Part shown: piece after piece, positions 1 through 54,791 of the stretch
Position numbering within the stretch: the stretch's first letter is position 1
How the letters are laid out: each line of letters starts with the position of its first letter
Made by a program: the position numbers and the translations under genes
DNA from: an uncultured Bacilli bacterium
Lineage (GTDB): Bacteria > Bacillota_I > Bacilli_A > RF39 > UBA660
Length of the DNA: 54,791 nt
Direction of reading: 5' to 3'
Assembly: GCA_944358875.1 (NCBI GenBank)
Contig: CALVRZ010000003.1
Span: 1 to 54,791, forward strand
The notes under the pieces: model-generated
The model's database searches: none
Seen by the model: only the letters and a program-made list of their open reading frames with translations
Told to the model about the DNA's origin: nothing

Positions 1-1
1 C

Positions 2-1588
2 CCTATTACATTCACCGACGATCATTCCTTCGTATACTTCACAACCAGGTTCAATAAACATCGTTCCACGATCTTCCAAATTACCAATCGCATAAGCTGT
101 TGCCTTGCCATTTTCCATTGAAACAAGAACTCCTAGCTTACGTTCCCCTACAGTCACATTTTCAATTGGCATATATTCTTTGAAAGTATGATTAATAATA
201 CCATACCCCTTTGTCATCGTCATAAAGTCAGTACTAAAACCAATTAAACCACGTGATGGAATAACATAATTAAGTCTAACCAAATTATTAACATTAGTCA
301 TATTTTCCATTCTTGCTCCACGTAATCCTAAAGCTTCGATAACATTACCAACATTCTCTTCCGGTACTTCAATTTGCACATCCTCATAAGGTTCACATTG
401 AACACCATCGATCTCTTTAATAATAACTTCAGGTTTAGATACTTGAAGCTCATATCCTTCTCTTCGCATATTTTCAATCAAAATACCTAAGTGTAATTCT
501 CCACGACCTGAAACCATCCAACTCTCATTACCTGATTGTTCAACTTTCAAACTAACATCCCTTTGTGTCTCTCTAAATAGACGATCGCCAATCTTAGAAG
601 CTGTAATAAATTTACCTTCTTTACCCGCGAAAGGACTATTATTAGTCATAAACGTCATTTTTAAAGTCGGTTCATCGATTCTTAAAATAGGTAATGCCTT
701 CTCCTTACCAACATTACAAACCGTTTCCCCAACTGAAATATCCATAAGACCTGCGATAGCAACAATGTCACCCGCTTTAGCACTTTCGATCTCAATTCTC
801 TTTAAACCAAGAAAACCAAATAACTTCTGAATTCTAAAATGCTTAATACTACCATCTAATCTAACACAAGAAACCATTTCATTAACTTTAACTTCTCCTG
901 CTTTAATAAGACCAATACCAATTCTACCAACAAACTCATTATAATCAAGTAAAGCTGGTTGAATTTGCAAATCACCATCCTCATCAACATCAGGCGCGGG
1001 TATCTCATCAATAATTAACTTAAACAAATCATCATAACTTTCTTGTTGCGTACTTACATCAGGATCCAAACTACAAGTACCATTTAATGCTGATACATAA
1101 GCAACTTTAAAATCAAGTTGTTCATCAGTAGCACCAAGTTCAATAAATAAATCAATAACTTCATCTAATACCTTATCTACTCTAGCCGTAGGTTTATCAA
1201 CTTTATTAATAACGACGATTGGTTTCACATTAGCTTCTAAAGCCTTCTTAAGAACAAATCTTGTCTGTGGCATTGTCCCTTCATAAGCATCGACTAATAA
1301 TAAAACACCATCGACCATATTCATAATTCTTTCAACTTCACCACCAAAATCAGCATGACCTGGCGTATCGAGAATATTAATCCGATAATCCCCATAATTA
1401 ATTGCTGTTGTCTTTGCCAAAATTGTAATACCACGTTCTCTTTCAATGGCATTAGAATCCATTGCTCTTTCTTCAACTTGTTCATTTTCTCTAAACGTAC
1501 CAGATTTCTTCAGTAATTGATCTACTAAGGTCGTCTTCCCATGATCGACATGGGCAATAATAGCTACATTTCTTATTTTTTTATCCAT
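2..1588 (-). CDS. typA: Translational GTPase TypA/BipA, runs off the left edge of the window
   Basis: Manual translation from ATG at 1588: MDKKIRNVAIIAHVDHGKTTLVDQLLKKSGTFRENEQVEERAMDSNAIERERGITILAK...DTPGHADFGGEVER. Absent from the ORF track because no stop lies inside the window. Confidence 0.96.
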   Translation of the reverse strand, partial: MDKKIRNVAIIAHVDHGKTTLVDQLLKKSGTFRENEQVEERAMDSNAIERERGITILAKTTAINYGDYRINILDTPGHADFGGEVERIMNMVDGVLLLVDAYEGTMPQTRFVLKKALEANVKPIVVINKVDKPTARVDKVLDEVIDLFIELGATDEQLDFKVAYVSALNGTCSLDPDVSTQQESYDDLFKLIIDEIPAPDVDEDGDLQIQPALLDYNEFVGRIGIGLIKAGEVKVNEMVSCVRLDGSIKHFRIQKLFGFLGLKRIEIESAKAGDIVAIAGLMDISVGETVCNVGKEKALPILRIDEPTLKMTFMTNNSPFAGKEGKFITASKIGDRLFRETQRDVSLKVEQSGNESWMVSGRGELHLGILIENMRREGYELQVSKPEVIIKEIDGVQCEPYEDVQIEVPEENVGNVIEALGLRGARMENMTNVNNLVRLNYVIPSRGLIGFSTDFMTMTKGYGIINHTFKEYMPIENVTVGERKLGVLVSMENGKATAYAIGNLEDRGTMFIEPGCEVYEGMIVGECNR

Positions 1589-1650
1589 GATTACTCACCT
1601 CTTTTTAAACGTACCGCTTAATTATATCACAATTTAAAAAAAAATACAAA

Positions 1651-1677
1651 AAAAGTTAAAGCCGAAGCTCTAACTTT
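1651..1677 (-). terminator. Intrinsic terminator after the surface-protein gene
   Basis: Minus strand AAAGTTAGAGC-TTCG-GCTTTAACTTTT followed by a T run; UUCG loop. Confidence 0.7.
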
Positions 1678-1696
1678 ACTAAAATCGATTAATAAA

Positions 1697-3238
1697 CTAC
1701 ATACTCATTGTTTTAATATAAAGTTTTTTGAAGCAAACACTAGCTGCTGCTAATCCTAAAATTAAAGCAACAATACTAATAATAATGCCATCATATGTTT
1801 CTGGATTAGTTTCATCATTTGGAGTTGATGTTGTTGTTTCACCAATTACATAGTTACCATTTTCATCTTGAACTAATGAAAGATTAGCACTAATATATTC
1901 AGATACATCACTACTAAATGTACCACCTGTAATTACTTCTTTATCAGTATATTCATTAATAGCAACACTATTCATATTATTAGGACTTACAAAACTACCT
2001 CCAGTTATAGCTATTGAATTAACATATGACTTACTAGCAGCAGGTACATCTCCATTTACTGCAATACCTTCATAGAAAGCATTACCTCTTTCACTTTGCA
2101 TTAAGCCACCATTAATAGCTATTGAAACACCACCATTATATTCATCGCTAGTAGTAATACTAATTGCAGCACCAGTATCATCTGTTCCATCATTTCTAAA
2201 ATTAGCAGGATCCTTATATTCACCAGTTGCTACGATCATACCACCATCAATAGTAATATTTCCTTCTTTAATAGCAATTGCGGTCTCTCCTGTTATATTA
2301 GGAGTCGTATTTTTAGTACCAATAACTAAGATACCTTCTTGACTATGTTGAATAGCTACAGCATGACCATTGACAAGTTGGTTGCCATCTTTATTGGCTT
2401 TAACAGTACCATCATAAATATAAATTTCCGTATTTTCTGTTCCATCTTTTGTATTTTGTAAAATACCAGATGAAGCAGCTAAAATAGTACCTCCATTCAT
2501 CGTTAAGACAGCCATACCACTTTGTCCATTACCATTAATTCTAACTCCATTATACGCTTTAATTTGACCACCATTGATAGTTAAATTAGCACCAGTTCCA
2601 TTACCTGGATTACCAATATCAACACCAGTAGAATCTTTAGAAGTAACAGGAGCACTAATCACACCACCATTTAAAGTAAATGAAGCATTGTTAGCAACAT
2701 TGTTACCCCATAACTTAACGGCTCTAACATTTTCAGCAGTACCAGTAGCTTTAATAGTACCACCATCCATAATAACACTAGCTTTAGAACCCTTATCACC
2801 ATCTACTGGACTAACTTGAATAACACGATCGACAGCCTCTAAAGTAATTTCATCGAAAGTTAATTCACCATTAGTAACTAAGATACCTCTATTAGTGCTA
2901 TTAGTGATACTACCAGCAGTAGCACTAGTATCAGTTAAAGTAAATTCACCACCAGTCTTATTAAATTCAAAAACATACTGATCACCATTCATCGTAATAT
3001 TATTACCATTTAAGTCAATTGTAAGATTTTTATTAACTACAACTTTACTAGTTAATGTAATAGCTTCATTTAACTTAATCGTACTTCCTTCTTCAACATT
3101 GGTAACAGCATCACTTAATGAAGTATAATCACATCCATCAGCACATACAGTTACTTCAGCAGCACTAACCATACCAGGTAATGCTACTACACCAATTACT
3201 CCAACTAAAACAAAACTTAAAATTTTTTTCATTTCCAT
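1697..3238 (-). CDS. Cell-surface protein, probable right-handed beta-helix, with C-terminal sorting signal
   Basis: Signal peptide (..VSA-AE), repeated IxGGxI/TxNGG motifs, and C-terminal NPETYD + hydrophobic helix + KK tail. Confidence 0.75.
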   Translation of the reverse strand: MEMKKILSFVLVGVIGVVALPGMVSAAEVTVCADGCDYTSLSDAVTNVEEGSTIKLNEAITLTSKVVVNKNLTIDLNGNNITMNGDQYVFEFNKTGGEFTLTDTSATAGSITNSTNRGILVTNGELTFDEITLEAVDRVIQVSPVDGDKGSKASVIMDGGTIKATGTAENVRAVKLWGNNVANNASFTLNGGVISAPVTSKDSTGVDIGNPGNGTGANLTINGGQIKAYNGVRINGNGQSGMAVLTMNGGTILAASSGILQNTKDGTENTEIYIYDGTVKANKDGNQLVNGHAVAIQHSQEGILVIGTKNTTPNITGETAIAIKEGNITIDGGMIVATGEYKDPANFRNDGTDDTGAAISITTSDEYNGGVSIAINGGLMQSERGNAFYEGIAVNGDVPAASKSYVNSIAITGGSFVSPNNMNSVAINEYTDKEVITGGTFSSDVSEYISANLSLVQDENGNYVIGETTTSTPNDETNPETYDGIIISIVALILGLAAASVCFKKLYIKTMSM

Positions 3239-3341
3239 ATCTCCTTTCTATTAATAGAATAACATATCAATTATCAACAGTCAATATCCAACATAAACTT
3301 AACAAAAAATAAACAAAAAGTGACAAGTAAATCACTCATCA

Positions 3342-3899
3342 CTATTTTCTTTTTATTTCCATAAATGTCATTAAATAAAGAATCGAACTAACAATAACAT
3401 ATACCCCAATTACTTTTAAATATATGTCAATACTAAATATAGGTTTAAATAACAATAAAACACCAATCAAATAAGAAACTAAAGAAATAATAAGATAAAA
3501 CCAATTATTCTTATATTCCTTATCTTTAAAGAATTTAACTAAAGTAACTGTTCCCATTACAAAAGCATATAACGAAAACATAATTGGTAAAAAGACTAGC
3601 AAAATCGTATAATAAACATAGATAAATAAAGCTAACCAAATTGCAATAACACCTATAATTAAATTAAAATAATTATCATATTTATAACTCTTACTAACCA
3701 AAAAACTAATTACTTCAATTACCCCAATAATAGCAAAAATACTAACTAATAAATAATTTATTGTTAAAAGAAAACTATCCGTAGCAAATAATAACATACA
3801 ACCAATTGCTACACTTAAAATAAAAGCTAACAAAAAACTAAAGCTACCTATTTTTTTATCTTCTTTAACAACTACCTGATTCTTGGACATTACATACAC
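3342..3899 (-). CDS. HdeD/DUF308-like membrane protein
   Basis: About six hydrophobic helices in a duplicated pattern. Confidence 0.6.
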   Translation of the reverse strand: MYVMSKNQVVVKEDKKIGSFSFLLAFILSVAIGCMLLFATDSFLLTINYLLVSIFAIIGVIEVISFLVSKSYKYDNYFNLIIGVIAIWLALFIYVYYTILLVFLPIMFSLYAFVMGTVTLVKFFKDKEYKNNWFYLIISLVSYLIGVLLLFKPIFSIDIYLKVIGVYVIVSSILYLMTFMEIKRK

Positions 3900-4557
3900 C
3901 TCCTACAACATTATTAATACCATCTAAATATATATTATAAAGTTCATCTCTTTGACTATCATTAAGACTAATACTAGGATCTTCTTGACTATCTACTGTC
4001 GATAAATGATATGAGACCACTTCCCCATCCTTAACAAATAATACCATTGGAACATATAGTCTCTTTTCCCCTAAATCAATAACTTCACCATTATCTAAAG
4101 TTATAGTATAAGGATCAAGAATATCATCTAATACCCCTAGTAAATCATCATATAAACGATCTCCTTCATTAGTAGTAACAATATTACCATCATCATCTAT
4201 CTCTTTAACATCTCTAATATTATAAGCATTAACATAATAAATAGTATCTAGTGAAGTACTAGAAGCAGCATCTAATAATACCGGTACAGCATTACGACAC
4301 CAAGGACAACTAGGATATCCAAAATAAATAACTCCTGTATCATTCTTAATAATATCAATAGCCTCTTCTAAGCTAATATATTTAATCATATTATCACTAT
4401 CAATATTCACTTCAAGATGACTATCATTTAATTCTTCATATTCTTGTTTAAATCTCTCACCATCACTCATACCTTTATTATTAAGTAAAAAGAATAGTAT
4501 GGCAATAACTAACGCTATAACAACAATAATACTTAATATAATAATATTCTTCTTCAT
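3865..4557 (-). CDS. Membrane-anchored thioredoxin-fold protein
   Basis: N-terminal anchor, YFGYPSCPWC (CxxC) and a later VP..LFVKDG motif. Confidence 0.8.
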   Translation of the reverse strand: MKKNIIILSIIVVIALVIAILFFLLNNKGMSDGERFKQEYEELNDSHLEVNIDSDNMIKYISLEEAIDIIKNDTGVIYFGYPSCPWCRNAVPVLLDAASSTSLDTIYYVNAYNIRDVKEIDDDGNIVTTNEGDRLYDDLLGVLDDILDPYTITLDNGEVIDLGEKRLYVPMVLFVKDGEVVSYHLSTVDSQEDPSISLNDSQRDELYNIYLDGINNVVGGVCNVQESGSC

Positions 4558-4633
4558 TTACTACCTTCTTTCCACTAACTAATATAATTATATATTATTT
4601 TAATATTTTCTTCAAGTATTAATCGCATAGCGT

Positions 4634-4669
4634 CAGGATAAACGCATAATTTCTCATGCGTTTATCCTG
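4634..4669. terminator. Perfect 14-bp inverted repeat after flavodoxin (terminator-like)
   Basis: CAGGATAAACGCAT-N8-ATGCGTTTATCCTG; no clear U tract. Confidence 0.55.
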
Positions 4670-4674
4670 CCAAA

Positions 4675-5142
4675 TTATTTTACCCAATCAATATATTCAT
4701 CATTATCTTCATAACCAGTTAACCTTTTACCACTAATAAAATTAATCATTGAATAAGCCTTCTTCAAATCTGTTAAACTACCATCGACTGAACTTCCACC
4801 ACTCGTAACAAAAACATATACTTTCTTTCCCTCTAAATTATTTTCTTCAATAAAAGTATTAATAATTCTAGGAGCCGTATACCACCAAACAGGAAATCCT
4901 ATTAAAACAATATCATATTCAGCAATATTACTTACTTTATCAATAATCTTAGGTCTACATGTCTTATCATTCATTTCTTTAGTTGATCTACTATTTTGAT
5001 CATTCCAATCTAAATCACTACTACTATAAGGCTTTTCAGGTTTAATCTCAAATAAATCTCCCTTTAATACTTCTGCTAACCTCGTTGCAACTCTTTTAGT
5101 AACACCACTGGCACTAAAATAACTAACTAAAATTTTATTCAT
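4675..5142 (-). CDS. Flavodoxin-like protein
   Basis: LVSYFSASGVT, IGFPVWW and FVTSGGS motifs. Confidence 0.9.
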   Translation of the reverse strand: MNKILVSYFSASGVTKRVATRLAEVLKGDLFEIKPEKPYSSSDLDWNDQNSRSTKEMNDKTCRPKIIDKVSNIAEYDIVLIGFPVWWYTAPRIINTFIEENNLEGKKVYVFVTSGGSSVDGSLTDLKKAYSMINFISGKRLTGYEDNDEYIDWVK

Positions 5143-5168
5143 ATCATTTTTCCTCCTTTATTTATTCC

Positions 5169-5199
5169 ATTATAAAACCTAAAGTTACCTTTAGGTCAA
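5169..5199 (-). promoter_or_regulatory. MerR-family (AdhR/NmlR-like) promoter-operator of the flavodoxin gene
   Basis: TTGACC(5199-5194)-19 bp-TATAAT(5174-5169) with a perfect dyad ACCTAAAG-N4-CTTTAGGT (5177-5196). Confidence 0.8.
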
Positions 5200-5387
5200 G
5201 TCTTTTTAAACATCTTTTTGATGATTAATCTTAATAAAACTATTAATTCTAATATACTCAATTTCTTCTAACATCTCATCAAATAAATCCTCAATTATAA
5301 TATGATTTGGCATCACTCTTCATCTCCTAATAATAAGTTACCACAAAATTAATATAATTACATTAGTTTCGACAAAACATGTCAAAA

Positions 5388-6158
5388 CTAGTTACCATTA
5401 GGCGTAACCATTCCTGAATTAACTCTAAAACCATTCGCATATATTTCAGGAATTTTACCTTGAATAACTTTCATAGCAATCGGAACAGTTGTACTAACCG
5501 TAATTTTATCAGATAGAAAAGGTAAATTAATCCGACTTTCTAAAGTTACATTAATTCCCACTTCAAGTAAAGCATTATTAATTCCATATTCTTTAACATT
5601 AGTTTCAACTCCTGTAACTACATCACCAATTAAATTAAGCCTAAGAGGTATTTTAGGGCCAATATTAGATAATAATGCATTACCCGTAACAGTACCTAAA
5701 GGAATTTCACAAATAATACCTTCCTTTAATAATTCCTGATCATACTCTTCTAATGTATTATCAGGAAGTTCTAATAAATCAATATTACCTTCTTCAATCG
5801 CTTTCAAATTAAGTTGAACTAGATTAGTTACCGTTGTTAATATTTTCGTTACTGTCACGGAATTAAAATCAATTAATTGAATCTCATCACTATCATTTTT
5901 CACAATTGTAAACAAATCATCCGTATTTAAACTATCACTAGCTACTTGCCTTGTAATAGCTTTATTAATAACTAATGTTGTAAGCTTTCTTGTCTCTGAT
6001 TCAGCATAAGCCATTAAAACTGGTAATATTTTTTTATCAAAATAAACTAAAAATAAAGAACTACATATCAAAGCCAATATTAAAATAAGAATAATAACTC
6101 TACTAAATTTCTTCTTTTTTCGCCCTTTAAGTCTTAATTTACCATTCATACCTATCAC
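5388..6158 (-). CDS. yunB: Sporulation protein YunB family
   Basis: N-terminal TM, IPLGTVTGNALLSNIGPKIP, EYGINNA and IQGKIPEIY motifs. Confidence 0.88.
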   Translation of the reverse strand: MIGMNGKLRLKGRKKKKFSRVIILILILALICSSLFLVYFDKKILPVLMAYAESETRKLTTLVINKAITRQVASDSLNTDDLFTIVKNDSDEIQLIDFNSVTVTKILTTVTNLVQLNLKAIEEGNIDLLELPDNTLEEYDQELLKEGIICEIPLGTVTGNALLSNIGPKIPLRLNLIGDVVTGVETNVKEYGINNALLEVGINVTLESRINLPFLSDKITVSTTVPIAMKVIQGKIPEIYANGFRVNSGMVTPNGN

Positions 6159-6237
6159 ATTAAATTATATGCAAATAAGCAAAATAATAAACAAAAAAAG
6201 CGAATCGCAATGATTCACCATATTGTTTTTTCAAATA

Positions 6238-8058
6238 TTATCTTTCCACAAAATACTCTTGATACCAAATCAAAAATGAATAAATTGTCCAAACCTTTCT
6301 ACTATTATCTTTCTTACCTTCTTTATGATCACTTAGTAATTTTAAGATATAATCTACATCAAAAAATTCACTACTTTTCTTAAATACATCTTCAATTTTC
6401 TTATAAATACTATCTTCTTTAATCCATTCTCTAATAGGAACCGGAAAACCTAATTTCTTTTTCTTAGCTACTTTATCTTCTAATACATCATTAGCCACTT
6501 TTCTAAAAGCATACTTTGTTTGACCATCTTTAATCTTATACTTAGTAGGTAAATGTCTTGCTTCATCAATCAAAATACGATCTAAATATGGAACTCTTAC
6601 TTCTAAAGAATTAGCCATACTCATCTTATCAGCTTTCAAAAGAATATCCCCGATTAACCAAAAATTAAAATCAATATATTGCATTTTGGTAACATCATCA
6701 TAATCCTTAATTTTATCATAATAATGTTTAGTTAAATCTTTATAAGTTTTACCACTTACTTCAAAATTAACCATTTTTTTAACTTCCTGAGGTTCGAACA
6801 TAAAAGCATTACCAACATATCTATCTTCTAATTTTCTACTTCTTCTATACAAGAAATTAAATCCCCGATGATGTCTAAAAGGATAAACTAAAATACCAAT
6901 AAATCTTCTAATAAAATAAGGAATCTTATAATACCAAGAAACAGAATAAGGTTCATGATAAATATTATATCCTCCAAATATTTCATCAGATCCTTCACCT
7001 GACAATGAAACTTTAACATGTTTAGATGCTAAATTAGCTACAAAATATAGAGCAATCGCTGAAGGATCTGCCAGTGGTTCATCCATATAATATTGGATTT
7101 CCGGAAATTTCTTAAAATATTCTTCTTTCGTAATTACTTTACTAATATTTTTAACCTTAATATTTTTAGATAAATCCTTTGCATAATCAATCTCGCTATA
7201 TCTCTTATCTTCAAATCCAACCGTAAAAGTCTTATCAACATCACTTAATGCTGCGATTAACGAAGAATCAACACCACTTGATAAAAAGGAACCAACTTCA
7301 ACATCACTTATCTTATGAGCTTTAATTGAATCATCAAGTAATTCTCTAATATCTTTAGTCCAATCTTCTAATGACTTATCGTTATTAGGACTAAATTCTA
7401 TTTCATAATATTTATCAATAGTAAGTTTATCATTCTTATATTTAAAATAATGACCAGGACGTAATTTATAAACATTCTTAAAGAAAGTATCTTCACCTAC
7501 ACTATATTGAAATGTCAAATACTGTTCTAACATATCACGATTAAGTTCTTTCTTAAAACTAGGATGTGCTAAAAAACTTTTAATTTCACTACCAAACATA
7601 AAACTATCTTTCATTAAAGCATAGTAAAAAGGTTTAATTCCATAAAAATCTCTTGCTCCAAATAACTCTTTATTCTTAATATCATAGATAACAAAAGCAA
7701 ACATACCTCTTAACATAGGAAGTAACTCTTCTTGATATTCTTCATAACCATGAAGCAATACTTCCGTATCTGTATTAGTACTAAATTTATGTCCTTTAGC
7801 TTCTAGATCTTCTCTTAAATATTTATAATTATATATTTCCCCATTAAAAAAAACTAATTTATCTTTCTTTTCATTATAAATAGGCTGACTACCATTACCT
7901 AAATCGATAATAGATAATCTTCTAAAGCCAATTGCTACATCTTCATCTGTATAATATCCATCACTATCAGGTCCACGATGTTTAATCAAATCAGCCATTT
8001 TTTTAATTGTTTTATCTTTATTCTTTGTCTTATCGACAAATCCCACAATTCCACACAT
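6238..8058 (-). CDS. asnB: Asparagine synthase (glutamine-hydrolysing)
   Basis: MCGI Ntn start, HRGPD, NGEIYN, LSSGVDSS, SGEGSDE, SLEVRVP. Confidence 0.95.
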   Translation of the reverse strand: MCGIVGFVDKTKNKDKTIKKMADLIKHRGPDSDGYYTDEDVAIGFRRLSIIDLGNGSQPIYNEKKDKLVFFNGEIYNYKYLREDLEAKGHKFSTNTDTEVLLHGYEEYQEELLPMLRGMFAFVIYDIKNKELFGARDFYGIKPFYYALMKDSFMFGSEIKSFLAHPSFKKELNRDMLEQYLTFQYSVGEDTFFKNVYKLRPGHYFKYKNDKLTIDKYYEIEFSPNNDKSLEDWTKDIRELLDDSIKAHKISDVEVGSFLSSGVDSSLIAALSDVDKTFTVGFEDKRYSEIDYAKDLSKNIKVKNISKVITKEEYFKKFPEIQYYMDEPLADPSAIALYFVANLASKHVKVSLSGEGSDEIFGGYNIYHEPYSVSWYYKIPYFIRRFIGILVYPFRHHRGFNFLYRRSRKLEDRYVGNAFMFEPQEVKKMVNFEVSGKTYKDLTKHYYDKIKDYDDVTKMQYIDFNFWLIGDILLKADKMSMANSLEVRVPYLDRILIDEARHLPTKYKIKDGQTKYAFRKVANDVLEDKVAKKKKLGFPVPIREWIKEDSIYKKIEDVFKKSSEFFDVDYILKLLSDHKEGKKDNSRKVWTIYSFLIWYQEYFVER

Positions 8059-8151
8059 AAACATACCTCATTTCTATATAAAATACATAATTAGTATACC
8101 ACCTATACGTAAAATTTAAAAGCCCCTTAACCAAAAATTAGTAAGAAATAA

Positions 8152-8646
8152 TCATCTTACTAATTTTTTAACATAACTTTTAGCTTTAACTTCTAATTCT
8201 TCAATTGTACCATCATTACTAATAATATCATCATAATCATATTCTAACACACTAGCATCTGATTTATTAGAAGTAATCTTTTCTACTCTTTTACTAGTAA
8301 TAAGTAAAGTTAAAGCATTAATCCTATCCACTACTTTTTTAATTTCTTCTGGCTCTCTAATATGAACAAACATAATATCATTATCACTTAATAAAAATTC
8401 GTTATATTTATTTTCTACGTAATTCGTAGGACCATTATTAAACATAATACTTATCTGTTTCAATTCCGAAAGAGCTCTTCTACTCTCATCACTCTTTTCA
8501 CCATTCCATCCTGTTTTATATAACAATTCTTTATAAGGATCAATTGAACTAACATTAACAACTCTAGCATAATTTCCCACTAGCGTAACAAAAGTATCTT
8601 TACCGACACCACCACTGCCATTAATAACAACAACTTTCTTATCCAT
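8152..8646 (-). CDS. P-loop deoxynucleotide-monophosphate kinase-like protein
   Basis: GSGGVGKDT Walker A, IREPEE and ISNDGTIEEL; overlaps thyX by 8 bp. Confidence 0.65.
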   Translation of the reverse strand: MDKKVVVINGSGGVGKDTFVTLVGNYARVVNVSSIDPYKELLYKTGWNGEKSDESRRALSELKQISIMFNNGPTNYVENKYNEFLLSDNDIMFVHIREPEEIKKVVDRINALTLLITSKRVEKITSNKSDASVLEYDYDDIISNDGTIEELEVKAKSYVKKLVR

Positions 8647-10066
8647 GATAACTATCCTTTCTTAAAGCTTTAACTTTACCACAACTTTCTCTTCCTTCAA
8701 AACACTTACCTATTATTTCACAAGTAGGACCTAAAATTGAACTATAAACATCACTTACTTTTCTAACTTCATCCCTCATCTCTTTAGCATTATTTTTAAT
8801 TTCCCATTGCGCTTTCTCACAAAGACGAAGTCTTAACATATGAACTAAAGTTGCTCCATCAATATTACTAGTAACATTAACCAAATTACCTGATAGTAAG
8901 AAATAAACTAAATCCTCATCTCTTACTCCCATCTTTTTAAAATAATCTCTAACTTCTATATTTCTCTTAAAAACATCTTTGAACATCACAAGTAACTTCT
9001 TATCTTCTTCTATCTTAGGAGGTATCTTATATTGACTAATGTCTGTTAGAGATGTAAATTCAGGAATAACCGGATCATGCGTTCTATGTCTCGTAAAATG
9101 TGTAAGAACCGCTAGTGAAAAAGGTAATTCAAATCTAAAATTAATACTCTTCAAAATATTATTATCCAAATTATTAAAAGAAGTATTATACAAATCTCTC
9201 ATTATTTCATATTTAAAATTTCCCTTCTTAATATAACAATTATAAACATAATTAGCATAGTCACTATTACATCCTAATTTCTTCATAATTAATGTCTTTA
9301 TTATAACATCATCAACATTATCTGTATGATCTAATAATTTAACCCTAGAAGTAACCCTATAATAACCATTATTAGGAATAACACTAAGTAATTTATCTTT
9401 AATCATATCACTATCATTAACTTCTTCACTATCTATCTTCTTATCATAATAACTACTATAAGTATGAAGAATATCTCTTAATTTATTCCCTAATTCTTTT
9501 AATTCCCCTATCTTACTTAATCTTGTCTTCGTTAATTTAACTACTAAATCCTTAAGAACATGCGCATCACATCCCATAATAATATTACTATTAAACGAAT
9601 AAGGATTAACAAATCTAGCATCTTCAAGAATAATACCATTTTGAATTAATTTATCATAACTATCAAATAAATAATCCATATGTTTTCTATATTCATTCTT
9701 AAGCTCATCATTATTCTTAAGTAAATTACCATCTTCATCATGAAAATCCGAAACATAATAACCAGCATCTTTAAAATTAACATTTCTTCTTGACTTAATT
9801 GTAAAAGAAGCAATTCGCTCTTCAATTAACGTCTGTTCCACAATCGCTGATACATCTTTTAAAGCAATAACAAAATAATCATGATCACATATCGATTCAT
9901 GTCCCATCTTAATAATATTACTAATTAATTTAACATTTTTCTCATAATCACTATGATCATCATAACATTCCATAACATTACCATTAAATCTAGATAAATT
10001 ACCCGCGGTAGCCACTACTCTAGCCCTATCTTCGCGAGAAATATTATTTAAAACTCTAACTTCCAT
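8639..10066 (-). CDS. thyX: Double-length FAD-dependent thymidylate synthase
   Basis: GHESICDH, KSRR and EDARFVNP in the N half; HFTRHR, LRLCEKAQWEI and GPTC..GKCFEG in the C half. Confidence 0.85.
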   Translation of the reverse strand: MEVRVLNNISREDRARVVATAGNLSRFNGNVMECYDDHSDYEKNVKLISNIIKMGHESICDHDYFVIALKDVSAIVEQTLIEERIASFTIKSRRNVNFKDAGYYVSDFHDEDGNLLKNNDELKNEYRKHMDYLFDSYDKLIQNGIILEDARFVNPYSFNSNIIMGCDAHVLKDLVVKLTKTRLSKIGELKELGNKLRDILHTYSSYYDKKIDSEEVNDSDMIKDKLLSVIPNNGYYRVTSRVKLLDHTDNVDDVIIKTLIMKKLGCNSDYANYVYNCYIKKGNFKYEIMRDLYNTSFNNLDNNILKSINFRFELPFSLAVLTHFTRHRTHDPVIPEFTSLTDISQYKIPPKIEEDKKLLVMFKDVFKRNIEVRDYFKKMGVRDEDLVYFLLSGNLVNVTSNIDGATLVHMLRLRLCEKAQWEIKNNAKEMRDEVRKVSDVYSSILGPTCEIIGKCFEGRESCGKVKALRKDSYHG

Positions 10067-10182
10067 TTTTTAACCTTCTTTCTATTTAAAAGATAACATA
10101 AATTATTTACTATTACAACATTATTGACATTTTTTTGACATAACATAAAATATTGTGATATACTATTGCACATGAAAGAAGT

Positions 10183-10851
10183 GTGTATATGGAAGTATTT
10201 TTAACCTATTTTTTATTATTTATTATTTATTCCTTTCTCGGATGGCTAATCGAAAGTATCTTCTGTGCTTTCATCGATAAAAAATTCATCAATCGTGGTT
10301 TCTTAATTGGACCATATTGTCCTATCTATGGTGTTGGTGCTATTATCATGACTCTCTATTTAACCCAATATAAAGATAATCCTATAACCGTCTTTTTACT
10401 AGCTTCAATTCTCTGTAGTATCCTAGAATATCTAACAAGTTATATCATGGAAAAAATATTTAAAACTAGATGGTGGGACTATAGTAATCATAAATTCAAT
10501 TTAAATGGAAGAATATGTCTCAGTAATACTCTTGGTTTTGGTTTCCTAAGTTTAGTTGTCATCTATATCACTAATCCCTTTTTCTTCCATCTTATTGATA
10601 TTGTGCCAAATTTAGCAATGATCATCATAAGTATTATCATTTTTCTTATTTTTATAACCGATGTTGGTATATCCTTTAATATCATCTATAAAATCAAAAA
10701 AACAGCTGATTCCATCAAAACCATCCGTAAAGATAATACTGAAGAAATAAGTAAAAAAGTAAGAAAAATACTAAATACCAAAATATTTCAAAGAAGAATT
10801 ATCAATGCCTTTCCTAAATTAAAAATTCTACCAAGAAGAAAAAGCAAATAG
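10183..10851 (+). CDS. Putative ABC transporter permease family membrane protein
   Basis: YSFLGW..E, NRGFLIGPYCPIYG, RWWDYS and NLNGRICL motifs. Confidence 0.85.
   Translation: MYMEVFLTYFLLFIIYSFLGWLIESIFCAFIDKKFINRGFLIGPYCPIYGVGAIIMTLYLTQYKDNPITVFLLASILCSILEYLTSYIMEKIFKTRWWDYSNHKFNLNGRICLSNTLGFGFLSLVVIYITNPFFFHLIDIVPNLAMIIISIIIFLIFITDVGISFNIIYKIKKTADSIKTIRKDNTEEISKKVRKILNTKIFQRRIINAFPKLKILPRRKSK
10629..10844 (+). repeat. Direct repeat A, copy 1 (3' end of the permease gene)
   Basis: Aligns to 12411-12626 at a constant offset of 1782. Confidence 0.9.
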
Positions 10852-10879
10852 AAGTATACATACTTCTATTTTTTGTAAT

Positions 10880-11674
10880 TTAATCAATTATATCATTAAA
10901 ATCAATATTATTAGCATAAATATATTTATTTTGATAATTTTTCCATCTAACTCTCAATAATTTACTATTTCTAATTATATTTAATGCAGTAAATGGATTT
11001 CCTAAATAATCTCTTTTAGAAAAAGTTTTATCAATTGCATTTTTAAATAAATCAACATTAATATTGTTCCAATCTTTTGTATAAATCAAATAGACATCAT
11101 AAAAATCTCTCATTCGCCCATTGAATTCCATTTTACTTAAAATCGTTTCTATTTTTTCAGCAAGTACTGTTTCAATATTATATGCAAAGATATTAATATA
11201 ATTGCCCCCTAAAATTGGTTTATATTTATATTTTATTTCTTTTGGTGTTATTGGATCACCTGTAGCTATATCAACATGAAACTTTTCCTTAATATTTTCT
11301 ATTACCACTTGTATATCAACTCTAAATCCACCATATTTATCTTCGTCTCTAATTGGGAAAATTGCTAAATAGCTTAATTGAGCATTATCATCTATTTTAA
11401 TACTCAATATTTCCTTTATCATATCAACTATTGTCTTCTCATCAAAATTGGCATTTCTAAAAGAAGTATCTATATCCATAGTTGATCTATTTTCTATTCC
11501 ATACAATGTACTTAAATAAAAACCACCTTTAATTATAAAACAATCTTTATATTTACTAATTGACAATCTCTCTATAAACCTATCATACATATAAAGTCTA
11601 AAAATTGTATTAAAGTCAATATTTTTTTTCTTAGCTATATTTTTTAGTTTATCCTTTAATTGCATACTATTCAT
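10880..11674 (-). CDS. abiEii: AbiEii-family nucleotidyltransferase toxin (type IV TA)
   Basis: IIKGG, RSTMDID, AEKIETI, RMRDFYD. Confidence 0.9.
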   Translation of the reverse strand: MNSMQLKDKLKNIAKKKNIDFNTIFRLYMYDRFIERLSISKYKDCFIIKGGFYLSTLYGIENRSTMDIDTSFRNANFDEKTIVDMIKEILSIKIDDNAQLSYLAIFPIRDEDKYGGFRVDIQVVIENIKEKFHVDIATGDPITPKEIKYKYKPILGGNYINIFAYNIETVLAEKIETILSKMEFNGRMRDFYDVYLIYTKDWNNINVDLFKNAIDKTFSKRDYLGNPFTALNIIRNSKLLRVRWKNYQNKYIYANNIDFNDIID

Positions 11675-12299
11675 AATATACCTCCATATAACTCATAACT
11701 TCATCAACAATACCCATCTTAGAAGCATAATTAGATAGCTTAACAAGGTCTTTATCTTTTCTCTTAACATATTCTCTTACACTATACTTAACATGTTCCA
11801 AATCCATTCTATTCCTAGATCTAATAATATCACATATACATCTTTCAACATCATAGGCTTTAACTTTATTACCCATTGGTGTCTCTACCTCAGTAAGTCC
11901 AAGCTCAAAAATATCATCAGATACATAAAAAACATCATGCTTTTTTAAATGAATACTATTATAATTTCTTCTAACAGTAATATCATACACATCATTAGGA
12001 GCTTTTATAGAAAGTCCATAAAAATACAAAGCAGTCATATGAGAATATATAATATTAGGCATACTAAGACCAAATACATAATAATTATCTTCTATTTTAC
12101 TTGAATCAATATAAATACCATTTCCAACTCTCTCAATAATACCTTTCTTCATCATAATATTAAGATAATTCCTATGAATTCCAAGATTAGACAATACTTT
12201 AGATGTAACATATCCATTATTAACTTTCATAATTGATTCTATAATTTCAATATTACTACTCTCTTTAAACTCTTTTAATGTCATTCTTTCCATAATCAT
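11667..12299 (-). CDS. abiEi: AbiEi-family antitoxin
   Basis: N-terminal wHTH (IERVGNGIY), SHMTALYFYGL and ERCICDIIR; overlaps abiEii. Confidence 0.9.
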   Translation of the reverse strand: MIMERMTLKEFKESSNIEIIESIMKVNNGYVTSKVLSNLGIHRNYLNIMMKKGIIERVGNGIYIDSSKIEDNYYVFGLSMPNIIYSHMTALYFYGLSIKAPNDVYDITVRRNYNSIHLKKHDVFYVSDDIFELGLTEVETPMGNKVKAYDVERCICDIIRSRNRMDLEHVKYSVREYVKRKDKDLVKLSNYASKMGIVDEVMSYMEVYYE

Positions 12300-12304
12300 T
12301 CCTC

Positions 12305-12352
12305 CTTGACAAATCTACTGATATTTTACATTTTTTCCGTAAATTTGTCAAG
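12305..12352 (-). promoter_or_regulatory. abiE promoter with inverted-repeat operator
   Basis: TTGACA(12351-12346)-17-TAAAAT(12328-12323). 14-bp arms CTTGACAAAT(C/T)TAC at 12305-12318 and 12339-12352 cover the -35 box and abut the RBS. Confidence 0.75.
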
Positions 12353-12410
12353 ATTAAAATATTTTTTTTGTAAAAAATCTAAACTCAAATAAATTACCAT
12401 TATTAATAAA

Positions 12411-12630
12411 AAGTATAATAATACTATTAATATTTATAACAGATATAGTATTATCATTCAATATAATATATAAAATAAAGAAAACAGCAGATTCCATCAA
12501 AACCATCCGTAAAGATAATACTGAAGAGATAAGTAAAAAAGTAAGAAAAATCTTAAATACTAAAATATTCCAAAGATGTATTATCAATGCTTTCCCTAAG
12601 TTCAAAATTCTACCCAGAAGAAAAAGATAA
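12411..12630 (+). pseudogene. Direct repeat A, copy 2: orphan 3' fragment of a diverged permease allele
   Basis: Translates SIIILLIFITDIVLSFNIIYKIKKTADSIKTIRKDNTEEISKKVRKILNTKIFQRCIINAFPKFKILPRRKR*; most differences from copy 1 are synonymous. Confidence 0.85.
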
Positions 12631-12652
12631 CTCCATCATAAAGTTATCTTTT

Positions 12653-12913
12653 TTAATCATATATACCTCCATATTTTTTTAATAATGTCTTATAATCATA
12701 TTCACTAATCCTATTATTTCTCCAATAAGATTTAGCACATACATCTAACTGAGGAAATTTCATATCATAACTAAGCCAATCACCCTCTTTATCAAATTTT
12801 TCAAGTTCCTTTATAATATCTATTAATATTTTAGGTAAATGAGAATAATCATATTCAATACTATAATCATATAAAGGTTTATCTGTTTTAAATGGATCAT
12901 TTTTCTTTTTCAT
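12653..12913 (-). CDS. Small helical hypothetical protein, similar to 53958..54188
   Basis: Shares an LPK.L...D....L...ISE....KKY pattern; RBS GGAGG. Confidence 0.7.
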   Translation of the reverse strand: MKKKNDPFKTDKPLYDYSIEYDYSHLPKILIDIIKELEKFDKEGDWLSYDMKFPQLDVCAKSYWRNNRISEYDYKTLLKKYGGIYD

Positions 12914-12916
12914 ATA

Positions 12917-14119
12917 CTACCTCCTCAATTCTATTTCTTCTAAAGGTTCCCATTCTACATATTTTAACATTTTATCATCTTCACAATGTATAAATTCAAC
13001 TGGACTATATTTTTTAAAATATCCACCACATGCAATAGGCATTATATCATCAGGAACAATTCCTATATAATCTTCCCCTTTAAAAGCTTTCTTTATCACA
13101 TCTACACCATATATTTGTACAGGTATATTCTTTTCATTAAGTACATTGAATATTTTAGCTATTTCAATTTTTCTTAAAATTTTACTACCATCAAGTGATA
13201 AATAATATCCCTTTTCATCATGACCAACTTGCAAATTAACTCTTGCAAAAGAATGACCTCTTATAATTTCCCAAGGATGTCCACCAAATTTATCATCATT
13301 ATACCATTTATCAAACAAAGCACTACTATTCTCATCAATTTCTCTTAACCCATCATCTCTACCATCAGCATATTTTAAATATAACTCTTTATCCGTTAAA
13401 TTACCTATTTCATACCCTAAATACTTATACACCATGCTAACATATTCAAAATATTTACCTGAAGTCATATCTTTTATTCTATCTTCTGTTTTATCACTTG
13501 CCTTTGCCATAAAATAATCAATTTCTTCTTGCGATATTTCATTTAATAAATTCTTCTTAATATCAGGATATAATTCCCAATATTTACTTCTTTTTATTAC
13601 TCCAAATCTATTCTTATATGAATAATTTTCTTTTATATAATTATTATAAGTTCCCTTTTCAAGTTCCTTTATACAATCATTTACCTTATTTATAAGAAAA
13701 TCCAATAATTCCTGTAATTGATAATTTTCAAAACAATCATTTTCATTATCCATATCAGCATATATAATCATTTTAGAATTAATAGATATCATGCGATAAT
13801 TTTCATATCTAGTTGAAATCATTTTATACCAATAAATCTCATCCGGATAATCACTATTAAAATTATCAACAAATTCCTGATAACTTGAAACATCCCCAAA
13901 TGCTTTTAACTCTTCATAATTACCATATTCTTGGATACTACCTTTTTTAGTACTAAAATATAATACTTTATATTCATCATCAGATAATGGTTTAATTTTA
14001 TCAAGTAAATCATATAATTTATTTAATTTATCTTTAACTAATACATCATATATTTGTGGATTAACATTTCTACTATCAAACACACTAATTAAAAAATCCA
14101 ATTTAGAAGCACACATCAT
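12917..14119 (-). CDS. Conserved hypothetical protein
   Basis: 400-aa ORF with RBS; ADGRDDGL and GGHPWEI motifs; function not recognised. Confidence 0.75.
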   Translation of the reverse strand: MMCASKLDFLISVFDSRNVNPQIYDVLVKDKLNKLYDLLDKIKPLSDDEYKVLYFSTKKGSIQEYGNYEELKAFGDVSSYQEFVDNFNSDYPDEIYWYKMISTRYENYRMISINSKMIIYADMDNENDCFENYQLQELLDFLINKVNDCIKELEKGTYNNYIKENYSYKNRFGVIKRSKYWELYPDIKKNLLNEISQEEIDYFMAKASDKTEDRIKDMTSGKYFEYVSMVYKYLGYEIGNLTDKELYLKYADGRDDGLREIDENSSALFDKWYNDDKFGGHPWEIIRGHSFARVNLQVGHDEKGYYLSLDGSKILRKIEIAKIFNVLNEKNIPVQIYGVDVIKKAFKGEDYIGIVPDDIMPIACGGYFKKYSPVEFIHCEDDKMLKYVEWEPLEEIELRR

Positions 14120-14159
14120 GATTATTCCTCCCTACTGCTAACTTAATATATTTTATTTT

Positions 14160-15155
14160 CTAAACCTTATAATACATCTGATTTTTACTTGTTGGTTTAT
14201 CTGGATTAGTCATTTTAATTAATCCATTATCAATCGCTGGTTTAAGATAATTTTCCCTAAAAGATTTTTTTGATTTTAAATTTAATTTTTTCATAAGTTC
14301 AAGCGTTGTCATCGATACACCATTTTCCATAACATTAAGTAACTTATTAACATAAGGACTAATATGATTAATATGATTATTAGTACTATCAATTAATTCA
14401 TCTAACACTTCATCAATCATTTTTAACATAAATTCAATAAACGTTGTTGAATTTCCATGTAAATGACATTCCTGAATAGTTTTATAGTAATCATCTTGAT
14501 ATTTTTTTATCTGTGACTCAATTGGGACATATTCAAATATTTTTTCCCAATTAGCTAAAATTATATTCTGCCACAATCTAACAATTCTACCATTACCATC
14601 TGCAAAAGGATGAATAAATACAAATTCATAATGAAAAACAGATGATAGTATGAGAGGATTAATTTCATTTGTCTTTTCTCTCATCCAATTAAATAGAGAA
14701 TCCATCAATGTATCAACCATTTCAGGTTTAGGTGCCATGAAAATACAATTATTATTCTCATCAAAAACACCTTCAGCACCAGTTCTAAATTTGCCATCTT
14801 CATCTACTAATAAATAAGTCATAATTCCATGTGCTTTCTTAATATCATCAATTGAATATGGATTAAATTTCATCATCATTTCATAAGCTTTATAAGCATT
14901 TTTTACTTCTTGTATATCATTTTTATCACCTATAACTGTCTTACCACTAATAACATCTCTTACCTGATTAAATGATAAAGAATTAGCTTCAATTGCAAGT
15001 GAAGAATGAATAGAACGAATTCTATTATTTTTTCTTAAAACAGGCATCTTATTTAATCCTTGATAATTATCTATCATTCCTATTTTTTTCATAATTGAAG
15101 CAACACGATCTAACATCATATTAGTAATATCAAAAGGTGGAATATAATCATTCAT
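14160..15155 (-). CDS. Fic family protein with C-terminal HTH-like domain
   Basis: Canonical HPFADGNGRIVR, SLAIEAN inhibitory-type motif, and C-terminal YLKPAI..PDKPTSKNQMY. Confidence 0.92.
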   Translation of the reverse strand: MNDYIPPFDITNMMLDRVASIMKKIGMIDNYQGLNKMPVLRKNNRIRSIHSSLAIEANSLSFNQVRDVISGKTVIGDKNDIQEVKNAYKAYEMMMKFNPYSIDDIKKAHGIMTYLLVDEDGKFRTGAEGVFDENNNCIFMAPKPEMVDTLMDSLFNWMREKTNEINPLILSSVFHYEFVFIHPFADGNGRIVRLWQNIILANWEKIFEYVPIESQIKKYQDDYYKTIQECHLHGNSTTFIEFMLKMIDEVLDELIDSTNNHINHISPYVNKLLNVMENGVSMTTLELMKKLNLKSKKSFRENYLKPAIDNGLIKMTNPDKPTSKNQMYYKV

Positions 15156-15210
15156 CTATAACCACTCCATTCTCAAATTATTATACCATTTATTCATATC
15201 ATTGTCAATC

Positions 15211-15246
15211 ATCTTAGGTGTTATCTTAGGTGCTATCTTAGATGTT
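15211..15246. repeat. 3 x 12-bp tandem repeat next to the fic -35 box
   Basis: ATCTTAGGTGTT ATCTTAGGTGCT ATCTTAGATGTT. Confidence 0.8.
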
Positions 15247-16034
15247 TAATCAAGTTTCTTACCAACATAAACACCTAAACATAAAAGTAACAAACATATC
15301 ATTAATTCATATATATTACTAATATTCCCTATAACTCTACCAAAAAGAATTATCATACTACCTATTACTAAACCTAATACTAAAGAATAAGTCTTCTTTT
15401 TATATTTACTAAATAAATAATTCATAAGATAACTAACTAATATTAATCCAACCATCATACCTATCCCATAATATATAAGAATAAATAAATTAACTTCACT
15501 AATCGCCGTCATAATAATATCATAACTACCAAATAACATCAGTAAAGCTGTCGAACTAAGTCCTGGAATAACTGTCCCAAAAGCATCGATTAACCCCGAT
15601 ATCATAAATACCAATAAATCCATATAACTATTACTAATTACATAAATATTATTATCACTTAAAGTATCTAATAATAAAACACTAATTAAAGCAAAGATAA
15701 AGATTATATACCCACTTCTCTTTCTACAAATATTCTTATATACACTAGGTATACCTCCCATGATTAAACCTAAAAATAAAAACATCGTAAAAACATAATA
15801 ATTATTAAGTAAAAACATAACTATCTTACTACCTACAATAAAAGAAATACCTACTCCTATTCCTAAAGGAACTAAAAATCTAATATTATTTTTAACATCA
15901 CTAAAAAAATTCGTAATAGCCTTAATACCCTTATCATAAATACCTAAACTAATAGCAAGTACCGCTCCTGATACCCCAGGTATAATCTTAGCCATACCAA
16001 TTAAAAAACCTTTAATAACTAACATATTCTTCAC
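15246..16034 (-). CDS. DUF368 family membrane protein
   Basis: IIPGVSGA and VIPGLSS duplicated motifs. Confidence 0.88.
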   Translation of the reverse strand: MKNMLVIKGFLIGMAKIIPGVSGAVLAISLGIYDKGIKAITNFFSDVKNNIRFLVPLGIGVGISFIVGSKIVMFLLNNYYVFTMFLFLGLIMGGIPSVYKNICRKRSGYIIFIFALISVLLLDTLSDNNIYVISNSYMDLLVFMISGLIDAFGTVIPGLSSTALLMLFGSYDIIMTAISEVNLFILIYYGIGMMVGLILVSYLMNYLFSKYKKKTYSLVLGLVIGSMIILFGRVIGNISNIYELMICLLLLCLGVYVGKKLD

Positions 16035-16061
16035 CTGATAAAATATATGAAAAAAAGAAGA

Positions 16062-16316
16062 TTAATTATTCCTCTTCTTAATTTTCATCTTCTTTTTATC
16101 AATAATAATAGATAAATCATTAATATCATAATTATCAATTACATAAGAATTAATCTTCTTTCCAACTTCCATATAGATATCTTTATTCATACTAATAACA
16201 CTAATATCATTAAAAGTAAAACAACCTGTATCAAAAATACCCATACTAGCTAAATATCCATTAATACCAACCATCATATCTTTATTCTTACTAAGAAAAT
16301 AAACATTACTACTCAT
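16062..16316 (-). CDS. Hypothetical protein
   Basis: ORF with RBS GGGGG and basic C-terminal tail. Confidence 0.55.
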   Translation of the reverse strand: MSSNVYFLSKNKDMMVGINGYLASMGIFDTGCFTFNDISVISMNKDIYMEVGKKINSYVIDNYDINDLSIIIDKKKMKIKKRNN

Positions 16317-16335
16317 AATACCCCCATCTAATTAA

Positions 16336-16929
16336 TTACTTAAGTATTCTAACTTTATTAGGTAATTTCTTCTCAATAACTTTACCATCTTTATCTAAAG
16401 GTAAAATATTATTAAATGGACCATTACCAAATAATCCTATAAATTCATCTTTTCTAATTTGCATTAAATCATAATCTCTACTTTTAGCCGTAACTAAAAA
16501 TTCATTACCTTGTTCCATAAATACATATCCAAGATTACATCCCATAAAAGCCTCTAAAGCTAGATAATAATTTCTAACTTTCTCAGGTAAATCAATTCTA
16601 TATTGCCAACTATAATTACTATTAGCACTATTAACCTGCATATAAATAAGTGGCACTTCTTCAAAAGAATGTTCAATTCCATAATAATCGAGCCATAAAG
16701 CTTTATCTTCTAAATGATTATTAGCTACATATTGACGTACTCCTTTTAAAACTTCACCATACTTACTTCTTTCAATCATTAAAGCAGGTCTACTACAAAC
16801 AGAAACTATACCAATATCTTCATCACTAATTCCCATCCCATTAGTTAAAAAAGCATTAATTTCTCTTAATGTATCAAACTTCCTTTCTTCTTTAATTTGC
16901 AAAAACTTCTTATAATTCTTATTTTTCAT
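16336..16929 (-). CDS. Hypothetical protein
   Basis: 197-aa ORF, RBS AGGAGG. Confidence 0.7.
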   Translation of the reverse strand: MKNKNYKKFLQIKEERKFDTLREINAFLTNGMGISDEDIGIVSVCSRPALMIERSKYGEVLKGVRQYVANNHLEDKALWLDYYGIEHSFEEVPLIYMQVNSANSNYSWQYRIDLPEKVRNYYLALEAFMGCNLGYVFMEQGNEFLVTAKSRDYDLMQIRKDEFIGLFGNGPFNNILPLDKDGKVIEKKLPNKVRILK

Positions 16930-16999
16930 ACATTTCTCTCCTCCTATATCTAAAAATTATAACACTTTAAATCTAAAATGCAAGAAAACATTTGTTATT

Positions 17000-17229
17000 T
17001 TTTTAAGACTTCTTTTTCCAACTCCTTAATAGATTTTTTAGAAGTTGATAATTATTCAGGCATTGTACCACCAAATTATTTTATCGTTTCCCGCACTGCA
17101 TTTCCTACTTTATAATGAGTATAGATAGAAACTTGCACATTTCCATTTCCATCCACTATCGGTTTCCTGAACTCAGGAAAGTGTTCAATAACCATATTAT
17201 TACTAGTTTCACAAGCAATCATAGCCTTT
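17000..17229 (-). pseudogene. dinD: DinD-family remnant with a large internal deletion and two stops
   Basis: Manual translation: KAMIACETSNNMVIEHFPEFRKPIVDGNGNVQ / VSIYTHYKVGNAVRETIK*FGGTMPE*LSTSKKSIKELEKE, i.e. N- and C-terminal DinD-like motifs joined. Confidence 0.75.
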
Positions 17230-17256
17230 CACATAGCAAAAAAAAACTAAGTATTT

Positions 17257-17856
17257 CTACTTAGCACTCTTAACCATTCTCTTCCAAAAATTATCCCCCT
17301 TAGCTATATAAGCCCATATATAACTAATCATAACTAGTATTGATCCAAGTATCGCACATATCATATCTTTCATTGTATCATGCACACCTGTTGTTAATAC
17401 CTTTTGCGTATCTGTTCCCATAACATTATCAATTGTAAATTCAACACATTCCCATAAAGGAGCAATACTTATTGAAAATAACATTGCAAAAAAACAACTA
17501 TATAAAATTTTCTTACTATCATATTCCCTAAACCAAATAAGAATAAAAATACCCATAACAAAAGTAAACATCCCCGATAAAAAATGCGTAAAAGAATCAT
17601 ACCAACTAATCAAAGAAAAAAATCCCATAATACTACCAAGTAACATAGTTAATATAATAAAAACAATATATACAAATTCCAATCCATCACTAATCCTAAT
17701 TTTAAACAACTTTCTAATTATCTTAAAAACCAATAAAACAGGTATAATAGCAATACATAAAAGAACTCTATCAATTCCATAATAACCTTCTATAAACAAA
17801 AACAAATAAGCACTAATAACTGATAATATAATCAATAAATTATTAATCTTCTTCAT
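17257..17856 (-). CDS. Membrane protein, DUF2238/YjdF-like
   Basis: WYDSFTHFLSG, LWECVEF and DTMKDM motifs. Confidence 0.75.
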   Translation of the reverse strand: MKKINNLLIILSVISAYLFLFIEGYYGIDRVLLCIAIIPVLLVFKIIRKLFKIRISDGLEFVYIVFIILTMLLGSIMGFFSLISWYDSFTHFLSGMFTFVMGIFILIWFREYDSKKILYSCFFAMLFSISIAPLWECVEFTIDNVMGTDTQKVLTTGVHDTMKDMICAILGSILVMISYIWAYIAKGDNFWKRMVKSAK

Positions 17857-18053
17857 AATCTACCTCCTTTAACATTATAAAACAAAATTATTAATAATAT
17901 ATACCTATTCCTTAACAATATACTAAAAATTATATAATATTTTTATATAATTATCAATAAAATTATCTTTATTATATTCTTTTCTAAACCATCTACAATA
18001 AAACTTTAAACATATTTTTTAAATTTTTTTAATTCTAATATACCATTTTCCCT

Positions 18054-19082
18054 TTAAAACTTATTATAACTATTAATACTAGAATAATAACTCTTATAAC
18101 TAATAATCCCCTTATTATATAAATAAGTCTTTTTTCTAATATTTCTTCTAATTTTATTTCTTTTATTACTAGAATATTTAATAATAGTCTTATTATTAAT
18201 AACCCTATATCTACTACCTAAAAATATAAAACCATGCTTAATATTAACAATCATACATTTATTATTATTTAACTTTAATTTATATTCCTTATCTAATTTA
18301 TCTTCTATAACTTTATATACATATTTTAAATATTCTTTATCATGATGAATTAATATAAAATCATCAACATACCTAATATAATATTTAATATGTAAATTAT
18401 GAATAATATAATGATCGAACTTATATAAATAAAATATCGATAATATTTGATTAATAACACTTCCTATACTAAGTCCTTTACCAGATTCATATAAAGGAAT
18501 ATTACTAATTTCTTTACTTCTTTTCTTATCAATATTAATAAGTTTATTCTTAATATTAATAATACTATCATTAATATAACTATAATTAGTACTATCAATA
18601 AATTTACAAATAATATCATATTCTTCACTACTCAGTTTATCAATTAATAAATCTTTTAATACTTTATGATCAATACTATAAAAATACTTACTAATATCTA
18701 ATTTTAAAACATATATATCTTTATATTTCTTATTTAATTCAATATATCTATTTAATAATTTAACAGCATAACTATATCCCATCTTCTTTCTAGAAGCTAC
18801 ATTTCTAATATCTAAATACTTATTAATTTTAGGTAATAATATATATTTAGCAATATAATGACTAATAATCTTACTACTAATATTCATACTCATAATAATT
18901 CTATATTTAGGATCCTTAATATAAAATATATTATATTTTATATTAAAATTATTAATATTAATTAATTTATATAAATTTTCAAATTTATATAAATCATAAT
19001 AATATATCTTTTTATTATTCTTAGTATTCTTACTAATTTCTTTATTATAAATATCTAATAACTTATCAAATTCAAATTTCAT
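18054..19082 (-). CDS. DGR reverse transcriptase
   Basis: FYIKDPKYRII, LKLDISKYFYSIDH, GLSIGSVINQ, YIRYVDDF, GFIFLG; 342 aa, no maturase or endonuclease domain. Confidence 0.95.
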   Translation of the reverse strand: MKFEFDKLLDIYNKEISKNTKNNKKIYYYDLYKFENLYKLININNFNIKYNIFYIKDPKYRIIMSMNISSKIISHYIAKYILLPKINKYLDIRNVASRKKMGYSYAVKLLNRYIELNKKYKDIYVLKLDISKYFYSIDHKVLKDLLIDKLSSEEYDIICKFIDSTNYSYINDSIINIKNKLINIDKKRSKEISNIPLYESGKGLSIGSVINQILSIFYLYKFDHYIIHNLHIKYYIRYVDDFILIHHDKEYLKYVYKVIEDKLDKEYKLKLNNNKCMIVNIKHGFIFLGSRYRVINNKTIIKYSSNKRNKIRRNIRKKTYLYNKGIISYKSYYSSINSYNKF

Positions 19083-19417
19083 TTATTCATCCATCCATAT
19101 ACCATTTTAATAATAATACTCAACTTATCTATTCTACTAAGTACTTGTTTCTTACTCAAATACTTATTCACATAACATCTTTCTAAATAAAAATCTAACA
19201 TATTAATATTAGCTAAAATATCTAAACAAATATTATATCTAATAATCTTATTATTAGAATAATTAGCTTTATATATTAAATATAATATATTATAACTAGT
19301 AATATATAATTTATCTTTAATAACTCTATCTTTATTAGGAATATTAATAATAACTTTATCTATATTATTAATAAATTCTTTCATATATTTACTAATTAAA
19401 AACCTATCTTCATTCAT
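19079..19417 (-). CDS. avd: Avd-like accessory variability determinant (four-helix bundle)
   Basis: 112-aa basic helical protein, I..AN motif, C-terminal KMVYGW; ATGA overlap with rt. Confidence 0.85.
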   Translation of the reverse strand: MNEDRFLISKYMKEFINNIDKVIINIPNKDRVIKDKLYITSYNILYLIYKANYSNNKIIRYNICLDILANINMLDFYLERCYVNKYLSKKQVLSRIDKLSIIIKMVYGWMNK

Positions 19418-19769
19418 ATATAACTCTTTCTATATATTCTAATATAATATTTAATTTATTACTATCTAATTTATATAAACTAGATACTATATTATTAATT
19501 CGATTATTAATATCAATATTACTCTTAGCTTTAATCAATATATTATTATATCTATTTTCTTTATTTATATATTTATCAATAATATTATTTTTATTATAAA
19601 TAATATAATCAATCTTATTATCTATAAGTATATTTACTACCTTATTAATACTATTAATAGGAAATCCTACTCTATTATTAATTATTTTATAATTACATAA
19701 ATAACTAATAATAATACTATCATCATTATAACAGTGATAAAATCCCCCTTTTATATATAATTTAATCAT
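19410..19769 (-). CDS. MutS domain-I-like DGR accessory protein (copy 3)
   Basis: KGGFYHCYNDDS.IISY..NYK....VGFP pattern matches the MutS_I GxFYE..D..GvP layout. Confidence 0.72.
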   Translation of the reverse strand: MIKLYIKGGFYHCYNDDSIIISYLCNYKIINNRVGFPINSINKVVNILIDNKIDYIIYNKNNIIDKYINKENRYNNILIKAKSNIDINNRINNIVSSLYKLDSNKLNIILEYIERVIYE

Positions 19770-19794
19770 AACATTCCTTTCTATTATAGGTATA

Positions 19795-19916
19795 GGAAGT
19801 TTACGTATAAACTTCCCTCTATAACTTTGTTTTAGAGTATAACTCTAGGATAGACTTTGTCCTTTAAAACTCTAATTATATAGCCTTAACCATATAATAT
19901 TCATTATATAAAGGGC
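19795..19916 (-). ncRNA. Structured spacer 3' of the TR (candidate Sp region of the DGR RNA)
   Basis: 9-bp stem with UACG loop (19795-19816), 6-bp stem (19833-19847), and possible 19829-19837/19862-19870 pairing. Confidence 0.5.
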
Positions 19917-20015
19917 TGGGCGGGAAGCGTTAGAATTCGTGACGTTGTTGTTGTTGACATAGCCAGAATTGTTCACGTTAAAGACGTTGTTGGAGTTACT
20001 GGAGTTCGGAGTAAT
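19917..20015 (-). repeat. DGR template repeat (TR)
   Basis: Non-coding; 11 AAC + 2 AAT codons in the VR frame; aligns ungapped to 21311-21409 (offset 1394). Confidence 0.97.
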
Positions 20016-20023
20016 ATGTAAGT

Positions 20024-20335
20024 CTACCCTATACAATTAATAACTTTAATAATACATATAATCTTTAAATAATAGTCATACCTATTATCATAATATCTAT
20101 TAATCTCTATAATATCTAAATTATTTAATATCAAATAATTAATTCTTTTTCTTTTAATAATATTAGTATTACCCTTAAACTTAATATATTTTAATATATC
20201 ATTATCATAACCAAAACTATAATAATTACCTAATCTATATATAATAACTAAATAATCACTATATATATTCTTAGTAAACTTATACCTATTTATCATACTC
20301 ATATAACATATTCTTAATACTAACCAATTTATCAA
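20024..20335 (-). CDS. MutS domain-I-like protein (copy 2, more divergent; start may be 20302)
   Basis: MINRYKFTKNIYSDYLVIIYRLGNYYSFGYD resembles the MutS N-terminus. Confidence 0.6.
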   Translation of the reverse strand: MINWLVLRICYMSMINRYKFTKNIYSDYLVIIYRLGNYYSFGYDNDILKYIKFKGNTNIIKRKRINYLILNNLDIIEINRYYDNRYDYYLKIICIIKVINCIG

Positions 20336-20669
20336 TATCTAATGAAATTAATATATTATTAATTTCATCAATTAAAGTATCATACTTTGCTTTATTATAC
20401 CCTTTAACTAAATATTCATTATATACTTCACTATCCCCATATATAATATCATTATCAATAACATAACCAATATTAAGTTTATTTAGTTTATTACATATTT
20501 TAACTTTATTAGTAATAGGAAAACTAACTTTACTATCAATAACCTTATAATTAAATATATAACTAATAATATAACTATCACTAAAATATGTATAATAAAA
20601 ACATCCTCTTTTAATAAATATAATCTTATCACTATTATTTAATTTTAAATTATTATATTCCTCTAACAT
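20286..20669 (-). CDS. MutS domain-I-like DGR accessory protein (copy 1)
   Basis: MLEEYNNLKLNNSDKIIFIKRGCFYYTYFSDS..ISY..NYK....VSFP; clear paralogue of 19410..19769. Confidence 0.75.
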   Translation of the reverse strand: MLEEYNNLKLNNSDKIIFIKRGCFYYTYFSDSYIISYIFNYKVIDSKVSFPITNKVKICNKLNKLNIGYVIDNDIIYGDSEVYNEYLVKGYNKAKYDTLIDEINNILISLDIDKLVSIKNMLYEYDK

Positions 20670-20781
20670 AATATCACCATATTAAGATTAACACATAACT
20701 ATATAAATAAAATAAATTTATTCCAATAGAATAAGTTTATTTCTTATTAATTAAATTTATATAAAATTAAATTGTGATAAC

Positions 20782-21087
20782 ATGTATAATAATTTAATTA
20801 AAAGAAGAATAAAATTAGGAATTAAAAGAAAAGATATCGCTGAAATACTAGGTTATAGTTTATCTCATTATTCAAATATTGAAAACGGCATAAAAGCATT
20901 ACATATAAGAGAATTATATATACTATCTTATATATTAAATGTTGATAATATGTATATTATAGGTTTAATAGATAAACCAATACCACTAAATAAATATAAA
21001 AGAGAATGTATAAAAAAATATTATAATTTAGATGATATTGCCATAAAAAAACTATATGGAAAAGATGTATATGACATCACAAAATAA
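20782..21087 (+). CDS. XRE/Cro-family HTH regulator, divergent from the DGR operon
   Basis: RIKLGIKRKDIAEILGYSLSHYSNIENG. Confidence 0.88.
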   Translation: MYNNLIKRRIKLGIKRKDIAEILGYSLSHYSNIENGIKALHIRELYILSYILNVDNMYIIGLIDKPIPLNKYKRECIKKYYNLDDIAIKKLYGKDVYDITK

Positions 21088-21100
21088 TTTCTAATTCTAA

Positions 21101-21138
21101 AAACCAATGTGCTTTAAAAACACATTGGTTTATTTTTT
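21101..21138 (+). terminator. Terminator between the HTH gene and the DGR target (possibly bidirectional)
   Basis: AAACCAATGTG-N9-CACATTGGTTT followed by ATTTTTT. Confidence 0.75.
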
Positions 21139-21150
21139 CCACAAGGCTTA

Positions 21151-21215
21151 CCTAGAGAAGTATTTCATACTTCCCTAGGATGAGAAATAGAAGACTTACG
21201 CCTTCTATATTTCTC
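21151..21215 (-). other. Two hairpins downstream of the DGR target (candidate retrohoming cis elements)
   Basis: CCTAGGGAAGTAT-GAA-ATACTTCTCTAGG (21179-21151) and GAGAAATAGAAG..CTTCTATATTTCTC (21182-21215). Confidence 0.5.
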
Positions 21216-21232
21216 TTATTTTATTTAGTTTA

Positions 21233-22594
21233 TTATTGCCCTAAAGTGTATGGATTTCCATAAGTTCCTGATCCACCAGTTATTGTAACATCAGAGTTTA
21301 GATAAAGGATGGGGCGGGAAGCGTAAGAATTCGCGACGTAGCTGTAGCTGACATAGCCAGAACTGCGCACGCCAAAGACGTAGTCGGAGTCACTGGAGAG
21401 CGGAGTAAGTGTCCATTGGACAGTGCTTGTATTTCTAAGCCATGAGGTATCACGACAGTTAGTTTGATCAGTATCCCAGTTATATCCATCTTTACTACAT
21501 TTAGATAAATCGCCTGCATACATATAATCTGATGGATACATTAAAGCTATTTTTCCTGTCCATTCAGTACTTCTTCCAGAATATACCGTTGTTCCTCTTT
21601 CAAATGTATAATAATCATTGGCATATAATCCTTTATATGTAAAACTACCTCCTAAATTCCATTTAGCATTACCTATCATTGCTTGAGATTCAGTAGATAA
21701 GCTATTTAGATAAGTTCCATTTAAATAAGTATTTAAAGTGGCTGTAGACCATTCATTTGCACCGTTACTATTCCAAGCATAATTACCTATACTCTCACTT
21801 CTTGCTATCTTTATTCTTGTTTCCTTTTTACCTGTTCCATCATCAATATTTTGAAAGACTCCAATTATTCGCCATAATTCATTATTAAATGTTACATAGT
21901 TATTAGGATCAGCTCCATAATAACGAATATTACCTCCAACATCTTCCATCATACCCACTGATGGTGCATATTGATATTCTACACTATTATTTGTTACTGT
22001 TGTTTTTTCAGCACTTGTAAAGATATTTGCTATAGTAGCAGTTCCTGTACTAGGTGCCACATACTCACTACCTACTCCATCTACTGTAAGCTTACCAACA
22101 AAATTCTTACCTATCTGTGTATTTGGAGTAGTAATATCCAACCATAATCTAATATCTATAACTACTTCTTCACTAGGATTTAAAGTAATATCACTCTTGA
22201 TTGTTCCATCTGTTAAACTACTATAACTAACAGGATTATCACTATCTACCATTATCTTTAAATAATTAGTATCAATACTATTTTCTGTCGTATTATTAAC
22301 TAATTTCAAATCAAAAGTATAACTTAAATTACCATTATTCCTTAACTTTAACTTAAATGGAGTTGTTTGTTTCCCTTCATCATCACTCATAGGTAAAGAA
22401 TTAGTAAGGGAAATTGAAGTATTATACCCTTCTTCATCAACTAATTCAATATCTAATATTCCTGTTGTATATGCCTCATTATTAGTAAAATTACTCTCAC
22501 TATAAAATAAAGCATAAGAAGAAGCTGTTAATAAACCTATTATTAAAACAATTCCCAAAACCAAAGTAACAATTACCATTTTTTTATCTTTCAT
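21233..22594 (-). CDS. DGR target: secreted TasA/SipW-type N-terminal domain + C-terminal C-type-lectin-like variable domain
   Basis: Signal ending SSYA-LF, then N...TGILDI; WRIIG, LNTYLNGTYLN and WTLTP...ASRPILYL, with the VR near the C-terminus. Confidence 0.88.
   Translation of the reverse strand: MKDKKMVIVTLVLGIVLIIGLLTASSYALFYSESNFTNNEAYTTGILDIELVDEEGYNTSISLTNSLPMSDDEGKQTTPFKLKLRNNGNLSYTFDLKLVNNTTENSIDTNYLKIMVDSDNPVSYSSLTDGTIKSDITLNPSEEVVIDIRLWLDITTPNTQIGKNFVGKLTVDGVGSEYVAPSTGTATIANIFTSAEKTTVTNNSVEYQYAPSVGMMEDVGGNIRYYGADPNNYVTFNNELWRIIGVFQNIDDGTGKKETRIKIARSESIGNYAWNSNGANEWSTATLNTYLNGTYLNSLSTESQAMIGNAKWNLGGSFTYKGLYANDYYTFERGTTVYSGRSTEWTGKIALMYPSDYMYAGDLSKCSKDGYNWDTDQTNCRDTSWLRNTSTVQWTLTPLSSDSDYVFGVRSSGYVSYSYVANSYASRPILYLNSDVTITGGSGTYGNPYTLGQ
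21311..21409 (-). repeat. DGR variable repeat (VR)
   Basis: 18 mismatches to the TR in 99 nt, all at TR adenines; encodes LTPLSSDSDYVFGVRSSGYVSYSYVANSYASRP. Confidence 0.97.
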
Positions 22595-22699
22595 ATATGG
22601 TTACCTCCATATCTTTACTATTAACATAATATCATAATAAATAACATTTATCAAGATTTTTTCTTTAATTTATGTTATCATTATAATAGGTGGTAAAAT

Positions 22700-25036
22700 A
22701 TGTTTAATATTGAAGAGGAATTAACTAATTATATCAACAAATATAAAAGATTTATGTCTAAAGATATCTATATAACTGATAAAATGTATACAACATTCTT
22801 AAATAAATACAAATACTTATACCAATACTTACATCATACTAACCCCTATTATCATTTCTTAAGAGAAATAATAATAGATAAAAATAAAATAATCAAAAGA
22901 CATAATAATCAATATTTAAATCATAAACTAAAAGAATATGATGATTATTTCAATAACATGTTTAAAGATATCAAATTAGATTTAGATCAAAAGAAAGCTA
23001 TTATCTGTGAAGAAGATAATCTCTTAGTTATCGCTGGAGCCGGAGCCGGTAAAACTACTACTATGGCTGCTAAAGTTAAGTATTTAATTGATAAATGTAA
23101 CTATAAACAAAGTGATATTGCTGTTATCTCATTCACTAATAAAGCTTGTGATGAAATCAAAGAAAGAATCCATAAATATTTTGGCTATACTGATGTTGAT
23201 GTTTATACTTTTCATAAACTAGGTATGAAAATATTAAGAAGTTCTACTAGTGAAAAACTAGATATTGTAAGTGATGCTCATAAATTTCTCTTGTTAAACA
23301 ACTATATCAAAAAAGAACTCTTTTCCAATAAAGAAAAATTTGATAAATTCTATCATGCTTTTCAAAATAGATTAGGTATTAACAACGACTATCAAAACTT
23401 TAAAACTTTTAAAGATTATCATGACTATTTATATAAAAGAAAATATACTACTAATAATAAAGATCTAACCAACTACTTAAAGAAAACCATTCAAAAAAGA
23501 AGAAATTACTTAAAAACAATCAAAGGAGAATATGTTAAATCTAAAGAAGAAGTCGATATAGCTAATTTCTTATATTTAAATGGTATTAATTATGAATATG
23601 AAAAAATATATGATAACAAAGTAAATAATCATATCTTAAAACCAGATTTCTATATCTATGAAAATGAATTATTTAATTATATTGAAAACTTTGGTATTGA
23701 TAAAAATAATAACAATACTTCTTTTACTGATAAAGAATTAGATAATTATCTAAATACTTTAAAACTTAAACAAGATTTTCATAGAAAAGAAAAAAATAAA
23801 GATCTATTTATTATAACTACTTCTAGTATGAAGTATTATGAGAAAATGAATTATTTAAAAAATGAATTAGTTAAACGAGGTTATACTCTAAATAGAACTA
23901 GTAATAATGATATATACAATACTTTAAAAAATACTAGTGAAAATAGTTATTTCTATGATTTTATTGAAAAATTACTTATTCCCTTTATATCTTACTTTAA
24001 ATCAAGTAATTATGATAAAGAATATTTACTAAATATCAAAGAACATCAAAATGAATTACTACAAGAACAAATAGAAGTAATATTAGATTTCTATGATTAT
24101 TATCAAGACTATCTAAAAGATAATCATCTTATTGATTTTGATGATATGATTAATTTATCATATCAAGTCATAGATAAAGTGGGAGAAAAGAATTTAGGTG
24201 TTAATTACAAATATATCATCATCGATGAATATCAAGATATATCTATTCAAAGATATAATTTAACTGACAAAATAGCTAAACTATTTAATGCCAAAATCTT
24301 TGCCGTTGGTGATGACTATCAATCTATCTTTGCTTTCGCTGGTTCTAGAGTGGATTTATTTACTAATTTCAAACAATATATGCAAAATGCAAAAAAGATA
24401 CCTATTGAAAATACTTATCGTAATTCTCAAGAACTATTAGATATAGCTAAAGACTTTATCAACAAAAATAAACATCAAATCGAAAAAACTCTTAAATCCA
24501 ATAAGCATCTAGCTAAGCCAGTCGAAATCTATTTATATGATGATAGTGATCCTTTCTACTCTAATACTCATAAAGCTAAAGCTATTAACTATATTATGAA
24601 TAAAATAAATCCTAATGAAAAAGTCCTTTTCTTAGGAAGATATAACAAAGATATTGATTCTTTACTTCTAGATAAATACTTTACCAAAAAGAATAAAGAA
24701 AGAATTATTTGGAACAATAATCCTGATCTTAAAATAGATTTCCTAACTGTCCATGCCTCTAAAGGTTTAGGTTATGATGAAGTAGTTTTAATTAACGCAA
24801 TTGATGATAAATATGGTTTTCCATCTAAAATTGAAGATGAACCCTTAATTAAATTGATTAAACCAAGTATTGATGAAAATATTATGTACCCTGAAGAAAG
24901 AAGATTATTTTATGTAGCTTTAACTAGAACTAAAAATAAAGTATATATTGTCTGTCCTAAATCTAAAGTATCTTCTTTTGTTAAAGAAATATCATATAAC
25001 AAAAATGTCTATATACATAAACAAATAATAGAATAG
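22700..25036 (+). CDS. UvrD-family helicase (helicase IV-like) with inserted nuclease-like segment
   Basis: AGAGAGKT, IDEYQD, VGDDYQSI, TVHASKGL, EERRLFYVALTR; insert KSKEE..IANFL..KPDF..IENFG. Confidence 0.9.
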   Translation: MFNIEEELTNYINKYKRFMSKDIYITDKMYTTFLNKYKYLYQYLHHTNPYYHFLREIIIDKNKIIKRHNNQYLNHKLKEYDDYFNNMFKDIKLDLDQKKAIICEEDNLLVIAGAGAGKTTTMAAKVKYLIDKCNYKQSDIAVISFTNKACDEIKERIHKYFGYTDVDVYTFHKLGMKILRSSTSEKLDIVSDAHKFLLLNNYIKKELFSNKEKFDKFYHAFQNRLGINNDYQNFKTFKDYHDYLYKRKYTTNNKDLTNYLKKTIQKRRNYLKTIKGEYVKSKEEVDIANFLYLNGINYEYEKIYDNKVNNHILKPDFYIYENELFNYIENFGIDKNNNNTSFTDKELDNYLNTLKLKQDFHRKEKNKDLFIITTSSMKYYEKMNYLKNELVKRGYTLNRTSNNDIYNTLKNTSENSYFYDFIEKLLIPFISYFKSSNYDKEYLLNIKEHQNELLQEQIEVILDFYDYYQDYLKDNHLIDFDDMINLSYQVIDKVGEKNLGVNYKYIIIDEYQDISIQRYNLTDKIAKLFNAKIFAVGDDYQSIFAFAGSRVDLFTNFKQYMQNAKKIPIENTYRNSQELLDIAKDFINKNKHQIEKTLKSNKHLAKPVEIYLYDDSDPFYSNTHKAKAINYIMNKINPNEKVLFLGRYNKDIDSLLLDKYFTKKNKERIIWNNNPDLKIDFLTVHASKGLGYDEVVLINAIDDKYGFPSKIEDEPLIKLIKPSIDENIMYPEERRLFYVALTRTKNKVYIVCPKSKVSSFVKEISYNKNVYIHKQIIE

Positions 25037-25058
25037 TAATTCCACTATTCTATTATTT
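25023..25058. terminator. Bidirectional terminator
   Basis: 15-bp perfect inverted repeat AAATAATAGAATAGT-N6-ACTATTCTATTATTT between convergent genes. Confidence 0.75.
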
Positions 25059-25678
25059 TATTGATAAGTTTTCATCTTTATATCTATCATAAATATATCA
25101 ACAAGTAATTTATCTAAATTAGAAGATCTGATCGAAGTACTATCATTATCTAATAATCTATCAATATTATCTAAAAGATAACTAATATCTTCTTTACTTA
25201 TACATTTAACCATTCTTCTTAGTTGGGTTTCCGTTTTTCGATAATCATTAATACCATAATATTTCTTAATATATAAATTATAATCAGTACTTTTAATTGG
25301 CGTTTTTCTACATTTACATAATACAAATATAAGTTCAAAAGTAGGGTTGATAAAAAATATTTGATTCCTTTTAATATCAATATCATTATCCTTATATTCT
25401 TTCATAATATTATTTACTGTCTTTCTACCATCCAAATCATAAATAACCAAAACATCAGCATCAGGATTAATTTTCTTAATTCTTTTATATTCTCTAATAA
25501 TTCTAGTCGCATCCTTAGCATTAATAAATATAAGATTATAATTACTATCAAATAAACTATTCAAATGTCCTAGGAAAATCATCTCCGTCAAGCCCTCAAC
25601 AATTACATACAAATTTTTTTTAAATAAATTATTCTTCATAAAATATATTATACAAATCAGGATTAGGTAAAGCACCAA
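25058..25678 (-). CDS. RloB-like (AbiLii-like) TOPRIM-fold protein; true start probably near 25636
   Basis: VEGLTE, YDLDG and NPTFE motifs; downstream of an AAA ATPase. Confidence 0.78.
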   Translation of the reverse strand: MVLYLILICIIYFMKNNLFKKNLYVIVEGLTEMIFLGHLNSLFDSNYNLIFINAKDATRIIREYKRIKKINPDADVLVIYDLDGRKTVNNIMKEYKDNDIDIKRNQIFFINPTFELIFVLCKCRKTPIKSTDYNLYIKKYYGINDYRKTETQLRRMVKCISKEDISYLLDNIDRLLDNDSTSIRSSNLDKLLVDIFMIDIKMKTYQ

Positions 25679-26777
25679 AATAACCTTTCAAATAAGATTT
25701 CAAAGCATTATTTCTAATACCCTTATCCTTATTATCCTTAAATGAATTTAATGAATAAAGTAAAACTTCATTTTTATCTTTGTATGTAAAATATATTTGA
25801 TCTTTTCTAAATAAATATTTAGTATCTAATAATAATAAATCATGAGAAGTAGTTAATAATTGCATATTCATATTACATTCATCATTAAACAAAGATATAA
25901 GTGTCTTAGTTAATAATGTATGTAAATGACTATCAATTTCATCTACAACCAAAATACCACCATTTCTCTTACATTTTATAATTTGTAAAATATAATACAT
26001 AAACACTCTAGTACCTGATGAATCCACAACATAACTAGGAGCACTTTCACTCTTATTATTCATTTTATAATAAGATATTAACTGATACTTTTTATTCTTA
26101 AATGCATTCTTTTCTAATTTTACCTTTTCAATACTAATATCAGCTTTTTTAATTATTTTATTAAATTTATCTAATTCTTCCTCACTCAAATTATCAATAT
26201 CATCAACAAGATTATCAAACATAAAAGAATTAACAATATACATTTTAGCAAAAAATTCATTAATAGCATCTACATATTTTTTATATTTCATAGGAAGTGT
26301 TTTAATAATTAATTTATCACTATAATTTTTAAGTAATTCTACAGCATTTCTCATTTCATCATCAATTACTTCACCAAAACGATTAAATAACAATTTATCA
26401 TCAACATATAAAATTTCTTTACTTATTTTTCCTTCATTTATAGAAAGATAATATTTAAAATCAGTATTATTACTTATAAACTCTATTTCAAAATCAATAA
26501 TTTTTTCATCATTAAAAAAATTATATAACAAATCAGATTCTGTAAAAACATCTAAAATTGTACCTTTTTGTATCATATCTTTTAATAAAGATAAAGAAAA
26601 AATTAGATTAGTTTTACCCGTATTATTTGGGCCATATATAATAAGAGACTTAAGAATCCTTTTATTATTAACCATAAAAACATTATCTGTATTTTTTATA
26701 TCTTTATTACCTATAAAAGATAAATCAATTTCTTTATTAAAAGTCGTAAAACCATTCAACTTAAAATCCACTAACAT
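25629..26777 (-). CDS. AAA_21/RloA-like ABC-type ATPase
   Basis: YGPNNTGKT, SSGT, VVDEIDSHLH, TSHD, RKDQIYF, YLKGYFGALP. Confidence 0.88.
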   Translation of the reverse strand: MLVDFKLNGFTTFNKEIDLSFIGNKDIKNTDNVFMVNNKRILKSLIIYGPNNTGKTNLIFSLSLLKDMIQKGTILDVFTESDLLYNFFNDEKIIDFEIEFISNNTDFKYYLSINEGKISKEILYVDDKLLFNRFGEVIDDEMRNAVELLKNYSDKLIIKTLPMKYKKYVDAINEFFAKMYIVNSFMFDNLVDDIDNLSEEELDKFNKIIKKADISIEKVKLEKNAFKNKKYQLISYYKMNNKSESAPSYVVDSSGTRVFMYYILQIIKCKRNGGILVVDEIDSHLHTLLTKTLISLFNDECNMNMQLLTTSHDLLLLDTKYLFRKDQIYFTYKDKNEVLLYSLNSFKDNKDKGIRNNALKSYLKGYFGALPNPDLYNIFYEE

Positions 26778-26861
26778 TTAATATCCTCCTCTCTTGCTAA
26801 ATATTATAACACATATTAAAAGAGTATGCAATTTTTTTGCATACATACATAAAATTTAAAT

Positions 26862-27722
26862 TTAATTCAATTTTTTTGTAATACTAATAAAGAAATCTTT
26901 ATTCCAAACATCTAAACTATCTACATTTTTAACAAATGGCATAATATCTTCTTTAGCTTCTTTATAATCAATTTCATTAAACTTTTTAATTAATAATTCT
27001 TTTAATACATCTATATCAAATTTACTATCAATATCAATATAATTAGAAGCAATCAATTTATTCTTAATTAATTCTATATTAATACTAATATTATTAGCTA
27101 TAAAAAATACATAATCATATAAATCTCTTCCTTTTGTTCTTTTTGACCAATTGCGGCATAATATTGCATGAATTTTTCCTGCGAATAATGACTCTTTATC
27201 ATACAATTTAACCTGATGAGGACTAGGTAATAATTTATATTTATCTTCATATGATGCACCACTAGGAGGATTAATATCTACATTAAATTTAATTTTTATA
27301 TTCTTTAAAATATGATTATAAACATGATTTTCTTCATTTGGAAAAAACTTCAAAATAAGTTCTAAAGTATCACCTTTCACAAATGCCGAAGTAATATTAG
27401 AATCTATCTTTTTCTCTTTATAATTAATTTCCAAATTAAGTCCATAAGCTTTTAATTCTCTTTCAATATAATTAAAATACTTATTTAAATCAAAATTTTT
27501 ATTAGGAACTATAAGAGCAAAATCTAAATCTTCAGAAAACCTATCTAAATTATAAAATATTCTAAGTGCTGTTCCACCATAAAATGCAGCTTCATTGAAA
27601 AATCCTCCTCTAGATAATCCTGCTAATATTATTTCCTGAATAATTTCTTTTAAAGCATTAATCTCATCATTAATATTTTTTATTTCATATTTAGTAATCA
27701 TTTGTTCTATTACACTATTCAT
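26862..27722 (-). CDS. abiEii: Second AbiEii-family nucleotidyltransferase
   Basis: FYGGTALRIFY, RFSEDLDF, GKIHA, KGRDLYD. Confidence 0.9.
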   Translation of the reverse strand: MNSVIEQMITKYEIKNINDEINALKEIIQEIILAGLSRGGFFNEAAFYGGTALRIFYNLDRFSEDLDFALIVPNKNFDLNKYFNYIERELKAYGLNLEINYKEKKIDSNITSAFVKGDTLELILKFFPNEENHVYNHILKNIKIKFNVDINPPSGASYEDKYKLLPSPHQVKLYDKESLFAGKIHAILCRNWSKRTKGRDLYDYVFFIANNISINIELIKNKLIASNYIDIDSKFDIDVLKELLIKKFNEIDYKEAKEDIMPFVKNVDSLDVWNKDFFISITKKLN

Positions 27723-28305
27723 GGGTATTCCTCCTCATATATTTAGCTAATAATTTTACATTTGTTGAATGATATAAATTACTTAATTTTTCTATTTTTT
27801 CAATATTTAATTTATTAAACTCTTCACGATCTATACGTAAATCATCAAATAACATTTTTTCTAAATTAAAATAATTATTTAGAGGTTTTAACGTATATAA
27901 TTTATCACATAAAGCTTTTTCCTTAGAAGCAATTTGATAAGAATAATTATTTTCTTCTTTTAAAATTACTTCTTCTGGATATGCTAATACTGGAATATCT
28001 CTATAAGTAAATGTACCAAAAAAAGTTTTAAATTGTTTTTTCTTTTTTTTATCAAAAGTTGCACATGTAATTACATTTACTCTTTCAGGTATTAATCCAT
28101 AAAAAGACAAAGCATATTCAAAAGAAATATATGATGGTCCATATATACTAGTTGCAAGTAAATAACCAGGCGTATTAACATTTGTTTCATACAAACCCTT
28201 TATTATTTTAATTAATTTTCCATCTCTAACATTTCGCAATAATTTTGTGTCTTTATTAGAATATTTAGATAAAAAGTTTTTAGCAATATTACTAGTTATT
28301 ATCAT
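27715..28305 (-). CDS. abiEi: AbiEi-type antitoxin (start at 28305 after RBS GAGGTG)
   Basis: KGLYE, PSYISFEYALSFYGLIPE, EKALCD. Confidence 0.85.
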   Translation of the reverse strand: MIITSNIAKNFLSKYSNKDTKLLRNVRDGKLIKIIKGLYETNVNTPGYLLATSIYGPSYISFEYALSFYGLIPERVNVITCATFDKKKKKQFKTFFGTFTYRDIPVLAYPEEVILKEENNYSYQIASKEKALCDKLYTLKPLNNYFNLEKMLFDDLRIDREEFNKLNIEKIEKLSNLYHSTNVKLLAKYMRRNTHE

Positions 28306-28352
28306 ATTTTCACCTCTTTTTATCATTATATGATAATTTCTGGTGAAAATCA
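28300..28352 (-). promoter_or_regulatory. Palindromic promoter/operator/RBS module, copy 1 of 3 (others about 28656-28708 and 29817-29869)
   Basis: TTGATT-17-TATAAT-GAGGTG-ATG inside an imperfect palindrome ATTTTCACC..TTATCAT..ATGATAA..GGTGAAAAT. Confidence 0.75.
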
Positions 28353-28612
28353 ATGTTTTTTTTACTATTTCTAAATTCTTTAATCATTTGTACAACGTCA
28401 TCTTCATTTGTAAGAGCAAGTCTCATCTCTTCACCATCAAAGGCATTTTGTATTTTTTCTAAAGCAACCATTGCGGAGTTCTTAATAACTATATCATCAC
28501 CTTTTTTGATAAAAAGTACTTTACTTCCATCATTAAGACCCAATATATCTCTAATTACTTTAGGAATAGTAACTTGTCCCTTTGTCGTAACTTTAGCTAA
28601 ATCTATTTTCAT
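28310..28612 (-). CDS. AbrB/MazE/SpoVT-family DNA-binding protein (orphan antitoxin-like)
   Basis: AKVTTKGQVTIPKVIRDILGL. Confidence 0.9.
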   Translation of the reverse strand: MKIDLAKVTTKGQVTIPKVIRDILGLNDGSKVLFIKKGDDIVIKNSAMVALEKIQNAFDGEEMRLALTNEDDVVQMIKEFRNSKKNIDFHQKLSYNDKKR

Positions 28613-28717
28613 ATTATCATCGTCCTTCTTAATATCAGATTCAAATATTTAGTTTTATCATATTTTAACCTCTTTTTATCATTATATGATCATTTATGGT
28701 GAAAATCGATAAACTTT
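28528..28717 (-). repeat. Direct repeat B, copy 1 (promoter + 5' end of the AbrB-like gene)
   Basis: Aligns to 29688-29878 at offset 1160/1161. Confidence 0.9.
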
Positions 28718-28722
28718 TATTC

Positions 28723-29292
28723 TTACATATTATACTTATATTTCTTTAGAGATTTATCAAATCTATTTGTTAATACAGGTTTTGTAAATTGTTCTTCTAA
28801 TATTAAAACACTATTTTTATACCTGCTATATGCTTTATCATAATTTCCTTGTTCAATTTGAATTACACAATAATCTACTATATTATCGTAAATATAATCA
28901 TAAATAATACTAGATTTTTCTTCTTCATCTATTGCTTCTACAATAATTGGCGCTACTTCATAGTAATGTTCTATATCTTCCTTTGAAACAAAGTTATCTC
29001 TAAACCATCTTAAAACTCTTAATTCATAACAATTATCATCAAATTCTTCTTGAAAATATCTCATACATGCACTTGTTAAAAAACATTCTCCAGAACTTGA
29101 TTCTTTTTCTCCATCTATTTTTGTTACAGCTTCGTATGTTTTATTGTCTGTGTCTACTTTAATATGAATTGAATCATGTGGTCCATCTTTTGGATCACTA
29201 GAATAAATATCTATTTTTGCTCCACTTTTACCACTATCTTTTTTATCTCCATATTCAGTTACTTTTATTACTTTATCATTTTCATTACCCAT
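28723..29292 (-). CDS. CFI-box-CTERM-like domain protein
   Basis: GECFLTSAC...DDNCYELRVLRWFRDNF...YYEVAPIIV. Confidence 0.7.
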   Translation of the reverse strand: MGNENDKVIKVTEYGDKKDSGKSGAKIDIYSSDPKDGPHDSIHIKVDTDNKTYEAVTKIDGEKESSSGECFLTSACMRYFQEEFDDNCYELRVLRWFRDNFVSKEDIEHYYEVAPIIVEAIDEEEKSSIIYDYIYDNIVDYCVIQIEQGNYDKAYSRYKNSVLILEEQFTKPVLTNRFDKSLKKYKYNM

Positions 29293-29659
29293 TTTTTAAT
29301 CCCCTTTCAATTTGCATTTTTCTTAATTCCATTAGTTCATATATCCAAATAACAATTTCATCTGATAATTCATTTTCCAATCCTAAATTAGTACCAAATA
29401 AAAACTTATCTTTTAACGCATCTAGCCTATTATAAACATCAAGTATTTCAGCAGAATTTATAAAAGATAAGTTTTGCACACTTTGAAATTTTGCACCCCA
29501 TTTTGTTACAATATTTAGCAAAGCATGTATTTCTTCATGTGAACTTTCATAAGATTTTAGTTCATTCATAATCGCAAGAGGTCCAATTAATCTAAAAAAA
29601 GCTATATCAATTTTTCCCCTAATATCAGAATCTTTCAAAACGTTTTCATTCATAAACAT
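29285..29659 (-). CDS. Hypothetical protein coupled to the CFI-box gene
   Basis: RBS AAAGGAG; 8-bp overlap with 28723..29292. Confidence 0.7.
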   Translation of the reverse strand: MFMNENVLKDSDIRGKIDIAFFRLIGPLAIMNELKSYESSHEEIHALLNIVTKWGAKFQSVQNLSFINSAEILDVYNRLDALKDKFLFGTNLGLENELSDEIVIWIYELMELRKMQIERGLKNG

Positions 29660-29687
29660 TTCTCCTTTCTTACATTATATTTATTCA

Positions 29688-29878
29688 CATCATTAAGTTT
29701 TAAGATATCTCTAATTACTTTAAGAATAGTAACTTGTCCCTTTTTAGTAATTTTAAGTTAAATATGATTTCATATTATCATCGTCCTTCTTAATATCAGA
29801 TTCAAGTATTTAGTTTTATCATATTTTCACCACTTTTTATCATTATACGATAATTTATGATGAAAATCGATAAACTTT
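29688..29878 (-). pseudogene. Direct repeat B, copy 2: promoter + frameshifted, truncated AbrB-like 5' fragment
   Basis: ATG at 29773 followed by a +1 insertion and early TAA; the KGQVTI.KVIRDIL coding remains in another frame. Confidence 0.85.
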
Positions 29879-30077
29879 ATCTTAAATTTATAACCATAAT
29901 TTCATAACTTAATCCTTCTACGCTTTAAAAGCAACCAAAATAATATTCGCCACAATAAGTACTTTTCGTACAAATTGTACATATTTTTAAATAATTTTCG
30001 TACATTTTGTACGTTTTTTACTATAAAAACCCCTGTTAAGCAAATTATCTTTATAACTAACATGGATAATTCTACTA

Positions 30078-30905
30078 TTATACTTTTTCTTTCTGACACT
30101 TAGGACAATAATATGTCCCTCTTCCTCCTACTTTGATTTTCTCTATCTTCCCTCCACATATAGGGCACACACCCTTATCCTTACCATGAATAGCAAGTTC
30201 ATTTTGAAATCTTCCATGCACTCCATCTACAGAAGTATAACTTCTAATCGTTGTACCTCCTAATTCAATTGCATGATTAAGAACACTCCTTGTATATTTA
30301 ATAATATCCTCAAGTTCCTTATCATCTAACTTAGAGGCTACTTTTAAAGGATTAATGTGCCCCATAAAAAGAATTTCATCAGCATAAATATTACCTATTC
30401 CCACGATAATACTTTGATCTAATATAACACTTTTAATAGGTAATTTCTTATTCTTATATTTATCTTTCAAATAACTAACCGTAAGTCCCTCATCCCAAGG
30501 TTCTAATCCCAGTTCACTTATAGGTTTCATATCATTAACCATATCTTTTTTAATCAAATACATTCTTCCAAACTTTCTCGTATCCATATATCGAAGTTCC
30601 ATATCTCCTAAATCAAAGATAACATGTTCATGCTTATTAATCTCTTCATCGTGTTTTTTAAAGAAATACTTACCTTCCATCCTTAAATGCGATAAAAGAT
30701 AACTATCTCCTAAATCAAACATCAAAAACTTACCCCTTCTTTTAATATCTCTTATCTCTTTACCACCGACACCTTTAATAAAATCATCGACACTAGGATA
30801 AGCAATAATATTAGGATACCTAACCACAACTTTATAAATCTTTTTTCCAATTAATCTAAGTTTTAAACTATTTTTTACCGTTTCTACTTCTGGTAATTCA
30901 GGCAT
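30078..30905 (-). CDS. mutM: Formamidopyrimidine-DNA glycosylase
   Basis: MPELPEVE, HLRMEG, GIGNIYADE, C4 zinc finger. Confidence 0.97.
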   Translation of the reverse strand: MPELPEVETVKNSLKLRLIGKKIYKVVVRYPNIIAYPSVDDFIKGVGGKEIRDIKRRGKFLMFDLGDSYLLSHLRMEGKYFFKKHDEEINKHEHVIFDLGDMELRYMDTRKFGRMYLIKKDMVNDMKPISELGLEPWDEGLTVSYLKDKYKNKKLPIKSVILDQSIIVGIGNIYADEILFMGHINPLKVASKLDDKELEDIIKYTRSVLNHAIELGGTTIRSYTSVDGVHGRFQNELAIHGKDKGVCPICGGKIEKIKVGGRGTYYCPKCQKEKV

Positions 30906-30910
30906 AAACC

Positions 30911-31771
30911 TCACTCCTTTGCAACTACACTAATATTTACATAATTAATACCCATTTTCTTTCTTTTTAATCTTTTATTTATATCCATAACAACCCTATC
31001 CATATCCTTAACTTTCATCTTACCATTCATCATTACGACAATATTCCCTGTATAATAACTACCATATTTAACCAGATTAATCTCTTTAACACTAACAATA
31101 TTCTTATCCATTAAAATAATATCTTTAACCTTAGCTAAATAATCATTATTATCCAAAGTAACCATCCCAATATTTCTAATATTCTCTTTTAATATCTTTA
31201 AAGAAATATAGATAACATAAAAACCTATGATAAAAGTACAAACATTATCCGAATACCTATATAAATCATTATAGACACTAAGTCTTGTCATTAGAACTGA
31301 AATAACTACAAAAATTGTCGTAATAGCATCAGCTTTAGACTCCATTGAAGATACCATTAAAATACTATCATTATATTCCTTACCCTTATATTCCATATAT
31401 TTAGCATAACTATATTTAATAATAAAGCAAATAACACTAACTACTAATACCAAATTAGAAGGAATATTCTCGCTCACTTTAAAAGCATCTAATACCAAAT
31501 TACCACCCATAAATAATACGACTATTCCAACAATAATACTAGTTACATATTCAAATTGACCATAACCAAAAGGATGTTTTTTATCCGCAGGTTTATGGGC
31601 CATAACATTACCTAAAATAGACACAATATCAGTAATTAAATCCGACAACGAGTGAATACCATTAGCCACAAGAGATTTAGAACTACCTATCATCCCCACG
31701 ATTAGTTTAAATATTACTAAAAAGATATTAATTATCATGTTTTTAATCAAAACACTATTAACTTTCTTCAT
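30911..31771 (-). CDS. Cation diffusion facilitator family transporter
   Basis: HSLSD, PADKKHPFGYG..E. Confidence 0.9.
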   Translation of the reverse strand: MKKVNSVLIKNMIINIFLVIFKLIVGMIGSSKSLVANGIHSLSDLITDIVSILGNVMAHKPADKKHPFGYGQFEYVTSIIVGIVVLFMGGNLVLDAFKVSENIPSNLVLVVSVICFIIKYSYAKYMEYKGKEYNDSILMVSSMESKADAITTIFVVISVLMTRLSVYNDLYRYSDNVCTFIIGFYVIYISLKILKENIRNIGMVTLDNNDYLAKVKDIILMDKNIVSVKEINLVKYGSYYTGNIVVMMNGKMKVKDMDRVVMDINKRLKRKKMGINYVNISVVAKE

Positions 31772-31781
31772 AACTATTCAC

Positions 31782-34355
31782 CTATTTAGCATCGTACCAA
31801 TCAGTTCCAAATTCCACATCGACTGTAAGTGGTACACTAAATTTATATGTATTTTCCATAATATCCGTAACTACTTTTGTAACAATTTCTTTCTCACTAA
31901 TTAAACAATTAAAAATAAGTTCATCATGCACCTGTAATAACATCGTGCTTTTTAAATTTCTCTTCGTAAACTCTTCATCAATTTCCACCATTGCTTTCTT
32001 CAAAATATCAGCACTACTTCCCTGAATTGGAGTATTCAAAGCCATTCTTTCACCCATACTCCTAATAACATAACTAGCATCTTTAATTTCTGGCAATAAT
32101 CTTTTTCTATTCATAATTGTCTTAACATAACCAAGTTCTCTAGCTTGTTCAATTTCCTTATTCATATAATCTTTAATACCGGGATATGTTTCCAAATACT
32201 TATTAATAAACTCTTTAGCTTCCTTAGGACTAATCCCCAAATCCTCAGACAAACCGAAACTACTAATACCATATAAAATACCAAAATTAACAGCTTTAGC
32301 TTGTCTTCGCATATCTTTTGTTACTTTGTCTATTGGAACATGAAATACATCAGATGCCGTCTTAGCATGAATATCCATATCACTATTAAAAGCATGAATT
32401 AACTCACTAACTTGTGATAGATGAGCAAAAATTCTAAGTTCAATCTGTGAATAATCAGCAGACATTATCAAAGAGTCATTCTCTGGTAAGAAAGCCTTTC
32501 TAATTAACTTTCCATACTCATTTCTAACGGGAATATTCTGTAAATTAGGTTCGATTGAAGATAGTCTTCCCGTTCTTGTTAAAGTCTGAGTATAAATCGT
32601 ATGAATCTTACCATCATCACTAATGGCATTAGTAATACCAACTACATAAGTACTAAGTAACTTCGATAAAGTACGATATTCAAGTACCTTAGAAACAATT
32701 GGATAATCATGAATATACTTATTAAGCGTATTAGAATCTGTCGTATATCCCCCTGACTTTGTCTTCTTACCACCAGGTAATCCAAGTTTTTCAAATAATA
32801 CTTGTCCCAATTGTTTAGGCGAAGCCACATTAAATTCACATCCTGTCATATCATATATCTCTTTTAATATAGCATCTAATCTTAACGTAATATCATCGCC
32901 CATTTCCTGTAAGATATCCTTAGATACCCTAATACCATTACATTCCATCTTACCAAGAACAATCGCTAAAGGAAGTTCAATATCATTGTACATTTGCATT
33001 ACTTCTTCATCTTCCATCTCTTTCATAAGCCTATCTCTAACTTCATAAATAAACTTAGCTCTCATAACACTTCTTTTAACAATAACATCCATATCTAGTT
33101 CTACTTTCCTATTATAAAAAGGAATATCATAACTAAAATCATTAGCTAGATAAGCAATATCATCCTTAACATTATAATTAAGTAAATATCCCGCGATCAT
33201 TGCATCCATACTAACCTTATCAAGTTTAATCTTATTCTTTCTTAAACTAACATATAACTTCTTAAGATCGTAAGTATACTTTTCTATCTTTGTCAAAAAA
33301 CTTGGATTTAACTTAAGAACATCCATAGGAATAAACAAACTAACTTCATCATTATAGACACCCATCCCATAAATATCCGCATTATGATAATTCTCTTCAC
33401 TCATCTCCAAATAAACACTGACAGGTTTCCTAATATCAATACTACCCAAATCATGGACAATCTTAACTTCTAAATTATTATTCTTAACCTTTACCGTATC
33501 CGTCTTCTTTAAAAAAGAATAAAATTCCAAATCACTAAAAATAGTAACTAACTTATCAGCATCTTCCCCTTCATACTTAATATCTTTTAAAGTAATATTT
33601 AAAGGAACATCCTTATAAATCGTTGCAATCTCTTTACTAGCAAAAGCACTATCCTTACCATCAACTAATTTATTTTTAACAGCACCACTTATCTCATCAA
33701 TATGTTCATAAACACCCTCGACACTAACATACTTCTGTAGTAACTTTAACGCGGTCTTTTCCCCAATTCCTTTTACACCAGGAATATTATCTGAACTATC
33801 GCCCATCAAACCCTTTAAATCAACCATTCTAATAGGCTCAATCCCATAAGTTTCCACAAAAGTATCATGATTCATTCTAATAAAATCCTTCTGCTTAAGT
33901 AACTTAACCTCAACATCATTACTAATAAGTTGTAACAAATCCTTATCACTACTGATAATTGTCGCAATAAAATCATCATCAATGTCGACCATTTTAGCTA
34001 AAGTTCCAATAATATCATCAGCTTCATAACCAGGACACTCCAAATATTTAATTCCCATCGCATCAAGTATCTTCTTTGCAACCGGAAATTGTTTCTTCAA
34101 ATCATCAGGAGTCTCATCTCTTCCCCCTTTATATTCACTATATTTCTCATGTCTAAAAGTCTTACCAACATCAAAAGCTACAGCTATATAAGTAGGTTTT
34201 TCCTCACTAATAATCTTATTTATCATATTAACAAAACCAAATAAACCATTCGTAGGAAAACCTTCACTATTCCTCATAAAATTACCTGTATATGCTGTTG
34301 CATAATAACTTCTAAAAAGCAAATTATTACCATCTACTAAAATAGCTTTTTCCAT
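31782..34355 (-). CDS. polA: DNA polymerase I
   Basis: 5'-exonuclease motifs (LVDG, YEADD, GDSSDNIPGV) and polymerase motifs ADYSQIELR, KAVNFG, QVHDE. Confidence 0.98.
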   Translation of the reverse strand: MEKAILVDGNNLLFRSYYATAYTGNFMRNSEGFPTNGLFGFVNMINKIISEEKPTYIAVAFDVGKTFRHEKYSEYKGGRDETPDDLKKQFPVAKKILDAMGIKYLECPGYEADDIIGTLAKMVDIDDDFIATIISSDKDLLQLISNDVEVKLLKQKDFIRMNHDTFVETYGIEPIRMVDLKGLMGDSSDNIPGVKGIGEKTALKLLQKYVSVEGVYEHIDEISGAVKNKLVDGKDSAFASKEIATIYKDVPLNITLKDIKYEGEDADKLVTIFSDLEFYSFLKKTDTVKVKNNNLEVKIVHDLGSIDIRKPVSVYLEMSEENYHNADIYGMGVYNDEVSLFIPMDVLKLNPSFLTKIEKYTYDLKKLYVSLRKNKIKLDKVSMDAMIAGYLLNYNVKDDIAYLANDFSYDIPFYNRKVELDMDVIVKRSVMRAKFIYEVRDRLMKEMEDEEVMQMYNDIELPLAIVLGKMECNGIRVSKDILQEMGDDITLRLDAILKEIYDMTGCEFNVASPKQLGQVLFEKLGLPGGKKTKSGGYTTDSNTLNKYIHDYPIVSKVLEYRTLSKLLSTYVVGITNAISDDGKIHTIYTQTLTRTGRLSSIEPNLQNIPVRNEYGKLIRKAFLPENDSLIMSADYSQIELRIFAHLSQVSELIHAFNSDMDIHAKTASDVFHVPIDKVTKDMRRQAKAVNFGILYGISSFGLSEDLGISPKEAKEFINKYLETYPGIKDYMNKEIEQARELGYVKTIMNRKRLLPEIKDASYVIRSMGERMALNTPIQGSSADILKKAMVEIDEEFTKRNLKSTMLLQVHDELIFNCLISEKEIVTKVVTDIMENTYKFSVPLTVDVEFGTDWYDAK

Positions 34356-34543
34356 ATATCTTCACTCACTTTCTAACTATAACAATTATAACACATGATA
34401 AAACTTAAGTAAAAGCCTTATCCATAAACTTATATTTTTTTTATGTTAATGCTACTCGCAAGTACATATTAAAATTCATCTTAAATTTGACTAAAAAACA
34501 CTTATATGCTATAATTTTAGCCAAGAAAGGAAAGGATTTATAT

Positions 34544-35287
34544 ATGGATAAAGACTACAAATACTATAATATAAAAGAGGAAATAAACAATATATACATA
34601 AATAAGAATAAGGAATTAAATTACAAAAATAATATAGAATATAAATATAATATATACAAAGATGCTGATAGTTTTAGCGATCTTATGAGATTAATTCAAC
34701 TTGCAAGAAGAATTCAACAACAACAACAAGCTCAACAACAAACTTCAGCACAAACTCCAGCACAAGCTCCAACACAAACTCAAGCACAAGCTCAACAACA
34801 AACTCCAACACAGACTCCTAGTCTTACTTCAAGAACAGCAACAACTGGTTGGAGTCCTATGAGTATTGCCGGAACTATTTATAAATTTAATCGTGGTGTC
34901 ATCGGTATTGATTATGAAGGTGAAACACATGAAATAATTCTAGACCGAACTGCTCGTCATCATAATGAGGCTACTGCTGAAATTGGTACTCTAACTAATT
35001 GTCCTGTATCAGATAAATATGCTGGACCTTTTGAAAATGGCCTAGAAGTATCCGAACAAGGAACCCTCATTATTCAACTTGAGGGAGACTCAATGCTAGT
35101 ATACTTACCAAAAGAAATGACTACTGAACAATATAATAAATTAGTATCGGAAGTAACTCCACGTAGTAATTTTACCGTATCATTTACCCATGATGGACAA
35201 ATCTATGATGATAATAATGTTACTGCTAGTGCATTACTAAGTTTCTCCCAAAATTTAACAGCATCTACAAGAAGAGTAAGTCGTTAA
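34544..35287 (+). CDS. Hypothetical protein with a Gln/Thr/Pro/Ala low-complexity linker
   Basis: RBS GAAAGGA before ATG at 34544; 12-nt-unit QTPA-type repeats. Confidence 0.75.
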   Translation: MDKDYKYYNIKEEINNIYINKNKELNYKNNIEYKYNIYKDADSFSDLMRLIQLARRIQQQQQAQQQTSAQTPAQAPTQTQAQAQQQTPTQTPSLTSRTATTGWSPMSIAGTIYKFNRGVIGIDYEGETHEIILDRTARHHNEATAEIGTLTNCPVSDKYAGPFENGLEVSEQGTLIIQLEGDSMLVYLPKEMTTEQYNKLVSEVTPRSNFTVSFTHDGQIYDDNNVTASALLSFSQNLTASTRRVSR

Positions 35288-35320
35288 AAAAGATGATTTA
35301 AACAAAATCATCTTTTTAAT
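34666..35320 (+). repeat. Direct repeat C, copy 1 (gene 3' part + terminator)
   Basis: Near-identical to 36088-36620. Confidence 0.92.
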
Positions 35321-35349
35321 ATACCTTATTTAACAAATAGGAATATTCC

Positions 35350-35646
35350 CTATTTGTTAAATAAATCACTATGACTTCCCGTATTCATTAATAAAAGCAA
35401 CAATTCATTATCATTATACTGATAAATTAATAACCAGTCTGGACGTATATGACACTCACTACAATTTTTATAATATTTATCATCTTTCAATTTGTGATTC
35501 CTATATTTTGGATCTAATTCATCTTTTTGTGCTAACTTATCAACAACATCTAATAGTTCATCTAAATCTTTATTTTGCTTTTGCATTTTTTTTAAAGATT
35601 TTTTAAATTTTATCGAATATACAACATCATATTTATACTTCATCAT
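35350..35646 (-). CDS. yafQ: YafQ-family mRNA interferase toxin
   Basis: YRNHKL, ECHIRPDWLLIY, TGSHSDLF. Confidence 0.93.
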   Translation of the reverse strand: MMKYKYDVVYSIKFKKSLKKMQKQNKDLDELLDVVDKLAQKDELDPKYRNHKLKDDKYYKNCSECHIRPDWLLIYQYNDNELLLLLMNTGSHSDLFNK

Positions 35647-35926
35647 CTGATAACAACGCTTTCTTTAAATCTTCTCTATTGGTATACCTTGGATATTTCT
35701 CAGAATTGTTAATCATTTCGCTTACTTCCGCTAGTGCTTCCAACATATCTTTGCTAGGTGTTGGATTCACTACTTCAAAAGGTACACCATTTCTTTTAAC
35801 TACTTGCGCTAAAGCCATATTAATAAATGTACTCATATTTAAGCCTAGCCCTTTTAAAATATGAGTTGCCTCATCTTTTATCTTCGTATCAACATTTACA
35901 TTAATAGCACTTGTTAAATTAGCCAT
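35633..35926 (-). CDS. dinJ: DinJ/RelB-family antitoxin
   Basis: RHH N-terminus, LGLNMSTFINMAL..V....GVPF; overlaps yafQ. Confidence 0.9.
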   Translation of the reverse strand: MANLTSAINVNVDTKIKDEATHILKGLGLNMSTFINMALAQVVKRNGVPFEVVNPTPSKDMLEALAEVSEMINNSEKYPRYTNREDLKKALLSDDEV

Positions 35927-36087
35927 AACATAATCATCTCACTTTCTATATAAAATAATAACATATATTCTTAAATATGTCAAGATAAAAACTACATAAT
36001 ATCTATTCATAAGCTACATTTTATCTATATAATAATATATGTAATATTAAAGAAAATATGCAATAGAAAATAACTAATTATTAAAGT

Positions 36088-36620
36088 TGATAATTTTAGC
36101 GATCTTATGAGATTAATTCAACTTGCAAGAAGAGTTCAACAACAACAGCAAGCTCAAGCCCAGACTCCAGCACAAACTCCAGCACAAACTCCTAATCTTA
36201 CTTCAAGAACAGCAACAACTGGTTGGAGTCCTACAAGTATTGCCGGAACTATTTATAAATTTAATCGTGGTGTCATCGGTATTGATTATAAAGGTGAAAC
36301 ACATGAAATAATTCTAGACCGAACTGCTCGTCATCATAATGAGGCTACTGCTGAACAAGGAACCCTCATTATTCAACTTGAGGGAGACTCAATGCTAGTA
36401 TACTTACCAAAAGAAATGACTACTGAACAATATAATAAATTAGTATCGGAAGTAACTCCACGTAGTAATTTTACCATATCATTTACCCATGATGGACAAA
36501 TCTATGATGATAATAATGTTACGGCTAGTGCATTACTAAGTTTCTCCTAAAATTTAACAACATCGACAAGAAGAGTAAGTCGTTAAAAAAGATGATTCAA
36601 ACAAAATCATCTTTTTTAAT
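36088..36620 (+). pseudogene. Direct repeat C, copy 2: 5'-truncated copy with a 75-bp deletion and premature stop, plus terminator
   Basis: Lacks the N-terminus and IGTLTNC...LEVSE (25 aa); CAA>TAA at 36548; shorter QTPA tract. Confidence 0.88.
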
Positions 36621-36631
36621 ACATAATTTAT

Positions 36632-37918
36632 TTAAGGCTTTAATGCTGTAATAGGAACAATATAAATTCCTGTTTCAGGATCTTTAGCAATAACATCAGT
36701 AAAACCAACAATAACACACATAAATTTAGGCTTTTTAATCATATTACTATACAAATTTAACAAATTCTTCTTAGCATCCTCTACTTCTCTATATCCTAGT
36801 TTTATTTCAACTATAGCATATTCCCCATCACTAAATTCTAGTATTGCATCAGCTTCTAACCCTGTAATATTATCTCTAAAATGATACAACTTGCCATCTA
36901 AATATTCCATATATATTCTTAAATCTCTTTCGACCATTGCCTCAAACATAAAACCGAAAGTTTTTGGGTCATTTATTAACTTATCTCTTGTTAAATCTAA
37001 ACAACTACATGCAAGTGACGGATCAGTAAAGTGTCTTTTAGAAGATTTTCCTAATCTGTTTGGAGAACGATAATTTTCACTATATGCATTTTGATTTTCC
37101 GTAATATGAAGTCTATTTAAAACATCTAAATAATCATCAATTGTAATCCTACTTTCAATAATTTCTTTTTCATTAGAACATTGTTCTATATCATTCAATA
37201 ATGTTTTATTACTTGCAATAGTAGACTCATTTCTTGCCAAACTTTTAAGTAACATTAACATTTTATTTTTATCTCTTTTTTTATCATCATGAATATCTTT
37301 ATCTAAAATTGCATCAATATAACTTTTAGGTATTATACCAATTTTATCTTCATGAGTATTAATATTTGAAGGCCATCCACCACGTATTATTAAATCAGCC
37401 AATTTTTGAAGTGTAACTTTATCATTTAACCCATTTTTTAAATTACCATTCAACATATCTTGTATTGATGCTTTCCCTGTTGAATCGCCTGACTCATACA
37501 AACTCATAGTATACATTTTTATTTTTCCAATTCTACCCGCACCTGAATGATGTATTTTTTGTTTTTGTTCTTCATCTGTTAATTTAGTAGAGCAGGTCAA
37601 AATATAATTGCCTTTTTTCGTTGTTTCATCGCATTTTCTTCTAACCGCATCCCATATTTCAGGAATTAAATTCCATTCATCAATTAGTTCAGGTCTTTCT
37701 TCATCCAATATCAAATCTAAACTTAACTTTGCCTTTTCTTTAGTTTCCTCTTCATCTAAAAATACAACACTATTAGCTTGATTTAAAGATGTCCATGTTT
37801 TTCCGCACCACTTTGGTCCTTCTATACTTACCGACCCAAAAATCTCTAAATAATCTTTAATTTTTTTATCAACTAAACGAGCAATATATTCTTTTTTTCT
37901 TAAAGACATACATCTCAC
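36632..37918 (-). CDS. AAA_14 ATPase with DUF4143 / PD-(D/E)xK C-terminus
   Basis: GPKWCGKT, LIDEW, RGGWP, EADAI...EIK. Confidence 0.9.
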   Translation of the reverse strand: MRCMSLRKKEYIARLVDKKIKDYLEIFGSVSIEGPKWCGKTWTSLNQANSVVFLDEEETKEKAKLSLDLILDEERPELIDEWNLIPEIWDAVRRKCDETTKKGNYILTCSTKLTDEEQKQKIHHSGAGRIGKIKMYTMSLYESGDSTGKASIQDMLNGNLKNGLNDKVTLQKLADLIIRGGWPSNINTHEDKIGIIPKSYIDAILDKDIHDDKKRDKNKMLMLLKSLARNESTIASNKTLLNDIEQCSNEKEIIESRITIDDYLDVLNRLHITENQNAYSENYRSPNRLGKSSKRHFTDPSLACSCLDLTRDKLINDPKTFGFMFEAMVERDLRIYMEYLDGKLYHFRDNITGLEADAILEFSDGEYAIVEIKLGYREVEDAKKNLLNLYSNMIKKPKFMCVIVGFTDVIAKDPETGIYIVPITALKP

Positions 37919-37969
37919 CCTTTCATTATTAATCTTATTTTACCATATATTATACCAATTATCAATACA

Positions 37970-38055
37970 TAATATACATTTTTTAACAAATTTAATATAC
38001 ATTTTTTAAGAAAAATAATATACATTTTTTAATAGTTTTAATATACATTTTTTAA
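37970..38055. repeat. 4 x 17-bp identical cores at a 23-bp period
   Basis: TAATATACATTTTTTAA at 37970, 37993, 38016 and 38039. Confidence 0.92.
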
Positions 38056-38100
38056 AAAAATTAAACAGAATATCTCTTAATTGAAATATTCTGTTTTTCT

Positions 38101-41100
38101 CTAAAACAAACTAAGTTGACTCGTCTCTGGCATATCATTAAACATACCCATAAGACGCATCTTATCAATTAATGTCTGTGAAACTTTACATCTATTTTGA
38201 AAATCTTCAACACTAATAAATGGACCTTTTCTAGCTTCATCGTAAATACTTTTAGCGACAATATCTCCTAGTCCATCAATACTTCTAAATGGTGGTATTA
38301 AACTCTTACCATCTTCATTGATAATAAAATCCTTATAGTGGGATTTATATAAATCCAAATTCTTAAATGTAAAACCTCTTGCCGTCATCTCTAAAGCTGA
38401 TCCTAAAACATCTAAAATATTATCTTCTTTATTACTACGATCAAAACCTTTCAAATTAAGTTCATCAATTCTTCTCTTAATAGCATCATAGCCATGAATC
38501 ATTGTTTCAATATCAAAATCAAAACAACGAATTGAAAAGTAAGCATAATAATAATATATAGGTTTATAAACTTTATACCAAGCAACCCGACAACACATCA
38601 TAATATACGCTGTCGCGTGAGCTTTCGGGAACATGTATTCAATTCTCTTACAAGATTCAATATACCATTCTGGAATATTATTTTCTTTTAATTCTGTCGC
38701 CCATTTAATCCAACCTTCAGGATCTTTCTTAGCTTTTCCCTTACGAACAAACTCCATAATCTTAAAAGCATGCAAAGGTTCAATTCCCCATTTCATTAAA
38801 GTTACCATAATATCATCACGACAACCAATAACTTCTTTAAATGGAATTTCAATCTGTTTACCATCTGCTAGGGTAAAAGTACCAGCGACTAATTCTTGTG
38901 CATTATTAGCCCAGACGTTAGTACCATGTGATAAACCAGATACCTTAACTAATTCTCCAAAAGAACTAGGTTTAGTTTCTGTAAGCATATTAATAACAAA
39001 CCTTGTTCCTGTTTCTGGTAATCCTAGCGAACCCGTCTCACACATAATTTGTTCTTTCGTAACCCCTAAGGCTTCCGGCGAAGAAAATAAACTAAAGACC
39101 TTTTTATCATCCATTGGAATATCGTCGATACTCATACCACTGATATCCAAAAGATACTTAAGCATCGTCGGATCATCGTGTGCTAGAATATCTAGTTTAA
39201 GTAGATTATCTTCAATTGAGTGATATTCAAATTGGGTTGTTCGCCATCTCGATGAAGTATCTTCCGCTGGATACTGAAATGGTGTAAAATCAAAAATATC
39301 CATATAACCAGGTACGACGACGATACCTCCTGGATGTTGGCCTGTTGTTCTCTTAACGCCCGTACATCCCATAGCTAGTCTCTCAATTTCGGCACTTCTA
39401 ACATTGATAATTCCTTTATCCTCAAAATAACCCTTAACAAAACCAAAAGCCGTTTTCTCAGCAACCGTACCAACAGTTCCCGCTCTATAGACATAATCAG
39501 GTCCAAACAATACCTTCGTATACTCATGAGCTTCAGATTGATAAATTGAAGAGAAATTAAGATCAATATCAGGTACTTTATCAGCATTAAAACCTAAGAA
39601 TGTTTCAAAGGGAATATCTTGGCCATTCTTATCCATTTTCGTTCCACATTCACATATCCGATCCGGTAAATCATACCCTGAAGCATACTCTTCCGCTAAA
39701 ACATGACCATCTACTTCAAACAAAGTCTTATGACAATTAGGACATACATAATGTGGTGGTAAAGGATTAACTTCTGTAATACCCATCATCGTTGCTACCA
39801 AAGAAGATCCAACACTACCACGTGACCCAACGATAAAACCATCATCATTCGATTTCTTAACTAATTTTTGGGCAATCAAATAAATAACGTCGTAATGTCC
39901 CCCAATAATACCATTAAGCTCTCTTTCAAGTCGTTTCTCGATTAATTCTGGTAATTCTTCCCCATAAATCGATTTAGCTTTCGTATAGACAAGATCTCTA
40001 ACGGTCTGTTCTGAATTCTCAATAACCGGTGCAAAAGGATGTCCACCCGTATCTCTAATAACTTCAATTTCTTCGATCATATCAGCAATCATATTCGTAT
40101 TAGTAACCACAATTTCATAAGCCGTATCTTTATCAATGAAAGAAAAATCATCTAACATTTCTCTTGTCGTTCTAAAATGCATCGAAGGAATACTCGTAAT
40201 TCCCTTCTTATTTAAAGGATGCCTTCCTCCACCGGGTACTTTCTGATTAACAATAATCTCCCGATATATCTTATCATCGGGATCCAAATGATGAACATCT
40301 CCAGTAGCCACAACTATTTTTGATGATTCCTTAGCTACCCTTATAATCTTAGCAATATTATTCTTAAGATCATTCATACTAGGAAAATCCCCTGTTTGAA
40401 CCAAATGTTCACAAACACTAGGAGGTTGTACTTCAATATAATCATAAAATTTCATGATATTAGAAAGTTCTTCATCACTTTTCGTTCTAGCCATATCAAA
40501 CACTTCACCATTGACACAAGCTGAACCAATCAAAATTCCCTCTCTAAGCTCGTTCAAAACACTACGTAAAATTCTAGGTCCCTTATAATAATAAGTTGTA
40601 TTAGCATAAGAAATAATCTTAAACATATTTTTAAGTCCCGTTAAATTCTTAGCTAACATCGTAAAATGATAAGCATTACCTAAAGTATGTAATTCATTCT
40701 TATCGATAATCTTATTAAGATCACTAATCTTCTCAACATTTCTGTTTACAAGTTCTTTAATCATCTTATAAAAAACATAAGCCGTACCTTCAGCATCATA
40801 ATCCGCTCTATGATGAGCATCTTCATCCCATGGAACATTATATTTCTTTACTAATGCTGACAAATTATGTCTACCTTGGGAAGGATTCATTGCCCTACTT
40901 AATTCTAGTGTATCAATAACAGTATTAGTAAAAGTACCAAAATTATATTTCTGATGTGCCATTTCCAAGAAAGATACATCGAATTTAGCATTATGTGCAA
41001 CCATTGGTAAATCTCCGTACCAATCAATAAATCTTCTTACCGCATTCTCTTCATTATCCTTATCCACAAGCATATCATCAGTAATATTCGTAAGTTCCGT

Positions 41101-42441
41101 TATTTTAGGAGGTAGCTTTCTTCCAGGATTAATCAATTCATCAAAACGATCAATAATTTCACCATTACATATTTTGACTGCTCCAATTTCAATAATCGTA
41201 TCTCCTCCACCAGCACTAAAACCAGTCGTTTCAAAGTCAAAAACAACATATGTATTATCCAAAAGTTTACTATCATTTTCTCTAAAACAAATATCGATTG
41301 AATCATCGACCAAAGATAGTTCACACCCATATAATATTTTCATTTCTTTAGCCATATGAAAAGCCTCTGGAAAAGCCTGTGCTCCTGAATGATCCGTAAT
41401 AGCTATTGCTTTATGTCCCCATTTAATAGCCCTTTTAATCAAATCTTTAGCGCTCACTACCCCATCCATTTGACTCATCAAAGTATGAGCATGAAGTTCA
41501 ACCCTCTTAACCTCTTCATCATCACTTCTAATCTCATTATTTTCTTTATCAACCAAATTAACATCCTTATATCTCGTATTAAAAACCAGTTCATTAGCAT
41601 ATCTATCCATTGCTACTTTACCATAAAATTGATACCACTTACCAACTTTAATTAAATCCTTAATTCTAGCATACTCTTCATCATCTTTAGTAATCATCTT
41701 AACATAAATACTATCTTTATCATCTGTTACTTTCAAAGTAATAATCTTATAACCACTTCTAGCTTCAAAATAATCGACTCCAAATACTCTAGCTTCGATG
41801 TTAATATTTTCAACTTCATATAAAATATCACTTAAATTAGTAATTTCCGTACTCTTTTTAGGTCGATAATAACTAGGTTTATCCTCTTTTTCTACTGTCT
41901 TGGGGATAACTTTAACCTGAGGCACTTCTACTTTCATTTCATCATTAATTGCTTGTAGTAAATCCTCATCACCATCTTCTTTTAAAATAACATTCAAATT
42001 AACACCACTAAAACCAAAATCATGCAATTTATCATTAATATAATTAATTTTTTCAATCATATTAATCTTTTCAACTTTATTAAAAACACTAAAATAAATA
42101 TCATCATCATTAAACTCTAACTCTCTATCACTAAAAACTTTATATCGAACATTTAATTTAACTAATTCATCAATAATAACCTTAAAATAATCATTAATCT
42201 TACTATAAGTAATATTCTTAGCCTTAATTGCTAAAACAACATCAACTCTATTAAAAGTATCCTTTAACTTATTAAATAATTCAAAATATATATCACATGG
42301 TAAAATACTATCAACTTCAATAATAAATTTCCATATTTTATTATTATCATATACAATAACTTTATCTAAACTAGCTTTATCAAAGTAACTTTCTTCATTA
42401 AAACTAATACTATCAAATAATTTTTTTAATTTATCTTGCAT
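38101..42441 (-). CDS. polC: DNA polymerase III, PolC type
   Basis: PHP (ELHAHT), exonuclease (DFETTG), GSRGSVGSS, PDIDLNFS. Confidence 0.98.
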   Translation of the reverse strand: MQDKLKKLFDSISFNEESYFDKASLDKVIVYDNNKIWKFIIEVDSILPCDIYFELFNKLKDTFNRVDVVLAIKAKNITYSKINDYFKVIIDELVKLNVRYKVFSDRELEFNDDDIYFSVFNKVEKINMIEKINYINDKLHDFGFSGVNLNVILKEDGDEDLLQAINDEMKVEVPQVKVIPKTVEKEDKPSYYRPKKSTEITNLSDILYEVENINIEARVFGVDYFEARSGYKIITLKVTDDKDSIYVKMITKDDEEYARIKDLIKVGKWYQFYGKVAMDRYANELVFNTRYKDVNLVDKENNEIRSDDEEVKRVELHAHTLMSQMDGVVSAKDLIKRAIKWGHKAIAITDHSGAQAFPEAFHMAKEMKILYGCELSLVDDSIDICFRENDSKLLDNTYVVFDFETTGFSAGGGDTIIEIGAVKICNGEIIDRFDELINPGRKLPPKITELTNITDDMLVDKDNEENAVRRFIDWYGDLPMVAHNAKFDVSFLEMAHQKYNFGTFTNTVIDTLELSRAMNPSQGRHNLSALVKKYNVPWDEDAHHRADYDAEGTAYVFYKMIKELVNRNVEKISDLNKIIDKNELHTLGNAYHFTMLAKNLTGLKNMFKIISYANTTYYYKGPRILRSVLNELREGILIGSACVNGEVFDMARTKSDEELSNIMKFYDYIEVQPPSVCEHLVQTGDFPSMNDLKNNIAKIIRVAKESSKIVVATGDVHHLDPDDKIYREIIVNQKVPGGGRHPLNKKGITSIPSMHFRTTREMLDDFSFIDKDTAYEIVVTNTNMIADMIEEIEVIRDTGGHPFAPVIENSEQTVRDLVYTKAKSIYGEELPELIEKRLERELNGIIGGHYDVIYLIAQKLVKKSNDDGFIVGSRGSVGSSLVATMMGITEVNPLPPHYVCPNCHKTLFEVDGHVLAEEYASGYDLPDRICECGTKMDKNGQDIPFETFLGFNADKVPDIDLNFSSIYQSEAHEYTKVLFGPDYVYRAGTVGTVAEKTAFGFVKGYFEDKGIINVRSAEIERLAMGCTGVKRTTGQHPGGIVVVPGYMDIFDFTPFQYPAEDTSSRWRTTQFEYHSIEDNLLKLDILAHDDPTMLKYLLDISGMSIDDIPMDDKKVFSLFSSPEALGVTKEQIMCETGSLGLPETGTRFVINMLTETKPSSFGELVKVSGLSHGTNVWANNAQELVAGTFTLADGKQIEIPFKEVIGCRDDIMVTLMKWGIEPLHAFKIMEFVRKGKAKKDPEGWIKWATELKENNIPEWYIESCKRIEYMFPKAHATAYIMMCCRVAWYKVYKPIYYYYAYFSIRCFDFDIETMIHGYDAIKRRIDELNLKGFDRSNKEDNILDVLGSALEMTARGFTFKNLDLYKSHYKDFIINEDGKSLIPPFRSIDGLGDIVAKSIYDEARKGPFISVEDFQNRCKVSQTLIDKMRLMGMFNDMPETSQLSLF

Positions 42442-42548
42442 TCTACCACCCTACCACTTTCTTGCTTTATTTATTGTACCAAAAAAAAGATGGATAATAA
42501 ATACTTTTATCCAAACTTTTCTAAATTAATTAAATCCCCAAATACTAA

Positions 42549-43346
42549 TTACATTATTTTTTTTCTAACCAAATCCCTTTTTGGCTCTTCTAAATTACTA
42601 ATAATATTCTCCTTAGGTATAATAACTTTCCTTGTCACTAACTTAAACTTATCTTTTCCCATACAAACTACCTCAAAGAAGAAAATATCAAACATGCCAT
42701 CTTGAATTTTAATATATAAATAATTTTGACAATGATAGTAAACTCCCTGTACAATAGGATAATATTTAATATCCTCAATCTTCTTTTTAACATCAACTAT
42801 TCCATCATCATAACCTCTAATCAAATTAAATAAACGATGATTTTGTTTTTGAAATTCATACTCAAGTTCACATATTTCATCATCACTAGGAATACCAAAA
42901 TCACTAACAACTGAACCATCTATTTCATTATTAGCATAAAGAACACCTTTTTTCAAATCAACAACATATAACCCATCCATCTTCTCATCATTAAATACAA
43001 AACCATCTTCTAACTCTTTTCTTGTTAAAATAACTTCATTAATATCTTCCTTTGGTTGAAAACAATATTCATCCACTACACACCCCATATCATCTTTAAA
43101 ATATTTTCTCATCATAATATCTGCTTCTCTTAGTGAACTCTTAAAAATCAAATATTCTTTATTAAAATTAAAACGCAGACCAACTTCATTTTTACTCCGT
43201 GTGTATCCAAATTTATCATACACTATTCTATTATCCTTAACTAGTAATAAAATGCCATCTTTATCGATAATTAAAGTATCTCTCACATATTCCTCTTTTA
43301 CATAAATATTATCTAATATATAATTTCTCCTATTCACCCTTTCCAT
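42549..43346 (-). CDS. Hypothetical protein
   Basis: 265-aa ORF with RBS and basic tail. Confidence 0.7.
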   Translation of the reverse strand: MERVNRRNYILDNIYVKEEYVRDTLIIDKDGILLLVKDNRIVYDKFGYTRSKNEVGLRFNFNKEYLIFKSSLREADIMMRKYFKDDMGCVVDEYCFQPKEDINEVILTRKELEDGFVFNDEKMDGLYVVDLKKGVLYANNEIDGSVVSDFGIPSDDEICELEYEFQKQNHRLFNLIRGYDDGIVDVKKKIEDIKYYPIVQGVYYHCQNYLYIKIQDGMFDIFFFEVVCMGKDKFKLVTRKVIIPKENIISNLEEPKRDLVRKKIM

Positions 43347-43527
43347 TTAACCACTTCTCCTAACTACTAATAATATATGGTAGTATAACATAAAATGCTT
43401 AATTAAAACAACACTTTATTTACAATTTTGAACTAAAAAAGTAAATTCTCCTATATTATTTAATTTAATGTTTCTTTCTTTATTTACATTTTACTAAACA
43501 TAACTTATAATTATAATAGGTGATAAC

Positions 43528-45450
43528 ATGAAATTAAATAATAAAGGATATTTATTAGTGGAAATAATTGTTGCGTCAGTTTTAGCAATGACCATTGCCT
43601 ATTTTCTAATTGATCTAACTTTAAATCTCAAAGAAAAAAATGATGATGTTTTTGTTGATACCATTTTAATTACAGACAAAGTTTTAATCACCGATCAAAT
43701 TATGCGAGATATAAATAATTATAAATTAACTAAGATAAATCAAAATGTCGAAACGCCCAATATTGTTGACTTAACTTTCACTAACTTTACTAAAAGAATA
43801 ACTATTACTAATAATAATGACCAATATATCTTTCAATATGGATTAATTGATGAAACAAATAACTATAACTCTAATGCATATTATAAAGAATTTAACTCTA
43901 GTTTAGATGTAAGAAATCCCATTATCACGACATCATGCTATCAAGATAATAATTTCATCTCATGTAATAGTAATCACGATAAAGGATTACTAAAAATAAA
44001 CATTGATGCTTATACTCTATATAGTGATACCAATTATGGAATAACTATTGAAATACCATACAATACTAAAGAATTAACTGTCGAAACTATATCACCACCA
44101 GATATTTTTACTCCAACCATTAGCAATATTACCGAGACAAGTTTTACAATAAATGCAAAAGCTAATAGTAAAGCACCAATCAAAGAATATGAATACTATG
44201 TTGATAACGAACTAAAATGTAAAACTAGTAATGAAACGTGTAATGTTATTAATTTACAAGCTGGACAAACATATACCATCTATGTCAAAGCAACTAATGA
44301 ATTTAATCTATCGACAAACTCTAATCAAGTAACGGCAACTACTATTAAAAAGCCCAATTATCTCTATTATACAACTTCTGATGAAGGAAGCTATAATATG
44401 TATTTCTATCGTTGTAACACCGATGGTTCTTCTTGCCAAAGACTAAGTACATTAAAAGGATTTGCTAACAGTGTAGGTGGATCGTTTGGTCCTAAAATTA
44501 TTGCTAGTAAAAATTATCTATACTATACCACTTCTGATGAAGGAAGCTATAATATGTATTTCTATCGCTGCAACTCCGATGGTTCTTCTTGCCAAAGATT
44601 ATCCAATCTCAAAGGATTTGCCAATTATTTAGGAGGTTCCTTTGGCCCTGAAATCGTTGCTAATAATAACTATTTATATTATACAACCTCAGATGATGGT
44701 AGTTATAATATGGACTTATATCGTTGTAATGCTGATGGTTCTTCCTGTCAAAGAATAACATCACTAAAAGGATTTGCTAATGGTGCTGGTGGTTCGTATG
44801 GACCTACTCTTATATTAAATAATGATTATCTATACTATACAACCTCAGATGATGGTAGCTATAATATGGACTTATATCGTTGTAATGCTGATGGTTCTTC
44901 CTGTCAAAGAATAACATCACTAAAATGTTTTGCCAATAGTCTTGGAGGAGCATACGGTCCTCAAATAAAACTAAGTAATAATTATCTATACTATACCACT
45001 TCAAATGATGGAAGCTACAACATGGAATTATATCGTTGTAACACTGATGGTTCTTCCTGTCAAAGAATAACATCACTAAAAGGATTTGCTAATAGTTTAG
45101 GTGGTGATTTCGGACCAGAAATAGCATTAAGCAATAATTATCTATATTATACAGCCTCAGATGATGGTAGTTACAACATGTACTTATATCGTTGTAATGC
45201 TGATGGTTCTTCTTGCCAAAGATTATCTAATCTCAAAGGATTTGCCAACTATGTAGGTGGGGCTTTTGGTCCAAAAATCCATCTAAGTGAAGATTATTTA
45301 TACTATACCACTTCTGACGAAGGAAGCTATAATATGTATTTCTATCGTTGTAATACTGACGGTTCTTCTTGCCAAAGACTAAGTACATTAAAAGGATTTG
45401 CTAACTATCTAGGAGGTTCATTTGGTCCCGAGTTCACTACCAATTACTAA
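43528..45450 (+). CDS. Prepilin-type surface protein: pilin N-terminus, FN3 domain and 7 x 52-aa repeats (probable beta-propeller)
   Basis: KG|YLLVEIIVA; NLQAGQTYTIYVKATN; repeats YLYYTTSDxGSYNMxxYRCNxDGSSCQR..LKGFAN..GG.FGP. Confidence 0.85.
   Translation: MKLNNKGYLLVEIIVASVLAMTIAYFLIDLTLNLKEKNDDVFVDTILITDKVLITDQIMRDINNYKLTKINQNVETPNIVDLTFTNFTKRITITNNNDQYIFQYGLIDETNNYNSNAYYKEFNSSLDVRNPIITTSCYQDNNFISCNSNHDKGLLKINIDAYTLYSDTNYGITIEIPYNTKELTVETISPPDIFTPTISNITETSFTINAKANSKAPIKEYEYYVDNELKCKTSNETCNVINLQAGQTYTIYVKATNEFNLSTNSNQVTATTIKKPNYLYYTTSDEGSYNMYFYRCNTDGSSCQRLSTLKGFANSVGGSFGPKIIASKNYLYYTTSDEGSYNMYFYRCNSDGSSCQRLSNLKGFANYLGGSFGPEIVANNNYLYYTTSDDGSYNMDLYRCNADGSSCQRITSLKGFANGAGGSYGPTLILNNDYLYYTTSDDGSYNMDLYRCNADGSSCQRITSLKCFANSLGGAYGPQIKLSNNYLYYTTSNDGSYNMELYRCNTDGSSCQRITSLKGFANSLGGDFGPEIALSNNYLYYTASDDGSYNMYLYRCNADGSSCQRLSNLKGFANYVGGAFGPKIHLSEDYLYYTTSDEGSYNMYFYRCNTDGSSCQRLSTLKGFANYLGGSFGPEFTTNY
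44356..45447 (+). repeat. 7 x 156-bp intragenic tandem repeat
   Basis: Period 156 bp; seven units end exactly at the stop codon. Confidence 0.93.
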
Positions 45451-45661
45451 AGGAATTCATTCATAAGAATTCCTTTTTCATTTAACCCCTGCCATTGTAT
45501 ATATCAAATTATTAATATAGCTAACAATAATATGTAGTTACATTAAGTTTCAAAAATCTTTACATTTTTAATGTCAAATGAAAGAATGTAATCTCAAGTA
45601 AGAGATCTTTTTAAAGAATAAATATGGAAAATATTTCTCTTTTATAGTATAATTAAGTAAG

Positions 45662-46213
45662 GTGATATTTGTGAAATGTCAAACATATTTTAAACAAAGA
45701 AACTATGCCAATCGTGGTATGACTTTAGAATCCGATATTAATATCACTAATGAATACTATATTGAAAATAACATAGCCTTAATATATAAAAAGCCTACTC
45801 CCATTAAAGTAGCTAAAATTGATTATTCGCATAACAAAATAACCGATGCCTACTTCGAATGTCCTTCCACCTTAGACTATAATGGTATCTATCAAGGTAA
45901 ATATATTGAATTTGATGCTAAAGAAACCAATAGTAAAACATCTTTTCCTATTGCTAACATTCATAAACATCAAATCGAACATATTAAACGTGTTATTGAC
46001 CAACGAGGAATTGTCTTTCTCCTTGTAAGATTTAATTTACTAAATGAAAATTATATTCTTATGGGACAAGATCTTATTACTTTTTTAAATACTAACAAAA
46101 GAAAATCAATTCCCCATGAATACTTTACTCAAAAAGGCTATCCTGTTCAATTAAAATACACACCTAGATTAGATTATTTAAAAGAAATAAATAAAATAAT
46201 GGAGGTATTATGA
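45662..46213 (+). CDS. recU: Holliday junction resolvase RecU
   Basis: NRGMTLE, KKPTPI, STLDYNG, FDAKET. Confidence 0.96.
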   Translation: MIFVKCQTYFKQRNYANRGMTLESDINITNEYYIENNIALIYKKPTPIKVAKIDYSHNKITDAYFECPSTLDYNGIYQGKYIEFDAKETNSKTSFPIANIHKHQIEHIKRVIDQRGIVFLLVRFNLLNENYILMGQDLITFLNTNKRKSIPHEYFTQKGYPVQLKYTPRLDYLKEINKIMEVL

Positions 46214-49200
46214 AAAATTTTTTAAAGAAACTAGATAAGTTAGAAATAATCATGGGACTTCTCTTTCTCGTAATTAGCATTATTTCTATTATCAATTTTG
46301 GTTTAGTTGGAGCCTTAATTATTCCAATCCTTATTATTCTAATTATTATATATTATAATAGTGACACAATCGTAAAACAACTAAATAAGAAAAAAGGAAA
46401 GAAAAAGTCAAATATAAAAAATAAAACCAAAAAGACATTAAAGCCTAATGATAATGAAGAGAACATCAAAGATATTATCATTGATAGTGAAGAAGAAGAC
46501 ATTATTGAAGGTACTTTAAATGAAAAGAAAGAAGTGGGAAATATGAAAAAAATAAGTTCAAAAAGTAAGAAAGGCAAAAGAAAAGGCCATTCAAGTAAAA
46601 GCAAAAGTAATTCTAATCTAAAAGAAAGAATATTAAAAATCTTTATTATTGTTTTCTCAGCGGGTGTTTTTGCTGTTAGTGGCTTTATGCTCTATATTAT
46701 TATAAGCTCTGGTACCTTTGATCCAGAAAAATTAGCTAACCAAGATCAAACCGTCGTCTATGATATCGATGGTGAAGTAATTGCTACTCTAGGAAGAGAA
46801 AAAAGAGAGACGGTTACTTATGATCAATTACCTCAGGTCCTAGTAGATGCCATCATTGCTACTGAAGATTCAAGATTCTTTGAACATAATGGTGTCGATA
46901 TGGCAAGATTCATAAAAGCTTCCGTCGGCCAACTTTTAGGTAATAGTGATGCTGGTGGTGCCTCTACTCTAACCATGCAAGTTGTAAAAAATAACTTAAC
47001 ATCGACAGAAAAATCAATTATTCGTAAATTTAAAGATGTCTATATCTCCGTCTTTATCCTAGAAAGAAATTATAGTAAAGAAGAAATCCTAGAATTTTAT
47101 GTTAATGATAGTCTTTTAGGAGGAAATGTCTATGGTGTTGAACAAGCTTCACAATACTACTTTGGTAAATCAGTATCTGAATTAAGTTTACCAGAAGCAT
47201 CCCTTATCGCAGGACTTTTCCAATCACCAAATGGTTATAATCCATACAATAATCCTGAAGGCGCTACTGAACGTCGTAATACCGTTTTAAAACTAATGGT
47301 AAGACATGGCTATATAACTCAAGAAGAAGCTGACTTAGCTAATAGTGTTTCTGTTGAAAGTCTTCTAACCGGCAGTGGCGAAGAAATGAACTATCAAGGT
47401 TATATTGATACTGTTGTCGATGAAATCATTGAAAAAACAGATAATGATCCATATCTAATTCCTATGAAGATATATACCGCTATGGATAAAGATATTCAAG
47501 ATGGTATTAACAAAGTATTATCTGGTGAAGACCATGAATGGGCTGATGAATATGTTCAAGCTGGTATCGCCGTTGTCGACGTTAATAATGGTGCTATCTC
47601 TGCTATAGGAGCGGGTCGTAATCGTGAAGGTGAAAGAACATGGAACTTTGCTACTCAAGAAATAAGACACCCAGGTTCTACTGCTAAACCATTATTTGAT
47701 TATGGACCAGGTTTTGAATATAACAATTTCTCTACCTATACTCTATTTAATGATGAACCATGGCAATATACTGATGGACCAGAAGTAGGAAACTGGGATG
47801 GATCATATCAAGGATTAATCACTTTAAGACAAGCACTTAGTGTTTCAAGAAATATTCCGGCCTTAAAAGCTTTCCAACAAGTAAGTAAGAAAAATATTAT
47901 TAGTTTTGTTGAAAGCCTTGGTATTGAACCTGAAAAAGATGGTAACTCCATTCATGAAGCTCACGCAATTGGTGCTTTTGAAAAAGGAGCTACACCACTT
48001 CAAATGGCTGCTGCTTATGCTGCTTTTGCCAGTGGTGGTTACTATACTGAGCCATATACTGTTACCAAAATAGAATATCGTGATACCGGTGAAGTTGAAG
48101 AATTCAAAGCGGATCGTGAACGTGTTATGTCAGATTCGACAGCTTACCTTATGAATAACGTTTTACAATACGCCGTTGAATACGGCTTTAATGGTGGTGC
48201 TCGTGTTTATGGCTCAACTGTTGCCGCTAAAACCGGTACATCAACATTTGATGAAAACACACTAAAAACATTAGGATTACCATCATCTGCCGTTAAAGAT
48301 TTATGGACGGTAGCCTATACTCCTGAATACTCTATTGCCCTATGGTATGGATATCAAGATGCATCTAGCGAACATTATCTAACTGGTGCCTCAGCACCAA
48401 AAGATGCCGTTATGTCATCAATTATGAAATATATTCCTAAAACAACTAAACAATTTGAAATGCCAGATTCCGTTGTCGCTTCACAAGTAGAATTCGGAAC
48501 ATGGCCTGCTCAATTAGCAAGTGAATATACTCCATCAGATCTAATTAGAACTGAATACTTCAAAAAAGGAACAGAACCTACTGAAGTATCTCAAAGATTT
48601 GCAAAATTAGATCCTGTCACTAACTTAAAAGCCACAACAAATGGTAACACTGTTCGTCTAACTTGGAGTGGTGAAACACCAGAGATTTTAACCGAAAGTT
48701 ATTTAAGAGAATATTTTAGTCAATCCGTCTTTGGTAATGGTACTGAAAGTTTCGTTAATCAAAGATTAAGTTACAATAACAACACTCTAGGTGGTTATGG
48801 TTATGGTATCTATGTTAAAAGTTCCAGTGGCAACCTAACTCAAGTTGGTTTCACTACTGATAATAGTTATACTTATAATGCAACCATGGGCGGTAATATT
48901 ACTATTGTTGTTAAAGCCGAATATCGTAGTTTTAAAGCCAATGCTAGTGATGGTGTCGAAGTCGATGTCAATGTATCTGGTGGTGGTAGTGTCAGTGATG
49001 ATAGCTTAAGCCTAGATATAGGAGCAAGTAATTTAACTCCATCTGTTGGTAATTATACTGAACCAGGTGTAACCGTTACCTATAATGGCGAAGACGTTAC
49101 TGATGAAGCAACCATTAGTTACACCGTTACTATTGATGGAAACAGTCACAGTGTCACTTCTCCTAGTGAAGTCGAAAGACTAATCAATGAACAATCTGCC

Positions 49201-49281
49201 GGTACCTACTATATTAGATATCGCGCTACCTACCAAGGTGAAAGTGCTGAAGCAACAAGAACTGTAACTGTCCATAACTAA
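46210..49281 (+). CDS. ponA: Class A penicillin-binding protein 1A
   Basis: EDSRFFEH, GASTLTMQ, STAK, SRN, KTG; follows recU. Confidence 0.93.
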   Translation: MKNFLKKLDKLEIIMGLLFLVISIISIINFGLVGALIIPILIILIIIYYNSDTIVKQLNKKKGKKKSNIKNKTKKTLKPNDNEENIKDIIIDSEEEDIIEGTLNEKKEVGNMKKISSKSKKGKRKGHSSKSKSNSNLKERILKIFIIVFSAGVFAVSGFMLYIIISSGTFDPEKLANQDQTVVYDIDGEVIATLGREKRETVTYDQLPQVLVDAIIATEDSRFFEHNGVDMARFIKASVGQLLGNSDAGGASTLTMQVVKNNLTSTEKSIIRKFKDVYISVFILERNYSKEEILEFYVNDSLLGGNVYGVEQASQYYFGKSVSELSLPEASLIAGLFQSPNGYNPYNNPEGATERRNTVLKLMVRHGYITQEEADLANSVSVESLLTGSGEEMNYQGYIDTVVDEIIEKTDNDPYLIPMKIYTAMDKDIQDGINKVLSGEDHEWADEYVQAGIAVVDVNNGAISAIGAGRNREGERTWNFATQEIRHPGSTAKPLFDYGPGFEYNNFSTYTLFNDEPWQYTDGPEVGNWDGSYQGLITLRQALSVSRNIPALKAFQQVSKKNIISFVESLGIEPEKDGNSIHEAHAIGAFEKGATPLQMAAAYAAFASGGYYTEPYTVTKIEYRDTGEVEEFKADRERVMSDSTAYLMNNVLQYAVEYGFNGGARVYGSTVAAKTGTSTFDENTLKTLGLPSSAVKDLWTVAYTPEYSIALWYGYQDASSEHYLTGASAPKDAVMSSIMKYIPKTTKQFEMPDSVVASQVEFGTWPAQLASEYTPSDLIRTEYFKKGTEPTEVSQRFAKLDPVTNLKATTNGNTVRLTWSGETPEILTESYLREYFSQSVFGNGTESFVNQRLSYNNNTLGGYGYGIYVKSSSGNLTQVGFTTDNSYTYNATMGGNITIVVKAEYRSFKANASDGVEVDVNVSGGGSVSDDSLSLDIGASNLTPSVGNYTEPGVTVTYNGEDVTDEATISYTVTIDGNSHSVTSPSEVERLINEQSAGTYYIRYRATYQGESAEATRTVTVHN

Positions 49282-49298
49282 AGAGTAATCAATTAAGA

Positions 49299-49901
49299 TT
49301 ACTCTTTTTCTATCTCCAAAGTATTAACCTCATACCCATCATCACTAATTACCAAACTAATAACACTATCACTACTAACAATATAAGTATCTAACCAACT
49401 AGCAAACATTTTCTCTAAAAAACTAGCTTTAAACTCACTATATTCATTATAAAATAAAACTTTCACTCTATCACTAAAAGAAATATTCACATCATCTTCC
49501 CCATTCAAAATATAAATAAAATCACACTTCCCAAAATCATCCTTATAATACCATTCATCCCCATATACACAAAATAAATAATTATCAAAAGAAATACCAA
49601 TCATATTATCAATATATATTTCTACTCCATCCAATACCAATTTATCACGTAAAATATACTTATCCTTATAATCAATATCAATATCCATATCTTCTAACAA
49701 AACCAAATAATCAACCCTATTATCCATTACAAGCCCCTTATCAAATAATAACAAAAAATTACTATTAGCATCATCCTCATATATCCCTGACTTACTTATA
49801 TAAAACTGGTAGCTATCATCATTATCAAAAGTATCCACCATTTCCCTATCATTACAACCACCAAGCATTAACAAAGCCAAAAAACAGAACCATTTTTTCA
49901 T
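49299..49901 (-). CDS. Putative lipoprotein
   Basis: MKK..LLMLGG-C lipobox. Confidence 0.7.
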   Translation of the reverse strand: MKKWFCFLALLMLGGCNDREMVDTFDNDDSYQFYISKSGIYEDDANSNFLLLFDKGLVMDNRVDYLVLLEDMDIDIDYKDKYILRDKLVLDGVEIYIDNMIGISFDNYLFCVYGDEWYYKDDFGKCDFIYILNGEDDVNISFSDRVKVLFYNEYSEFKASFLEKMFASWLDTYIVSSDSVISLVISDDGYEVNTLEIEKE

Positions 49902-49954
49902 CCTATCGCCTCATTATAAAGTATGAAAAAAAGACCAAATTAATACTGGCCTTT

Positions 49955-51046
49955 TTATTTATAATTTTTTAAAACATATTTCATAATATCATCAAAACTA
50001 TTATCAATCTTACCATATACAATTTCTCTTTCAATATCCTTCATAATATCCTTAAGATAAGTCCCAGGTTCTCTTTTCAAAGCTTTCATAATATCATTAG
50101 GTTTAACAACAATATCCTTCTTACTTTCAATAGCTAAACCATTATATATGGCATTAATCTTTGTCTTATCCAAGCCTTTAATCATTGCCCCAACCGTACA
50201 CAAATAAAGACCATTTTGATAAATAACATAAGGATCATATACATCTTCTTTAAGTAAAGACCTAATCTTTTCCATCTGCCCTTTTTCTATCTTTGAGAAA
50301 GGATAAATATTATCAACATCAAGTTGGCTCCATATCCCAATAATATCATTAACCATAACCGTCCTACTAAGATTAGGAATTTCTAAATACTTATCCAACT
50401 TAAGCTCTAAAATAAGTCTTTTACCTATCTCTCTATTACTAGAAGAAAAAATCTTATTAAGCTCTTGCTTCTTCCTTTCATAAGAGAGCTTTTTCAACAA
50501 ATAACCATACTTTTTCAAATAATGCTTTGTCTTATCATCGATTGTTAATTTAAGTCTTGTCGCAAACCTAATAGCCCTCAAAATTCTAAGTGCATCTTCT
50601 TTAATCCGATATCTAGGATTACCTACCGTCTTAATTATTCTCTTATCAAGATCATCTCTAACATTAAGAAAATCTAGTACCTTACCATCCTTATCCATAC
50701 ATAAAGTATTAATCGTAAAATCTCTTCTCAGTAAGTCTTTCTTAACATTATCAATATACTTAATCTTAACAGGTTTCCGATTATCCTCATACTTAATTTC
50801 CTTTCTAAACGTCGTAATATCAAATTTATGATTCTTATAAATAACACTAACTGAACCATATTGAATACTAGAAACAGGTACAGTCTCAAAAATATCCATA
50901 ATTTCTTTTGGTTTAGCATTCGTACAAATATCGACATCCATCGTCTCTATCCCTAGTAAATAATCCCTAACATAACCACCGACAATATAAGCACTATAAC
51001 CATGATTCTCTAATATTTTAATAACTTCTAATGCAATACTTTGCAT
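49955..51046 (-). CDS. cca: CCA tRNA nucleotidyltransferase
   Basis: VGGYVRD..DVD, RRDFTIN, EDALRILRAIRF. Confidence 0.92.
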   Translation of the reverse strand: MQSIALEVIKILENHGYSAYIVGGYVRDYLLGIETMDVDICTNAKPKEIMDIFETVPVSSIQYGSVSVIYKNHKFDITTFRKEIKYEDNRKPVKIKYIDNVKKDLLRRDFTINTLCMDKDGKVLDFLNVRDDLDKRIIKTVGNPRYRIKEDALRILRAIRFATRLKLTIDDKTKHYLKKYGYLLKKLSYERKKQELNKIFSSSNREIGKRLILELKLDKYLEIPNLSRTVMVNDIIGIWSQLDVDNIYPFSKIEKGQMEKIRSLLKEDVYDPYVIYQNGLYLCTVGAMIKGLDKTKINAIYNGLAIESKKDIVVKPNDIMKALKREPGTYLKDIMKDIEREIVYGKIDNSFDDIMKYVLKNYK

Positions 51047-51062
51047 AAATCACCTCAAAATA

Positions 51063-52796
51063 TTAACGCTTTTTATTCTTAATTTCATCCCTTATCATAT
51101 CAATAAATTCTGATATACTAACTGTCGTTGTCTTCTCTTCTCCATGTTTACGATAACTAACTGTATCATTATCTCTTTCCTTATCCCCCAAGACTAACGT
51201 ATAAGGATTTTTCTTTGTTTGACTTTCTCTCATCTTATAACCAAGCTTTTCATCTCTACTATCAACTTGAACTCTAATATCATATTCCTTTAACATTTCA
51301 CTAACCTTATTAGCATATTCCAAATGATACTCATTATTAACAGGAATAATATTAATTTGAACAGGACTTAACCATAGTGGAAAAGCACCTCCATAATGTT
51401 CAATCAAAATACCAATAAATCTTTCAATTGAACCATAGATAACTCTATGTAACATAACCGGTCTTTTCTTAGAACCATCAGAATCAATATAAGTAAGATC
51501 AAATCTTTCCGGTAAATTCATATCAAGTTGAATAGTACCACATTGCCATACTCTACCTAAAGAATCTTTAATATGAAAGTCTAATTTAGGTCCATAGAAT
51601 GCACCATCACCCGGATTAATCTTACAATCATGTCCTGCCTTATGACAAGCATCTTCCAAAGCCTTCTCCGACTTATCCCATATCGCAATATCTCCAATAT
51701 ACTTTTCTTCAGGTCTAGTTGATAATTCAATATCATAAGTAAGACCAAAAATACCATACATTCTATCAATAAAATTAATTAAACGAATAACTTCACTTTC
51801 AATTTGATCTTCTCTCATAAAAATATGGGCATCATCTTGCGTAAAAGTTCTTACTCTAAATAAACCATTTAAAGCCCCACTTGCTTCATGACGATGAACT
51901 TGACCAAGTTCCCCAATGCGAAGTGGTAAGTCCTTATAAGAATGAAGACCATTCTTATAAACTAACATGCCACCTGGACAATTCATTGGCTTAATCGCAA
52001 AAGTCTTATCATCAATTTCACTTGTATACATATTTTCTCTATAATTGTACCAATGACCAGATAATTCCCATAGATCCTTGTTAAGCATAATAGGGGTTTT
52101 AACGAACAAATAACCTTCTTTTGTATGTTCCTTATACCAAAAGTTTTCAAGTTCATTTCTTAAAATCATACCCTTAGGTAAGAAGAAAGGAAAACCAGGA
52201 CCATACTCACTAATCATAAATAAATCAAGTTCCTTACCTAATTTCTTATGATCCCTTTTCTTAGCTTCTTCTAAGAAATCAAGATGTTCTTTAAGTTCCT
52301 CTTCCGTAGGAAAACAAACACCATAAATACGTTGTAACATCTTGTTATTAGCATCTCCCTTAAAATAAGCACCACTTACTTTAAGTAACTTAAAATTCTT
52401 AAGTAATTTAACATTATCCACATGAGGACCACGACATAAATCCGTAAAATCACCTTGTGAATAACAACTAATAACCTCATCGTCCATTCTTTCAATTAAA
52501 TCAATCTTATATGGATCATCTTTAAACATCTCTAAAGCTTCTTCTTTAGATATCTCATGACGAATAATCTTCTTACCATCCTTAGCAAGTTTCTTCATTT
52601 CTTTTTCGATCATCGGTAAGTCTTCTTCCGTCAAAGTCTTATCTCCTAAATCAATATCATAATAAAACCCTTCTTCAATAACGGGACCAACCCAGAATTT
52701 AGCATTTGGATATAAATGCTTAACAGCCTGTGCCATCAAATGAGCACAACTATGATTAAGTACACTAAGTTTACTATCTTCTTTAATATTTATCAT
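51063..52796 (-). CDS. thrS: Threonine-tRNA ligase (short form lacking the TGS domain)
   Basis: HSCAH, DLCRGPH, KPMNCP, GAFYGPK, GSIERF. Confidence 0.98.
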   Translation of the reverse strand: MINIKEDSKLSVLNHSCAHLMAQAVKHLYPNAKFWVGPVIEEGFYYDIDLGDKTLTEEDLPMIEKEMKKLAKDGKKIIRHEISKEEALEMFKDDPYKIDLIERMDDEVISCYSQGDFTDLCRGPHVDNVKLLKNFKLLKVSGAYFKGDANNKMLQRIYGVCFPTEEELKEHLDFLEEAKKRDHKKLGKELDLFMISEYGPGFPFFLPKGMILRNELENFWYKEHTKEGYLFVKTPIMLNKDLWELSGHWYNYRENMYTSEIDDKTFAIKPMNCPGGMLVYKNGLHSYKDLPLRIGELGQVHRHEASGALNGLFRVRTFTQDDAHIFMREDQIESEVIRLINFIDRMYGIFGLTYDIELSTRPEEKYIGDIAIWDKSEKALEDACHKAGHDCKINPGDGAFYGPKLDFHIKDSLGRVWQCGTIQLDMNLPERFDLTYIDSDGSKKRPVMLHRVIYGSIERFIGILIEHYGGAFPLWLSPVQINIIPVNNEYHLEYANKVSEMLKEYDIRVQVDSRDEKLGYKMRESQTKKNPYTLVLGDKERDNDTVSYRKHGEEKTTTVSISEFIDMIRDEIKNKKR

Positions 52797-52805
52797 TAAA
52801 ATCAC

Positions 52806-53054
52806 TCACTTTCTAAAATATTTTTCATGTCTTCTATTCTTAACATTACGTCTAAACTTTTTAACTCCTACGCCACAGGAAATTTTACGGTAAACAGCAT
52901 CATCATTTATTTTATCCTGAATTATACCACATACAACCGAGTAAGCAGGTAAGCCACTTACCTTTTCTTTTAAATCAAGTAATTCTGAGTAAGACATATT
53001 ATCGATGTCTACACTAACATCATTACCATTTTCATCAACATATCTAACAAACAT
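52806..53054 (-). CDS. Small hypothetical protein
   Basis: RBS GGAGG; basic tail; abuts thrS. Confidence 0.65.
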   Translation of the reverse strand: MFVRYVDENGNDVSVDIDNMSYSELLDLKEKVSGLPAYSVVCGIIQDKINDDAVYRKISCGVGVKKFRRNVKNRRHEKYFRK

Positions 53055-53056
53055 CT

Positions 53057-53956
53057 TTAACCCTCCTTACTAATTAATTTATTGTAATTAACTTTTAGTA
53101 ATAAATCATATCTCATTTTAATTATTTTTTTATAAAATTCTTTCCTAATATCTGATATATACAAAGTATTATCGATAATTTCATTTATTACATTTAAGTT
53201 AATTCTAGGAAAAACTCTAAGTAATGCCTTATTACAATCAACATTATCCAAACTAGATATAAAATCATAGTAATTAATTTTCTTATCATCAATCTTAAGT
53301 GCCGAATTAGGAAAAACAAACACTCTAGCATTCATTTCTTCTTCATCATCGATAATTTTTTTCATTCTTTCATCCGTAAGCTGTGGATATAAAGAAGAAG
53401 CACAATCATAAATAGGAGCTATCTCAACTTCTTTTAATCTTTCATTAATCAAAAAGCCCCAATTGCCATTGTGTCGATTAAAATTACCTACTAAAGTATC
53501 AGCAATAAACATATCCCAAAAAAAATCTTTTAAATAGTTAACATCACATATTTGTTGACTCTCAATTGTTTGAATTACTTCTTCAAGTTCCGTACCATAA
53601 CCATTCTTAAAACTTTCTATCTGACTATTTTTAAGCTCCGCGAATTGTCTTAATACCACACCAAGAGAGGTAAAATCTTTGCAAGCAACAACTACTTTCG
53701 TATTGCCATTTAAATTATATGTCCCAAGTATTGTATCTTGTACTTTAAATCCTAATGACTTAATAATTTTACATGCTACATATTCTGATATACAATTATT
53801 AGCATAAGTTTGTTCAGCATCATTATCATTTAAACTAGGAAACTTTAACATATAATCTTGATTATTATAAACAATACAAATTTTACTACAATTCTTACCA
53901 CCATAGTATTTAAATTTATTAATTTCACAATTAGTAAAATCGATCATACCAAACAC
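53057..53956 (-). CDS. HipA/CtkA-like kinase with catalytic Asp replaced by Asn
   Basis: YMLKFP, SEYVAC, DTLVGNFNRHNGNWG, APIYDCASSL. Confidence 0.85.
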   Translation of the reverse strand: MFGMIDFTNCEINKFKYYGGKNCSKICIVYNNQDYMLKFPSLNDNDAEQTYANNCISEYVACKIIKSLGFKVQDTILGTYNLNGNTKVVVACKDFTSLGVVLRQFAELKNSQIESFKNGYGTELEEVIQTIESQQICDVNYLKDFFWDMFIADTLVGNFNRHNGNWGFLINERLKEVEIAPIYDCASSLYPQLTDERMKKIIDDEEEMNARVFVFPNSALKIDDKKINYYDFISSLDNVDCNKALLRVFPRINLNVINEIIDNTLYISDIRKEFYKKIIKMRYDLLLKVNYNKLISKEG

Positions 53957-53957
53957 C

Positions 53958-54188
53958 TCATTTTTTAAGTAATTCTATATTATTAATATATTTTTTATAG
54001 AAATAGTCACATTGTTCTTCCGATATATCACCATCGACAAAAGCACTGTTAACAGAACCTTGCAATTCATTAATTAAGCAATCTAAATAACTAACCTTTT
54101 TCTTTATCCCCTCTTTTAATCTATTTAAATCATATTCTAAATATTTAGGTAAACACTTCTCTAATATTTCTTCTTTATATGGTTTCAT
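53958..54188 (-). CDS. Small helical protein, putative partner/antitoxin of the kinase
   Basis: Stops 1 nt before the kinase start; first gene after the T-box terminator. Confidence 0.7.
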   Translation of the reverse strand: MKPYKEEILEKCLPKYLEYDLNRLKEGIKKKVSYLDCLINELQGSVNSAFVDGDISEEQCDYFYKKYINNIELLKK

Positions 54189-54201
54189 AATTCATCCCCC
54201 C

Positions 54202-54395
54202 AAAAAAAACACCCCTCAAAATAAGGAGTGCTAAGCACGGTACCATCCTACCTTTAACTTAATTAATATAACGGTTCTAACCGGAAATCTTTTTCAAGCT
54301 CTATTCCAAGGTAGTAACTATATAAACAATAAATAAGTTTGCACCAACCACTTACTCTCTAAATTATAAATTTATATAATCATGTCCTCTTCAAA
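54202..54395 (-). ncRNA. T-box riboswitch (Thr)
   Basis: Stem I GAAGAGGA..AGAGAG..GGTGCAA..ACTACCTTGGA (ACU or ACC specifier); antiterminator GGA-TGGTACC-GTG-CTTAG-CAC-TCC; terminator GCACTCCTT-ATTTT-GAGGGGTGT plus T run. Confidence 0.88.
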
Positions 54396-54417
54396 CATAT
54401 TTAATAAATACAACTAT

Positions 54418-54446
54418 ATTATAGTATATGCAATTCAAAATGTCAA
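54418..54446 (-). promoter_or_regulatory. Consensus sigma-A promoter for the T-box leader
   Basis: TTGACA(54446-54441)-17 bp-TATAAT(54423-54418). Confidence 0.85.
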
Positions 54447-54791
54447 TAACTTTTTGGGACTAATCGCATGGCGTCCCTCGGTATTAAATATATCTTTAAT
54501 ACTTATCTACTTTCATTACTATTTCAATCAAAAATTTAAACTGTTCGCTTGTTTTACAACAATATATTACAACAATATATATAGTATAATCGGTATTAGG
54601 AAATACTAACTGTTGAATAAAGCCGCTTAGAACAAAAAGGTAAAACAAGTTTTACCTCTCCTTGTCGTTACCTCCAAGGCTTCCTACTGCAAACAGAAAC
54701 ACTTTCTGTTATTCATAGGCATAAACTCCGATGGTCGCCACCCAATGCTGTCAAGCTAAGCAATGTCTAAAAACTGGATCTATGATTAATT

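What the first reader, a model, noticed from the sequence alone, without database searches (positions are those of the whole stretch)
18054..22594. Complete chromosomal DGR showing past adenine mutagenesis
Seen: TR 19917-20015 and VR 21311-21409 align without gaps, with 18 mismatches, all at TR adenines (coding strand). In the 97-nt core the 16 changes are 9 A>G, 5 A>T and 2 A>C. All 11 AAC codons of the TR are changed in the VR (to L, D, D, Y, G, R, S, Y, S, Y, Y). rt and avd are intact and translationally coupled. No phage genes flank the locus. Established: this is the signature of DGR mutagenic retrohoming. Inference: a cellular, host-domesticated DGR.
Basis: partly seen in the sequence, partly recalled or inferred. 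Interest (0 to 1): 0.85.

Follow-up and report, generated by a model that had tools for sequence, protein, structure and literature searches.

The report
Active chromosomal DGR diversifying surface lectins
This is a genuine, complete diversity-generating retroelement in the chromosome of an uncultured small-genome gut bacterium that rewrites the tip of a surface lectin-like protein; it is a well-equipped example of a known kind of system, not a new kind.

Summary
TR 19917-20015 and VR 21311-21409 align without gaps. All 18 mismatches sit at TR adenines (97-nt core: 16 of 16, P=1.8e-10), and all 11 AAC codons are changed. The locus is a complete DGR: RT, Avd and TR, followed by a conserved structured RNA, with the VR at the 3' end of a 453-aa surface protein whose DUF6273 domain has a C-type-lectin fold.

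- Two or three MutS-domain-I-like (MSL) accessory ORFs bracket the TR. This is the rare "Architecture D" of Wu et al.
- Two remote paralogous VRs lie on other contigs.
- The same 1.31-Mb genome holds a second complete DGR.
- The target family has at least 26 members.

The element has been active in nature. A 97%-identical orthologue differs at 11 of 33 VR residues but at only 2 of 420 elsewhere. Across 13 orthologues, the hypervariable VR positions are exactly the A-bearing TR codons. TR and VR also co-vary in length, (AAC)4 against (AAC)5, between strains.

No phage genes flank the locus, its wider chromosomal setting is shared with a congeneric genome, and it lies in a defence-gene island.

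Verdict: a new member of a known kind, of moderate interest.

The parts
18054..19082 (-). DGR reverse transcriptase (342 aa, pI 9.7)
   Evidence: Pfam RVT_1, E 1.7e-14, 54.5 bits against a cut-off of 29.6. The best solved relative is chain 8ub7_A (328-aa 'Reverse transcriptase'), E 5.8e-14, ahead of a group II maturase at 6.2e-8. Motifs IGSVINQ and YVDD are present. Family relatives carry the canonical IGNM(T/S)SQ.
19079..19417 (-). Avd accessory protein (112 aa, pI 9.5); its stop overlaps the rt start (ATGA)
   Evidence: Pfam bAvd, E 5.8e-9, over the whole model (positions 2-106 of 107), but 36.9 bits is below the cut-off of 40. NCBIfam DivGenRetAVD, E 9.5e-7, 29 bits against 80. The pI matches the 9.5 +/- 0.7 published for Avd. 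No PDB sequence hit.
19410..19769 (-). MSL-b: MutS-domain-I-like accessory ORF (119 aa)
   Evidence: Pfam MutS_I, E 0.006, 17.3 bits, below the cut-off of 20.6. It is 35-36% identical to orf127, with shared invariant G-x-F-Y...D. The exact protein is seen on 16 contigs.
19800..19916 (-). Conserved structured RNA ('spacer') directly 3' of the TR. Helix 1 pairs 19914-19909 with 19866-19861. The hairpin pairs 19899-19888 with 19885-19874.
   Evidence: Nearly invariant against G001, whereas the cassette as a whole is 87.5% identical. In a consensus structure from 5 related DGRs, 10 of 18 pairs show compensatory changes. 85.6% of cells are paired, against 41-57% when the partners are slid, and 0 of 500 shuffles reach the observed value. 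The single-sequence fold has z -2.9.
19917..20015 (-). Template repeat (TR): non-coding, 44-45% GC in a 14-17% GC cassette, 11 AAC codons including an (AAC)4 run
   Evidence: It is the only non-coding copy of this repeat in the genome.
20024..20335 (-). orf103 (probable start at ATG 20302, 92 aa): a conserved DGR-associated small ORF, possibly a third, truncated MutS-I-like paralogue
   Evidence: Homologues sit in the second DGR (orf106) and in G001. It aligns to the N-terminus of the genome's own MutS (YRLG-x-Y-Y). hhalign against the MSL group gives E 0.0011 and probability 20%. Atlas leads point to MutS_I clusters at scores of 0.77-0.79. No Pfam or PHROG hit. Inconclusive.
20286..20669 (-). 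MSL-a: MutS-domain-I-like accessory ORF (127 aa, pI 5.4)
   Evidence: Pfam MutS_I, E 1.9e-6, 28.5 bits, above the cut-off of 20.6. The exact protein is seen on 29 contigs.
20782..21087 (+). Xre-type HTH regulator on the opposite strand, between the target and the cassette
   Evidence: Pfam HTH_3, E 6.2e-9. An HTH gene occupies the same position in G001, but it is a different paralogue. Its role in the DGR is inferred only.
21233..22594 (-). Target (variable) protein, 453 aa: N-terminal signal/anchor helix, Ig-like sandwich (about 45-177), DUF6273 C-type-lectin-fold domain (182-453)
   Evidence: Pfam DUF6273, E 5.3e-6. The AlphaFold domain model has pLDDT 85 and pTM 0.88. It matches the DUF6273 N-terminal domain of the T. 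ramosa IgA peptidase (9qa6_A) at Z 16.8, rmsd 2.8, 196 residues aligned. Nearly all the other rows are CLec-fold proteins, including the DGR variable proteins TvpA (2y3c, Z 5.1) and TaqVP (5vf4, Z 4.2).
21311..21409 (-). Variable repeat (VR1): codons 396-428 of the target, ending 25 codons before the stop
   Evidence: Hypervariable among orthologues at the TR-adenine codons.
21298..21322 (-). IMH-like 3' boundary of the VR: a GC-rich block GCTTCCCGCCC identical to the TR, then VR-specific bases (VR T where the TR has C at 19915, in all three VRs)
   Evidence: Its function is inferred by analogy with the BPP-1 IMH/IMH*.

Best explanation
The locus is a complete, resident chromosomal diversity-generating retroelement.

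Proposed mechanism. The non-coding TR and the structured RNA that follows it are transcribed. The RT, with the small basic Avd protein, copies the TR into cDNA and misincorporates opposite template adenines. The cDNA then replaces the homologous VR at the 3' end of the adjacent target gene. Directionality is set by the GC-rich IMH-like boundary.

Consequence. Up to 30 adenine positions in the 97-nt core are randomised: 11 AAC, 2 AAT and 1 ACG codon, plus the adenines of four codons (ACT, AGT, TAT, CCA) that vary little or not at all. These positions lie in the ligand-binding face of a C-type-lectin-fold (DUF6273) domain on a cell-surface protein.

Other targets. The same TR family has also written two paralogous target genes elsewhere in the genome.

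Accessory ORFs. Two or three MutS-domain-I-like (MSL) ORFs bracket the TR. This places the element in the rare MSL-plus-Avd class.

Shown here: the A-specific TR/VR relation, the gene set, the fold, the variation across strains, and the TR-VR length covariation. Inferred: the order of biochemical steps (by analogy with the Bordetella phage DGR), the function of the RNA structure, and the roles of MSL and the HTH gene.
For: TR/VR relation. All 18 mismatches lie at TR adenines, P about 1e-10 to 1e-11. All 11 AAC codons are changed, in frame.

Proteins. The RT is nearest to chain 8ub7_A among solved structures. Avd-like and MSL proteins hit the bAvd and MutS_I models. MSL is a published DGR accessory class that always occurs with avd (passages of PMC5758913).

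Target fold. The domain is DUF6273 with a CLec fold. Published phage DGR targets carry their VR at the C-terminus of DUF6273 (passages read).

Remote VRs. VR3 on contig C30 has 20 of 20 mismatches at TR adenines plus one extra codon. VR2 on contig C2 has 14 of 17 at A plus two extra codons.

Activity in nature.
- Orthologue P0056 (97% identical) differs from the window's protein at 11 of 33 VR residues, but at 2 of 420 elsewhere (Fisher P 3.8e-12).
- Among 13 orthologues, the 14 VR positions with 4 or more different residues are exactly the 11 AAC, 2 AAT and 1 ACG codons. All 14 codons without A have 2 or fewer residues.
- The exact Avd, orf119 and orf127 proteins recur on 15, 16 and 29 contigs. 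The exact target occurs on 1.
- In run X6 the TR has an extra GTT behind 19943 and the VR an extra codon behind 21337. The offset is 1394, so the register is the same.
- G001's TR has (AAC)5, and 5 of the 13 orthologues carry the five-residue form.

RNA. A conserved RNA structure follows the TR, with compensatory changes.
Against: - The Avd hits are below both curated cut-offs: 36.9 against 40 bits and 29 against 80 bits.
- The RT has N where the canonical DGR motif IGxxxSQ has S. No RT phylogeny was built.
- All sequencing runs are held as assembled contigs only, so there is no within-sample read-level evidence of ongoing mutagenesis. The per-position VR differences were cut from the read-laying table.
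- Some differences among orthologues may reflect strain-specific TRs rather than new retrohoming.
- The two remote VRs differ in length from the present TR, and VR2 has 3 non-A mismatches. They have therefore not been rewritten since the TR changed, or they depend on a template that is not in the assembly.
- There is no expression evidence. The promoter scan was uninformative, with 60 sites against 55.4 +/- 7.5 in shuffles.
- The RNA structure rests on 5 sequences, two of them nearly identical, and it was derived from those same sequences.
Confidence: 0.9

Rival explanations
1. Relic DGR. The element wrote the VRs in the past but is now inactive, and the variation among strains is old standing polymorphism.
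For: The remote VR2 and VR3 are out of register with the present TR, and VR2 has accumulated non-A changes. No read-level, within-sample data could be obtained. There is no expression evidence.
Against: All ORFs are intact, and exact copies recur on many contigs. A 97%-identical orthologue differs almost only in the VR, 11 differences against 2. TR and VR1 share the derived (AAC)4 length in this genome and the (AAC)5 length in run X6, so VR1 was rewritten after the TR length changed.
Confidence: 0.07
2. The DGR belongs to a prophage or other mobile element and diversifies a receptor-binding protein, as in the DUF6273 'tentaclin' and Faecalibacterium prophage systems.
For: DUF6273 targets are known from gut phages. 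The cassette is 14-17% GC against 28.7% for the genome. It lies in a variable defence island, and the 13.4 kb next to rt (window 4623-18054) is not there in G001.
Against: No phage structural, lysis or integrase genes were found among the 15 ORFs scanned within about 7 kb of the locus on either side. The target has a signal/anchor helix and a TasA-like sandwich rather than tail-fibre modules. At least 26 paralogues are scattered over the chromosome. The best phage RT is 33% identical. The cassette's identity to G001 (87.5%) is within the range of neighbouring chromosomal genes, 79-88%.
Confidence: 0.04
3. The TR is a decayed fragment of a duplicated target gene, or the product of gene conversion among the many paralogues. 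On this reading the mismatch pattern is not made by reverse transcription.
For: The genome has at least 26 paralogous C-terminal domains that could recombine.
Against: All 18 mismatches lie at adenines of one copy only (P about 1e-11). The same holds for VR3, with 20 of 20. The TR is adjacent to an RT-Avd operon. Across-strain variation is confined to the A-bearing codons.
Confidence: 0.01

Closest known systems
Bordetella phage BPP-1 DGR (prototype: mtd-avd-TR-brt)
   Same: It has RT plus Avd, a non-coding TR, and a VR at the 3' end of a CLec-fold protein. Mismatches are adenine-specific and AAC codons are used. A GC-rich IMH-like boundary is present, and a structured RNA follows the TR. The window's RT is closest to chain 8ub7_A, which I recall, unverified, to be the BPP-1 bRT.
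   Different: This element is chromosomal, not phage-borne. The gene order is target - HTH(+) - MSL - orf103 - TR - RNA - MSL - avd - rt. It has MSL accessory ORFs, at least three targets including remote ones, and a DUF6273 target rather than Mtd. The RT motif is IGxxxNQ.
MSL-containing DGRs ('Architecture D' of Wu et al. 2018; Legionella DGR; Bacteroides Bfr/Bth/Bun DGRs)
   Same: A small MutS-domain-I-like accessory protein occurs together with Avd (passages read). The elements are cellular.
   Different: Here two clear MSL paralogues, plus a possible third, bracket the TR. The genome's second DGR has an MSL-Avd fusion ORF. The host is a reduced-genome Bacilli. I could not see the supplementary tables of Wu et al., which may list similar duplications or fusions. 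Their stated MSL size range of 112-283 aa would accommodate a fusion.
DUF6273 DGR targets of gut phages (tentaclins of phages nd4/nd12; Faecalibacterium prophages Lelie, CP11, Roos, Pioen)
   Same: The variable domain is DUF6273, with a C-lectin-like fold. In the Faecalibacterium prophage targets the VR maps to the C-terminal end of DUF6273, as here.
   Different: Those proteins are phage tail or receptor-binding proteins. In the tentaclin target1 proteins of nd4 and nd12 the DUF6273 domain is N-terminal and the VR lies near the gene's 5' end. Here the domain sits on a cellular protein with a signal/anchor helix and a TasA-like sandwich, and it belongs to a family of at least 26 members.
DGRs of small-genome CPR bacteria (Architecture B3, TR-(avd)-RT)
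   Same: The genome is small, 1.31 Mb, and invests in DGR-diversified surface proteins. The TR lies upstream of avd and rt (passage on B3).
   Different: The organism is a Bacilli with peptidoglycan genes, from chicken gut. MSL genes are present and avd is on the same strand.

Membership tests
Diversity-generating retroelement | A TR/VR pair whose differences are confined to TR adenines | tested here: met
   18 of 18 mismatches at A (core 16 of 16), P 1.8e-10 to 1.9e-11. VR3 has 20 of 20 at A.
Diversity-generating retroelement | A reverse transcriptase of the DGR type next to the TR | tested here: met
   RVT_1 is above its cut-off. The best PDB relative is 8ub7_A at 5.8e-14, against 6.2e-8 for a group II maturase. 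YVDD is present. Motif 4 reads IGSVINQ, and relatives in the same bacterial family have IGNM(T/S)SQ. No phylogeny was built.
Diversity-generating retroelement | The VR lies in frame at the 3' end of a target ORF, and the TR is non-coding | tested here: met
   The VR covers codons 396-428 of 453. The TR lies between ORFs and holds stop codons just downstream in that frame.
Diversity-generating retroelement | An IMH at the VR 3' end that differs from the IMH* at the TR 3' end | tested here: inconclusive
   The GC-rich block is identical in the TR and all three VRs. It is followed by positions where all VRs differ from the TR (T against C at 19915; C against A at 19907). The function cannot be tested in silico.
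Diversity-generating retroelement | An Avd accessory protein | tested here: inconclusive
   A full-length match to bAvd (E 5.8e-9) and a match to DivGenRetAVD (E 9.5e-7), both below their curated cut-offs. The size (112 aa), pI (9.5) and position, overlapping rt, all fit.
Diversity-generating retroelement | The variable protein displays the VR on a C-type-lectin (or Ig) fold | tested here: met
   DUF6273 is above its cut-off. The domain model matches 9qa6_A at Z 16.8. Most of the other 49 rows are CLec-fold proteins at Z 4.1-7.1, including TvpA and TaqVP. Each of those weaker scores would not suffice alone. The literature calls DUF6273 C-lec-like.
Diversity-generating retroelement | VR diversity in natural populations with a conserved TR | tested here: met
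   For the VR, (13 orthologues). The TR is weaker: it is identical in run X1 (possibly the source sample), and shows 2 substitutions plus one AAC insertion over 378 nt in X6. Runs X4 and X15 have no listed contig over the TR.
MSL (MutS-like) DGR accessory proteins | A small protein with similarity to MutS domain I, encoded in a DGR that also has avd | tested here: met
   orf127 scores 28.5 bits and the fused ORF of the second DGR 33 bits, both above the MutS_I cut-off of 20.6. orf119 scores 17.3 bits, below it, but is a clear paralogue. A profile against PDB MutS chains gives only E about 0.3.
MSL (MutS-like) DGR accessory proteins | Retention of the Phe-x-Glu mismatch-contact motif of MutS (motif recalled, not taken from a call) | tested here: not met
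   Aligned to the genome's own MutS (GDFYEMF), the MSLs keep G-x-F-Y, but the Glu position is Y, H or N. orf103 has Y-Y-S. They may still bind DNA, but they are unlikely to act as MutS does.

The most novel reading that the evidence does not exclude
The two or three MutS-domain-I-like ORFs that bracket the TR, and the MSL-Avd fusion in the sister DGR, are an element-encoded shield against the host's own mismatch repair. They would bind the densely mismatched cDNA:VR heteroduplex, or the RT-Avd complex, and keep the host's full-length MutS from restoring the parental VR. This genome retains that MutS.

A second bold reading concerns the TR's (AAC)5 to (AAC)4 contraction. It time-stamps retrohoming and shows that the adjacent target is rewritten far more often than the remote ones.
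Probability: 0.25. Interest if true: 0.6.

Novelty: new member of a known kind. Interest (0 to 1): 0.35.

Why it matters
DGRs are the only known natural machines for targeted protein hypermutation in prokaryotes, and they are being developed as directed-evolution tools. This locus adds little in principle, but it is a compact and unusually informative natural example for four reasons.

- It is an MSL-class element with duplicated MSL genes, in a genome that keeps MutS. That makes it a good system for asking what MSL does, given that host MutS lowers retrohoming 5- to 10-fold in Bacteroides.
- It has one local and two remote targets, plus a natural TR length marker. Together these allow cis and trans targeting rates to be compared.
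- It has a short conserved RNA element after the TR that can be tested by compensatory mutation.
- The host is a 1.3-Mb genome with two DGRs and at least 26 lectin-like surface proteins. This suggests that variable adhesion is central to the lifestyle of this uncultured chicken-gut Bacilli lineage.

Tried and rejected
- **Rfam.** A scan of 17000-23000 found only two sub-threshold sRNA matches (23 bits against gathering scores of 64-80), with no known family for the TR or spacer.
- **Promoters and terminators.** The scan was uninformative in this AT-rich DNA: 60 promoter-like sites against 55.4 +/- 7.5 in shuffles, and 0 terminators.
- **A second TR for the remote VRs.** BLAST of the TR against the whole assembly found only the TR and three VRs at strong E-values. 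The other 15 of the 19 matches had E above 0.04. BLAST of the 3' ends of 20 paralogues found further coding paralogues but no other non-coding template. Contig gaps may hide some: the assembly has 56 contigs, is 94% complete, and many paralogues sit at contig ends.
- **Read laying.** All four runs are contigs, so rare variants are invisible. The VR positions were among the 180 rows not shown. Paralogues and other organisms contribute contigs, so depth and most 'joints' are assembly-graph artefacts. One example is the 19935>21350 joint, which carries VR3-like letters.
- **Metagenome pattern scan.** The scan for the shared TR/VR 3' end gave 19 loci. Only 1 (L069) is a relative, another VR variant with several non-A differences. 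The other 18 are chance matches in unrelated contigs of 38-66% GC.
- **Avd and orf127 against PDB sequences.** No hits at E up to 1. The MSL profile against PDB gave MutS chains only at E about 0.3, mixed with unrelated proteins.
- **orf103 and MSL.** hhalign gave probability 20% and E 0.0011 over 34 columns, and the Atlas scores were 0.77-0.79. These are leads, not proof.
- **Whole-protein Foldseek.** The list was dominated by Ig-like chaperone and pilin hits to the N-terminal sandwich. The TasA match (8aur, Z 6.6) is too weak to claim a fibre-forming subunit.
- **Identity of 8ub7.** No paper in the library names the entry, so its identity as the Bordetella bRT is from recall only.
- **Cassette mobility.** I considered an independently mobile cassette because both immediate flanks differ in G001. 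The wider synteny is kept, however, with UvrD and the target's 5' part on one side and window 4623-1 on the other. I therefore read this as local rearrangement of a defence island.

Full report
**Observation**

The direct repeat is real: 19904-20014 against 21298-21408, 82% identity, offset 1394. All genes of the locus except one lie on the minus strand, so I read it there.

TR 20015->19917 and VR 21409->21311 align without gaps, with 18 mismatches, all at TR adenines. The 97-nt core has 30 adenines. Sixteen are changed (9 A>G, 5 A>T, 2 A>C) and 14 are not. The chance that 16 random mismatches all fall on A is 1.8e-10, and 1.9e-11 for 18 of 18 over 99 nt.

**Anatomy**

Reading 5' to 3' on the minus strand:
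- target gene 22594-21233, 453 aa, with the VR at codons 396-428
- an Xre-type HTH gene on the opposite strand (20782-21087)
- orf127 (20669-20286), which matches MutS_I above the Pfam cut-off
- orf103 (20335-20024), with no family hit
- the TR (20015-19917)
- a 147-nt non-coding stretch
- orf119 (19769-19410), with a weak MutS_I match; it is 35-36% identical to orf127
- avd (19417-19079)
- rt (19082-18054)

orf119 and avd overlap by 8 nt. avd and rt overlap by ATGA.

The cassette is 14-17% GC, against 28.7% for the genome and 32.5% for the target. The TR is 44-45% GC.

**RT and Avd**

The RT matches RVT_1 (E 1.7e-14). Its best solved relative is chain 8ub7_A, a 328-aa 'Reverse transcriptase' (E 5.8e-14), ahead of a group II maturase at 6.2e-8. 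I recall that entry as the Bordetella phage bRT, but I could not verify this.

Motif 4 reads IGSVINQ. RTs from other genera of the same bacterial family read IGNM(T/S)SQ, the canonical DGR form. This genus has N for S in both of its DGR lineages.

Avd matches the bAvd and DivGenRetAVD models along their whole length, but below the curated cut-offs. Its size and its pI of 9.5 fit the published Avd class.

**MSL accessory ORFs**

Small MutS-like accessory proteins are a published but rare DGR class. They occur in 16 of 372 DGRs, always together with avd, and define 'Architecture D' (passages of PMC5758913). They are also noted in three Bacteroides DGRs (passage of bioRxiv 10.1101/2024.11.15.621889).

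Here two clear copies bracket the TR. orf103 may be a third, truncated copy. It aligns to the N-terminus of the genome's own MutS around YRLG-x-Y-Y. The profile-profile result (probability 20%, E 0.0011) and the Atlas result (0.77-0.79) remain inconclusive.

Against the genome's own MutS motif GDFYE, the MSLs keep G-x-F-Y but not the Glu. The significance of Phe-x-Glu is from recall.

The genome retains a full-length MutS of 857 aa. In Bacteroides, host MutS lowers retrohoming 5- to 10-fold. An anti-repair role for MSL is therefore a reasonable hypothesis, but it is untested.

**RNA element after the TR**

The roughly 120 nt after the TR are nearly invariant between this genome and its congener G001, although the cassette as a whole is 87.5% identical and the TR itself 81%.

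I aligned the TR-downstream segments of five related DGRs: this one, G001's, the second DGR of this genome, and those of two other genera. The consensus has two parts. A 6-bp helix joins the last TR/IMH* bases (CCUUUA, 19914-19909) to a conserved UAAAGG (19866-19861). This helix encloses a 12-bp hairpin.

Ten of the 18 pairs show compensatory changes. 85.6% of cells pair, against 41-57% when the partners are slid, and 0 of 500 shuffles reach the observed covariation.

The sample is small and the structure was derived from the same sequences, so this is supportive rather than conclusive. By recall, the BPP-1 DGR RNA also needs a spacer that pairs with the TR 3' end and provides the priming site. 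The resemblance is inferred.

**Target protein**

The full-length model (pLDDT 78) has three parts: an N-terminal helix (signal or anchor), a beta-sandwich at about 45-177, and a C-terminal domain at 182-453.

Folded alone, the C-terminal domain gives pLDDT 85 and pTM 0.88. [quoted passage not shown] That domain is described as DUF6273 in PMC12402451 (passage).

Almost all the other rows are C-type-lectin-fold proteins at Z 4.1-7.1. They include the DGR variable proteins TvpA (Z 5.1) and TaqVP (Z 4.2), FGE-like PvdO (Z 5.4) and many animal CTLDs. Singly these scores are weak. Together, and with the literature statement that DUF6273 resembles a C-lec domain in phage DGR targets, with the VR mapping to its C-terminus in the Faecalibacterium prophage targets (passages), the fold assignment is sound.

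The sandwich domain weakly resembles TasA (Z 6.6). I do not build on that.

**More targets and a second DGR**

Searching the whole assembly (1,313,880 bases, 56 contigs, 94% complete) with the TR found two more VRs. They lie at the 3' ends of paralogous genes on contigs C2 (448 aa) and C30 (455 aa).
- VR3 (C30) differs from the TR at 20 positions, all adenines, plus one extra NNC codon in the (AAC)4 run.
- VR2 (C2) has 14 A and 3 non-A mismatches, plus two extra codons.

G001's TR has (AAC)5. In run X6 the TR gains GTT behind 19943 and VR1 gains a codon behind 21337, in the same register. Five of the 13 orthologues carry the five-residue form.

The simplest reading is as follows. The TR was (AAC)5 and contracted to (AAC)4 in this lineage. 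VR1 has been rewritten since then. The remote VRs have not, or they depend on a template that is missing from the assembly.

A second RT, 54% identical, lies at the end of contig C19. With it are:
- an MSL-Avd fusion ORF
- a 46-nt AAC-rich TR2 between RT2 and an orf103 homologue
- a 353-aa DUF6273 target downstream, and a second VR on contig C41

All TR2 mismatches against the C41 VR are at adenines. One non-A mismatch occurs against the C19 VR (my reading of the alignment).

In all, 26 loci encode this C-terminal domain (20, 6 more). Some are fragments cut by contig ends. Three of them (C15, C54, C10) share another VR-like scaffold. Seventeen form a third group with a hypervariable stretch before GVRPVLSLKS. 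No template for either group is in the assembly.

**Activity in nature**

The locus is held by 20 of the 24 runs listed, from 12 studies. Most of the labelled ones are chicken-gut metagenomes.

The exact Avd, orf119 and orf127 proteins occur on 15, 16 and 29 contigs. The exact target occurs on one.

Among the 13 closest target orthologues (86-100% identical), the VR positions with four or more different residues number 14. They are exactly the 11 AAC, 2 AAT and 1 ACG codons of the TR. All 14 VR codons without adenine show at most two residues.

P0056, 97% identical overall, differs at 11 of 33 VR residues and at 2 of 420 others (Fisher P 3.8e-12). One of those 11, V409M, is at a codon without adenine.

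Contigs of three other samples that span VR1 carry many differences:
- X4: 15 differences over 354 nt
- X15: 23 differences over 638 nt
- X6: 20 differences over 336 nt

Contigs over the neighbouring HTH region carry 0-1. These spans also include target-body sequence, and paralogues may contribute to them.

Within-sample heterogeneity could not be tested, because only contigs are held.

**Setting**

Relatives are titled 'uncultured Bacilli bacterium'. RT homologues occur in 6 of the 18 other genomes of the same family, all 0.8-1.3 Mb, and in 0 of the 12 sampled outside it.

No phage structural or integration genes flank the locus. The neighbours are two AbiEi/AbiEii pairs, a Fic (SoFic-like) protein, AbiLi plus an RloB-like protein, and a UvrD/GajB-like helicase.

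In G001 the target's 5' part and the UvrD gene lie together on contig C60. The cassette lies on contig C8. About 900 nt after rt, C8 continues with the orthologues of window 4623-1. So the chromosomal region is shared, but the 13.4 kb of island genes next to rt here are not there in G001.

The best phage RT in 50,697 phage records is 33% identical.

**Comparison and verdict**

The element works like the BPP-1 prototype and belongs to the MSL-plus-Avd class of cellular DGRs. Its target domain is already known from phage DGRs. What is unusual is a matter of degree:
- duplicated MSL genes flanking the TR, and an MSL-Avd fusion in the sister element
- two DGRs and at least 26 lectin-like paralogues in a 1.3-Mb genome
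- a natural TR length marker that separates a recently rewritten local VR from two older remote VRs

I rate it a new member of a known kind, with interest 0.35.

Supplementary files, which may list comparable MSL architectures, could not be read.

Noticed in passing
Genome contig C19:24102-27573 (loci L010/L011); VR also on contig C41:160-369: A second complete DGR. It has RT2 (54% identical), an MSL-Avd fusion ORF, a 46-nt AAC-rich TR2 between RT2 and an orf103 homologue, and a 353-aa DUF6273 target downstream of the RT. All TR2 mismatches to the C41 VR are at adenines.
   Followed up: partly
Whole genome G000 (contigs C2, C6, C8, C10, C12, C15, C18, C19, C20, C21, C29, C30, C37, C41, C43, C46, C51, C52, C54): At least 26 loci encode the target's C-terminal lectin-like domain, many at contig ends. 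Three (C15, C54, C10) share a VR-like scaffold, and 17 form a third group with a hypervariable stretch before GVRPVLSLKS. No template for either group is in the assembly.
   Followed up: partly
window 10880-17856 and 22700-28353: The DGR sits in a defence/toxin-antitoxin island: AbiEii/AbiEi at 10880-12299 and 26862-28353, a SoFic-like Fic protein at 14160-15155, AbiLi plus an RloB-like protein at 25058-26777, and a UvrD/GajB-like helicase at 22700-25036. Window 4623-18054 is not adjacent to rt in the congeneric genome G001.
   Followed up: partly
window 21135-21212: A 78-nt element of two hairpins lies downstream of the target's stop. It recurs after the C2 paralogue. At 87% identity it also recurs next to the DUF2238 orthologue in G001 contig C61, where no target gene follows within that contig's remaining 270 nt. 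It may be a repeated terminator or a small intergenic repeat.
   Followed up: partly
end of contig C19 (L010:3270-3352) and G001 contig C26 (locus L035): Tandem ACAACAACAC(AGC) repeats lie directly upstream of the MSL-Avd fusion ORF in both genomes, and the contig ends inside them. They read through as an open frame, but may be non-coding.
   Followed up: no
window 21419-21421 (target residue 392): Residue 392 lies four codons upstream of the VR and outside the TR homology. It shows 6 different residues among 13 orthologues, as variable as the VR sites.
   Followed up: no
window 18054-20669: The cassette genes are 14-17% GC, against 28.7% for the genome. The TR embedded in them is 44-45% GC and the target is 32.5%.
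   Followed up: no
window 22066-22462 (target residues about 45-177): The N-terminal sandwich of the target weakly resembles the TasA fibre subunit (8aur, Z 6.6) and an archaeal bundling pilin (7ueg, Z 5.8). This raises the untested idea that the variable lectin is displayed on a fibre.
   Followed up: no

Follow-up and report, generated by a model that had tools for sequence, protein, structure and literature searches.

Organization of the thrS locus

The window, that is, the whole stretch of 54,791 nucleotides analysed here, contains a cluster lying entirely on the minus strand, in which a promoter, a threonine T-box leader with its terminator, a 76-aa ORF, the gene for a 296-aa HipA_C kinase, an 82-aa ORF and thrS follow one another (Table 1). 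The host is an uncultured bacterium of the chicken gut. The intergenic gaps amount to 10 nt between the 76-aa ORF and the kinase gene, 2 nt between the kinase gene and the 82-aa ORF, and 9 nt between the latter and thrS, and the T-run of the terminator precedes the first ATG, that of the 76-aa ORF, by about 13-19 nt. Besides the T-box terminator, no minus-strand terminator-like site was found within 50900-54791. The preliminary description of this DNA had listed a consensus promoter, a T-box, a terminator, this order of ORFs, tight gaps and no internal terminator, and the scans and ORF calls confirmed that anatomy.

Table 1. Features of the thrS cluster and their positions in the window.
Feature	Position	Strand	Basis or remark
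Operon promoter, sigma-70 type (TTGACA-17-TATAAT)	54418..54446	-	12/12 consensus, top score within 50900-54791
T-box leader, Thr specificity	54221..54404	-	RF00230; specifier ACU 54315..54313; UGGU bulge 54245..54242
T-box terminator hairpin and T-run	54201..54232 (hairpin 54232..54208)	-	11-pair stem, loop of 3
Two-gene cassette, short hipR and hipG, 1152 nt	53043..54194	-	Indel relative to the sister species G001
76-aa short HipR, putative kinase-binding (antitoxin) domain without HTH	53958..54188	-	Alignment to HipR, complex model
296-aa HipG/CtkA-type HipA-like kinase	53057..53947	-	HipA_C; Asn at the catalytic Asp, codon 157 = 53479..53477
82-aa ORF, older passenger in the leader-thrS gap	52806..53054	-	Homologue at the same place in G001
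thrS	51063..52796 (ATG) or from 52805 (GTG)	-	TIGR00418, 748 bits
CCA-adding enzyme gene (cca)	49955..51046	-	PolyA_pol head domain, tRNA_NucTran2_2 (Pfam)

Apart from thrS, no gene for ThrRS was found in the window genome (G000), the other matches being weak (E 2.7e-6 and 5e-4). The Pfam search assigned tRNA_SAD, tRNA-synt_2b and HGTP_anticodon domains to the thrS product and returned no N-terminal TGS domain. The cca gene lies 16 nt downstream of thrS, in the same order as in the sister species G001 and with no terminator-like site found between the two, and is possibly part of the same transcription unit.

T-box leader and transcription unit

An Infernal search with RF00230 matched the leader over model positions 1-219 with 78.4 bits (E 3e-16). 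The full T-box of the preliminary description was thus recovered as a full-length match, with a score that falls short of the Rfam gathering score of 93; the thrS leaders of relatives give 70-101 bits with the same model. The specifier reads ACU, followed by A, at 54315..54312, and the corresponding column in 72 thrS leaders of the family is ACU in 70, ACC in one and cut off in one. The T-box sequence is GGAUGGUACCGUG, and its UGGU bulge is kept in 72/72 family leaders. Two tRNA-Thr genes were found in the genome (GGU and CGU), both with A73-CCA, complementary to UGGU. The threonine specificity first claimed therefore stands, on the specifier, its conserved column and the presence of a tRNA-Thr(GGU) gene. 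The terminator shares sequence with the 3' strand of the antiterminator helix as modelled.

G001 and most leaders of the family have a promoter aligned with that of the operon. The consensus scan, a simple one for sigma-70 sites, gave 21 sites in total against 23.1 +/- 4.9 in shuffled sequence, so no internal promoter-like site stands out, internal minus-strand sites scoring 9/12 at best. Contigs from RNA libraries, of depth 3-6, strandless and possibly containing DNA carry-over, span 53962-54360, 53884-54201, 53301-53898 and 52429-52863; they bridge the junctions leader/76-aa ORF, 76-aa ORF/kinase and 82-aa ORF/thrS, and none of them spans the kinase-to-82-aa junction. The co-regulation of the module with thrS through the T-box, as inferred in the preliminary description, is supported by the single strong promoter, the one terminator and the tight packing. 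An alternative arrangement, in which thrS or the cassette is transcribed from an internal promoter that went unrecognised, leaving just a part of the cluster under T-box control, could draw on the three 9/12 sites inside the cluster and on the unbridged junction. It is decidedly unlikely in view of the 2-10 nt gaps with no terminator found, and of two features of the family: the ORFs filling the leader-thrS gap in G001 and 53 other genomes end close to thrS (the distance between the stop codon of the last ORF and the start of thrS has a median of 0 nt), and the leader directly abuts thrS in 18 of the 72 genomes, so that the promoter of the leader would be the ancestral thrS promoter.

A kinase of the HipG/CtkA family

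The kinase matched HipA_C (PF07804) with E 7.9e-10 and 39.2 bits, against a Pfam cut-off of 30.5, and NCBIfam YjjJ at 1.1e-4. It is 296 aa long from its ATG, lacks N-subdomain-1 and has a Gly-rich loop at residues 16-22; its length falls inside the range of 279-321 aa given for the short core kinases termed HipG (PMC8262856). It is 50.5% identical (E 1e-100) to the kinase of locus L070, which corresponds to a hipRG entry in Table S1 of PMC8262856: its upstream protein matches, over the 60 residues compared, the HipR given there alongside the HipG of Epulopiscium. Each of the five hipRG entries in Table S1 combines a kinase of 291-314 aa with an HTH protein of 137-147 aa. A profile of the kinase family aligned with CtkA (3akj) at E 6e-122, over profile positions 2-291 of 294 and CtkA residues 4-290, and the motifs GNFDRHNGNWGF and IAPI[YF]DCGSCLYPQ are common to both. 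CtkA is the only solved relative (PDB 3AKJ/3AKK/3AKL). By these alignments, the kinase can be assigned to the HipG family of hipRG toxin-antitoxin (TA) modules as a full-length relative of Helicobacter pylori CtkA.

A short HipR without the DNA-binding half

Type II TA modules normally hold their own repressor function in the antitoxin. The Pfam search of the 76-aa protein returned no family and no HTH. The protein aligns both to the C-terminal half of HTH-bearing HipR proteins of 137-157 aa and to short forms of 70-87 aa, and in 73 of 80 related loci a domain of this kind, with E10, L17, D36 and C37 invariant, is encoded immediately ahead of the kinase; the 76-aa protein is thus identified, by alignment, as the C-terminal half of a HipR antitoxin without the HTH. 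In a quick tree, 38 kinase rows including that of the window form a clade (SH-aLRT 94) in which all are accompanied by a short HipR, which marks the short HipR as a stable form. For DNA-binding autoregulation by the antitoxin no sign was found in the window's module, which has neither HTH nor Pfam family in the 76-aa protein and lies behind the T-box terminator. The term promoterless is true of this locus and not of the whole clade, because other short modules are often separated from the gene upstream by 100-300 nt, and 2 of 33 lie in divergent orientation to that gene.

Modelling of the 76-aa protein in complex with the kinase gave ipSAE values of 0.88, 0.89 and 0.88, the best of three controls reaching 0.00; the pLDDT of the partner was at least 86, and the contacts agreed by at least 80% between runs. 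The ipSAE mark is reached by 116/157 solved complexes and by 2/215 mismatched pairs, counts that hold only approximately here because own alignments were used. Residues 33-48 of the antitoxin contact kinase residues 156-161, 116-119 and 184-191 in the models. The models place the invariant motif of the antitoxin on the catalytic loop of the kinase, and the antitoxin is predicted to block the enzyme there. No like complex is known, since sequence comparison links solved structures to the HTH part of the HipR profile alone.

Variation of the kinase within the species

Loss of the catalytic Asp, already claimed in the preliminary description, was verified: the window kinase reads GNFNRHNGN, against GNFDRHNGN in 72/72 relatives read. 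Two core motifs are not intact, with Cys at G20 of the Gly-rich loop and Asn at D157, D181 being kept, and, judged by conservation in the family, the kinase of the window genome is most likely dead. The conspecific allele P0002 has the catalytic Asp. Asn157 is found in 1 of 52 conspecific variants, a set that lists each distinct sequence once and so over-represents rare alleles and sequencing errors; no sequencing run covering the site (X3, X4, X16) shows it. Ser185 is likewise confined to the allele of the window genome among the 52 variants. The Asn allele is private to the sample of the window genome, and other samples have Asp; intact alleles occur on many contigs (P0006 on 15, P0019 on 12).

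With 75 of 296 residues invariant in the family, 9 of the 37 variable positions fall on invariant sites, which matches the neutral expectation (P = 0.63). Among the differences listed relative to other samples, the nonsynonymous to synonymous counts are 5:4 and 6:4 for the kinase and 1:8 and 1:12 for thrS, and changes at invariant residues (N19D, G118D, D157V, D181N/A) are segregating. By these comparisons, no constraint on the kinase is visible in the species, and its conspecific alleles bear no mark of purifying selection. The antitoxin gene is intact, with no between-sample differences listed. This intactness, together with the uninterrupted 296-aa frame that persists despite the key substitutions, would suit a domesticated pseudokinase, that is, an Asn157 protein kept for a non-catalytic role, for instance as a regulator that binds ThrRS or the 76-aa protein. 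Such a role is scarcely credible, because Asn157 and Ser185 are restricted to a single allele, other samples having Asp, and the several different changes at invariant sites look like decay and not like a fixed new function.

Insertion into a leader-thrS gap that holds diverse ORFs

The sister species G001 aligns with the window at 88% up to window position 54195 and at 85.5% from 53042 on, and carries 14 nt where the window genome has 1152 nt. The cassette is a clean 1152-nt insertion that is not present in the sister species. The 82-aa ORF has a homologue of 59-62% identity between the T-box and thrS in the cassette-free G001, belongs to a seven-member cluster among the gap ORFs of the family, and was found at 0 of the 80 kinase loci; Pfam, NCBIfam and Atlas gave no lead on its product. 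By this distribution it is older than the cassette and unrelated to the kinase module. The leader-thrS gap measures 170-1397 nt in 54 of the 72 family genomes with a Thr leader, 53 of which hold ORFs there, and the 61 ORFs form 30 clusters. The gap is therefore considered a general cargo site in the family, because the 54 genomes hold other, mostly unrelated small ORFs.

Linkage of the kinase to thrS is rare. The kinase is present in 5 of 41 related genomes, the window genome included, and lies in the leader-thrS gap in the window genome alone among the 72. Of the 80 related kinase loci, one (L024) has thrS in the neighbourhood, and there the module lies upstream of the thrS promoter and T-box. 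The neighbours of 37 close-clade loci (L010-L044, L048, L068) include polA, uvrB, gyrA, relA, recD2 and Fic genes, and no other aminoacyl-tRNA synthetase (aaRS) gene was found among the 80 neighbour proteins scanned. By a rough hand estimate from about two dozen distinct contexts, a second locus next to thrS, such as L024, would be a coincidence of about 1 in 20.

The preliminary description had offered ThrRS as a possible feedback target. The kinase, induced together with ThrRS by uncharged tRNA-Thr, would phosphorylate ThrRS or another threonine-decoding factor and thereby tune or lock in the starvation response. This idea has in its favour the location of the kinase inside the T-box-thrS unit, the second short module right upstream of the thrS promoter in L024, and the known targets of HipA-family kinases, namely GltX (HipA), TrpS (HipT) and LysS (PMC8262856, Table 1). 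It gains almost nothing from synteny: the check for a recurrent association of the kinase with thrS gave no recurrence (1/80 loci and 1/72 family genomes), and the cassette is absent from the sister species despite a 95% identical thrS. The filling of the gap by 30 clusters of other ORFs, the lack of other aaRS genes among the close-clade neighbours scanned, and a kinase without purifying selection in the species and likely dead here also speak against it. The ThrRS-feedback idea is not supported, and we regard it as highly unlikely. The other possibility raised in the preliminary description, that of a selfish element which inserted into an essential operon and is sheltered there, fits the indel, the rare linkage to thrS and the nature of the gap as a cargo site.

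An overlap with the TA reading exists for an anti-phage abortive-infection module that is coupled by the T-box to translational stress. The PADLOC candidate defence family PDC-M03A matches the kinase at 7.2e-30 (no PADLOC model matched the 76-aa or the 82-aa protein), the kinase is patchily distributed as described above, and its neighbours include Fic/DOC, RhuM and AbiEi genes. Phage-triggered activation of HipG via an Stl-like HipR has been proposed in PMC8262856. A defence function is nevertheless unlikely, considering that the PDC families are only candidate systems, that the short HipR lacks the HTH half, that no phage genes occur at the locus, that the kinase is decaying in the species, and that few phage records (2 of 50,697) or plasmid records (5 of 72,556) hold homologues.

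Proposed explanation

The reading that we favour, with a probability of roughly three in four, is that an HTH-less cassette of the hipRG type rides as a passenger under a T-box, in a cargo site used family-wide, and is not a ThrRS-specific device. The cassette was inserted as a 1.15-kb unit without an evident promoter of its own, between the T-box terminator and the older 82-aa ORF. With charged tRNA-Thr, transcription from the single consensus promoter would halt at the T-box terminator; uncharged tRNA-Thr would pair with both the specifier (ACU) and the bulge (UGGU), allowing read-through into the antitoxin, the kinase, the 82-aa ORF, thrS and probably cca. It would follow from this read-through scheme that the module has given up the DNA-binding autoregulation of HipR and borrows a switch of the host. 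The antitoxin would be translated first, and is predicted to occupy and block the catalytic loop of the kinase. A further-reaching version concerns strains with an intact kinase: uncharged tRNA-Thr would induce the HTH-less hipRG, the kinase would block translation, possibly via an aaRS, and the resulting additional uncharged tRNA would make the arrest self-reinforcing, the gap serving this whole family of gut bacteria with small genomes as a capture slot in which foreign or newborn genes gain starvation-induced expression. We consider this version speculative and improbable.

The passenger reading would provide a natural example in which toxin dose is expected to track amino-acid starvation. 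A whole hipRG clade is without the DNA-binding half, and one copy in that clade sits under a tRNA-sensing riboswitch. The 76-aa antitoxin would represent a compact protein that, by prediction, plugs the catalytic loop in kinases of the CtkA/HipG family. In three quarters of the bacterial family the leader-thrS gap codes, mostly for unrelated, unannotated small proteins, suggesting that in reduced genomes T-box operons can offer accessory genes a landing site. If true, such landing sites bear on the annotation of T-box regulons and on ideas of how new genes gain expression.

Comparison with known systems

A search of a limited literature collection gave no description of a TA module or a HipA-like kinase behind a T-box. 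The closest described systems are the hipRG modules (Gerdes, Baerentsen and Brodersen, mBio 2021, PMC8262856), which share with the window's module the kinase family, the short kinase and the antitoxin gene in first position. The module differs from them in the 76-aa HipR without HTH, against 137-147 aa in 5/5 rows listed, in the T-box leader that stands in front instead of an own autoregulated promoter, and in the Asn at the catalytic Asp of the window's copy; the short-HipR clade of 38 rows is missing from the five hipRG rows of Table S1. CtkA (JHP0940) of H. pylori is described as a protein of 325 aa, encoded on the tfs3 ICE, with a basic tail at its C-terminus that has been put forward as a type IV secretion signal, and its homologues of gut bacteria as about 50% identical and without the tail (PMC5536186). 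Unlike CtkA, the window kinase stops at residue 296 without a basic tail, and its gene is located in a housekeeping operon beside thrS and cca. The hipBA and hipBST modules are alike in the HipA_C kinase fold and motifs and in the upstream position of the antitoxin gene. Their similarity is only distant, a HipS-like or HipB-like partner is absent here, and the antitoxin domain of the window's module has no Pfam family or solved relative. Finally, as in canonical T-box-thrS units, a Thr-specific T-box and terminator stand ahead of the only thrS found, whereas here 1.4 kb holding three extra ORFs separates the leader from thrS.

Organization of the thrS operon

A promoter, a threonine-specific T-box with its terminator, a 76-aa ORF, a HipA-like kinase, an 82-aa ORF and thrS had been listed in the preliminary description, and all of these parts are present on the minus strand. 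The Rfam T-box model, which had been proposed as a check, matches the leader over its full length, yet the score lies below the curated gathering score of 93; the thrS leaders of relatives score 70–101 bits against the same model. In a profile alignment of the thrS leaders of the family UBA660, the specifier column reads ACU in 70 of 72 leaders and ACC in one, and is cut off in one, while the bulge is UGGU in all 72. Both tRNA-Thr genes found in the genome of the window (anticodons GGU and CGU) have the A73-CCA end, which is the complement of UGGU.

Features of the thrS operon in the window
Feature	Position	Strand	Remarks
Sigma-70 promoter	54446..54418	minus	TTGACA-17-TATAAT; 12/12 consensus
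T-box leader	54404..54221	minus	Rfam T-box model, full length, 78.4 bits, E 3e-16
Specifier	54315..54312	minus	ACU, then A
T-box bulge	54245..54242	minus	UGGU
T-box terminator	54232..54208	minus	Only minus-strand terminator-like site in 50900-54791
76-aa ORF	54188..53958	minus	
296-aa kinase	53947..53057	minus	HipA_C
82-aa ORF	53054..52806	minus	
thrS	52796..51063	minus	

The gaps separating the 76-aa ORF, the kinase, the 82-aa ORF and thrS measure 10, 2 and 9 nt, respectively. Promoter-like sites within the gene cluster match the consensus at no more than 9 of 12 positions, and the whole scan returned 21 such sites against a shuffle expectation of 23.1 +/- 4.9. The gene for the CCA-adding enzyme (49955-51046) starts 16 nt past thrS with no terminator-like site between them, and the order is the same in the sister species; tRNA sensing may thus also govern this enzyme of tRNA maturation.

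The kinase and its upstream partner

The 296-aa kinase carries a HipA_C domain above the Pfam cut-off, and of 8,000 candidate database proteins scored against it, approximately 7,700 reach E <=0.001. The sole solved structure matched by the kinase-family profile is CtkA of Helicobacter pylori (3AKJ), over nearly the whole length (E 6e-122). Table S1 of Gerdes et al. 2021 (PMC8262856) contains five modules named hipRG, one of which, from Epulopiscium, corresponds to a locus in our set of relatives (L070). The kinase of this locus is 50.5% identical to that of the window (E 1e-100), and its upstream protein agrees with the HipR of Table S1 over the 60 residues printed there.

In 73 of the 80 related loci, the kinase is immediately preceded by a domain resembling the 76-aa protein. 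This domain forms the C-terminal half of a helix-turn-helix (HTH) protein of 141-185 aa in the more distant loci and is a free-standing protein of 70-87 aa in the closer ones; the 76-aa ORF is therefore a HipR that lacks the DNA-binding half. An HTH is present in the HipR of all five hipRG rows of Table S1 (PMC8262856). A quick maximum-likelihood tree built from 75 kinases groups 38 rows, that of the window among them, in one clade (SH-aLRT 94), every member of which has a short HipR; the short form appears at least two further times outside this clade, at L053/L072 and at L051, and the upstream proteins of L063 and L065 are long and of the HTH type. A second HipG-like kinase with 44% identity is encoded in the same genome on another contig (G000:C29:3570-4430; L006:1501-2364), in which the catalytic Asp is present and the Gly-rich loop is divergent. 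No HipR-like gene was found beside it, and the 76-aa antitoxin is the only such gene found in this genome.

Insertion of the cassette into the thrS operon

Comparison with the sister species, whose thrS is 95% identical, delimits the cassette formed by the short hipR and hipG. That species has the same promoter, leader and terminator, followed by a 75-aa homologue of the 82-aa ORF, thrS and the CCA-adding enzyme gene, and the kinase pair is absent between its leader and thrS. The two DNAs align at 88% up to window position 54195 and at 85.5% from 53042 onward, and between these points lie 1152 nt in the window and 14 nt in the sister species. From these alignment boundaries, the cassette spans from just past the T-run of the terminator to the ribosome-binding site of the 82-aa ORF. 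Both junctions consist of G-rich, ribosome-binding-site-like sequence, and inspection of both by eye revealed no clear repeat that would represent a target-site duplication.

The 82-aa ORF predates the cassette and is independent of the kinase pair. It occurs in none of the 80 kinase loci, and at E <=0.01 it has matches in 5 of 151 family genomes, strong in only 2. Pfam and other family and Atlas searches gave no family assignment, and Atlas look-ups with the 82-aa protein and with one member of the 19-member family of gap ORFs described below yielded no usable match. Across the family, ThrRS is devoid of the N-terminal TGS domain, the open frames measuring ~562-622 aa; elsewhere in the class, thrS frames of 638-676 aa occur in some genomes from other families. 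The idea that the 82-aa ORF is a TGS domain split off from ThrRS was rejected: Pfam finds no TGS in it, the core of its seven-member family is a helix-like motif with a basic tail, the N-terminal strands being absent in two members, and ThrRS lacks TGS across the family, both with and without a gap ORF. Read-through of a TGA from the 82-aa ORF into thrS was likewise rejected; the two share a frame in the window, but stop and start are 10 nt apart in the sister species, so the frames differ there. Genetic code 4 was ruled out, since table 11 gives open frames for the genes read here.

The preliminary description had proposed that the kinase might target ThrRS as a feedback circuit, and had suggested synteny in relatives as a check. 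The evidence is mostly against a tie between the kinase and thrS, and the proposal is unsupported: thrS is near the kinase in 1 of 80 related loci (L024), and the cassette is absent from the sister species. The kinase itself is patchy, being found in 5 of 41 related genomes, the present one counted. The L024 module beside thrS is a weak hint in favor of a tie to ThrRS, with a chance of coincidence of approximately 1 in 20 by a hand estimate from about two dozen distinct contexts. This module ends at the thrS promoter, upstream of the T-box, and hence is not under T-box control. Other short modules adjoin polA (approximately nine loci), uvrB, gyrA, relA, recD2, Fic/DOC genes and others. Out of 33 cases, the module has the orientation of the upstream gene in 31, and fewer than 100 nt separate the two in 13. 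In four loci, the antitoxin domain continues the upstream ORF in frame (L017:5172-6008, L023:5241-5999, L031:5328-5999 and L048:5238-5999), giving products of 223-278 aa with unrelated N-terminal parts. In L011, L013, L019 and L048, the gene immediately after the kinase is a Fic/DOC gene, and a shorter ORF of that cluster lies three genes downstream in L027. According to PMC5536186, the H. pylori tfs3 ICE can carry a fic gene as an alternative to ctkA in the same slot.

The leader-thrS gap as a cargo site

Among family genomes, thrS was located in 75 and the Thr leader in 72 (regions upstream of thrS in relatives: loci L091-L107 and L122-L189; in the window, 52806-54194). The leader abuts thrS in 18 genomes, where the end of the leader profile is no more than 54 nt away, and in the other 54 of 72 the gap measures 170-1397 nt. 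At least one ORF of at least 40 aa on the thrS strand occupies 53 of these 54 long gaps. In a first pass, the share of the gap filled by ORFs was ~0.8-1.1 for most genomes, and the median distance from the stop of the last gap ORF to the thrS start is 0 nt. The 61 gap ORFs fall into 30 blastp clusters, with sizes of 19, 7 (the family of the 82-aa ORF), 4 (dUTPase), 3 and 3 together with 25 singletons. A single family of gap ORFs was rejected, as the 19- and 7-member clusters are unrelated (hhalign probability 1.7%) and the 7-member profile recruits no other gap ORF at E up to 10. An initial Pfam scan of seven gap ORFs identified one dUTPase; among 58 gap ORFs of relatives, Pfam identified dUTPase in four (L096, L142, L164 and L178) and nothing above the cut-off in 54. 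The 19-member cluster has no Pfam family, and its members share an N-terminal I-S-x-x-x-F-L-x-x-Y ... H motif and a second motif, G-x-x-x-x-V-x-D ... Y-x-N-P.

The kinase pair occupies this slot in the genome of the window only, among the 72 genomes with a leader. Other T-box leaders of the same genome carry passengers as well, at ~55947 (+) of contig G000:C1 and ~17094 (-) of contig G000:C28. A 113-aa membrane-like ORF is situated between a T-box and leuS, and the only ORF behind another T-box is one of 277 aa without known function. The gap survey and these additional T-boxes indicate that the hipRG cassette is one of many passengers of T-box units in the lineage, and this cargo-slot pattern is the more surprising by-product of the analysis.

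State and expression of the kinase allele

Relative to the conspecific consensus, the window allele carries G20C in the Gly-rich loop (also in variant P0021), S113F (also in P0003 and P0011), D157N at the catalytic Asp and C185S, the latter two occurring in no other conspecific allele, together with the common I195M polymorphism. A 3315-nt DNA contig from other chicken-gut samples, colinear with 51404-54528, encodes Gly, Ser, Asp and Cys at positions 20, 113, 157 and 185, as do contigs of an RNA library. Across 52 distinct conspecific kinase sequences, each counted once and hence giving no allele frequencies, there are 41 substitution types at 37 positions, including N19D, G118D, D157V and D181N/A; two further sequences have a one-residue insertion. 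Nine of the 37 variable positions are family-invariant, with 75 of 296 being invariant, as neutrality predicts (P = 0.63). Nonsynonymous to synonymous differences, from incomplete difference lists, number 5:4 and 6:4 for the kinase and 1:8 and 1:12 for thrS in the data sets X3 and X16, respectively; X4 gave figures identical to X3, may be the same data set filed twice, and was counted with it as one. Fully intact kinase alleles occur on many contigs. Judged from these sequences, the toxin gene appears to be drifting in the species and is probably dead in the present genome.

The stretch was found in runs of 13 studies, and those with large shares are labelled chicken gut metagenome. Contigs from two metatranscriptome libraries, which are of low depth, may include DNA and do not show strand or ends, cross the terminator into the 76-aa ORF (53962-54360) and the junction of the 82-aa ORF and thrS (52429-52863), and further ones cover 53884-54201 and 53301-53898. 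Over ~52864-53300, X16 has no RNA-library contig and the cover of X18 is 9 of 30 bins, which is uninformative either way. At the contig end (54540-54791), X3, X4 and X16 show an increase in summed contig depth that ranges from several-fold to more than 20-fold, with no cover in X18; this segment may be repeated or widely conserved sequence, and Rfam gave no match there at E up to 1.

Proposed mechanism and comparison with known systems

Structure prediction of the 76-aa protein with the kinase gave ipSAE values of 0.88, 0.89 and 0.88, and the highest value among three controls was 0.00; the partner pLDDT was at least 86, with at least 80% agreement of contacts between runs. In the calibration of the tool, 116 of 157 solved complexes attained this mark, as did 2 of 215 mismatched pairs; these counts apply only roughly to user-made alignments, as used here. 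By sequence, the HipR profile has solved relatives for its HTH part only, so the score is unlikely to be a memory of a solved complex. Residues 33-48, the most conserved stretch of the 76-aa protein, including the invariant D36 and C37, are predicted to lie against the GNF-D/N-RHN catalytic loop of the kinase (residues 156-161), with further predicted contacts at 116-119 and 184-191. The model supports the view that the 76-aa protein could block the kinase active site.

Given the observed parts, order, boundaries and conservation of the locus, uncharged tRNA-Thr would stabilize the antiterminator, and RNA polymerase would then read through the leader into the short hipR, hipG, the 82-aa ORF, thrS and probably the CCA-adding enzyme gene. 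The antitoxin would be made first and occlude the active site of the kinase. The cassette would have no DNA-binding autoregulation and would rely on the host switch; in strains whose kinase is intact, antitoxin and kinase would increase together on starvation. In a literature search of limited coverage, no subsequent experimental study of HipG or HipR was found, nor any paper linking a T-box with a toxin-antitoxin module or a HipA-like kinase. The kinase matches the PADLOC candidate defence family PDC-M03A and may have an anti-phage role.

Among known systems, the locus would work like a hipRG toxin-antitoxin pair of type II, and by sequence the kinase belongs to the HipG/CtkA family. In contrast to hipRG, three defining features are missing: the catalytic motif of this copy is not intact, HipR is without its HTH, and autoregulation is lacking. 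Nor is the window kinase a secreted protein of the CtkA type, as it has neither the basic C-terminal tail described in PMC5536186 nor the ICE context.
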